Below, piece by piece: positions 1 to 64,000 of a DNA stretch of 64,000 nt (the stretch's first letter is position 1; each line of letters opens with the position of its first letter). Position numbers and translations under genes: made by a program. This stretch comes from Takakia lepidozioides (Eukaryota; Plantae; Bryophyta). The notes beneath the pieces were generated by a model. That model saw only the letters and a program-made list of their open reading frames with translations, did not search any database and was not told the DNA's origin. The stretch lies in assembly GCA_030704615.1 (NCBI GenBank), contig CM060731.1:70432001-70496000 (forward strand), given 5' to 3'.

Positions 1-1027
1 ACGCTGACTACAAAGGGAGGCAGGCAGTGGCAGGTCCTGCAGCTCCCACAAAGAGGCCGCCAGCTTCCGTGCGGATACTGGAGTGGGCCGCCCAGCTGCG
101 GCATGAGCAGCAGCAGCTGCTGCTATGCCATCATACAGCTGAGTGTTGAACACCTTCCAGCTGGGCACCGGCGTACTGGGGCCTGCCCGTCTGCCTGCCA
201 ATATCGCGCGCTTCACACGCAATCCCTGCGAGGGCCACCCTGCATCCAGCCCCCGCTTATTGCCTCCCTGCATGGTACCACCCCGCCTCGTTGCTGCATC
301 TGCTCTCCTGCACTTCTCTCTGCCCACAACTTCCCCCTCAACCCACCATCCTGCCCCACCCGACAAGACTAGCTTGCAGCCCAGGAGACTCACCACGTCT
401 GAAGCATCTTAAGCGTGGCATGGCTTGCACTGACAGTGAAGCTGGCTATGGCTGCCCTCTCCTCTCTCTCTCTCAACCCTGAGCAGTCTGGCACGTGTCA
501 GAAAGCATACACGGTATTCCCGCCACTACCCTCCCTCTCTTTCTCTCTCCCTCTCCCTCTTCCTTTTTGTCCTTAATTTCCAACACGTGCTCTTTTGACT
601 TGACCCCTGTCCTGAAGGAAGCTCAGCTTTGAAGTTTGGGCTTTCCTTCTTTCTCTCCCTCTGCTTCTCATCACACCCCAACAGAGAAGCTTGCAATCCA
701 TGCTGAGAGTTTGGTTTGGTTGAGACTTGAGACTCTATATAAGTTTAAGGTTGGAATAGTCCTTTAGTAACTAGAAGTAGCTTCTTTCCAGGAATGTGGT
801 CTTCCTTTTCAATGACATTCTGAATTCAGAGCATGTGACTGGAAGGGATTCCCTATCTTTTAGGCAAGTGGATGGGATGTTATCAGTCTTTTACAGGGGG
901 GTTTCAATGACACCCGGCCCTACCGAGTTCACGGTCATCTTTACCCCCTATAAACCACAGTTAAAGTGTGTTTAACATTCAGCAAACTTTGCAGAGCCTA
1001 CTGCTACAGAGGGCTTTGAGGACCCAA

Positions 1028-1110
1028 TGGAGGATTGCAGAATTGAACCCAGGATCACCCTGGTCATGCACGAGCAAGCCACGAGCACCCAACCACTGGC
1101 CTGCCTATAG
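1028..1110 (-). mobile_element. Possible tRNA-derived SINE head
   Basis: Minus strand has an A-box-like GGCCAGTGG (~1093-1101) and a B-box GGTTCAATTC (1040-1049) at tRNA-like spacing; no full cloverleaf seen. Confidence 0.4.
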
Positions 1111-1662
1111 AAACTGGGATTGCCATTCCCATTTTATCTACTTGACTTGACCAAGGCTTCGCCTTGCTCCGCACTACTAGCTACTACTTCTCATAACAAA
1201 GTCTACATACACGGGGTAAATTGAAGTTTTATGAAAAGATGAACATTTATTGGCTTTTCCCTATAAGGGAGAGACCACCCATTGGTGCCAAAAATGAGTA
1301 AGATCCTGATATACCTCCACTACATAGTACCTACATGAAGCACATAACCCTCCCCCACTTGAATGCTAGCTTGAATGTACCTTGATTGGATAAGACCCAT
1401 AAATGAAACCACAAAAAGGTGGCATAAGTACAAAATATTGGATGTTTTATGCAGAGTTTCATCTATTTTCGGACAGAAGGACACGGGTCGAAACGGATGA
1501 CAAAATCCCTTGTACCGATGAAGTTCGTTGAATGGACGTCATTTGTGGCGTTCAATACCCTAGAATGTCGAGGAGATGGAGAGAGGACTGCGGCAAGGCA
1601 AGGATGCTAGCAGTAAGGTTTGTATAGAGCATGGATAGCTTAAGGAGCAGGTGTAGAGTTTG

Positions 1663-2051
1663 GCTCATCCAAGAGGGCCGAATTTCAAGCTCAAGATTAC
1701 CTATGATTCCCTCTGGATCCATAGCTACAAGAAACCTGCATTGGTAGATGGTCAACTGGAAGTCGCAGCAGCAGCGGCACAATTGATAAATCAGGCACTG
1801 CTAATGAAGGTACCTTCTTCAACACATTTCACCCTGTTTTTTCCTCTTATCAGAATCGGCCCTAAAATTCCATGTTGAGTTCTAAAAATTAGCCGGTTGA
1901 GTGAATCTTTGATAATTTGGAGTGACTTTGACATGATATTGCCAACGTGACAACAAGAAAGTAAACAAAAACACGTAACATAGATGAGGAGTAGTTGTGG
2001 AATGAATACTTTTCTGATCCCAGTCAATGGTGGGACAACCAAGGCAAACCG
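1663..2051 (+). pseudogene. Orphan PDF-motif (OSB-type) exons: second-half exon followed by the first-half exon of the next motif
   Basis: 1666-1809 reads HPRGPNFKLKITYDSLWIHSYKKPALVDGQLE..., donor AAG|GTACC. 1986-2051 reads EE*LWNEYFSDPSQWWDNQGKP|GTGAAT. Highly similar to copies at 28.5-30.8 and 36.8-37.3 kb. Confidence 0.75.
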
Positions 2052-4420
2052 GTGAATGCCTGTTAGATTACAGAGAGTAGCAGACTCAATTCAGCATAGG
2101 AACTAGTGTGATAACCTGAGTTGGGTGTTTCCTAGAACAAATCTAGGTGCAACAATCTATGGTCAGTAAAGTTGCTAGGAACCATCTCTTTCTATCGAGG
2201 ATCTTTATTGGAAGGTGAGCGTGGCGACCTTTTCAAAATCATCTAGAGCAAGCTCCAGAGATGTTTTGCTATATGTGAGCAATTGCATACACCCTTTTCC
2301 ACTGGCTTCTCGTGAGGGTTCCAAAAGACGATGGCATACTTCACCAGATGTAACAACACCTTCATTTTCTTTTGGCACAATTTAGTCTTTGGTGGGGTCT
2401 GTGTCTACACATGGAGTAAACTGTGCCAACGAACCTGTGGTGAGCAAGGAGCCTGAGAGAGAACGCACCTCTAAGTGCCATTATCCGGAAGGCTGTTGCT
2501 GACCCAACGGTCGTCCCTGACAGGTCTCTTTTTCTCTAAGTCTTGATTCTCTAGTTGGTTTTGCACGCAAGTCAGGATGGGTCTTACGTACCTTGCCGGC
2601 ACTATGCCATAGCCAGCTCGGGCAGAATGGTTAGTGAGTACTTTTCTCTTGCATCTCTTGCTCAAGAAAGTCATTTGTGCGTATTCTGACTCCGTGCACA
2701 ATTTATTGCAGAGCGGACCCGGAGTGGCTTCTTGGTTTTCCACTTGGTGTAAATAAAGCTTTGCAGGGTTTCACACACTTAGTGAATTGTAAAGCAGAAA
2801 ACCTAACATCTTGCCAGAACCTGAGGTAAACGTCAGCACCCTGCCATGTTTTTCATCCCCTAAGTGCTTTGATCTTCTAGTCACAAATAGAATCGTTGTC
2901 CCTATTTTTCCTCTCTTTCTCTCAGTTTAATTTAATTTAATTTCTCTTAGTTTAATGAAGTTTTTATTCTTTTATTCTTTTAACTATTCCTGGTAAGCCT
3001 CCTGCGGTGATGAGTGCTCATTCTTCCCTGTTCATGCTGTTTCCCCTTGTCTGTTGCCGTGCATGTGAAGTGCAATATTTCAGTACATAACGATTTCAAT
3101 ATTTCAATATTTCAATCAAGATTTTCAGCAAGTATTTTAGTATCTCAACGAGTTCTTCAACAAGTATTTCAGTATCTCAGCTAGTTCTTCCATAAGTATT
3201 TCAATATTTCAGTTAATATTTCAACAAGCATTTTAATATTTTAATGATTAGTAAATCCAAAGATCAGTTTTATAATATCATACATCAATATTTAATTCAT
3301 ACATCAATAAGTTCTACCAGGGCCTCTATCCCCAACTTTATGAAGAAATAATTTTTTTTTCTTTTATTGCAAATCATGTTTAAAATATAGTATAAATATG
3401 TGATTATTTTATTTTAATATAACATTTTAAAGAGATTTTGTACTTAAGAGTTTTAGGGTGGAGCCATTACGCGACTAGCCGCTTGTTTCATTACATATTC
3501 ATTTGACTGGTGTAATTACCATTGTGGCTCAAATTTGTGGATTATGACAACCGAGCATACTGTGTTTGGATTTGGATTATGAATGTTGTTTATAGGCATG
3601 ATATTTTTTCATCCTCCAGATTTTTCTTGTGTGAATGCTCATCCAGTCAACGTCCTCGCCACCTAGTTGATGATTTCAGAAGCATGCCCTCGAACTAAAC
3701 TGTCACAAAAAACAGCCCATGGGGCCTGATTTTGTCTACTTGGGCTTGTAGCCTTCAATAGTTGGAAACTAGAACATAAACACCAAACTTATAGCAAAGG
3801 CACAAGGTATTTATGCCAGTTCCTTCTTAGATAACAAAGGGAACATGCAGCAAATGTGAGGAGAAAACCGATTGATTCAGAGTTTTGGGATCCAACCACT
3901 GCTTTCGAAAACTCACCTACTAGATTTGGTGTCAAGAGAAGTGCCCATTCTGAGCAAGTTTGAATCAAGAACGCACAACTGAAAAACTTCATTATTTTAC
4001 TTGCAAGAAGATAGCTCAACTGTCCGGCTCTTCATACTGGTGGATTGGGTAGATGTAAATCTTCTCCAGCTCATACTGGTGGACAATTAATGTAAAGCTT
4101 CTCCAGCTCATGGCGAGAGCAAAAGTTAGGTGTAAATGCTAACCCACATACTGGACACTCCTCTGCAAACAGAATCTTAGTCGACTACCAAAGCTTCCCA
4201 TTTATAGGGGATCTGCTGGTTGGAATAAACCTACCAACTTTTGTTACTGTACGTCAGGGCTCGGACCTATTCCAAGCAGCTCACAGGAAGCACAATATTA
4301 ACAGTCATATCTGATAGCTACAAGTTGTCTCTTTCAGCTTTACTATTCTTAACAAACTGTGGATAATTCATAATCTTTCTACCCTCACATTTGAAGCAAT
4401 GCAATTGAATGTTGCTCATT

Positions 4421-6826
4421 TCACCAGTAATCCCTGCAAGAACAAACCCCGTCTTGGAAGTGGTGAAAGTGGTTGGCATCCCGTATAACAATTGCTCGCC
4501 CAACTATCATTGGGATAAACTTAGTAGCCATGTGGAAGTCACCATACACTCGAAGGTTCTTGATAATTCGGATAGGAGTCCCCCTCCACATCATGCAATA
4601 CGAAGTGACTGTCAGGCACTTACCTGGCCTCCTTCATCTGCCCATACAAGCTCTCTAGCACAACACTAGGCCCACATGGCAACATGGAGAGACAAGAGAT
4701 ATAAAGTGACAGCATCTGGCTTAAAGGCTTCTTGTCACATTTGTTCAAAGGGATGGAAGGCCTCCCTACAACACCCATACTATCCTACAATCATCACACT
4801 CCATGAGACCACAGTTTGTATAGCCATGTTGTCCGCAGTGTGCATCATTCATGCTCCCGCATCTGGCATACATGTCAACGAGGGTAGATTCCAGATTTCT
4901 TTATGGAGCAATTTCAGCTTTGATGATGACAGAATGACCTCTTTGTCCTTTTCCAGGGCTCCAAGGCTGGCACATTCATTAAGAATACAAATGAATGTGA
5001 CCCTGTCAGGAGTCACCCCTTCTCCTTATTGAAATTCACTGTGTAGTTGATCCAATGAAATACATTGGTCTAGATTTTGAGTAGGACATGCCAGGTCATT
5101 TCATCCTGATCGGTGGCATTCCATCTTCGGTTCATTTTGAATTTGTTAGTTCCCGCCTTTCCTTTTGCTGGTTAGCTGCAAGTTAGTGTGACTGGATGAG
5201 GGCAAGGAATTGGCAGGGGTGGAAAAGTTTAATGGAAGTAACTTCCATTTGTGGAAATCCCAGATGCAATTCATCTTCAAGGCATGAGATTTTTGGAATG
5301 TGATGAATGGAAGAGATAAACTGAGCGATGTTGAGAACAAGGATGCATGGGAGCTGCGTGATAATAAAGCTGCAGTGTCCATATTGCATTCGATTGACAG
5401 AGAGCACATGGAACAATTGATTAATTGTATGACAACAACAGAGATGTGGGAGATGCTAAACATGATACATGAGCATATTGTAGAAGAAAACATAGCGCAT
5501 CTGCAAGAAATTTTTTACAAGTGTCATATGCAGGAGACTGATTCCATTTCTACCTACTGTAGTACCAGCTCTACTCTTGGTAGAAAGCTGAATGATCTTG
5601 GAGAGAAGATCAGCGAGAGTCAATTGTTGACAAAGATGAAGGTCGGCCTCCCACCTAGCTATGAGCCATTACTTTTGGCCTGGGATAATGTACCTGCATC
5701 AGAACAAACGTTGAAGTCGTTTCATGCAAGGCTGCTGAAGAGAGAGTCAGCCATCAGGAATAGAACTGCTATTACAGATGAAGAGAGTGACTGAGCATTC
5801 TTTGCAGGAAGAAGCGGTGGGAGTAGTAGTAGCAATCCGAAGCAGAAAGATCTGACGCCAGAACAAAGAAAAGAGAGGGCGCTTAAAATAGCAGAGCAGA
5901 ATAGGACATCAGATTGTCATAATAGTGGAGAAACCGGCCATTGGGCTAGAGAGTGTACCAATCCCACTAAGAAGAGAGATCATAAGAAGTATTCAAAGAG
6001 TCAGGCTAACATTACAGAGGTTGATGTTTTTGTTACTATCTCTGAGAAAATTAAGCTTTAGTCTTCAATGAAGAAGATAGTCAGACTCTGTCTATCATTG
6101 AGGGATCTGAAGAGGGCACAAGCACAGTCATCCTAGATGATTCTCACGACAATACTGATAATACTTCAGTAGAGAGTATGGTGAATTATGTGCATCTCAC
6201 CACAATAGATGATGCATGGTTTGCTGATACAACAGCATCCTAACACATGACGGACAAAAAACATTGGTTCACGAACCTTAAGCCTGTCAGATATGGGAGT
6301 TGGGGAGTCAGAGTTGCCACAGACAATACTTGATCCACTACTACATTAAGTGGGGGTATTGAAATTCACTGTGTAGTTGATCCAATGAAATACATTGGTC
6401 TAGATTGTGAGTAGGACATGCCAGGTCATTTCATCCTGATCGGTGGCGTTCCACTTTCGGTTCATTTTGAATTTGTTAGTTCCCGCTTTTACTTTTGCTG
6501 GTTAGCTACAAGTTAGTGTGACTGGATGCTTCATTGTCACCATGAAGTATATCTCTTTGTAAGAGAGACGTTCTTGCTGGCTTTTGTAATGTCCAGTATT
6601 CATATGATACACTGTAATGAAGACTTTCTTGATGTGTGCATATCACCTTTTAGTCTGATTTCAACACTCATTGCATTTGCTTGTAGAGATTGAAAGCCTC
6701 CTTACAACACCCATGCTGAGCATACCCTGCGATCATTGCACTCCATCAAACCACATCTCGCTTAGTTATTCTGTCGAATGCTTGACGTGAATTCTTCATG
6801 CTCCCGCATTTGGCATACATGCCAGC
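4421..6826 (-). pseudogene. PLS-PPR-DYW pseudogene, internally deleted and interrupted by a Copia element
   Basis: Minus strand ends ...[53 protein letters not shown] (stop 4421-4423). Degenerate P/L/S motifs at 4680-5026 and 6667-6826 rejoin when 5027-6666 is removed. Confidence 0.85.
5027..6666 (+). mobile_element. Internally deleted Ty1/Copia LTR retrotransposon
   Basis: 172-bp direct repeat 5027-5198 / 6357-6528; 3' LTR 6357-6666 with termini TATTGAAAT...ATTTCAACA; PPT AAGTGGGGG before 6357; TSD CTCCT/CTCAT (4/5). Gag (EKFNGSNFHLWK; ORF 5300-5794), zinc knuckle CHNSGETGHWAREC (~5915), protease WFADTTAS*HMT (~6218). No RT/IN. Confidence 0.9.
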
Positions 6827-7300
6827 AAGCGCGCGTGCGAGCTTGACAACCTTGGAGAAAACCACCAGGATAGAGCTGAGCAGCCACAGTTTTAACACAA
6901 CTTTGTAAGACTAAACGTAACCACAGCTTTGTGAAACTAAACGGAATCGCCAACCCGCACGCTCAAGTATCTTGCAAGTTCCAGGGAAAGATCATACTTT
7001 AATGCCATGCTTGGGAAGAAAACATTGCGATACGCACACGAAGAGTCGTTTATGAACATCCTCTACCTTGTGAAAGGGGGTTGTCATGGTCAGCTGGTAT
7101 GATGCCTCCCTCTTAGGTGTGCTTTGTTGCTTTATTTCAATGTATTCTATAGCGTAACTCTCCAATAATCTGTGATGATCGGCACCGATCATCACAAATA
7201 CTTGACTGATCAGTTTGTTGCATGCTTATGTTTTGAAGTGCCAATCTACAAACTTCCATTATTGTTTGTGTTTCGCACCCTAACCTTCAGTCTTTCGCAG

Positions 7301-8310
7301 ATGAGGATGTTCAAGGTGATCTGCCTGCGGAGGATTCGCACCTCAAAGACACCATCCTCCATCCGCAGCTTCAAGATTTTTGACCAAGGGTGTTTCATCA
7401 ATCCCCCGTATGAGCCGTATGTCGATGACATTTTGTATAACTTCATGCAGCCCAGTCAGACTATCAAAAGACCAGATGGCACTCCCTGGAGAGGTGCAAA
7501 GGAAAAAACCCCAGCGTTCTTGTAGACAGTGATGGAGTCATGCAGCCACGATTCTGCACGGGTGGTCGACCTCTCGGTATCCACAGGTTCGTTTTCTTTC
7601 ACCATTTTCATCTTCGCTAATCCCCCCTACAAGCTGTTCATGTCCTCCTGTCTGTTGTAGGAAGAACTTACCATGCGTGCAAGGCAGGCGGAAGATCCTT
7701 TTTTGGCATGGAGGGTGACTCTGACCTATATAAGACTGTGCTCCTCCCCCTTTTGTCTGGCTCTATATCAGGCACACAAACTGAAACGATTCAAATCCGA
7801 AATGATGAGGATCACGAGGATAAGCAGGTCCACAACGACTTTTCAAGTGAGTAAATTTGCAATGGAATTGTCATTCCACTTTGGGTGCCCTTTTCAATCA
7901 CAGATATCAAATTTGCAGTATTAACGTTTTTCTTGCTGTGACTTGCAGGAAAGGCAGCAGTGGATCTTCGGGAGACACCCCCATTTGTGGCGAGACTATT
8001 TTCGACAGCTCCCTTTCCACTTTTGTGCTTCTTGTGTATGCCGAAGCAATGGCACTTCAAATGGCCGAGGCTCTCTCCCCTGACTTTTTATTGCCCGACC
8101 GCAGGTGTAGCCATCGTAGATCCGGAGTTTTAACATACTTGGACTTGCAGATGACGGTATGATACATTGTACTGACTCTGAATCATACTAAACTACGTAT
8201 TTTTAATGTTCTGTTCTCATCTTCTTCGTAAAAGATTGAATTCCTCTACTTTATTGCAGATGTTCCGGCAAAAAGAAAAAGGAACAAAAAATCCACTCAG
8301 AATGAAATGA
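7301..8310 (+). pseudogene. Spliced, degenerate N4/N6 DNA amino-methyltransferase-like gene fragment
   Basis: Exon 7301-7586, GT-AG intron 7587-7660 and the next exon give ...PWRGAKEKTPAFL*TVMESCSHDSARVVDLSVSTGRTYHACKAGGRSFFGMEGDSDLYK, resembling the C-terminal motif X/I/II region of class-beta MTases. Further AG/GT-bounded exons to ~8310. Confidence 0.5.
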
Positions 8311-8356
8311 CAATCTTCATGAATCCATCCCACAAACACCACAACCTTATGTCAAA

Positions 8357-8690
8357 TCCATTGTGCATTCATCTACACTCTATTCATGCATCCTCCATTC
8401 ATAAATGTTTTCCATTATTCAACATCCATTGTACATTCATCCACTGCACTCTATCCATCTTACAAACCCCACGCACTCATGTCATATATATTGTGCATTC
8501 ATATACTGTGTATGAATGCATCCTCCATTCATGAATGTTTTCCATTATTCAACATCCATTGTACATTCATCAATTATACATTCATCCATTATACTCTCAT
8601 CCATCTCTTTTTCATCCATCTATTTATATTGTTCGCACTCATCTATCAATGTTTCATCCACTCTACATTCATCCATCCTGCGTTCATCTG
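8357..8690 (+). repeat. Low-complexity TTCATCCA-type repeat with a ~130-bp internal duplication
   Basis: ATGCATCCTCCATTCAT...TGTTTTCCATTATTCAACATCCATTGTACATTCATC at 8386 and 8516; many TTCATCCA units. Confidence 0.75.
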
Positions 8691-10624
8691 TTGATTTCAG
8701 GTGGGAATGACCACATCCTTTTAATATGTCATCCAACTTGTTTCCGCGGTTAAGGGTGCACTTCCACGGAAATACACTCCACTTCTTCCTTTGCTTTGCT
8801 GTGGCGTTTAACCGCGATGATGTGGAGTGAGATTGGTGATGTGGCGTGGGCGCAAGGTGACATGCCGTGAGCGCAGCTGCGCTCGCGACCAGGCTCACTC
8901 CGAGGCATCCCCGTGTGGTCCTTGGTGGATGTCGGGTTGAGGGCACTCAACAGTGAATTATCCGAGTTCTGAACGGATGGGTGCTTGATTTCAAGCCTTA
9001 CAGTCTCTTTCTCCGTCAAGCTGCATCATCAGCATGCTCCTCCTGAGATTCCAGATCGTGGAAGGTACTAGAGGTCAGGAACATTTCAGCCAGCCTGACT
9101 TTAGGTCTTACGATCTGTCTTTTCTTTGCATATTTCTACTGCCCCATGAGTCTATGGTGATGAGTCTTTCTTCTTTCTCAGACAGCAACATCCTCATGGC
9201 TTCCTGAAATTCAAGAGCAAAAAGTTTGGGAGAATTTGTAAGGGACGAGAGTTCAAGTACTGGGGGTTGCACATTTGAGCGGCCCTCATTCCAATCTTTC
9301 TTTATCTCTCTCAGACTGCAACATCAACGTGGTCTTCCTGAGATCCAAAAGCGAAACAAGTAAAGAGTATGCGCGAGGTAGTAGATTCTGGCATTCAACT
9401 GCGCTCATCACACGTGCAAATTAGTATCATGGACCAACATAAATCACGATCCAAAATCTTCTTTTAGAAAATTTACGAACGAGTGGAACATGTTTAGGGT
9501 CCAGCAGAGGGTTGGTGACTCTATGGGACAATATAGAACAGAGCAGATAAGTTATGGTGCTTCAATCTACCTATAAAGGTGCACACATCCGGTCCCTGTT
9601 TAAGAACCATCAAACTTTGAATCTCAGTGCCAGAAGAAAGTGCATGTAGCATTCTATGTGATATTGAATTCTCATGGACTTTCTTTCAAACTAAAACAGT
9701 TCAAATTCTGAAGACATGACCCAAAACGCATGCGTAATACTACAGGTGGTAGAGTAAAGGAGATGAAGACCTGCAGATCTCAATAATCTATCCAAACTGC
9801 ACCTGAAAACCTGTTGGACCTTTAGTTAAGTGCTAAATATTGGACACTCAGTTTGAGATTATAACGAGTTACAGAAAGTGGGAGAAAGAGAGAGTTCTTA
9901 CTGTGTAGCGGTAGGGTTTAAACTTGTGGGACTCCCGAAATGCAGAGGGATCATAAAGCACAGATATCAGGGATGGGAAGATTTTCCAGCCCTTTGGGAT
10001 TATGTAGCCTGTACATGCCACCCAACAGCAAGAGTGTGGGTTACACCACCAATTGTTATATCCTTCAGGACTTCATGTACAATATTTGCTTGACCAATGC
10101 CTGTGGTTGATACCATTGGAGGCCTCACTGCAGACAATTTGAAAGACAGTTTTTATGTAGTCCAGAATTCCCAAGTGTCTGCAGCCCTATGAGCACCATG
10201 AGGTTCACACCACATACCTCAAGGGCAATGTTGCGATAACCATACACAAATGTAGGACCAAAGGGGTTGCTGACAGAGCCTTGAGTCTGGATTGCAGCTC
10301 CCTCCTTCCCCTAATATCTCCTGCAGCATCCACATTACCATGTATGTCCACAATTAAAACCCTGTCAGAAAAGAGCTTCCTGTATCTACTTACATCTGTT
10401 ACTCTGCCCTGACCCCATCTGGACAAGAAAAATGTGGAGCTGGACCGCTTCCCATCTTTACGGCCTAAGTTGATTTCTGGGCAAATGATTAAGGATCTTT
10501 GGAGCCTATAAGGGGATCACAAGAGATCACATGGAGGCAATGAAGTCAAGTGTGCCACTACAAGATGCAAGCCCTTTACCACAGGTTTGCTCCTACCCAT
10601 TTGATCTACCTCAAAGATCTGTTG

Positions 10625-11362
10625 AAATGCAGAATCACATCTGGTACAATTCCAGCTTTGGCGATGCAACCATGCACCTCTTTGCCCTTTTCCAGGGCTG
10701 CCAGGCTTGCACACGCACTGCAAACGCACACAAACGTGATGTGGTGGGGCTTCACCCCTTCCCCCATCATTTGCTCATAGGTCTCCAAAGCCTCCATCCC
10801 ACGCCCCTGCTGTGCGTACCCGGCAAGCATCGCGTTCCACGACACCACATCTCGTTCAGCCATAGTGTTGAAAACTCCCTTCATACATGTCCACGAGGGT
10901 ATTGTTCAGAATGACATTTTGTACAATTGCAGGTCTGACAATGTCGCCATGGACCTCTTCGCCCTTTTCCAGAGCTGCCAGGCTTGCACACGCATTGCAA
11001 ATGCACACAAATGTGATGTGGTCGGGCTTAACCCCTTCCCCCATCATTTGATCATAGGTATCCAAAGCCTCCATAACACGTCCCTGTTGTGCGTACCCTG
11101 CAAGCATCGCGTTCCACGACACCACATCTCGTTCAGCCATAGTGTTGAAAACTCCCTTCGCATCCTTAATGCACCCACATTTGGCATACAAGTCCACCAG
11201 GGCAGTGTTCAGAATGACATCTGGTACAATTCCAGCTTTGACGATGTCACCACGGACCTCTTTCCCCTTTTCCAGAGCTCCCAGACTTGCACACGCATTA
11301 CAAACAAATGTGATGTGGTTGGGCTTCACCCCTTCGCGCAACATTTGCTCCTAGGTCTCCAA
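10625..11362 (-). pseudogene. Frameshifted PLS-PPR fragment (about 2.5 triplets)
   Basis: ORFs 10856-11344 and 10606-10884 contain VDLYAKCG and VVSWNAMLAGYAQQG; frameshift near 10885. Same subfamily (GIVPDVILN, EQMMGEGVKP) as the CACTA cargo. Confidence 0.85.
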
Positions 11363-12754
11363 AGCGAAAATGACGACGATGACGTGGCGACGATGACGTG
11401 GAACTATGGCACCCTATTCACGCTCCATGGTAAATAAACTAGCTCTCGACCTTCGGTCGTCGCTAGATAGTATCCGACATCCGACCTTCAGTCATCGCTA
11501 GAATTGATCAATTGAAGCATGATGGCCTGGAGGATGGGAGCTCTTTCTCTTGCAAGGATTAGCATTGGCATAACAGTGTCTTCCACACTCTGATTGGTAA
11601 AACAGAGTTTGGGATTGGTAGTAACTCCTGTCTTCGCCTTTGCATATTGCTGACCTTTGCAGCTTCTCTTTTGATGCGATGTCAAAAGTCTGCAGAGAGT
11701 TGCGTTGAGTGCTTGTTATGAATAGTGAGGGGTACTAGCGCAGTGCCCAAGGTGTAACGTGTGCAGCAGAAGGTTGTACCTGCCCACAGAAGGAAGGCAC
11801 AGCGCTGGATTTGCAGTTTGCCATGGCATTCACGCTCAAGCGGTGTAGTCAAAATACAACGGGTGAAATCCATGGCGTGTGCCAGGAACTGCAAAATTCA
11901 ACTCAGTTTTAATTCTCTTCTATCGGACAACAGATTGAAGACCTCTTGATTCATCCTCGTGTACAGTAACTCCTATACAGTTTCACCTACCAGTATACAC
12001 ATTTGCAGGGCCTGATTTGTGTTGCATGGCCGTTTAGAGGTTAAGCTACCATTACCCTCCACCTGAAACTTCCGCCAGTACACACAACTGATCAGAAACA
12101 TTGAACCTACACAAAAGACACACTGATGGGGCAGATTCTCTCTCCTGCGTATGTTTCTCCTTATTCATTGATGATTGTCAAAGATGTACGTAGCCATAAA
12201 GTATTGCGGCTTCCTACGGGTGTACCAGCACTGTGATATATAAGTGAACCTGGAGGCGTAGGCCATCCTTCTCTCTCAGCTGCAACAAACATCCTAAGCG
12301 GGACGTAAGCTTCTCCAGCTCAAGGCATGCACCGCGAGTAACTGGTGCTTACCACCTCCCAATTTTGTGTGGAATTCCCATAAGGACTCCCTGGATTAGG
12401 CCACAACCTGCTTGAGGCTACCTCCATGTCAACCATTGGAGAAAATACCTACTCTGTTTGAGGCTCTCCTAACCATTCACATAGGCATCCACCTCGCCTC
12501 TAGGCACTGCAGTTTCCAAGCGAATAATTAGTGCCTGTGCAACATCCCATCAACAAGCTCCTTAGGTGTAAATCTCAATGCCCATGAGTTTAGGTGCAAC
12601 GACACGCTTCTGACCAGTCTTACCTTTGCAGAATAATATGCATGAATGAATCTTCTTTCAACTTCACTTTCAGCTGACAAGATTTTGCAACAAATTATTC
12701 CGCCCTTATGTTTGAAGCGGCACACTTCTGGCATGACTGTATGTTGCAGGTTTG

Positions 12755-13111
12755 ACCAGTGATCCCTGCAGGAACAAACCTGATCTTGGAAGTGGTGACT
12801 CAACTAGCATTCTGTACACCAGCTGTTCCCCCTGCACCTGTGAGATGAATTCGGTGGTAGTGCGGCACACAAACATTCTGGATGATGTGGATGCGTATCC
12901 CATGGGGAGTAATAACCCAAAGGCAATGGCCAGTTTCTCACTGTGGCGCATATCAAGCATATACCCAGTCTCCTTCATCCACCCAGATAATCTCTTTAGC
13001 TCCACAAGGTTTTCTTTGACATGTGGATGCCTGTTTGTTGACCTCAATATAGCAGCACCTTGGCTCCTTTTTGAAATGTCTGTCCTCCAGACTTTTCTCA
13101 CCCTTGCTTTC
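12755..13111 (-). pseudogene. Decayed E2/E+/DYW tail of PPR gene 1
   Basis: Frameshifted, deleted remnants KKEPRCCYIEVN, ELKRLSGWMKETGY, HSEKLAIAFGL, HHFQDQVCSCRDHW after the stop at 13112. Confidence 0.85.
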
Positions 13112-16100
13112 TCATCTCACCACATTAGCTGCAGGGTGCTTAGAATCCCTATTGCAACTGCAATTCGCCGCATGTTCTGCTAGCTCCACATTACCATGAA
13201 TTCTGCAGGCACTTAGCAAGGCCCTCCATATCTCAGCACCTGGTTCGAGTGGCAACTTGTCAATGAAGCCGTTTGCCTCATCTAATCTCCCTACACGGCC
13301 AAGAAGGTCAACCATGCAGCCAAAATGCTCCATGGTAGGAGTGAGGCCATGCTCTCTAGTCATGCAATCAAAGTAGTGACAACCTTCAGCCACTAGGCCC
13401 ACATGCCCACATGCAGACAGAACAGACACAAAGGTGATACCATTTGGCTTCAAGCCTTCCTGCTGCATTTGTTCATAAAGCTGCAGGGCCTCCCTACCAC
13501 ATCCATGCTGGGCACATCCTGTGATCATTGCTGTCCATGAGACCACATCTCTTTGAGCCATATTATCAAATACTTTATGTGCATCCTTCATGCTCCCACA
13601 TTTGGCATACATGTGGACAAGCGTGGTCTCCAATTTAATATTAGATACTATTCCAGCTTTGATGATGTCAGCATGAACATCTTTGCCCTTGTCCAAGGCA
13701 CCCAGGATTGCACAGGCATTGACAATGCCAATGAACGTGACCTGGTCAGGTGTCACCCCTTCCCATTGCATTTTCTCATAGATCTCAATAGCATCCCCAC
13801 CACACCCATGCTGTGAATATCCTGCAAGCATCGCACTCCAAGAGACAAAATCTCGTTCAGCCATTGTGTCAAACACTAGACGGGAGTCCTTCAAGCTCCC
13901 ACATTTGGCATACATGTCTAAAAGGGCATTCTCCAACTCAATATATAACTCAATTCCAGATTTGATGATGTCGGCATGGACCTCTTTGCCCTTTTCTAGA
14001 GCTCCTAGGTTGGCACATGCATTGAGAACACAAATAAAGGTGACACCATCCGGTACCACCCCTTCCCAGAGCATTTCCTCATAGATCATGAAAGCCTCCC
14101 TACCACACCCAACCTGTGAATATCCTGTGATCATTGCACTCCAGGAAACCACATCTCTTTTAGCCATGTTGTCAAACACTTTCCGCGCATTCGTCACATT
14201 CCCACATTTGGCATACATGTTGACAAGGGCATTCTCCAGATTTAGATATGACCCAATCCCAGCTTTGATGATGTCAGCATGGACAGCATTGCCCTCTGCC
14301 AGGGCTCCCAGGTTGGCACATGCATTGAGAACACAAATGAACGTGACTTTATTGGGTCTTATCCCTTCCTGCTGCATTTGCTCATACATCTGGAAAGCCT
14401 CCCTACCATCTCCATGCTGAGCATATCCTGTGATGATCTCACTCCATGAGATCACATCTCGTTTAGCCATGTCGTCGAACACATGACGAGCGTCGATCAT
14501 GCTCCCACATTTGGCATACATGTTGACAAGGGAGTTCTCCAAATTCGTATATGACCCAATCCCAGCTTTGATGATGGCAGCATGGACCTCTTTGCCTTTT
14601 ATCAAGGCTCCAACGCTGGCACACGCATTGAGAACGCAAATGAACGTGACCCTGTTGGGGACCACTCCTTCCCGTTGCATTTGCTCATAAATCTGGAAAG
14701 CATCCCAGGCGCACCCATGCTGAGAATAACCTGCAATCATGGCGTTCCATGAGACCACGTCTTGTTTTGTCATGCTGTTGAACACATGACATGCATCCTT
14801 CATGCTCCAGCATTTAAAATACATGTCCACAAGGGTATTCTCCAATTCAATACACGAAGCAACTCCAAATTTGACAATGTCAGCATGGACATCCTTGCCC
14901 ATTTGCAGGGATCCTAAGTTGGCACACGCATGGAGAATGCATATGAAAGTGACCTTGTTAGGCATCACACCCTCCTGTTGCATTTGCTCATAGATCTTAA
15001 AAGCCTCCCTGCTACACCCATGCTTGGCGTAACCTGCTATCATTGTAGTCCAAGTAAATAAATCTCGTTCAGACATGTTGTTAAACACTTGGCGTGCATC
15101 CATTATACTCCCACACTTGGCATACATATTGACAAGGGTGTTGAGTAGAAAGATGTTTTGCTCCAATCCAATTTGGATCATGTGGGCATGTACCTGCTTT
15201 CCTCCTGTTAAGTTTCTCATGGTGATGCACTCCTGCAAGAGGCGGACATAAGTAGTGGAGTCTGCCCAAATACCTTGCTGCTTTAATCTACATGGCGCAT
15301 CTTTTAGCCATCCTGTCTCCACATACCCACAAACGCCAGAAGAGCCCCCCTTGTCTCCATCTCTCGGTCCTCTTTCTAAGGCACTCGTGATAGTGGAAGT
15401 GATAATCCAGCCAAAAGTCTGATGTACAACAAATAATTGTGTCTGATACGATCCTGGCATCCTGCATCACTCAGAACTCTTAGTTACAGACCGTGACACT
15501 GACATTCAAACATTAAATCTCCAGCTCCTAAATACCTGCAATAAAGAACAATACTTATCAGCATGGTTCCAAGACCACTGTAATCATCAGCTTTGAGAAT
15601 AAACTGTACCAATTCTCTGTTTGAGAACACTTCATCATCAAACCAATACCTGTTGTATCCTTGGCCTGGAGCTCCATAGTGGACATCGAAAGTAGAATCA
15701 TCACCAGATTTTCCTCCACCTAGTATCATAGCAACAGGCACTGCTCTCGCCCAATGAGGGTTCGACCACCTCCCAATCCAATCGACCTCCTCTGTTCGCT
15801 TATGTTTGAATTGCGGCGAACTTGGGATTTTCTGTGAATACAACAGTGAGCAGCTCAGCAGCCATAGCTCCAACACAGCCTCGCATAGGCCAGGCTACAA
15901 CCATCAAACCTGTAAGCATCTTGCAAATAACAGGGAACCTTCAAGAACCTACTCTCATGACTGCTGACAAGGAAGAACAACTACTGATAGCAACAACAAA
16001 ATTCGTTTTGAGTAGCACAGTTAGTCCTGGAGATAAAGATAGATGTACCTTTTCAAACCTGTTGTCCCACCAGCGTGAAGGATCTAAGAGGAACTCCTGC

Positions 16101-16213
16101 CACAGCTGTTCTTCGCTTGCCACTTGACCTATGTGCAAGAACTGCAATAATTTGAGACCATTGCAAGCGGCCTGAGTCTCTACAGGGAGCACTGCGCTAG
16201 CTTTGGATAGCAT
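13112..16213 (-). CDS. PDF-motif + PLS-class PPR protein ending in E1 (gene 1)
   Basis: Predicted exons 16213 (or acceptor 16141)-16049, 15831-15650, 15461-13112 with GT-AG introns in phases 0 and 2. PDF motif LWQEFLLDPSRWWDNRFEK|KIPSSPQFKHKRTEEVDWIGRWSNPHWARA. About 20 PPR motifs at 303-nt triplet period, then P2-L2-S2-E1. True start codon uncertain. Confidence 0.85.
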
Positions 16214-17406
16214 TTCTGCAAGTTACTCCCATGCTCTTTCTCTGCCTCATGCACACAAGAAACATGCAACGGGTACAGATCTTGCAGAAGAATTTGAAAG
16301 GAGCTTGTGGTGGCCAAGCCCACACTTGAAGCCAGCTGATTTGCAGCTGATACTGTGTCCGGCCAGACTCGGTCCTTCGACCGTAATCTGCCATTCCCAC
16401 AGAAACCGAAATCCAGTTTTGAAACTCGAATGGAGGTCCTATGCCAACACCAAAGTTAAAAGCAGGCGCTTGAACGCCACCTTGTATCATAGTCGCTAGC
16501 TCTGCTTTCGCCCAAACGATTCTCACCCCGAAAGCGCTCCCTCCTCTGCCCTGCATTAGGGTTTTGAAGCCTGAAGGCCCTGCCACATTCCTTGTGCTCC
16601 TCTCCAGCTAGGTGGGTGCTGTTGAAATTAGCCCAAAAACCCTACAATAACAACGCTGGCCGGGCAGTGCAGAATTAGAGGTCTTCTTAGGGAAACCCAA
16701 CATCTGACGGAGTTTCTGTGGATATTTTTGCATCATTTGCAAGGTGCGTGAGAGAGAGAGAGAAAGAGTGTGTGTGCGTGTGTATGTGTGGATGCATCTT
16801 GTCCAAGAACAAGTTAGGAGAAGGTGCTGTAGAATTGGGTTTCAATTGGCGTACCCATTTGGGAAATTTGTGAATCAGTGAATTTGTTTTGTTTTGTACT
16901 ATGCAGAGGTTGCAAGAACTTTTAATGCTCACAAAAGAGTTATAAGATTCCAATCACAATGGCAAAAAATGCCATGAAAGTTTAGGGATGTAGTAAAGAA
17001 TATGATTCAAGGGTCGACGACAAGTGTTAGATCTGAGCATGTTTTCAGGTATGAATGAAAAGGTGGCAAGAGGTGCAGTTTTTGCTGTCAATGATGGAGA
17101 AAGCTTTAGTTGATCCGTGTCTCGCTACCAGCACTTGCAAACAGTGAATGGGCACTCTTTTTATTTTGAAGACGATGGATACAATTCTGAGACTAGAATC
17201 CTCAATGCAACACCAAGAGACTAAAGCTGCACTGCAATCTTTTCAGCCAGATTAGTAAGCGCATTGATCGCCTGAGACATACATAGAGAAGCGTGCCAAG
17301 ACTGTTCAGATGAAGCGTAATGGGTTACTGCAGAAGGCCGCAATGCGGGATCCACCCAACCTTCGTTGTTCCTCTGTTCAAGGGAACTGGACAAAACTGT
17401 GCAAGC

Positions 17407-17991
17407 CTAGGCTACAGAGTACAGGCGCCCAAACTCATCTCCTTCGGTGGTTTTCTTCTTAGGACCCCACAGGAAGAAAGCAGTCCACTTGTTTATATCG
17501 TACCCCGTGCCCAATTCGATAGTGTGGGTGACCACATAGCCCTTCACCAGGCTCAGGAAGTCGCCGGTGCCACCATAGATGGACAGCGAGCTGTTAGAGG
17601 CATAGACATCGATTATACCTTGGATGTTGAACGTCCCGTTGTAGGGGGTGGTCATTTTAACAGTGGCGGTTATCAAGATTCTGTAGGTGGCGGACTGAAA
17701 GTGATACGTCGATGTCCCAACAGCCACACCATACTGTGTGGAATTCCGCTCTTTGGTCTCTGTCAAATACTCTTCAAACACAGACATCCTTCCTAAGGTC
17801 GAATTTGTAAGCTGCACAATTGTGTCATTCAAATCGGACCCATACGTTTCGTACTGGTACCAAGTGAGATTCGTGGTCTTGAAGCTGGTTTTACTCAACT
17901 CATGTTCACCCATCACAGGCGTACCCAGCATCATCACCACCAGAAATCCCACTGCCACAAGAGACCCCATGGCTGCCTGCAATTTAGCCAT
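17407..17991 (-). CDS. Secreted dirigent-like protein (194 aa, intronless)
   Basis: N-terminal hydrophobic signal peptide, several NxS/T sites, dirigent-type motifs GRMSVFEEYLT, GTFNIQG and SIYGGTGDF. Confidence 0.75.
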   Translation of the reverse strand: MAKLQAAMGSLVAVGFLVVMMLGTPVMGEHELSKTSFKTTNLTWYQYETYGSDLNDTIVQLTNSTLGRMSVFEEYLTETKERNSTQYGVAVGTSTYHFQSATYRILITATVKMTTPYNGTFNIQGIIDVYASNSSLSIYGGTGDFLSLVKGYVVTHTIELGTGYDINKWTAFFLWGPKKKTTEGDEFGRLYSVA

Positions 17992-20900
17992 CGGCCAAAA
18001 GTGTCGATGTCCCTGGCAGACTTAATTAAACACTCCCCTCCTCTCTTTGTCCCTCCTCTTTGGATTCAGCTGCTGTACTCCGAGCGTACTAGCTGGCACA
18101 CTAGATAACTCAAATGCAACTCTCTCGGAATCTCTCCCTCACACACTGTCGCCTGTACTCTTCTATACAATTCCACCTCTCAATCCTCTCGCTCTAGATA
18201 CCCTCTCTGCTGGACCGTAGATCTCTTTCAAACTACTCTTTCAAGTTTGATCAACTGGCAGGTATGGAGTTGGATTGATGAGCAGGAAGGGCAAGGCCCT
18301 TCTTATGCAGCTCAGGAGAACTGGGAGCTCGTTTGGGACAATGGTGTCCGCGCCCACGAGGCGGCTACTACTGCCAATCTTCCTGTCCATCTTCCTGTCC
18401 AGTCTGCCCACATTTTGGGGTTAGGACTAGCATTGTACTTGGCACAGAGTATCAAGTATCAACCAGTCAACTATCAACCATAACCGGAACCAGAGGTATA
18501 AAGCAAATTTACATCCGACTAATATCCCGAACTGGTGGATATCCAAAAAATGAGACCAAACCTACTTAATACCCCGAACCAGGCCCATGTCATGACTAGA
18601 CTAGATTTTCCGCAATATCGGTAGAATAATGTGAGGGTGAATGTTTTAGAGCAAGAGATGATACTTGATGCTGTTAATTGAGCTTCGACAAGGAGTTGAT
18701 ACGAAGGGCCGCATGTCTATTTTCTCTTTGGAGTCCCCCTCCCATGCAAGGGGAAGAGGCTCTTATACTAACTCCGGTTGGCGTCATATACATATATGTG
18801 TATATATATGTAGATATATTCTTTGGAGTCATTAGATGTAATATAATTCATGTTCTCATTATTTTATTCATTCCATTGAAGAACTTTGGGGCACATAAAG
18901 CTGCCATCGATGGAAGCTTTTTCCCAGACTGGGCGGAATAGACAGGAAAAGATAAAAGTATCAAAGGGTTGTGGAAGGGTCAAACACTTGACCCTTCCCA
19001 CGTTCTTGACCCTTACCTAGCGTGTTTTGTCCTTCACTCCCTCATTTCCACTCAGACTAAGGCACTCCTTCCCCGCGGTTTTTTTTCTTTCTTTCTCTAA
19101 ATAAAAGGGGACGAAGGCCCTGTAATTCATATTTAAACCCCCGAAAGGGGGCAGTAGCCGTGAGGCGAAATGGCTCTTAGTTACGCCGGCTTTGGCAAGA
19201 GTCTTCTCTCTCTTAAAAACCATGGAGAAAATAACCATGTGAAGGTCCATGAGGGACAAATCAGAGCGATGGGGTAACACCCTAACCTCACGCGCTTCAA
19301 TATGGCCTCAATTGCCCTTACACATTTTGTTTAATAATAGGCAACCAAATTGTAGCCAAGTGGTAATAGGCACATACCACTTCATGGGATGTGGTTGTGG
19401 GTTCGGTTCACCGATTGGTGGTGTCACAAAGGTGTCCATCTTCCTACCGGAAGGCAATAGCCAGGCTTCCCTTCAGGTCAAGAGACACCATACTTTACGC
19501 TTCCTTCCTGAGGCGTCATATATTATATGGTTCCAATATGGATATAGACATAAAAGGCGCCTAATGAAACCCACATACCCCACAGCATGGAGGTTACACT
19601 AAAGTTTTTCTTAATACTTATTTGTGTTAATGCAAACAATTTCCTAAGCACTAGCCAAAGCAAAGGATATAAGTTGTGCTGACATGAGGTTAGGTAGCAT
19701 GTGAGCAGGCTCAGGGGCGTGAGCACAAAGGCATATTCCAAAAGATTTTGGAGAACATGCGATTGCGAAACCAAAATGCGCTCACGCAATAAGAAATACG
19801 AAACTATTTGAAAACTATGCTCACGCGAAAAAAATCATGAAATTAATCATCCAAAGCTTAACTCATGTGAGCACAAAGACCCACTAATATATCTAACAGA
19901 AGTCAAAGATCAGTGCACGTAAACAGTGTGGCAAGAACCACCCAAAAAAAAAGGGTTTCGCTAGCGAAACGCAAACGGTGTTTGCAAGCGAAACTTGGAT
20001 TTTCACCAACAAAACTTGGTTTCGTCGGCAAAATTGGGGTTTGGTTTTGCTTTTTGTTTTTTTTGTTAAGGTTTCTACCTTTCAAGCCCTTCTATATGCT
20101 TAACATTATATTTCGACACCATGAAGACCCTATTAACGCAGAAATATCCTATGTATGTAGTATATGTATTTCCGCTGACATACATATTGAGACCCTTATA
20201 ACCGTGGATCCTGCTCGCGCGGCGATTGTTTTGTGCTCACGTGGTACCAACCCCCCCTGACCCTTAGTATGCCAATCAAAAACCGGAACCATCAGTTATC
20301 ATAAAACTAATAACAGGCCCATCACATAAAGTACCGGGGTAAGGGAAAAAAAAAAATCATTAAAATTTAGGATATCCAAAACAGTCAGGTATCTAATATC
20401 TACAATTAGAAGATAGGTAGGTATATCGAAATCCGGGGGATAAAGTGATATCCACATAGTAACACTGGTTAATATAGCCTTTTTAACGACCCCATACCAA
20501 AGTACCATACCTAAAGAGCTGGCACTTTCCACAAATACCAAATAATTCATTGATTATTATTATTTTAAACAGCGTCGATTTGAAAGTAGAAATTAGTCAA
20601 CTATTCTCACTTGATTGGTGTGTTTGCTTTATGACCCATCTGGATAAGCACAAATTTCCCATGAGGTGAGGTTTTGAGTAGAGTTTGTCTCGAAAAAAGT
20701 CTCCACGGTCTCTTTGCTCCAATCTACGGACTCGAGGTAGCTTTGGGATCTTGGTCCCGAATGGAACAGCAGGTGTGGAGCACTCCCCACCTTCCTAATG
20801 CGGGATGAGATTTGATTCGCACCCTCCCCAAGCCTCTCTCGGAGCCCCCGCCAGCGGGCCCACCACCTCAAGCGCTTGCCTTAAACTCGTTGGGTAAGCC

Positions 20901-22774
20901 TAGTCCTAACTCCTAAACCGTTAGGAACTTCAATGTCAATTAATTTTCTTCCGATTTTGTTCTTCAAATGGAACACACTAGACATAGGATGGGAGTGTAA
21001 TGCGTATGTGGGAGATAATGAAAATTCGGCAGCTCCGCAGTCACCTTCAAGAGGTTATCCCACAAACCAACTCCCTCAAGAGTCGGGACTTTAACACCTT
21101 TGACACAGAGCCTGACCAAAATAGGGGTTTCAGAAGGCCCCACCAAGCTGCCACACACCTCACCTTGACATCATCTCGTGATAAGGGTTTGACCACATGA
21201 TGCAAACTAGTAGGTGCGCAGGAAGCCGGTCAATTCCTCACCCATTTGCCCTAAGACTTGAAGAGTGGATAGTGGCAAGCAGATCGACTCTCGAATGGTG
21301 CGGTGCATTGGGTTCCGATTAAAAAGATAAAGGTTTATCTTTTTATTTCAAAAAACGAGTTGAAATCCTGGCTTGAAGTGTAACGATCCCCTGCTCCCTT
21401 CCTCCACACTCCGCCCCAAGAGTTGTCTCCGGCCACGGCATTGTGACCGGCCATTATTCATGGAATCATGATTCGTGTTTCCAGCCATGCCGACGAGCAT
21501 ACCGGTAAAAGTCCAGCACACGCACGTTATACTTCCATCAATGTCTAGTGTCACGGACCTCTTTGAATATGGTATTTGGAACATTCCATAGTCGGTGCTG
21601 GCACCTTTTCCTTTCAAGTGGCCCGGGCACGAGGCCTATCGATTAGGATTTGTGGAAGGGCTCACGTTCTTCAGCGCCTATTTTGAGTCAAGTGTAGAGC
21701 TGAATGTTGGGACCAAAATGTTGTAATTGACGGAGCTAACTTAAAGTAATTGATGTTATGCGGCCAAATCCGGCTGCTAAAATATTTTGCCCTATGTGGC
21801 ACATTTTTAGTACAAATTATGCATAACCATGAAATAACTTTCCCAGGCCCATTGTTCTCTGGATGGGAACTGGTTCAACAATCCAAATATCCCCATCACA
21901 TTGAACATAAACCAACATCCACCCAGGTGATTCCGGGCTCAAATCCTGCTACCCTGTTGAGTGGTATTATAGAGCCGCGCTCATGCATTCTAGTTCGCAA
22001 ATGTTACAACGGAATCATGGTATATCCGGTGCGCATCGCTTTAGGAACAAGGACGATAAGGCTTGGTCAAGCTGATAATTCCTGGATTTCTATCACATTG
22101 GATTCCCTGACACATGGGACCAGTTGACACACAATTAGTCTCCACACAAAACAAGAAAGTAGGTGCTCCGAATGGGGCCACCCTGCCATTGACCAAACCC
22201 TGCATGTCTGTCCAAATGGCCCCATTTCAACTCTATGGACGCTCCAGTGGTAGTGGCCTTAGCCTTGGTCGGTTTTTAGGGTTGATTCAACGTTTTTTTT
22301 TCCTTAATTTACAGCATGGGATAGTGGCCATGAGTGCACTGTATTGATGGAAAGACAGGGAAAATAAACCTCCAGAAGCCAAGAAGGCTGAACAAGCGAG
22401 GGGGGTAGCTACCAGTGTTGGTATGGTAGGACATACCAGACTGGTATATTGGCAGATGTATTGTATTATATTATATTTTTATTATACTAATGTCAGATGT
22501 ATTTTCTTATAGATATTGGGTATGAGTATTGTATATCATGGTCACAATACCAGCTGGTCTCACATATCAATACTGGTGTCATTCAAGTAGCAGTTTTAAT
22601 TTGTTTTTGTTTCTTTAATTTTTTTCCGTCCTGTAGGTCTCATGGCCCATAAATGTTAATTTTCCCCCCTCCTCAAGGGCCTGAATTGTGGGCTGTCGCT
22701 CCCAGGTTTCCTTCAAAATTTTAGTATCTAGAGGGAAAAGAACTTTACTAGAGAAAAAGAACTTGTAAAGTCCC

Positions 22775-22810
<36 letters not shown>

Positions 22811-23917
22811 CACATGCTATACGTATATAATTGTGCAAAAAATTATACAATATTAAGATCGTAAGTAGAATACTCATACAGAGCAAATGAGGAAATATTG
22901 GTAGGGCAGCCGGTATATAAAAGTCTATACCAGCCTGGTCTGGTATGTCTGGTATCTCCCTGGGTATAGCATATTTACATACGAGACTCGTCTGGTCTTT
23001 ACATCCCTGTGCATATTACCAGACCAACCTGGTAGAAGCTACACGGAGTTCCATGGCCAGAAAGGGTCAACAGATTGAACTTGTGATTGAGAAATAATAA
23101 CTCAATTTCAACTAATTGCGGACTTTTGGCCTAAATCCGGACCAAGCTTAATATATTACCTAATTAACATTAACTCAATTATTAACAATAATAATATTGA
23201 AGTAGTGAATCATTTAATTTATGAAGTTGCTCAATTCATGTAACGTCGACCACTAAGTCGTACTTTGTAATATAATAAAACGGTACATCATCTAAGATCA
23301 ATTGAGAAGATTGTGAAGTTCCGACACGTGACTCATATCAAAGTCATCTAATGTCATATATTCGACGATATACAGTTCAGAATTAAACATCCATACCGAT
23401 GCATGCTAAGAGTACATCAGTCAATATACTAAGTTGCAAGTTCCCAAGCTGGAAAACATTGAATTGAATTACCATCAAACATTGGAATTAGGTCTTAGTA
23501 TAAGACATTTTGTAAACACATTAATGGCAAACAAATATTATGGAAAAGCCTGTAGATTAGACCTCGAAGCAAATATCAGATCATGATTCTATCATACCCA
23601 CAAGTTGGAAAATTTTGAAAAATTAAAAAATGAGCGTCAAACAATGGAATTAGGCTTTAGGGTATAAAGTTTACTTTTTTTTAAAGACAAAGGTGGACAA
23701 CAAATATTGTGGAAAACCGTACCGATGACCTATAGAATTTAGATCACCTATAAAAGTTGAGAATGAAATATAGTGGAATGAGATATCCCAACAAGTCTAG
23801 TATAATTATACCGAAAGCTAGAAAAAAACTAAATGAGCACCTAACTTGGAATTACGTTTTAGCCTTTAGTTTGTAGGGTTTAGGGTGAGCAAAAAATCAA
23901 TATATGAAGCAAGACAT

Positions 23918-23928
23918 TTGTTTTGTTT

Positions 23929-23959
<31 letters not shown>

Positions 23960-25800
23960 GTAGCGTCGTTGAGATCTCGCAAACCGCGGGCCCAGCACGT
24001 GTGCAGGGTGCCGTTGGAAAGCCCTCAATGAGGAGGGGTGCACCGGTTTGGTCTCATGATTTTTGGACAAGCGGTGAGGGAGATGTGGAATTCCAAGTAC
24101 TTTTGGTCGCTGGAAATTCACAAAAAATAGCAAAAATGGCAAAGTGGGCATTTCCTGGGAGAATGGTTGGAGCCTTGAGGGGAGAGACAACAAGGGAGAG
24201 GTCTCCGATTCAAATCTGGTCATAGGCTATGTGGAAAAAAAATGATTAGATATGGCTAAATCAGTAGACGTAGATGACTTAGATGATAGTGGACACTTGG
24301 GCCAACGGCACATGCTATCCTAGAGGCCTCACTTAGGAGACGCACTAGAATACATATGAGATATTGCACTTGGGCTTAGATGACACTGGGCATTTGGGCC
24401 AACGGCACAAGCTACCCTAGAGGTCGCACTTGGGCCTGTTTTGTTTTGTTTTGTTTTGTAGCGTCGTTGAGATCTCCCAAACCGCGGGCCCCAGCGCAAG
24501 TGCTTGGTGCCGTTGGAAAGCCCTCGATGAGGAGGGGTGCATCGGCTTGGTCTCATGATTTTTGGACAAACAGTGAGGGAGATGTGGAATTCCAAGTACT
24601 TTTGGTCGCTGGAAATTCACAAAAAATAGCAAAAATGGCAAAGTGGGCATTCCTGGGACAATGGTTGGAGCCTCGACGGGAGAGATATCAAGGGAAAGGT
24701 CTCCAGTTCAAATCTGGTTGTAGGCTCTGTAGAAAAAAAACTTGATTAGATATGTCTTGCTTCATATGTTGATGCACTTGGACTTAAATGACATTGGACA
24801 CTTGGGCCAACGGCACAGGCCACCCTAGACATGGGAGACGTACTTGGATACTTAGGAGACTGCACTTGCGTTAAGATGATCCACTAGACACTTGGGCCTC
24901 TACATGGGAGATGCACTTGAATACATGAATAGAAGATTGTACTTGGGCTTAGATGGGCCTCGACAAAGGAGATGCACTTGTATACGTAGGAAATTGCACT
25001 TAGTCTTAGATTTCAATTCATCACGCATGGGCCGACGGCATAGGCTACACTAGAGGCCGCACTTGGGCCTCGACATAGGAGACGCACTGGGATACATAGA
25101 AGATCTTACACTGGGGCTAAGATGACACTGGACACTTGGGCCAATGGCACATGCTACCCTAGAGGTTGCATTTGGGCCTCGACATAGAAGACGCACTTGG
25201 ATACATAGGGGATTGCACTTGGACTTAGATGATGACACTGGACACTTGGGCCAACAGCACAGGCTACCCTAGAGGTCGCATTTGGCCCTCGACATAAGGA
25301 GACGCACTTGGATACATAGGGGATTGCACTTGGACTTAGATGATGACACTGGAGAGTTGGGCCAACGGCACATGCTACCCTAGTCAATATATGAAGCGAG
25401 ACGTTTGTTTTGTTTTGTTTTGTAGCGTCATTGAGATCTCCAAAACCGCGGGGCCCCAACGCGTGTGCTTGGTGCCGTTGGAAAGCCGTCGAGGAGGAGG
25501 GGTGCACTGGCTTGGTCTCATGATTTTTGGACAAGCGGTGAGGGAGATGTGGAATTCCAAGTACTTTTGGTCGTTGGAAATTCACAAAAAATAACAAAAA
25601 TGGCAAAGTGGGCATTCCTGGGACATGATTGGAGCCTCGACGGGAGAGATATCAAGGGAAATGTCTCCGATTCAAATCTGGTCATAGGCTCTGTGGAAAA
25701 GAAACTTATTTAGATGACATTGGGCCGTTGGAAATTTGGAAAAAATAGCAAAGTGGGCATTCCTGGGAGAATGGTTGGAGCCTTGAGGGAAAGACAGCAA
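23918..25800 (+). repeat. Compound tandem repeat: three ~320-bp units plus short ~115-bp units
   Basis: Unit TAGCGTCGTTGAGATCTC...GTTGGAAAGCCCTC...AAAGTGGGCATT at ~23961, ~24459 and ~25422 (partial ~25725), each preceded by (TTTTG)n. Interspersed GACACTTGGGCCAA...TACCCTAGAGG subunits at 24.3-25.4 kb. Confidence 0.85.
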
Positions 25801-28530
25801 GGGTAATTGCAATACATACAAGTATGAGGTTCATGGACGAGCTATGGCTTATGTGAAGCCACTAGACCTGTTGCTATGCTCTCTTGGGCTCTCACGGCCC
25901 ACCAGAGGCGCCCCCAACTCACCAAACAAGCTCTTTGCTTTCCAACAAACTCTCTTGCTCCATGAAACTCACAAAATAAAGCTGAAAAATACACATCTTT
26001 GTCACCTTGGGGCACTTGCATCTCTCATGCATATTCCCTGGCTCTAGGGCCCCTCGTTGCTGCCCTTCCAGCCCCGCTCTTGCCACTCCAAGAGCCCTTA
26101 CACTGCTGAGTTGCAGATTGAAACTCCAACTCAGCACATGCTTCACAAGTGCACTGATTTCCACACAAAATGGACCAGCCCTCTCTCTTCACTCCTACCT
26201 CTTCATGAGCTTGGAGCTGAAGCTCCCAACAGGCTGCGATGCATCCCCTCGCAGCTCCACTATTCGGCTGCTCCTCATCTACCCGCAACAACTAGTTTCG
26301 GGCATAAATACCTGGAGCTGATCATATCATCTCCAACCTGCAACACACTAGCTTCCCATGCGAAGCCCACATTCCTGCAGCTCATTAACTCGGCCTACAA
26401 CTGAAGAAGACGACCACCAGTTCGCCCACTCGTGGCCAACATCTCCTCCGCTTCACACTAGAAGCCCCAACTTGGTTGCCATAGCGTTGGGCTATGCAAC
26501 ACTGACCGCATCTCTATCCATTGCAAACCTACAACCTGCTCGCCTTCACACTCTTTCCGCTTTGGATAGGCTCATGCATGGATCCCTGCACTCTAGGCTG
26601 AACCGCTTCTCATGATCTGAAAACACAAGTGCTACAATAATTCGAACCTGGCACTCACAGACGAGTGATAAAGACAAATGATATAAGCATACAAGCTCTC
26701 TTAAACTCACACATTTGTACATGAAAACATCACTCATATATTAAATCAAGCCAAGTACACCACACGCCATGGGGAATCCACACTACGGTGTTATAGCTAG
26801 ACGCGGTGAGGCTCAACTCGAGAAAGATGAGCCCACTGCGATCTGCCGTGAAAATAACCATGCCAGGTGCCCAAACATGAATTGGCCCATGGATTGACAC
26901 TTGGGTCAATCCCAAATGTCAATATATAAAAGCTAGTTATTTCCTAGCTAACTTCACACTAGTGGTAAAATAACTTGACATAGTTGTTTTATCTCTTTTC
27001 TCATCTTTAACATTGTGGCATAGTTTTCTAGGATTTTGTGCTAGGAAATGCAGTTAGCTGACAACGATGTATGTTGTGGCACGATGCTTAGGTGCATGAC
27101 ACAAATTTTCCATAAGAACCTGGAAATTTTAAAAGCTATTAAGGGGAGCTAAACATCATTCGGCCACAACCCTCTCCAATTCACAAAAGAAGGTATAGTT
27201 TTTGTTTTTGTTTTTATTCGGGCCACTTTACACTTGGGAAAGAAATACCTCGAACCAGAAAGCATCCAACAAATGGACCACCACTACAAGAGATGAGCGT
27301 TTTTAGGACTACGGATTTGGCGGAGTCATAAAAACGGCACTAGGTATACGACTACAGAGCGCTAAAATGCGTTGCAGTCATAGTTTTATCACTTTATAGT
27401 AATGGATATCACTACATGACTCCGGAAAATTAGGGAGCATTGGTCAAACATTATTGACCATGATGACAATGATGGTTTTATGACTAGTGTGATATGTTTG
27501 ACTACACGTGGACGACGTTTCATGGAATCTTGTGACTCCATGACTAAAGATGGTTTTACAGCTCTATTTATACGACTACATCCCTACACGTGTCATTTTG
27601 AAAGCACATACATGAATGTATTCATCCATTGGATGAGTTTATCCATCGATGACATGGCATGTAAACTTATGAGTCCCTTACTGCAAATTGTTTCATAACT
27701 CTATATATATGACTATATCACTACACATGTCATTTAAAAGGCATATACATTAATGAATTCATTCAATGGATGGGTTCATCCATCCGCCTATACGGTGTGT
27801 CGATTTGATATCTGTTCAATAAATTGGACCTGGATGGATGTGGCTTAACAAGGATCGCAAGATATATGAGATTAAAATACATGGTTATACAAGGTTAGAT
27901 CATGTGATGGAAATTATTTTGAATCGTTAGATTTTACAGGATCTAACGGTCTAGATTGTTTAAGATCTAACGGTTTAAGATTACACCGCCGAACTTTATA
28001 TCGGGCTGGGACTTAGGCTTTTTTGTCTCCTGCGTTTCACCATCTATTTGATGTTGTGTCATGGAACGCGATGATCGCAGGATATGCAGGGGTGTGGGAT
28101 GGAGGCTTTGCAGACCTTCCTACTCTTGAGCAAATGATGCAGGAAGGAGAACAGGAGGAGGAGAGGAGACGAGGAGAAGATCCCAACATTCTTGTGAGCT
28201 CGCTGTTTTTGGGAGAGAGACGAGACGAGACGAGGAGACGCTCGCCGTTCTTGGGAGAGTCAGCTTGGTCTTAGCAGGCCGTGTTTCAATCTCTGCCTGC
28301 TCAGCTGCACCGTGGTGGTTCGATCTCACATACCAATCCAACATTACTTGACTACAGATACAAGCAGCACACACAAGGGGTCCTTTTGGGCTGATGGTCG
28401 GTCAAATCCTCTATGGGTCATGACACAAGGTAAAGGTCAATGTGGTGAGGATACCTTCTTCTTTGACCTATTTCAGCCTATTTTGCCCTGTTTGGCAGCA
28501 TGAAAGTATCCAAAAACAGGTCATAGAGAT

Positions 28531-28881
28531 GAGGAGAAGCTTTGGAATGAACACTTTTCCGACCCCAGTCAATGGCGGGACAATGGAGACAAAAAGGTGA
28601 ATGCATGTTGGACTACACTAGAGAGAAGTAGATGCAATTTAGAATTAGAACTACTGTAATAATTAGGGTTGGGGTTTGCTGGAAGAACTTCACGCCGTCA
28701 GTGTCAGCTGCTAGCAGCAAGTATTCATGATTTGTACACAGACAAGGATAGCTGAAGGACCAGGGATAGAGGTCCAGGTTCATCCAAGAGGGCCGGATTT
28801 CAAACACAAGATTAGTTCTGATTCCCCATGGATCAATAGCTACAAGAAATCTGCTAATGAGAAAATGGTCTGCTAATGAAG
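28531..28881 (+). pseudogene. Complete two-exon PDF motif inside Pack-CACTA 1
   Basis: EEKLWNEHFSDPSQWRDNGDKK | intron 28597-28777 (GT-AG) | VHPRGPDFKHKISSDSPWINSYKK. Confidence 0.85.
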
Positions 28882-29499
28882 GCACGTTTTTCAACACATT
28901 TCACCCTGTTTTCCCCTCTTATCAGAATCGGCCCTAAATTTTCATGTTGAATTCTGCAAGTTAGTTGGTTGAGTGAACATGGGATAGTTTGGAGTGACTT
29001 TGATATCATGGGCAAGGACCTTAAGGACTATCTCAATGGCCTACCTGCCCTCGTCACTAGACTGAAATTTAAACTCGGGGTGGGACAACTACAAGTGCAA
29101 CCACGAGCTACCACACTTAACATACATGTTGACAAGGGTGTTGTGTAGAAAAACATTTAATGCCTTCAATCCACTTAATATAATGTGAGCATATGCACCT
29201 GATTTCAGTTTGCAGACCTTTCAGCTTGATGCTCTTATGCTTGAGACATGGGACTTAGGTATCTGAATATACTGAAATTATGCCTAGCTGGTTGAAGTTT
29301 GTAGAGCCTCTTTTAGTTGCAGGATGGGGAAGGCAGGGGGCAAGGAGGCAGGGGAAAAATAGAATACTGTTCAGTATGACTCTTGGAGCCATTCCAGCTT
29401 AAAATGTGATGATGTCTCCATTGGGGCATGGACCTCTTGGTCATTTACAAGGGACTTGGTAGGGTCAGCATGATCATAGGAGTGTATGAAGGCTGGCAG

Positions 29500-29907
29500 C
29501 CTTGGAATTTTATAACCAGATGTCATTCTGAACATCCCCTAATTCTGGACATATATGCCAATGTCAAGGGAGTGTTCAACACTATGGCTAAACGAGATGT
29601 GGTGTCGTGGAGTGCGATGCTTGCAGGGTATGCACAGCAAGGGTGCAGGATGGAGGTTTTGGATACCTATGAGCCAATGATGGGGGAAGGGGTGAAGCTC
29701 GACCACATCATTTTAGTGTGTGTTTGCAGTGCGTGTGCAAGCCTGGCAGCCCTGGAAAAGGGCAAAGAGGTGCATGGTTGCATCACCAAAGCTGGAATTG
29801 TACCATATGTGATTCTGAACAATACCTCGTGGACATATATGCCAAATGTGGGAGCATTGAGGATGCGGAGGGAGCCTTCAACACTATGGCTGAACGAGAT
29901 CGTGTGA
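29500..29907 (+). pseudogene. PLS-PPR fragment inside Pack-CACTA 1
   Basis: VFNTMAKRDVVSWSAMLAGYAQQG...ACASLAALEKGKEVH...; frameshifted near 29830. Confidence 0.85.
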
Positions 29908-30040
29908 TAAGTTGAGTTGGTTGTTTCCTAGAACAAATATAGGCTGTCCTTGTCAGCTGCTAGCATCAAGGTAAGGATTTATGCATGATTTGTGCAGAGG
30001 CATGGATAGGTGAAGGAGCAGGGATAGAGTGTGGGTCCAG

Positions 30041-30811
30041 ATTCATGAAAGAGGGCCAGATTTCAAGCTCCAGATTACCTATGATTCCCTGTGTTGAAGG
30101 ATAGCTACAAGAAACCTGCATGGGTAGATGGTCAACTGGAATTTGTCGTAGCAGCGGCACAATTGATAAATCAGGCATTGGTAACGAAGACACCTTCTTC
30201 AATAGCACAACGGCTACAAGTGGGTAGATGGTCTACTACAAACAGCGGCAACAGCACAATTGATAGAACAAGACACTACTAATGAAGGTACCTTCTTCAA
30301 CATATTCCACCATGTTTTCCCCTGCCATCAGAGTCGTCCCTATATTTTCATTTTGAATTCTGCAAGTTAGCTCCACGTTGGTGGATCTCTGGTGGTTTTG
30401 GAATGATTTTGACATGTTATTGCCAATGTGGTCAACAGGAAAGTATTAAAAAAATAGATAACAGAGACGAGGAGAAGCTCTGTTCCAAAGAATACGTTTC
30501 CGACCCCAATCAATGATGGAACAATCGAGGCAAAAAAATGAATGCTTGTTGGAAGTAGACGCAAGTCAGCGAGTATGGTAAGTAGGGTTGGGGTGTTTGC
30601 TGGAACAATTCTAGGCTGTCATTGTCAGCTGCTAGGAGCAAGGCAATGATATATACATGATTTGTGCAGAGGCATGGATAGCTGAAGGAGCAGGGATAGA
30701 GTGCATGGGTCCAGATTCATCCAAGAGGGCCGGATTTCAATCTCCAGATTACCTATGATTCCCTGTGGAAGGATAGCTACAAGAAACCTGCATGGATAGA
30801 TGATCAAATGG
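30041..30811 (+). pseudogene. PDF exons (B-A-B) inside Pack-CACTA 1
   Basis: 30041 IHERGPDFKLQITYDSL.../KDSYKKPAWVDGQLE; 30469-30537 degenerate EEKL..EYVSDPNQ*WNNRGKK; 30715 IHPRGPDFNLQITYDSLWKDSYKKPAWIDDQ. Confidence 0.8.
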
Positions 30812-33800
30812 TTGGTCTTGAGCTGAAGAGCACGACCCCTGCAGGGATGTCTCTCCATCTGTAGATCTTTTAGGAAGTGGAAGGCTAGGGCCCAGCTTTC
30901 TTATGACATTGTTAGCTGATTTTCAGTTCTTCTCCTTAGCTCGGTGCCTTTCTGTTTCCAAGTTATGGCAGTAGTTTCTGGATGCAGTTTTTTTTCCTGC
31001 TAGACTCTTTAGCTCTATGCAGACCCCCTTCTTTGCTTGCCTTCCTTCTTACTACTCTTTCTTGTCTTGGTACGCGAAGCTGTGTCTTCCTCTTTTAGCC
31101 TCTATGGCACTCTATCCAGAGGTTATTTTTTCCTCTTTGTATCCAAGGACATTTTATGTCCATTACCTATAAAGTTCTGGAGGCCACTGTCCCTCTTTGT
31201 TAACAAAAAAAAAAAAAAAAAAAAAAAACAACGACAACAACAATGGCTTCCATTCTATTTTCCCAGAAACCTAATGAGAATTTAAATCAATTAATAATCT
31301 AAATATTATAATTGTATGATTTAATTTATTAATTTAAAATATTATTAAAAAACCTCTTTAGTCATGAAGTTATATACTCATGACTACATGATGGCAACGT
31401 GGCATTATATGATACGATATTCTTTCCCACGTGTAGGTCATATATGTTGTCCATGTGGACACATGTCACATCCGGAGTGCTACATGTGTCTCTCTGACGC
31501 CTCTCCAATGGAGTCATACTTTGTAGACATGTAGTCATATAGTTAGTCATATATATATCATATAGTTGTGACTACATCCTCTCTACATCATGACTCCAGG
31601 TGCCACGCACGCAGTCACGGCTATGACTTGCAAAACGCAGTCCTAAAGACTAGTCGCTATGACAGGGCTTTTTTCACTGCAGAGTGATGTAGTCATGAAC
31701 GCATATAGGACTGAAAAAATAGTCATATGTGCAGTCATAAAAACGCTCATCTGTTGTAGTGCACCTTATAAGTGGTCATGGGTTCAAAGCCACATAGATG
31801 TATGCTCGACATCATCGATTAGTCGACCAACCCACTATAAAAAAAGGGTTATTTGGGTCAACCACTTATCGCGTTACATGGGGACTTTCGAGTCACTGGG
31901 AGAGGGTTGGATAACCGCATTGCCTTGGTTACAGCTGTCCACCTTCTAAACTGACAATAGTAGTCCTTCGGAGCAAAGTTACACCATAAGTTACGTTTGT
32001 TTTGGCAAGAATCTTCCTTCTTTCCCGAACTAGGGAATAACTAGTCTTAACAATTATATAACTAGAAAATGGACGATTTTGTTCCGTTGCCACTCCCTTG
32101 GATCAAATGCCAGATCTTTCAATGGAAAAGATTGAAACAAGAAAGCAGCAAGCTTAGTCACCCAAAGTTTGCGATCATAAGTTTGCGAATAGTGTGTAAG
32201 TCAGAATAATCAGCCCATGGTTTTGCAATGATAGCCAACTTAAAATAGGATGGAACAATTTTTTTTTGGAGTGTCAGTGTTTTTTCTCATTAAGATATTT
32301 GAACTGGAATCATGTATGCTTTCCTGATGTTTGGTAACAATGACCTATGTCCCAACGAGTGTTGGGCGGGTATATATGTAGACATATATACTTGGCCGGT
32401 AATAAACAATGTATTACACTATTGATACTGAGGTTGGGTAGCGAGTGAGCATGCTCAGGTGAGCATAAGGGCATATTCCCCGAATTTTCGGGATAAATTT
32501 TCGCAGCGAAATGAAATTGACGAAGTTAACAATTATGCGAAACTAACACATAAAGAACAATATAGCCCCTATACCTGGTGAACATGTTACCCTATAGGCG
32601 TGGTTTTTTCTCCATAAGAGGCATGAGAGTGGGCGGTGAGGCTTCACCTCAACTTTAAGGTCATTTCCCTTCCACACACAAACATCAAAACAAAAAATAA
32701 AAAATAAAAAATCATCTCCTATGGATAATTTCACACTGCGAAATTCCGCCTGAGAAGCAATCATGTTGTGGCTAACAGGATGAATAGGTCACTTTTCAAG
32801 CCCCACCCATTCTTTTTGGATGTAGGATTTTTGGGTGATGGGATTTCTCAATGCAAAACCCACCTCTTGCTTAGTGTGTGCCCGTATCACCAAGTATTTC
32901 TGAGCAAGGATCAATCGTGAGAAACTCAGATAAACAACGTATGTCACGATCAACCACAACATTGCACAATGGGGTGGGTTTGAATGATGCCCGCTCAACA
33001 CCATTTTGCATCAAGTCGATTTCATCTGCGATGGTTTCTTTCTATCGCTTCCAGTACATATGCCGCTCAGAAGCTGCGCACCAAGCTTCCTCAGCCAACG
33101 TAGACTTAGACATTGAAACTTCCTCATGAGATTTTCTTTCCTCTAGTAACTCGGTGAAATGATCAACGATGATATCTGTGAATCCACCTTGCGTTGGAGA
33201 GCCTGTAGGTTTGCGGATAACACAACTATGTCATCCTCCGTGCCTGTGCTTACGATGACAAAGTGTTTTGCAGTCAAGACTTCATGTTGTATTGAGAGCT
33301 CATCCAACTTCAATATGGCTGATGTACATAAATCTTTGTGAACTTGTGCTTCTCACTATAACAGAACGCGGTATATCTGACTGCGAGGCCGCGGTAGTCA
33401 TGGTTTTCCTGACTTTGACCATGACTTCCCTATATTTTTGGACCAAATTGGGGCTTCACGGAGTCGTTGAAATGACTGTGTGACTACATAGTCCTCTGGG
33501 TGACTACGTTGGTAGACTTCGTCATGACTGCATGGCTCCGCACTAGACGGAAGGTTGGTCAATGATGGTTGACCAGCGCGAGCTCACCACCAAATAGTCG
33601 TTGGAATGGCTTCTAGTGTGAAGCCTGGTAGCCAAAAGGTTAATTTTTTTTTTTAAAGTTGCTTATAGGGTTGCCCATTAGCTGGGACTTAGCTTTTTTT
33701 CTTTTTTGTCCTGCGCGGTTTCCTAGTATCGAGCTGTTGTGTCATGGAACGCGAGGATTGCAGGATAGGGCGTGGGATGGAGGCTTTGTATTGAGCTATC

Positions 33801-34719
33801 GATGTGGGGCGAAGCGTAACGTGCACCGCAACCGCAATGGGCTCTTGGCTCCTGTTAGTACCATGATGTGGTATTCTTCCTGATGTTTACAAGTTCTTGG
33901 GAGAGTCAGCTTGGCTTGGCAGTCCGTGTTTCAATTTTACCTTTGTGAAAAAGGGTAAAAGGTCCATGGTGACATTGTCAAATTTAGGGTATCCAGAAAC
34001 AGATGTTGTAGTATTGAGGATACAAAGGGAGTGTTTGAGAATATGGCTGAACGAACCTAGAGTGTGATGATCGCGGGATATGCCCCAGCATGGATGCAAG
34101 ATGGAGGCATTGGAGACCTATGAACAAATGATGTGGGAAGGGTAAAGGCAAACCTGGTCACGTTCGTGTGTAGATGCAATGCGTGTGCGAGCCTGACAGC
34201 CCTGGAAAATGGCAAAGAGGTCCATGCTAACATCATCAGAGCTGGAATTGTACAAGATGTCATTCCGAACGATACCCTGGTAGACATGTATGCCAAATGT
34301 GGCAGCATCGAAGCTGCAAAGGGAAGGCAATTATTACTTCCATTGAGCGTTTTCATCTGTCTTCCTAGTGCAGAAGCTTGGGTGCAACACAGTACAACAC
34401 AATCCCTGTTTTATGAACGAACGTTGATCACGTGGATTTAATGATGGCAGGATTCTTCTTCGACTTGTTTCAGCTTGGTTTGCCTTCCCATCAGACTCGG
34501 CCCTGGATTGCTCGGCAGAGCAGAGCTGGCATGAGGGTTTTACAAATCCTTCACGATGATGGGACAACCGCGATCGCAAGGTGTGGCTTTTTCTTAATGT
34601 ACGATGTGAAGAAGTTTGTCCATCCTGCAAATGTGGGCTCTTGGCTCTTGGCTCTTGGCAGGAAAGCTGGAAAGTAGGTGCACACTCACATTGTCCAAAG
34701 TGGATGCACGCCGAACGTT

Positions 34720-36442
34720 TTTCTACTCAACACCCTTGTCAACATGTATGTTAAGGGGAGCATCATGGATGATCACCAAGTGTTCAACACATAATGCCTC
34801 AACAATTTTTGATCACGTGGAATATAATGTTGGCAGGATTTACCAAGCATGGGCGTGGTACAAATGCCTTGGAGACCTGTGAGCAAAGGATGCGCGAAGA
34901 GGTGAGCCCAGCCACATCACGTTTGTTTGTGTTTGCAATGCGTGTGCAAGCCTGGAAAAGGGGAAAGAGGTCCATGGTGACATCGGTCAAAGCTGGAATT
35001 GCACCAGATGTCATTCTGAACACTGCCCTGACCTGGACATGTATGCCAAATGTGGATGCATTGAGGATGCAAAGGGAGTTTTTGACACTATGGTTGAACG
35101 AGATGTGGTGTCGCGGAGTGCGATGCTTGCAGGGTATGCACAGCAAGGACATGGGATGGAGGCTTTGGAGACCTATGAGCAAATGATGGGGGAAGGGGTG
35201 ACGCCCAGCCACATCATGTTTGTGTGCATTAGCAATGCTTGTGCAAGCCTGGCAGCCCTGGAGAAGGGCAAAGAGGTGCATGGCGATATCATCAAAGCTG
35301 GAATTGTACCAAATGTCATTCTGAACACTGCCCTGGCAGCTCTGGAAAAGGGGAAAGACATCCATGGTGACATCTTCAGAGCTGGAATTGTACCAAATGT
35401 CATTATGAACCATACCCTGGTGGACATGTATGCAAAGTGGGTGCATCGAGCCCTGGACAAGGGCAAAGAGGTGCATGGCGATATCATCAAAGCTGGAATT
35501 GTACCAAATGTCATTCTGAACACTGCCCTGGCAGCTCTGGAAAAGGGGAAAGACGTCCATGGTGACATCTTCAGAGCTGGAATTGTACCAAATGTCATTA
35601 TGAACCATACCCTGGTGGACATGTATGCAAAGTGGGTACATCGAGCCCTGGACAAGGGCAAAGAGGTGCATGGCGATATCATCAAAGCTGGAATTGTACC
35701 AAATGTCATTCTGAACACTGCCCTGGCAGCTTTGGAAAAGAGGAAAGAGGTCCATGGTGACATCTTCAGAGCTGGAATTGTACCAAACGTCATTCTGAAC
35801 CATACCCTGGTGGACATGTATGCAAAGTGGGTGCATCGAGCCCTGGACAAGGGCAAAGAGGTGCATGGCGATATCATCAAAGCTGGAATTGTACCAAATG
35901 TCATTCTGAACACTGCCCTGGCAGCTTTGGAAAAGAGGAAAGAGGTCCATGGTGACATCTTCAGAGCTGGAATTGTACCAAACGTCATTCTGAACAATAC
36001 CCTGGTGGACATGTATGCAAAGTGGGTGCATCGAGCCCTGAACAAGAGCAAAGAGGTGCATGGCGATATCATCAAAGCTGGAATTGTACCAAATGTCATT
36101 CTGAACACTGCCCTAGCAGCTCTGGAAAAGGGGAAAGAGGTCCATGGCGACATCTTCAAAGCTGGAATTGTACCAAATGTCATTCGGAACAATACCCTAG
36201 TGGCCATGTATGCAAAATGTGGGTGCATCGAGGATGCAAAGGGAGTGTTCAACACTATGGCTGAACGAGATGTGGTGTCGTGGAGTGCGTGCTTGCAGGG
36301 TATGCACAGCAGGGACGTGGGATGGAGGCTTTGGAGACCTATGAGCAAATGATGGGGGTAGGGGTGAAGCCCGGGAAAAGGGCAAAGAGGTGCATGGGGA
36401 TATCATCAAAGCTGGAATTGTACCAGAGTCATTCTGAACACA
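34720..36442 (+). pseudogene. PLS-PPR cargo fragment with internal tandem expansion (ORF 35039-36352)
   Basis: MYAKCGCIEDAKGVFDTMVERDVVS... then five 65-aa units; frameshifts on both sides. Additional PPR scraps at 33735-33790 and 33950-34325. Confidence 0.85.
35256..36230 (+). repeat. 195-bp tandem repeat x5 (84 + 111 bp subunits) derived from PPR L/S motif halves
   Basis: Unit starts at 35256, 35451, 35646, 35841 and 36036; copies near-identical. Confidence 0.95.
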
Positions 36443-36789
36443 ACTGATAACTAATCCATTCATTGGCTGCATTGTTGTGTCAAAAGTCCATGCGTAGACT
36501 AGAATCCACATGTTCAATGTTGGGCAGGGAAAACTGTTCTTGCTGCCCAAAGCATGTGATAGTCACAAGCCTAGCAATTGTCTCTGGAAAGTGATGGATG
36601 ACTTGTGCCTTGGTTACAGCATCCACCCTTGTCAACTCTTGCGATGTTGCAATGAAATATACCTGCAACAAGCATTGATTAGAAGTTAGCTTTACTTCCA
36701 TGTCAGCTGCTAGCAGCAAGGCAAGGATGTATGCATGATTTAAGCAAAGTCATGGACAGTTGAAGAGCAGGGATAGAGTGGGGGTCCAG

Positions 36790-37329
36790 ATTCATCTAAG
36801 AAGGTCGGGTTTCAAGCTCCAGATTACCTATCATTCCCTGTGGAAGGACAAGTACAAGAAACAAATGGTCAAGTGGAAGCCGCATCAGCAGCGGCACAAT
36901 TGATAAAATTAGGCATTGCTAATGAAGGCACCTTCTTCAACACATTTCACCTGTTTTTCCCTCTTATCAGAGTTGGCACTCTATTTTCATGTTCAATAGC
37001 TACAAGAAACCTACATGGGTAGATGGTCAACTGGAAGTTGCAGCAGCAGCGGCGGAATTGATAAAATCAGGCACTGCTAATGAAGGCACCTTCTTCAACA
37101 CATTTCACCTTGTTTTTCCCTCTTATCAGTAGCAGCTCTAAATTTTCATGTTGAATTCTGCAAGTTAGCTGTTTGAGTGAACCTTTGTAGTTTGGAGTGA
37201 CTTTTGAGATGATACTGCCAATGTGACAACAGGAAAAAATCCAGAAGTTCAGGTAACGGAGACCACAAGAAGCTGTGGAATGAATACTTTTCTGACCCCA
37301 GTCAACGGTGGGACAATCAAGACAAATAG
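36790..37329 (+). pseudogene. PDF exons (B, partial B duplicate, A) inside Pack-CACTA 2
   Basis: 36790 IHLRRSGFKLQITYHSLWKDKYKK; ~36996 SYKKPTWVDGQLE; 37267 KKLWNEYFSDPSQRWDNQDK*|GTGAAT. Confidence 0.8.
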
Positions 37330-38194
37330 GTGAATGCCTGTTGGATTACAGAGAGTAGAAGATGCAATTGAGCATAGGAACTGGTGTGATAAGTTGAGTT
37401 GGGTGTTTCCTAGAACAATTCGAGGCTTTCATTGTCATCTGCTAGCAGTAAGGCCCATAATCATCCAAGAGGGCCAGCAAGAGGGCAGCTCTTTGTGTGC
37501 TTGATTCTCACTCCCATTTGGTGTTTGTCGTGGTCTCATTGGCAAGATATTTCCCACCATAGCCCCTTTGTCCCAAGCAGCCAGTTGTCAACCTTGCTCT
37601 CCCATCTTTCACCCTCTTCGTCAGTGAAGTACTCCCTTTCTCTTTTTTCATGTTCCAACCATTTAGGTGGTTTCTCCCTCAATACTACCTTCATTTGCTG
37701 CATTGCCATGTATTTACTCTCAGTGGTTTTAATTTGCTCATGCCCAACAGTTGGAAGAATTCCATGTGTTGGGCTGATTCCACTCCGAGCTGCAATTTCC
37801 ATTCTTTCCAGTGCTTCCCACAGGCTGGCTTTTGCTGGAACAGGTCTATCTTCTTCACTTAAATTTTCCTCTCCTCATCATATCTTCTCCAAATCTGGTC
37901 ACAGGCGTCCTCATTTCCTTCTGTCTCTAGTGCATCATGCTTATCCTCCTTGACTATCCCTTGTGGTTCAGCTCTTGTTTGTGTGTCTCCATCAAAGGGA
38001 CATCTTTTGTGTGGTGGAATGCTGCTCACAAAAAGTGCTTGTTGTGGGCTTCTTTGCAGGATTTTTCAGCTCTGTTCTTCCCTCTTCACCTTTCCTCCTT
38101 TCAGGTGATCATCCTCTCAATTCTAGTGCCTTTGTTTGTTGCATTTGTAGTGTGGTTCCTCCGTGTGCACACGATCTATTTCTCCACAGTGTAG

Positions 38195-38365
38195 AGAGAC
38201 GGTCTATGGCTCCCACTCTGGGGATCAAGGGAAAAATGTGGAGAGTTGTCCATAATTTGCATGCTCACACCAAAATGCTGTGTCAACGGTTAATGGACAG
38301 AAGTCTAACTTCTATGACATAGACCAAGGTGTGGCTCAAGGATGTACCCCCTCCCCCTTTCATGT
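38195..38365 (+). mobile_element. LINE RT fragment, same family as 58938-61403
   Basis: GGGATCAAGGGAAAAATGTGGAGAGT...GACATAGACCAAGGTGT matches 59830-59990. Confidence 0.8.
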
Positions 38366-40589
38366 TGAATTATTCAAGTAAGCTAATTGGGTGAATGCAA
38401 CTCACATGTATGCTGAGTGCAGGAGCCTCGTGGATGTAGTAGGAAGCAACAGCAGCAATTGCACACTTGATAAAATCGGGTATCCTCATCTTCAATACAT
38501 TTTAGCCTGTTTTGTTCTCTTTTCAGAGTAGTCCCTATTTGTCCAGCGAAGGGGAGGATGTATATGGATTATGGGTGTTGTGGTAGGGATAGCTAAAGGG
38601 GCACACAAAGTAGGGCTGGTTCTGTTTTCAGTGCACATGGTGCTACTTACAAAAATATTCGATCAGAAATACAGGGTGATGAACTTGTGCCCTTAGATTG
38701 TGTTTTGAGGAGTTAGATTCTGGGACAACAGCGCTATTTTGTAAATCTGACTGGCAGTTGTTTAAGAAAATCTTTTTTTACATCTGCTGTTGGCTTCAGT
38801 GTCTCTATTATGTCCTTTGCACTTTGTCACTTTGTTCTTTCTTGTGAATGATTTTCCAAATAATATTAAAAACCAAATTCTCAAACAACTAATTTGATGC
38901 CACGCGTCCAACCCAACAAACCACTTTACAGTAGACACCATGACTACACAACATCGCATCATACATTGACACGTGTCATATCCTTGGAAAAACACATGGC
39001 AACGAGCTCCTACAGGCATAGTCATGGGAATGACTTTAAATACATTTAAAATTTAAAATAAACTAATCATATGATGCCACGGGTCCAGATATCAACATGT
39101 TGGTAGTCAAGATAATGACTGCAAGGCCTCCTCATACTATGCCACGCGTCAATTTTTGGAGATGTCATATGACGCATATCCACAAAAACCTCCTGGACTT
39201 ATTAAAAAGAAACACGTGTACAGTTTGCAGTAGCACACTAAGTCATGTATGGTAGAAGTACATATGACTGCCAAATGACAGTGAGATGTATCACTTGGTT
39301 CATCTTACTGCAATCATACGTGACCGACCATCATGTACTCATTGTATTCACTTGGTTTGCACGACATAAAGTCATTGCAGTCATATGTACCGTTTATGAC
39401 TACGAGATAGTCATATATACCACGATCTGTTGTAGTGTCTGCATCAACTCTCACGACATCCTTACTGGCTTCTATCTTCTCTATTTCTAAGGCTGAAAGA
39501 AACCCATGTGATTGCTTCTTCTCCGCCTCGCAAATTGTCAAGTATCCTTGCCACTCCTTAATGGCGTTCTCTGTGTACGTTTTGCCAGACTGTCTCGGCC
39601 GCATTGCTCCTACCTTCGTCTTTGGCCTGCTGAGATCTTCTTGGTCACTTAGCGTTTCCTCGTCTGAAATGTCACAGTCAATGGTGCTTTTTATCTCTCC
39701 CCCCCAGGGCTTTGGTACTTTGAAGTCTTCGCAACGTGTGCCTGTTTGTCCATTCAGCTAGAACGGCCCAGATCACAATGCGACCTTTCATTTCACAAAT
39801 AATGCCTTTTGCGATGGCTTTGTTTATCATATGATGAACAGGAACATCAGTGCGTTGGTGTGCGATCATATAAATCCGCTCTACTCTTGCAATAAGTCCA
39901 GAATCTGATGGATTAAACAAGTAGCTGTAACCATTCTTGTTGAGCAAAGGCCCAAATAGTCTAGCCACCTCTTCTTCACTGCAGTCTCTATCTATTTTGA
40001 GTCTCCTAGGGGCTACACTCTCATTGCAAATACCATATGCATCAGCAAATGCCTTCCGGAACACTGGAGTTTTTCATCAAAGAATAGAGTTGGAAGCGCT
40101 GCGTGTAACGGTGGTACATAGAGCGAAGCAAGACCCTCTAGCTTCACCTTCACCCGTTTTTCACTCTTGATCTCTCTAGTCTGCCCAGTAACAATGCTGC
40201 ATGGTGCTGTCGACATTTTCAAAATGATCGCACTGACTGAACGTTTACTTAATCTATATTAGGCTAACAATTTACACTAAGCTCACAAGCTTCAGTACGA
40301 TCTGAACCAGCTTACACGAATTATGCCCAGCTTACACGGATCTCAGGTAGAAGATATCAGGTTCGCCATGACAGAAAATCAACTAAGTACAAAGACATAC
40401 CATGCTAACATCAATTCTGAGAATCTCCCTTACAAAGTATTAGCAAATGAATTCTCATCATGGGTTCTGGCTAACCCTAACTTTGTGTTGAACTTCGTGT
40501 TGACCATCGAGAAGAAGAATGTTGGCATATGTGATATCATGTCATGAAAAGAATTGAAATTTAATATAAAAAAAAACGATAAAATTCAC

Positions 40590-43280
40590 AAATTCAGGAC
40601 CACCACCTATGGTCATCCCGTATTTAAAAAAAAATCAGAAACTAAAAAATTGGACCGCCACCTATGGTGGCCCCGAGTTTAAGTTAATTAAAAAAAAAAA
40701 AAAAAAAAAAAACGGTGTCCACCTTCGCACCGGAAGGCAGTAGCTCTATGGGGTCAAGTGTTACGCTTGCTTTGGCAATGCGTCCCCCTTAAAAAAAATA
40801 AAAATAAAAAATCGGGACCATCACCTCTAGCTGTCCCGAATTTAATAAAAACATTATAAAATCAGGACCGCCAGAATAAAAATATTTTAAAAATTAAAAT
40901 TTTTGGGACCGTTATTTTTGGCGGTCTCGAATTAGATATAGATATATAGATATATATATATATATATATTAGAATTCCAACACGCATGGATGGATTCATG
41001 GAAATTCCAATACGCATGGATTCTATTTTTTTTAATATTTATATTAAATTCCAACAAAAGTGGTGGTCTCGATTTTTATATATATAAACACGCATGGATT
41101 GGAATCCATGCGTGTTGGAATTCCATGCATGGATTCATCGATCCATGTGTGGGATCCATGGAATTCCAACACATATTCGCCACGCACGGATCCAACTCTA
41201 TTTTTGCACCTCGTGGTTCATGAACTCGTACTGTTCCTTGAGTTACACCGCAGCAGAATCCACTTGCACAAGTGGTCTTGAGAGTGTTGCCCTGCACATA
41301 AATCCCATGCCTCACATGTAGTCCTCCGTTAAGATGATGCTGCTGAAGAGGAACAAAAGGTGGATCCTCAAGTCTTGGAGCCGCTACCACATGAGTTATG
41401 GCTAGCTGCTGAAGCTGGTTGGCCATGCCATGGTCAACGTCCTGACCTCCACGTCCTTGACCATGCTGTGGTTGCCCTCGTCCTACACTTCGTGCCTAAT
41501 CACCTCGTCCTCTCTGGGCTGTAGCACCTCGCCCCCGGCCACCATTGTTTCCTTGGTGTTGGCCTGGATGCACCTCATGATGAAGATTGTAGTAATGGCC
41601 CATGTCATGACCATACTTGCCACAATGGTTGCATTGCAATTGCGTAGGTTGAGCTTGTGTCTACCTCTTGTCTTTATCTGGGCAATCATTCTTGACATGG
41701 GGTCCTCCACATATTCAACACACCACCCTTGGTTGTTGTTGGCTTGCAAAAGAAGCTACTGACCTCTACATCTAAGGTCCCTTGTAAGCTCCATGAAATT
41801 TGGTGGGGCAACCTTGCCCCCCTCACCACACTGCGGTACAGTGTGCTGCGTTTGTTGATTGACAGACATACCCTGTTCATGTCCTTGCCAAATCCAATGG
41901 TCACTAGGGTAAGTGCAAGTTACAGTGGCTAAAAAGCGGCAGATGTGCCACTCCACGAGAGGGCGGGCCTCGCGCGATCTGCGTCTGTTTCTATTGGTGC
42001 AGAAAAAAAAAATTAAAATTTGAAAATCGTTGCGCCAAAGGTATGAGGTTACCCGGTCATTGAGACTATTTAATAGAGACTTCCAACGTGTCTTCGCTAA
42101 GAGGTCATGATCGAGACCTTCCCAGCGTGTCAGTGACTTTCTCTCCCGCTTCTACATACCAATGCAAATGTTAGAACAGATATCCAGTGGTATCACTTTG
42201 CAAAATGTAGATGACCTGCAATAGGAATGCGCTATCTGGAGGTAGAGGTAGAGAACTATACTGAAAAGAATCTGGAGTTGAGAGATAGTTACAGAGGGGT
42301 ATTGGCGCAACATTCTCTTCGACCTTTCGGTAGAGTTATGTGAGCAACAATCCAACTGTATACTCCCTCATACGTGCTATGGAAGCCTGGCTATTATTGT
42401 CGATGTCGCCGCTTCCGCTGTTCCTATTAAGGATTATCTGTATGCCCGCCGCCAAGATATGAACTTTGTCTTTTCTTCTCTATTAGTAATAAAATATTAT
42501 AGTACTACTATGTACAATTTCTGGCCACAAGTATGTACGTACGAATGAACGACACAACGGTCTTCATTAGCTGCGTACTTCTCTTATGATCTGCTGAACT
42601 TCCTGTAGTTGTGGATGGATTGATCAATACTGTCATGATTCCTTGCTACAGTGTTCGCAGTATCTTACTAGCGATGGAATGAGTTTCTGTTCTCTTGCAT
42701 CCATGTCTTCATCTTCATTTCTTGAAACGCATAGGTTGATGGTCTCGAGGTTTTTTAAAATGTTAAATTTTTTATTAAATTCGGGACCGTCATAGCTGGC
42801 AGTCCCGATATTTACACTTTTATTTATTTATTAATTAAATGTGGGACGGCCAGAGCTGACGGTTCGATTTTTTTAAATTTATAAATATTTCTATTAAATG
42901 TGGGACCGCCAGCTCTGGCGGTCCGGATTTGTTATTTTTTATATTTTTCATGAAATTCGGGACTACCAGAGTTGGTGGTCACGATTGTTTTTAAAAAATT
43001 AAATAAGAGACCGCCAAAGCTGGGAGTCCATGATTTTTTTAGTTTTTTTCATTAAATTCGAGACCGCTCAATCTTAATTTTTGATCATTTTAAATTAAAT
43101 TTGGGATCGCGATCCTGATTATTATTATTTTATTAAATTCGGGAATGACAGACCTAACATTCCCAATTTTTATTTTATTTTATTAAATAAAATTAAGACT
43201 GCTAGCAGCTAACGTTCCCGGTTTTATCCGAAATAAAGAAAAGAAAATCGGGACTGCCAAAACTGGCGCCCCGAATTTAT
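40590..43280. repeat. Two arrays of CGGGACCGCC...GGCGGTCCCG palindromic units in AT-rich spacers
   Basis: About 6 units at 40590-40930 and about 10 at 42780-43280; look like TE subterminal repeats. Confidence 0.6.
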
Positions 43281-43907
43281 TAAATAATTCAGTGTGAAAT
43301 TCACCGCTGCCTAGTTTGTGCCCATATCACCAAGTATTTCTCAATGCGAAATTCACTGCCACCACTACAAGTTTAGGGTTTTTGGCTACACTACTAAAGG
43401 TTTCACCTCACTGAATTGGCGCAAATGTACTCTACAAATGCACAAGTCCTCTATACCCGCTTATGGTTTTATTCCGTTTTGAAAACATAAAACTCCCATG
43501 ACCGTGGGTTGTGCTCACGTGAGCATGCACACGTTTTGCTTACATGATACCAACCCCTTTGATACCTAGTATCCGCTAGAAGACAATAGACCTTTGCATC
43601 AAGAGACATTATAATTTACACTTCCTTGGGGAGGCGTTATATATTGTTTTGTTTGACATGACCTGCCACCTACATTTTTGGAGGACCCGACTTGAGCTGG
43701 AACTGGTTGGCACGTACTCGGCCTAAGTTGGAAGTAGGCGGGCAATTTCTCTGAGTACCTTGGAACCTTACTCCAACATTGAAAATCAACCGGTATCGAC
43801 TTCTGACCAAGACCTTGAAAGTTTACTACTGTTGAGCTCTATTCCTGGAACGTGATTATAAACTATAGTACGAAATTCATGCCTGAGATAAAAGCCTCTC
43901 ATTTTTT

Positions 43908-44483
43908 AATAATAGGGTCATGAATGCACGAGCGGGTCCCGCCAATACGACCCTTGGGGTGAGTTCGTAAGCCCACCGCCCATTCACCGGGTTGGAGAGA
44001 TTCTGAAATTTTTCTAAGTCCTTGTTCATCTATCGTGGCGGACCTTCTAGCGGACAGGCAGGCAGACCCTCCAGACCGATGAAGCACCTCTCCAGCAGAC
44101 TGGGCAGACCCCCCTCCAGCAGACCGGCAGACCCTTCGACAAAATACACACTTAATAACACACATTACTGCCACAGTATAACTTGACAAGTTTTGGACAC
44201 CAAACCTCGTATTTATCATTCATTGCTCTTAACCACCACACTATCCATAGCTTTCTACAAACTTTTGCAATAACTAATGCTTTATGTGCATATTGTGGCC
44301 CCTAGCACACTAGCTCATATGTTTTGTGGGCCCAGCAGACCAGCTTGCCAGCTTGCCGGGTAGACCCACCAGACTGGCGGGGATTGGCGGGGTCCGGGTA
44401 GAGGCCCTCCCACCCTCCGTAACCCCCTTTGCTACACGCGGGCCCCGCAGTAGCCACGCGCGGGCATTCATGACCCTATTATT
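43908..44483. mobile_element. MITE-like element
   Basis: Perfect terminal inverted repeat AATAATAGGGTCATGAATGC / GCATTCATGACCCTATTATT; internal GCAGACCC repeats; no clear TSD. Confidence 0.7.
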
Positions 44484-46679
44484 GTTAAATGAGAAGCGCG
44501 ATAAAATTGGGCCATGAAAAGAATATGTATAAATTTTAGAGATTTTGGGATATTCTATGGGACAATCCAAACTTTTTGAATCATGCACTATTCAAGTAAG
44601 CATTCAAGTAAGCATCACTATACTTGAGCAAACACGCCAAATTCATTGGCTCCTCTTTATTCTAAAGAAGAGATTACCCATTAGTGTCAAAATATGGCTA
44701 AGCCTTTGTTGTGCCTTCCCCAGCCTCTCCTTTGCTGAAAACTACTTCTTGATTTGCCTTCTCTAGGTAACACCTCCCTCAGGTAACATCTTATTGAACA
44801 ATTTATGAAAAATAAATGGATGAATTTTCAAATTTATTATGGATGAAAGTATAATCAACTTGTATTGATAACCGTTATATGGGACATGGTCGTCTTCCGC
44901 TTGGATAACCGACATATTGATAATCGGAACACGTCCTTTGGGGACCCTTCTATTAATAACCTTTAACCGGGCAATTTTTCACACCCCTACATTATGTATA
45001 ACCACCTCTATACCACTTTAAACGAAGTAGCCTTTACCTTCAATATGCCCAAGATGTAATACCCGCCCCCACCCCACTGACAAAGACAAGCTGCATATTT
45101 TTCATTCTTATTTGGCTAGAGATCAATCATAACAAGAGAGAGATGATGTCCAGAGAAGTTGGCATAAATAAGAGTCTCTTCCTCTTGTGGCTACTGGTCA
45201 GCTCCTTCTTTGGGGTGGGCTCTATCAATCATGACAAGAAATAGATTAGTGATCTAGACCAATTGGTGAGGGGTGAAGATAATGGAAAGACCTTGAACCA
45301 ATAGGATGTCTGGGCAGAAGCGTGCTAGATATTGGCATGGGTTGAATGCACGCAAGCAACAGCTTGAGGCAAGATGTGATATGTAAGATTTTGGCATGTA
45401 TCCAATGCTTTGGTTACGTCTACCAGCCTCAGGATCATGCAAACTGAATGAGAGAGGAGATATGTCACCTGAGATGGCATTATTGTTAGGGTAGACAGAG
45501 GTGCAAAAGCAAACGTAACTTATGGTGTCACTTCGCAAGCTAAGGGCCTTAAAAAGGGAAGTGCCTTATATTTGGCATGGCATTGGGCACCTTCTAACAG
45601 CCTTTAAACCGGGGGACAACGGAGATGTTCAACCCTTCTCATAGGACTCCAAAAATCCCCGTATCCACACATTAAGTAATCGGTTGAATCAATTACCCCA
45701 CTATTTCTTGCTGGCCATGGGTGACATCTAATATACATCTATGTGGCTTACCACTTAAGGTGACATTGTGCCCTTTTTCCGTTAGGGTACTCCGTGACGC
45801 TTAGTCCAAAATAAGTCACACCAAAGTTAATTGCCCATGAATTGTCATGTTTCAATCACAACATTTGTTGGCTCTCATAGGTGTAGAGAGAGACTACTTC
45901 AAGTGAACGGAGAAAATGTGGTCAAAGGACCTTACACCGTGTCAAGGCTCCCATTGGTGTGTTGTGCTAAGTCATGCCCCTTACTCTCCCCTTCGTCTTA
46001 TGTTTTGCCAAAGCAAGAGAGCCGATCGCCGTTTTAGGCTTGTTTGATTTGAGCTCTAGTGATAATTTGGAGTCCAAAATGATTTGGACCAACTATGGTG
46101 GAAGAGAGGGGAAGAGTGGATGCATTTTTGAATATATTCATCTGTGTCTGTGCAAGAGGCCTGCATTTGTTTAGTTTAAGGAACAAACAGGTCATGGATA
46201 AAAGCAATTTCTATGTTTGTTGACTTGAGGATATCCAAACCGTACAGTATGAGAATGTGGATTAGAAATGTGGATTGGAACGGACATGGGGGCCATGTCC
46301 CAATTTGTGCAAGTTTTCCACCTCCTCGTTGCGACTAATATCCATATGGGAGTGGACTTTGTGGGGATAGATGTTGCCCCTGAATACGTCTAGGAAGGCT
46401 TTGATGATGATTCCATTGCGAGGATGGGAAAGATGTCAAATTACAGTCAACCCATCATAATTTACACCCGATACTCGCTTTCCCAATGGAAGGCAATAGC
46501 CCGGGTGGAATGAATTGACACTATGATTTACACTTGCTTGCACGGCAAATCCACAATTGTTTGAGCTGTCCTGGATAGTGCCTCTTTGATTGTGCCCAAA
46601 AAGCTCCACAAAGAGTCACCAAACACCGTCCCCCAGAACAATCTTTCAGACTAGCTGATTGTCATCCAACAAAGTAAGG

Positions 46680-46916
46680 TTCGTGAAGTTGCAGATAGGC
46701 ACTAGGAGGTGGGTTGTTTGCTGATGCACCAAAAGAATGGTAAGCTTCCCATTGTGGGAGCAAACACTAATACTCCTGCTGCTGCTCCACTGCATCGAGC
46801 AAAGAGTATGTCAGGCAAGTCACTTGCCTCATCTGCCCAGGTGATACTCTCTTTCAGCTCAGTATGGAATTTGTGGGAGTAGTTTCTCCTCTACACAGAC
46901 TGTAAGCTTGTCAACC
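46680..46916 (-). pseudogene. Decayed E+/DYW tail of PPR gene 2
   Basis: Out-of-frame remnants VRKLRKMMSGRG..CIEVDK (overlapping the ORF end), HTELK, CSHNGKLTI (HSEKLAI-like) and PICNFTNL (PIRIFKNL-like). Confidence 0.7.
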
Positions 46917-49900
46917 TCAATGCAGCTGTGCACCCTGGGTCCCTTCGGACCCCTGCCCGACATCATTTTTCTTAATTTTCTCACTTCCCTGCCGCAACCT
47001 GAAAAGGCGTTTTGCTGCAAGTTCAGCTAGCTCCATATTGCCATGAACTCTGGAGGCACCAAGCAAGGCTCTCCACACGCCAGCATCTGGTTTGAGTGGC
47101 ATTTGGTTAATGAACTCTTGTGCCTCTTTCAGATTCCCTGCTCGGCCAAGAAGGTCCACCATGCAGCTGAAATGCTCCACGGTGGGAGTGAGGCCGTGAT
47201 CTTGATTCATGGAATCAAAGTAGCGACGGCCTTCATCCACTAGGCCCACTTGCCGGCATGCAGAGAGCAGACATATAAAGGTGACACTGTCTGGCTTCAC
47301 GCCCTCCAGTTGCATTTCTTCAAAGACTTGCAGGGCCTCTCTACCACACCCATGTCCAGCATATCCTGTGATCATGGCATTCCATGAGACTACATTTCGT
47401 TGGGACATCTTGTCGAATACTTGATATGCATCAGTTAGACTCCCGCATTTGGCATACATGTTAACAAGGGCAGTCTCCAGACTGATATCTGGCGCAATTC
47501 CGGCTTGGAAGATATTAGCATGGACTTCTTTTCCCATTTCAAGATCTGCCAGGCTGCTACAAGCATGGAGAACGCAAATGAATGTGATGCTATTGGGCCT
47601 TACCCCTTCCCGCTGCATTTGCTCATACATCTGGAAAGCCTCCCTACCACACCCTTGCTGAGCATATCCAGTGATCATGGCATTCCATGAGACCACATTT
47701 CGTTCAGCCATACTCTCAAAAACTTCACGAGCAACCGTTACCCTCCCACATTTCGCATACATATCAGCAAGGGCAGTCTCCAGAATTATATCTGGCAAAA
47801 ATCCAGCTTTGAGGATATCATCACGGACCTTTTCACCCGTTTTGAGGACTCCGAGGCTAGCACATGCACGGAGCACACAAATAAACGTGACCCTATCGGG
47901 TGTTATCCCTTCCCCTTGCATTTCCTCATACATTTCGAGAGCTTCTCCACTGCACCCGTGCTGAACATACCTTGAGATCATGGCGTTCCAAGAGACCACA
48001 TTTTGTTGCACCATAGTATCGAAGACTTGACGTGCATCCTTTACACTCCCACATTTGGCATACATATCAGCAAGGGCAGTCAGTAGGTTGATATCTGGCA
48101 CAGTTCCAGATTTGATAATGTCAGCATGGACCTCTTTGCCCTTTTCCAGGGCTCCCGGGCTGGCACACGCACTGAGAACACAAATGAATGTGACCTTGTC
48201 AGGTGATACCTCTTCCTGTATCATATCCTTATACATCCCAAAAGCCTCACTATCATACCCATGCTGAGCATATCCTCCAATCATGATGCTCCACGAAACT
48301 ACATCTCGTTGAGCCATACTGTCAAACACTTGATGTGCATCCTTCATGCTCCCACATTTGGCATACATGTTAACAAGTGCATTTTCCAGATTGATATATG
48401 GTGTCAGTCTAGCCTTGATGATGTCCACATGGACATCTTTACCCTTTTCCAGGGCTCCCAGGCTTGCACACGCATTCAGAACAAAAATGAATGTGACCCT
48501 GTCTGGCATCACTCCTTCCCCTATCATTTGTTCATACATCTCAAGAGCCTCTTCTCCACAACCATGCCGAGTATTACCTGCAATCATAGCGTTCCAGGTG
48601 AACACACTTCGTTTTGCCATATTGTCAAACAACTGACGAGCATCTTTTATGCTCCCACATTTGGCATACATGTCCACAAGGGTATTTTCCAGAAGAAGGT
48701 CTGGCACAACTCCAGATCTCATGATTTCCATGTGGACCTCTCTGCCTTTTTCCAGGGCTCCTAGGCTGGCACATGCCTGGAGAATGCAAATGAATGTGAC
48801 CCTGTTGGGGGTTACCCCTTCCTGCAACATTTGCTCATACATCTTGAAAGCCTCTCTACCACACCCATGCTGAGCATATCCTGCGATCATTGCACTCCAT
48901 GAGACTACATTCCGTTCAGCCATGTTGTTAAACACTTCATTTGCATCCTTTATGCTCCCACATTTGGTATACATGTCAGCAAGGGCAGTTGCCAGAATGA
49001 TATCTGGCACAATTCCAGCTTTAACAATGTCAGCATGGACCTCCTTGCCCTTTTCCATGACTCCTAGGCTGGCACATGCATTGAGAATGCTAATGAAGGT
49101 GACCCTGTCGGGTGTCAACCCTTCCCATTGCATTTGCTCATAGAGCTCAAAAGCCTCCTGACCACACCCGTGCTTGGCATATCCTGCTATCATTATACTC
49201 CACGTAAACAAAGTTCGTTCACGCATTCTGTCAAACACCTCGCGTGCCCCCACCACGCTCCCGCACTTGGCATACATGTTGATAAGGGTATTGAGAAGAA
49301 CGATGCTGGGCTTGAATCCATTTAGAAGAATGTGGGCATGCACCTCCTTCCCTGCTACCAAGTCTTTGGTTTTGATGGACTCCTGCAAGAGACAGAGATA
49401 AGTATTGGAGTCTGTTGAAATACCACGTTGGTTCAAAATTTGCAGCGCCTCTTTCAGTTGTCCTGCCTTACAGAGTGTCCTCATATTTCGAGAGGAGTTC
49501 GCATTGACATTGTCTCTTGGACCCCTTTGGAAAGAAGTGGTGACCATGGAGGAGGTCCCTGTTTCCAGAAATTGTTCTTGATTTATCTGTGCTTTCCTGC
49601 ATGACTGGGAACTCAAAGTTACAAACAATTACACCCAAGCCATCTAAGATCTCTTCATGGGGACGGGCTCCGTGCTGAACTTAATACAGTTACAGAACCC
49701 ATCTCCTTTGAGAATCAAGAGTACCCCTTCTAGTGTGAGTTGAAAACCCTTAAAGCGTCATCAAGACAATACCTGCTGCGTTCTCCACGTGGAGCTTCAT
49801 AGCGTACATCTAAATTCGGACCATCAACAGACTGTGCTTGACCGTCTATCATTGCAGATAGCTCTGCTTTTACCCAAGGAGGGTTTGACACACGGTCAAT

Positions 49901-50346
49901 CCAAAGGACCTCGTTTGTGCGCTTGTGTCTGCAGTCTGGCAACCTTGGACTTTTCTGCAAAAACCACCAGGCAGCTGAGAAGCCATAGCTTCAACCAGAG
50001 CCTTGCAAAAACCAGGTTACAACCACCAAAGCTCCACAGATCTTTTGGATACAAGGGGCCAACCTTGAACAGTATACTTTCAAACAACCTTCTCATAGTA
50101 ACAGTAAGAGCTTCTTTTGCTATTTTGCAAGGAAGCGTAAAATTGCCATTAATAGATTCCGAATAAAATCATTTCAAGGGAAGACCATCATCCTGTTTTA
50201 GTCACAGCTCCCTGCTTGAGAAGGTGTTTTGAAATCATAGATAATGATAGCCTCACCTTTTCAAAGCTTTTGTCCCACCACTGTGATGGATCAGAGAAGA
50301 ACTCCTGCCAAAGCTGGTCTTTACTAGCTTGACCTGTGTGCAAGAA
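46917..50346 (-). CDS. PDF-motif + PLS-class PPR protein ending in E1 (gene 2); 5' end undefined
   Basis: Predicted exons 50346-50257 (90 bp), 49954-49773 (182 bp), 49596-46917; intron positions and phases identical to gene 1. PDF motif LWQEFFSDPSQWWDKSFEK|KSPRLPDCRHKRTNEVLWIDRVSNPPWVKAEL. About 23 PPR motifs plus E1. Confidence 0.88.
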
Positions 50347-50802
50347 CTGGAAATAAATGAGAATCTTGCCAGCTTCCTATGGCCTCAGGCTCTATAAGTG
50401 CTAAAACATTGATCTCTACCAGCTCCTAATTGACCTGGATCAAATTGAGGAAAGCTAGTGTAGGCTTTCCATAGAATTAGCCTCTCCCTCTCTCACAGGG
50501 AGCCTCTGTGCCACAGTTGAGTAGTTCTCTGGTCTCTGTTGTTCTGGATTTCTTTGTTGCTATACTTGTGTCTTCGGGCCCTTTGGGCTCCAGACAGTAA
50601 TATTTTTCCCTCTTTTCCTTTTTGTGTGGGATGCCTCTGCCTATCTGATTGGCAGTGCAATCACAGTAGCATACATCACATCTTTATCTGAATGGAGGCT
50701 AGAGCAGCAGTGCTGGGATCAGTATAGTGTTTGCTAGCATGATGTTTACACCGGCCCTTTCCATTGATACTGAATTCCATCTGTTGACGATGGAGGATTG
50801 AA

Positions 50803-51136
50803 CTAGCATGGATATGATCTGAAATTCCAGAGTAGTTCCAGGTTTGAGCACTAAGAACCAGGGACTGATGGTACTTGTAAGCTAGACTAAGGGCGTTACC
50901 ACACGAGCGGTAGTGAGCACTAGCATGGATATGATCTGAAATTCCAGAGTAGTTCCAGGTTTGAGCACTACGAACCAGGGACTGATGGTACTTGTAAGCT
51001 AGACTAAGGGCGTTACCACACGAGCGGTAGTGAGCACTAACATGAGGAGATGGAGGATTAAACTAGCATGGATATGTTCTGAAATTCCAGATTAGTTCCA
51101 GGTTTGAGCACTAAGAACCAGGGACTGATGGTACTG
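50803..51136 (+). repeat. 117-bp tandem repeat, about 2.6 copies
   Basis: CTAGCATGGATATG.TCTGAAATTCCAGA... at 50803, 50920 and 51063. Confidence 0.9.
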
Positions 51137-53838
51137 AAATCTCACTTCGAGGAGTGGGAATTTTCGAAAAACAGGGTATCTCAGAGGGACTATGCCCACA
51201 AGCTGTAAATAAGTACGCATGCATGGAGAGAAGATTGATATATCACTAAATTCCACGTTTTTCAGCAGAGGAGATGATGGCAGGAGGACAAAGATGTCAA
51301 TACTTTTCGAAGATGTCGCAAGAGGTCGGGGAATCGTCATAGCACTCGCTCGCAAGAGTCTGGGGTCTTCCATCGCCAAGCTGGATACCCATTTCAGCTC
51401 CACAGCTTCGCCCATCAACCTGCATACTGCGATGCTTCCCGCCCGTTCACTGCAAGGAGAAGACATGCTCTTGGGTATGGCGTCTCCCTGCGCGCTCAGA
51501 GCTGAACACGCTGCCATCCCAGTGGCTCTAAAAGAGCCAAGACGAAGCTGGAGGAAAAAAGAAAAGAGAAAAGCACAGCGCGCCTACTCACAAGTATGCT
51601 CCCTGTGCTATCTTAAACGGAGCGGATTGCAGTGGTCACCCATCTACCTAGTACCAAAGTATCGATCAAAGACCCAGGCTTCGCAGAGAGACAATTGTAT
51701 CTCAGAAGAGACATCACTAAGCTAAGGACGGAAAGAGTCTCCTCACTGCACAGCATTATCCAAGTTGACAACTCCCAAGCCAGCAATCATAATACAATGA
51801 AGACTTCTGCTGCCGAGAAAGGAGGGAGATGACTGCTTTTCATTGATCTATGCCGTTTAACAAATGACACCCACCACTCAGTTCACCCACTATGATTACT
51901 TAGCATCTTGAAGAGATCCATAACATTGCATAGGGACACTGGGCCACGATATCAGACTGTTGGCAAAGGGCTGCATTTGTAGGACTTTGAACTTTTGGAA
52001 GCTGGACCCAGTATAAAAACAGTAAAAATTTAGTTTCTCAAGCGATCAAGTTGGCTGTAGTTTGTCTGATGAATCTTGAAGGCCCTGGATGGTGGCGGGG
52101 GAGCTCTCTCTCCACTAGTCTCTCTCTCTCCTTTGGTCGTCGCTCCTCCAGTTGAATGGAAGGGTGTACATGGAATGATAAAAGCCTCCCAAGGTGATAA
52201 GCCTCCTCCTTTCTCACCAAACTGCTCCATCATAAACATCAGGCGCATGGTATCAAAATATTGGGGTAGGGCAAGTTGTGCTGCACTAGTCCTGATTTTT
52301 TCTTCATAAGTAGGCGGGTTTTCCAAGGGCGTGACCCGTCTCAGTATCGATCAAATGAAGGACAGATCCCTTCAGTTCCAACGTTACAAGTTCCAACCGA
52401 CCCAGAGAGAATTTATTCCAAAAGCAAGCACATGTGGGATTGCAGTTGAGAAAACTAGTGCAACTAGCATGTTGAGGAGGGCAAGAGGCTATCAAATGAT
52501 AAAAGAACTGCACTCTCACAACATGAAGGTGATGGATCTCACTTTCTTATACTTTGGACTTTGTTCCCATTTATTTTATGCATCCAAGGACCAAGTTGGG
52601 ACTTGGTCCATTGTTTCTTGGCTTATAGTGTAAAGCATCCCTTACTCTAACCCTCCAAATCTGGAGGAAGGGACAAGGGACGGACATTCACAATATCAAA
52701 AGTTTATGAATTCCAGTGACTAATATGAAGACTTGCAATGCATGGTAGACAACTTCCGGAGTAACAGGATTTCCATTCATTCATTCATTCTGCAATAAAG
52801 GCCCACCCAGAGACAGATTTAGAAAACTGTATGTTCCTTGGTTAGCTACAATCATCACTTTTCATCGTTGTTGATAGAGACAGTCTCAAGTCTCAGCCTC
52901 TTCTGCATCACAGATATGGCGCATGGCTGGTGGCTGCACTTATATTGCAACCTGGGTGTATAACTAAGAGGGTCGAGAGGGATTAAGACTCCCTCATGTA
53001 AGAGTATCTCCAATTGTAATACATGTAACTGTGATCCCATTTGCTTGATTGTCAAGGCAACTCCAGTGTTGTAGTGTTGGGGGTGCATTCTCAAATGAGA
53101 CCGCTCACCACCCATCAGGATGACTTTAGATGGCGTCAGTGAAGTAGCACACCACATGAGAGTTGGTGGCCACTTATGGTAGCTTACCCTGCACATAAGA
53201 GAAGCAGCACACATTTTTCCAGTAAAAGAGGGAACCAGGTTCAACACACTACAGCTTCTTTGAAGAAAGTATAAAACGTTGTGAGATGAGACTGAACACA
53301 CAGATTCTTAGCTGGCACATGCAGTAAATCAGATAATACATATACCTTGATTCTTTCAATGCACCAAGCAGTTTGGTGTAACAAAATCCAATGAAGAAGA
53401 AAAGGCCGTTATCAAATTGCGTTTGTCTCCACGTTAACGCATCAGAAAAAGGCCATTCTAGCCTACACCTAATCCACTATCCCAATGAGATTAATCTCCG
53501 ACAACTTCACATACATGAAGTTGTGATTTCCTCTTTTTCTCACCCTTCCATGAGGTGGTTACATTTGAGTGCATCAAGACTCGTACCTGTTCCTGCCAAG
53601 TGCAGAGCTGAAGGCAGATGAACTTAGCATACAATTAGGAATTGGTATCTGCCAAACCGTTAACTGCTTTGCACCACTATGAGTCTTCCTAAAGAAAGAG
53701 TTATGACAAGTCAGCCTGACAAACAGAGGAGAAACAGGAGTTCTCCAAAACTGTGCTGTTCTACTCAACTCCATACAAGTAACAATGTGTGCCACATGGT
53801 GAACATCGACCACCTGCGGAGACATAGTAAACAAGCAG

Positions 53839-58007
<4,169 letters not shown>

Positions 58008-58043
58008 CTACACTGCCTGCCAGTGTGCGTACATGCCAAGCTC

Positions 58044-58046
<3 letters not shown>

Positions 58047-58079
<33 letters not shown>
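58047..58079. repeat. (GA/CT)n microsatellite just upstream of the MSI1 start codon
   Basis: About 16 GA units, 55-87 nt upstream of ATG 57992. Confidence 0.9.
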
Positions 58080-58081
<2 letters not shown>

Positions 58082-58289
58082 AAACCCCTAAACTGCGCCC
58101 AGCGCCAAACTTTTGAACTACAAACCACCCCAAGCCCATGGGAACACTTTCAGATCCTATTGGGAACATTATAACAAGATTGTTTTGGTTGGGGATCTGC
58201 GACAATTACTGTCTCGACAATGGTCAGAGGGGCTTGGCCAGAGAAATTAGAAGCTTCCTTCTCGGCTAAGTTATGTACAAGACCCAGTC

Positions 58290-58850
58290 GACAATCTCCT
58301 CCAATCTAAGTATGGATTTGTTCAGTGGTCTGTTTTCGTTGGAGCGACTAGCTGAGCGATTTGCAGAAGAAATGGGCTTTGAATGGAATTGTGGGCAGCT
58401 CGATGAATTGTGCATTGATGTATGGCAATCAGATGTATATCAGCCCCGTCTGATGTCCGATCGCTGGTCAGTTAGACAGATTAATTGACATGTGGGCTTT
58501 AGCCACTCTTCATGGGCTGTGCGAACAGGGGAGGAATGCTGAAGCTTGCAGTGAGGGATTACCGGTTTCAAGACCCCCCGGGATGGGGTTACACGAGAGG
58601 CAGTCGCTCTTGTGGGAGAAGCAGGTGGGGCATTTTGGGAGCAGTACTGGCCTACAATTCTGAAGATTTTCGGCTCTTTTGCACAGCAAGTCCAGTGAAT
58701 TCCTCAAAGTAATCAGTAATGAAGTCAAACCATCGTTTGTCAGCGTTTCTGCCGACGAGGTCTCTTATCCTCTTCATGTACTTCTCCGGTATGAAATTTG
58801 TGTACTTTGTGAGTCCGCCATAGCTAGAATTTGGAAGGAAGAAAACTCTA
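58290..58850 (+). pseudogene. M32 (carboxypeptidase Taq-like) metallocarboxypeptidase pseudogene fragment
   Basis: Collinear motifs FSLERLAERFAEEMGFEWNCGQLD; HGLCEQGRN..GLPVS..GMGLHERQSLLWEKQVG (from 58511); AFWEQYWP; NEVKPSFVSVSADEVSYPLHVLLRYEI. These match the family patterns HALYEQG, HESQS and ADEVTYxLHxxLRYEIE. Confidence 0.8.
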
Positions 58851-58937
58851 CAACTAGTGAAAGAGAGTTGTCCACAAAGAATGTCCAACTGCGATGAGCA
58901 ACGTTTCACTGCTTCACTGATTCTATTTGGTTCTGAA

Positions 58938-61403
58938 GCCGGGAGACGAGTCCTCTATAAAGAGTGCTGCAAATTGAAAGCCAACAAAGAAATGTGGATT
59001 AGATACTACCAGATCTGCAAAGATATCAATCAGCTTGTAAGGTCTCAGAAGAAATTAGATTGGGACAAGTTATATAGTGAAATAAACTCAAACCCCTATG
59101 GTGGTAATGACAAGAGTCTTTTGTGAGCCCTTCAACGTCTGTACAAGCCGAAAAATTGCAAGTACAAGCGCTGAGGACTACTAAGGGTGCAGCGGTGACT
59201 TCAACGGTTGACATTGTCAAAACCTATGAATCCCACTCCAGTATCCTTGGCAGAAACTCTAGGTCTAACAGTGAGGGATCTTCTGAAGAACAGTTTAAAA
59301 ACTATTCAAAGACAGCCCTGATGAACTGGAGTATATTTCAAAGGGTTACAATGCTCCCAGTAGTTCTTCTGAGATTATGTAAGCAATTGAGCATTTAAAC
59401 GGATATAAACCTGGTGGACCTGATGACATAGTCAACGAGCTTATCAAGCATGGTGGCGACCCCATGATAGAGGCCCTTGTACTTCTCTTTAACCTTATCT
59501 GGAGGACTGAAATGATCCCTTTTTGCTGGCAACAGGGGGTCATTGTCAACTTATACAAGAGAGGTGACAAAGAAGAGCCGGGGAACTATTGAGGCATCAC
59601 GCTTCTCAATGCAGTTGGCAAGATCTTTTGCAGGGTTATAAGTACTCGTCTTAAGGTTGATCTGGAATCTAGAGGTTGTTTCAACAAAGGCCAAGCTGGC
59701 TTTCTGAGAAACAGGGACTGTGTGGATCATATCTTCACTCTAAACCAGATTATCCAGGGAAGGAAAAAAGAAGGGAAACCCACTTTTGTCTTTTCTTGGG
59801 TGTCAAAAAGGCTTATGACACAGTGTGGAGAGATGGTCTACGGCTCCAACTCTGGTCCTGGGATCAAGGGAAAGATGTGGAGAGTGGTCCATATGTATGC
59901 TCACAGCAAAAGCTGTGTCACTGTTAATGGACAGAAGTCTAACTTCTTTGACATAGACCAAGGTGTAGCTCAAGGATGTACCCTCGCCCCTCTGCTCATC
60001 AATGTTTTCATCAATCAACTCCTCGAGGATGTGGAAAGTGAGGGATTTGGATTAAGGGTGGGTAATGCCACCATACCAGCCCGTATGTTTGCGGATGACT
60101 TCGCAGCATAGGGGAGACTCCTTCCAATCTCCGGGAGTTGATTGATTGTGCGAAGAGATACTTTGAACTTTGGGTGCTAGAGGCTAACGTCAGTAAATGT
60201 GCAGTGGTGGCATTCGACGACCGAGGGGAGGGAGAAGGTGATCTCAAGTGGCAGTGGGGAAGCCAAGAGATACCGGTCCTCCCTTCCTACACATACCTTG
60301 GCGTTGAGTTTTCCTCCAACTGTAATTGGGATCCACATATTCAAAAAGTCGTTCAATCTGGCAAGCGCAAAGCGCTGGGTCTAACCAAATTTTTCCACTG
60401 CAGAGGGATCAACTCTGAAGTAAAAACAACCATGCTTTGCCGCGTAGACCTGCATGTATGGGTTGATAACTCCAACCAGGCTAAGTCTCTAGAATCCATT
60501 CAAGTGGGGGTGCTTAAGGAGTGCATGTCAGCATGCCCCAGAACAGCCAACGTGGCTGTTCGGGGTGAGTTTGGCATCCCTTCCTTAAGCTCCCGACGAG
60601 GTGAATTCAAGGTCGGATGGTGGGGTCAGCTGCAACATGTCTAATATCAGATATCCTAAGTTAATCGACTGTCTTGGAAGCACAATCACCCTATCAAACA
60701 GGCTTAAGTCTTGGCGGAAGAGACTAGAAGAGATTCTCAAGGCTCTGAATTTAAGCCTGCAAGTCTTGACCCTGCTGGATAAATCTGACTAAGAGGCTGT
60801 AGTGTCCAAAGCCATGTCTGTTACCAGGAAATTGTCCGATGAAAATGAAGTTAGGCAGAAAACTTCCTTGAACTTGTTTCCAGTCTGTGAACATGGGAGA
60901 GGCCATCATGGGTGACCTCAAGAGTTTACCCACCCTCCGCACTAGACTGAAATTAACCTCAGGGTGGGAAGCCTACCTTTGAACAGCAAACAGATGCAGA
61001 GAGGAAAGAGGGATTGCAATTGCCCGTTGTGTGGGCAACCTGAAGACAATATTTATTTTCTGATTCATTGTCCTGGGAACTCTCATGAGAGAGACGCCCT
61101 ATTCAAATCCATCAAGGGAATTGTGCATGAACCTCTGTTTACCAACTTTGAAAGTCTCAAGGCAGAGCCAAAAGCCCAGGCCCTTTTGGGGCCTAGTTAT
61201 TGGGCAAACCACACACAGCAGATTGATGCTTGTGTGAAGGGATTTCTAGAGGATATCTGGAAAACTCGGATTAATAGTCTGTTCCAAGGTAAGTGATACT
61301 ACCGGCGTCAGCCCCTGACAAAGGTAGTTTCTGTCCCTTTGTGTCCGCTCAAGCTGAGCACGGGTCAATGGCCACGCTATGGCAAACAACGACTTATGAG
61401 TAC
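58938..61403 (+). mobile_element. 5'-truncated, decayed LINE with 18-bp TSD
   Basis: TSD ATTCTATTTGGTTCTGAA at 58920-58937 and 61404-61421; RT motifs QGCTLAPLL and FADDF; C-terminal CPLCG..ED..FLIHCP. Confidence 0.92.
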
Positions 61404-63492
61404 ATTCTATTTGGTTCTGAACTGGCTTTGGTCAGAATGTCTGGCACCCATATCATTGGTAGGACTGTACCTAAACTGAACTTTTCCTAAAGCAACCATC
61501 TCACCAACATAATGGCGTCATAGACCTACACTGGCCCCCTTTATAGTGATCATGCAACATGCAAATGCAAGGAACCACTGAAACTCAACTATGCTGTAAT
61601 GCAAAACGAATTTGCTAGAATTCAAAGGCCTTGCCACAGTGTCAGGAAAGAGCTAACAGGTCAGAGATGACCTCCCTAACTTTGAGATTCAACAATTGGG
61701 ATTTATTTGGAACCAAAGTCTGGCCATCGTGCAAGATGTCAACATTGATTTGAATTACTAAGAAGTAATAGGAATTGGCAAGAGAGAGACACAACTCTCA
61801 TTCGCAATCAATCATGCAGAAGTGTTACAAGGACACAAAAACATAAATAAAAGAACAACCCAATAATTTGATCCTAAGTGTGAGATATGATCAAAAGTGA
61901 ACTCAAGAAATTTAAGCTGTCAATATTGAGGTGCCAATGGTAGAATGTGTCACACCACGCTTGACAATAAATACGCCCTAACTAGCAAAAAAAAAAAAGA
62001 GCTCAATTTTACGAAAGTAGATTGTGAGTAAGGACCGGAGAACGGTATGATAATCATCATGACGCTTAGGCAGGAGATTGTCAGCCAGGAGTTCTTTGCA
62101 TGAAAACCTTGCCTCTCTTTAGTCCTACACAGCAGTGAAAACTTCGCACATGGTACAAAACTTGCTTGACAACTTAATGTCTGCAGTAACAATTTACCAC
62201 CTATGGAGGCCTCTCAAGGGTGGCAATGTTTTTTGAGTCCCCTCTTCCAACAGCTCCATCTTATGCAAAAACTCCTGCAACAGGTTTTGCCTCCAACTGT
62301 CATTTAGACGTGTCCCATAGCTTTTGTGATTTTCTCGAGCATTGTGCAAATCAAGGTTGGCTTGGTGAAGTTCTTTTCTGGAATTGGACCAAGCCCTGTT
62401 GGTTTCATCAGAGTGAGAATAGAAATGCTCTAATCTCTCAAGGCCGTCTTCTGTTTCCCACTCTTTAAAGAATCAATGGTGGACTTGGGCCTCTGTGAGT
62501 TCATAGTCCATGTCATTCACCAGCTCCCTTAAAAGTTTCATCTTCTCAAGTTCAACTCCTCAATCTCTCTGTCCCTCTTGGAGACCAAGTCCTGCTTCAT
62601 GCAAATGTTGCATCTCATCATGCATTTTCCACATGCTTAGATTCTAGTATAGACCTCAGAAACCAGTGGAAGTACCTGAAAAACAACCAGCTATGTCCAT
62701 TTTTCATGCAATGCCACTCTATCTAGCAAGCCATGGATTCAAGTCATGTGAACAGTACATCTACTTAGCAAGCAACATATGATTTGTTGAAGATTCCAAA
62801 AGACAACATACCATGGGCTACCGGCTGATGGGCTTCTTGAAAATAGTCTCATGCCTCAACAACAATTTATGACTTCTTGTAACATGCAATTCCAAATACT
62901 ACTTACAAACTAGATCATGTTTGGGCAAATGCTCTTAATCAACATTGTACATTTGGTAACAGAAGTATATTGAACAAACCATACACATGTATTTATTGCT
63001 TTTAAAATACCTAATTATATTCTTGGCCACAAACATATCTTACATCATTTCTGATACACCATCACTTGAAGCATTTCTTCACCATACGAGGAGCCATTAC
63101 GCTACTAGCCGCTTGTTTATTTAAGAGAGAAGCAGAGCCCTTATATTGGAAACATATCAGTGTTTTTCGACCTTCAAAGGAATTATGGGGGATCCAGTAG
63201 TTCAATATTTGGAGCCTAATGTTTCTTACGTACTCCTGTTAAAATGTGCCATCTGTCAAATAACCACTTTTCTAGTGCCCGCCACCTCGTTATTCTCGCC
63301 ACATGGGCGCTGGGCAAATTTACATGTGGCCCTGTGGCAATTTTGGGAAAAATGAAAACATAAAAAAACACTGGAACATTTCGAATTATACTTAGGTGGT
63401 ACTAGGGAGTCTCGAGAGGTAACTAGTAGCTAGATAAGCTGGTTTTTGATTTCGATTAGTTACCAACGCTAGAAACCCGGAGTCCCTAGGCA

Positions 63493-63750
63493 CTATATCT
63501 TTGCGTGAACGTAGTCTTTGAAGATGAAGTATTTTTCTCCGTGTTTCAGTGCATACGCCAACAAGACATTGATCGTTGCTCCGGTGGCTATGAGCAATCG
63601 CAGAGGCAGGGCAAACGGCAGTCCAGAGATCGCTGCTAAGCCCATCACCACAGCGTGGCCTGCAAATACTTTCTGCCAAAAACGGGATGACTCTAGTGCT
63701 TTTGTGCAGGACGCACACTTGCTTGTGTGGCTGTTGAATCGATCCAACAT
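63493..63750 (-). CDS. PAO: Last exon of pheophorbide a oxygenase (Rieske oxygenase); gene continues beyond the window
   Basis: Acceptor TAG|ATG at 63751; MLDRFNSHTSKCASC, two hydrophobic helices and FIFKDYVHAKI* match the PAO/ACD1 C-terminus. Confidence 0.85.
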   Translation of the reverse strand: MLDRFNSHTSKCASCTKALESSRFWQKVFAGHAVVMGLAAISGLPFALPLRLLIATGATINVLLAYALKHGEKYFIFKDYVHAKI

Positions 63751-63760
63751 CTATACCAAT

Positions 63761-63910
63761 CACAACAAGTCTGCATCAGTATGTGTTCTCGAATCATAAG
63801 CAGCAAGGAATATGCACAGGGCACCAAGAGGAAGGACCACAACAAGTCTGAATCAGTATGTGTTCTCGAATCACAAGCAACAAGGAATCTGCAGAGGGCA
63901 CCAAGAGGAA
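63761..63910 (+). repeat. 77-bp tandem duplication in the PAO intron
   Basis: CACAACAAGTCTG.ATCAGTATGTGTTCTCGAATCA... at 63761 and 63838. Confidence 0.9.
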
Positions 63911-64000
63911 TGACGTATGTATATATATGCAAAACTGGTCATAGATTGGTTGATTTGGTGCATGACATAGTACTGATCAGAGAACCAAAATGGCAAACGT

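Follow-up and report, generated by a model that had tools for sequence, protein, structure and literature searches.

A DYW-less PLS-class PPR gene with a predicted N-terminal OSB-type PDF head in the moss Takakia lepidozioides

Under the PPR code, a PPR array recognises one organellar RNA sequence, one base at a time. Most editing helpers found in flowering plants are missing from mosses, where single DYW-PPR proteins are believed to act by themselves. In Physcomitrium, editing is known only for DYW-type proteins, and DYW-less PLS proteins are splicing factors; Arabidopsis E+ factors use DYW2 in trans (PMC9459714). In E. coli, individual moss DYW-PPR proteins are reported to edit on their own (PMC6397227). 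The OSB proteins of organelles have a different architecture, an OB fold with C-terminal PDF motifs (PMC13393729, PMC6963530). The PDF motif of OSB1 is sufficient for binding single-stranded DNA (ssDNA) (PMC6963530), and both OSB1 and OSB2 prefer ssDNA over RNA (PMC4166229).

Recent surveys of Physcomitrium PPR proteins, editing-factor fusions and OSB genes do not mention a PDF-PPR combination: PDF is not among the extra domains given for the Physcomitrium proteins (PMC9459714) or among the fusions that a kingdom-wide survey of 2026 lists (PMC13386178), and a 2026 survey of OSB genes, in which PPR is unmentioned, kept only proteins with both an OB fold and PDF (PMC13393729). No description of such a fusion was found in the literature searched, subscription journals being largely outside that search. 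Here we describe a pair of genes with this combination in a window of the genome of Takakia lepidozioides, a moss with 2,016 PPR genes; the window is the whole stretch of 64,000 nucleotides that was analysed. On its sequence features the second of them, gene 2 (46917-50346, minus strand; to 51517 with a candidate first exon), is a DYW-less PLS-class PPR gene with an N-terminal OSB-type PDF head (Table 1).

Table 1. Positions in the window of the predicted parts of gene 2 and of its paralog, gene 1 (a slash marks a splice junction).
Feature	Position	Strand	Description
Gene 2, candidate first exon	51217-51517	-	Possible transit peptide; open frame from ATG at 51517 to donor C/GTACTT
Gene 2, exon A	50257-50333	-	First half of PDF module (LWQEFF...WWD); 77 nt; conserved phase-1 acceptor
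Gene 2, intron 1	49955-50256	-	Splits PDF module; phase 0; 302 nt; GT-AG
Gene 2, exon B	49773-49954	-	Second half of PDF module (signature PDC) and 30-residue linker; 182 nt
Gene 2, intron 2	49597-49772	-	Phase 2, inside an Arg codon; 176 nt
Gene 2, exon C	46917-49596	-	Linker, 23 PLS motifs, E1, start of E2, tail; 893 codons
Gene 2, E+ remnant	46871-47008	-	Out of frame; weak match to tail profile in shifted frame (iE 0.008)
Gene 1 (paralog)	13112-16128	-	Exon A 16128-16049, exon B 15831-15650, exon C 15461-13112; 20 PLS motifs

When joined, exons A, B and C form one open reading frame, in gene 2 as in gene 1; they were joined for this frame check only, database searches having used the exons singly and the dN/dS estimates pooled codons. 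The PLS motifs of gene 2 span about 49409-47085 in exon C, which has an in-frame ATG in its linker and ends in a frameshifted 26-residue tail with its stop at 46917. The donor of the candidate first exon is in phase 1, which fits the conserved phase of the acceptor, and the GC content of this exon is 54% against 44% downstream; it has neither a Pfam match nor a match to a homolog. A 117-nt tandem repeat (98% match) lies at 50802-51044, in the presumed first intron.

Most of the common exon structure that a first-pass annotation had described for the two genes holds. Exon B has the same length in both, the donor contexts GAAAAG/GT and CAG/GTATTG and the phase-2 acceptor TGCAG/G (49596 and 15461) are common to both, the motif that it quoted is found in the sequence, and the arrays differ, our motif parse giving 23 motifs for gene 2 and 20 for gene 1. 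Its lengths for exon A, 90 and 93 nt, are right for an alternative phase-0 acceptor (50346 in gene 2, 16141 in gene 1). However, seven of seven homologous modules, from loci of Diphasiastrum, Calypogeia and Ceratodon, enter exon A in phase 1. In each gene of the pair a corresponding AG/GT-CAA site lies 13 nt further in (50333 and 16128), so that the length of exon A is probably 77 nt in gene 2 and 80 nt in gene 1. Absent from that annotation were three features of both genes: broken E2/E+/DYW tails, changed near-invariant PDF residues and homologous introns.

The identity of the head was assessed with a profile of OSB modules only (149 modules from 65 proteins with both OB fold and PDF). Among 3,135 six-frame segments this profile found exon B with 35.7 bits (iE 9e-10) and exon A with 22.9 bits (iE 1e-5). 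Because a profile built only from proteins with OB fold and PDF recovers both exons, we regard the predicted head of gene 2 as genuinely a PDF module of the OSB type. When a profile was built from 16 PPR-linked modules, it matched 1,167 cluster representatives, many of them with the OSB architecture, an SSB/OB fold (Pfam SSB) with copies of the module C-terminal to it. Aromatic and basic residues are conserved to the same degree in PPR-linked modules and in those of OSB proteins. No OB fold or SSB match was found in the exons of gene 2 or in the upstream open reading frame, and OB fold and PPR occurred together in none of the proteins retrieved. No Pfam model matched the PDF exons; the motif lacks a model in the Pfam copy used, and this may be the reason that annotation surveys overlooked it. 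The module of one family member gave a confident fold prediction (pLDDT 90), and a fold search with the modelled module against the PDB gave no clear match (best Z 2.4). A sequence search of solved structures (best E 0.84) and a search of viral contigs found no relatives, and the ESM Atlas gave no usable match.

The head nevertheless departs from the PDF motif of OSB proteins at two near-invariant sites, F-to-C and R-to-S. Its signature reads PDC, a form that occurs in 0 of 270 reference modules, and exon A has S where WDxR has its R, a residue about 97% conserved; because of these two changes the module of gene 2 may be dead. The module of gene 1 shows other changes at conserved sites. The earlier description of a constant PDF head was thus overstated: conserved residues have been lost from each of the two heads, and between the genes the heads are 62% identical in amino acids, against 60-61% for the arrays. 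Upstream of gene 1 lies a decayed second PDF exon B (16589-16412, minus strand) that scores above all 200 shuffles; gene 1 descends from a two-module ancestor. A candidate second PDF exon upstream of gene 2 was rejected, its score not exceeding those of shuffles.

The array of gene 2 is well preserved. Exon C matches Pfam PPR_2 with an E of 6e-137, and its P, L and S motifs (35, 35 and 31 residues) recur with the strict 101-residue period of PLS-class proteins. The code pairs of the P and S motifs are canonical in 15 of 15 cases in gene 2 and 12 of 13 in gene 1, and the targets predicted from the PPR code differ between the two genes; that of gene 2 covers 23 positions, 15 of them specified. 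The tail has fared otherwise: E1 is present, E2 breaks off at about 46995, where there is a deletion with a frameshift, and no DYW (HxE, CxxC) occurs in frame or within 2.4 kb downstream, which rules out an intron that would restore it. In gene 1 a DYW remnant is spread over three frames (13096-12756). Gene 2 is accordingly classed as a predicted PLS-class PPR gene, neither a DYW enzyme nor an OSB protein. In simulations a frame of the size of exon C stays open in 0.6% of cases at 0.05 substitutions per site and in 13% at 0.02; because an open frame so rarely survives, the array appears to have been under selection until recently, or to be so still.

How far the likeness of the two genes speaks for selection depends on their history. 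Between the genes, both introns and the 100 nt preceding exon A align at approximately 70% (z 8-9; z 9 for intron 1), and exon B aligns at 69%, about the same as the introns. The alignments thus show gene 1 and gene 2, as reconstructed here, to be products of one whole-gene duplication, which explains their shared layout because the introns align as well as exon B does; dS between them is about 0.6-0.8. We therefore reject the shared exon lengths of the pair as proof of selection. It was from this layout that the first-pass annotation had argued for a selected family architecture rather than chance adjacency: that argument does not prove selection, and the conclusion stands on independent evidence from the family, given below.

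Rates of substitution are more informative, though the estimates are rough: the codons are few, and exon B read off frame as a control gave 0.56. Pooled over the PDF core, dN/dS between the genes is 0.38 (95% CI 0.17-0.81); for exon A it is 0.21 and for the PPR array 0.30-0.39. Within exon B, the PDF half gives 0.57 (not significantly below 1) and the linker half 1.40 (neutral), so that the whole exon stands at 0.91. Selection on the PDF exons, which the earlier annotation had proposed to check in this way, is thus visible in the core, and is not when both whole exons are taken together (0.63, CI 0.35-1.15, not significantly below 1). The comparison shows purifying selection on the predicted PDF core: exon B is without indels between the genes despite many in both introns, and the values for exon A and the PDF core are close to that of the array. 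Within-species pairs from Diphasiastrum and Calypogeia give 0.06-0.25, and because the window pair lies above this range, some relaxation in it is suggested.

The same combination recurs well beyond the window. A search with a PDF region among long proteins returned 75 matches, and all 75 are Diphasiastrum PPR proteins. PDF-PPR proteins are present in Diphasiastrum (dozens), Ceratodon, Sphagnum, Calypogeia and Adiantum, and hence in a lycophyte, mosses, a liverwort and a fern. A member is a PLS-PPR(-DYW) protein with between one and three OSB-type PDF modules at its N-terminal end; in 98 of 99 proteins the PDF precedes the array. Among the 120 best relatives of the array, the module was found in 27 of the 42 proteins from Diphasiastrum, in 1 of the 16 from ferns and in 0 of the 33 from gymnosperms; sequence identity between the array of gene 2 and Diphasiastrum proteins is 50-52%. 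Within the module, the phase-0 intron (after WWDxxxxK) has the same position in genes of Diphasiastrum, Calypogeia and Ceratodon as in gene 2, while the phase-2 intron is shared in phase and position with one Diphasiastrum locus (L002) and one Ceratodon locus (L005), and is absent in Calypogeia. Gene 2, its PDF module N-terminal to a PLS array and split by the phase-0 intron, belongs to the sub-type with a linker and second intron; in the other sub-type the PDF abuts the first PPR motif.

Both sub-types span bryophytes and lycophytes, and from this and the conserved introns we infer that the architecture probably predates the split between bryophytes and vascular plants. A tree of 76 modules (58 columns and poorly resolved, the window's own modules being left out) gave 4 label changes, compared to 23.8 when labels were shuffled. 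Together, the 75 of 75 PPR matches, the occurrence in a liverwort, mosses, a lycophyte and a fern, the conserved introns and the dN/dS values rule out chance adjacency of PDF exons and PPR array, and support PDF-PPR as a selected gene-family architecture. It is a real and ancient combination of domains and, apparently, an undescribed one.

The DYW signature is missing from 59 of 92 long PDF-PPR homologs, some of which are perhaps incomplete models. Two proteins of Ceratodon purpureus (P0049 and P0358; locus L005) are intact PPR-DYW proteins with an intact PDF module. Outside land plants, a protein of the dinoflagellate Effrenium voratum (P0177) has nine tandem PDF modules without an OB fold or PPR, which contrasts with the published description of PDF motifs as limited to green plants.

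The surroundings of the two genes are rich in related debris. Two non-autonomous CACTA elements on the plus strand, at 27282-31761 (terminal inverted repeats, TIRs, identical at 23 of 25 positions; 3-nt target duplication CAC) and 33354-39437 (21 of 25; TCT), both carry scrambled pieces of PDF exons together with PPR fragments, and are a possible route by which PDF exons are shuffled. In the second, a PPR fragment forms a tandem array of five 195-nt units, nearly identical to one another (35254-36232). Exon B-like and exon A-like PDF pieces at 1600-2150 (plus strand) are 85% identical to cargo at 36993-37425; no matching pair of TIRs was found for them. The remnant of a PPR-DYW gene, its DYW C-terminus still recognisable, occupies 4424-5049 and 6671-6871 (minus strand) and 5300-5794 (plus strand); a copia-type gag piece, which has direct repeats of 172 nt (5027-5198 and 6357-6528), interrupts it. 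The minus strand also holds an intact intronless dirigent-like gene (17407-17991; Pfam E 1e-14) and a WD40-repeat coding fragment (55355-55738).

What might such a protein do? We lean, by a modest degree, towards a head that acts as a non-specific grip on single strands beside the 5' end of the PPR footprint, with gene 2 encoding a non-catalytic RNA binder whose head is eroding. The array, its code residues intact, would read organellar RNA. The PDF module most likely adds a sequence-independent hold on single-stranded nucleic acid near the 5' end of the footprint, which would keep the transcript open or raise affinity, an accessory factor in cis. Such a grip would not be generally required, given the moss DYW-PPR proteins that edit singly in E. 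coli, and because OSB1 and OSB2 prefer ssDNA over RNA we do no more than infer a role on RNA. After the duplication, gene 2 lost E+ and DYW while its array was kept; from that loss it would act without a deaminase of its own, either recognising sites for a DYW borrowed in trans or serving in splicing or transcript stability. The PDC signature and the R-to-S change suggest a head conserved for most of its history and now relaxed.

Gene 2 could instead be a young pseudogene of the PDF-PPR-DYW family that became useless when DYW was lost, its open array and its dN/dS below 1 merely recording past function. The deletion of E+ and DYW, two changed near-invariant PDF residues, a first exon that is only a candidate, the tandem repeat upstream and the abundance of decayed PPR pieces in the window all fit this account, as does a pairwise dN/dS (0.38-0.45) above the within-species values of the family; at the lower simulated divergence, moreover, open frames are not so rare. 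Yet in both genes several indels fall in tails of 0.1-0.4 kb, whereas arrays of 2.7 and 2.35 kb have neither a stop nor a net frameshift, a distribution which suggests that the arrays were still being maintained once the tails were lost. With every code pair of gene 2 canonical as well, we consider a pseudogene unlikely. It is improbable, too, though by little more than the last, that the PDF exons are a working tether, retaining the ssDNA preference of OSB proteins and holding the PPR protein to organellar nucleoids, to transcription bubbles or to R-loops, so that RNA would be edited or processed while it is transcribed. The one activity that has been measured for PDF is binding to ssDNA, for which it has a preference over RNA, and the shared conservation of aromatic and basic residues agrees with this; but the module is missing from most editing PPR proteins, including 33 of 33 gymnosperm matches, and no Physcomitrium PPR protein is reported in nucleoids.

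We give little credence to the proposal that the PDF exons of gene 2 are vestigial and that the product, an ordinary PLS-E protein, starts in or just before exon C. The two residue changes and the value for the whole of exon B are what would be expected of such exons, and gene 1 has already let an extra PDF exon decay. Splice sites and frame are kept in both exons, however, exon B has escaped the indels that mark the introns, dN/dS of exon A is low, and a protein begun in exon C would have no evident transit peptide. The most speculative reading, and one we think very unlikely, is that in seedless plants the PDF head directs PPR-DYW deaminases to organellar ssDNA or R-loops, for nascent-RNA editing at the nucleoid or for sequence-programmed DNA deamination, gene 2 being a non-catalytic guide or competitor.

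The PDF-PPR family, large and ancient, suggests an overlooked cis-acting helper, a module borrowed from organellar DNA-maintenance proteins, and suggests a link between organellar DNA metabolism and RNA editing. Gene 2 itself, by its sequence a DYW-less and partly eroded member, adds little beyond the family: head and deaminase can erode while the array is kept.

Set beside known systems, gene 2 is closest to the PLS-class PPR editing factors of the E, E+ and DYW types. It shares their P-L-S triplets, the P2-L2-S2-E1 series and canonical code residues at the fifth and last positions, and its E+ remnant shows DYW ancestry; unlike them it has an N-terminal PDF module on two extra exons and, with E2 cut and DYW absent, it cannot deaminate. 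With the organellar ssDNA-binding OSB proteins (AtOSB1-4) it has in common a homologous module of approximately 50 residues with the same conserved pattern of W, WD, K, PDF, HK, LW, P and W. It differs from them in lacking an OB fold, in a module that is N-terminal and joined to a PPR array, and in the signature PDC. The RRM-PPR, MORF-PPR and RanBP2-zinc-finger-PPR fusions (PMC13386178) likewise join a small nucleic-acid-binding or helper domain in cis to PPR; in PDF-PPR, by contrast, the donor domain comes from an organellar DNA-maintenance family and is joined to PLS/DYW arrays, in dozens of genes in a lycophyte. Finally, PpPPR_9 and PpPPR_31, the DYW-less splicing factors of Physcomitrium, resemble gene 2 in having a PLS array without a deaminase; gene 2 differs in its 23 motifs, its E1 and its PDF head, and the likeness described here is one of architecture.
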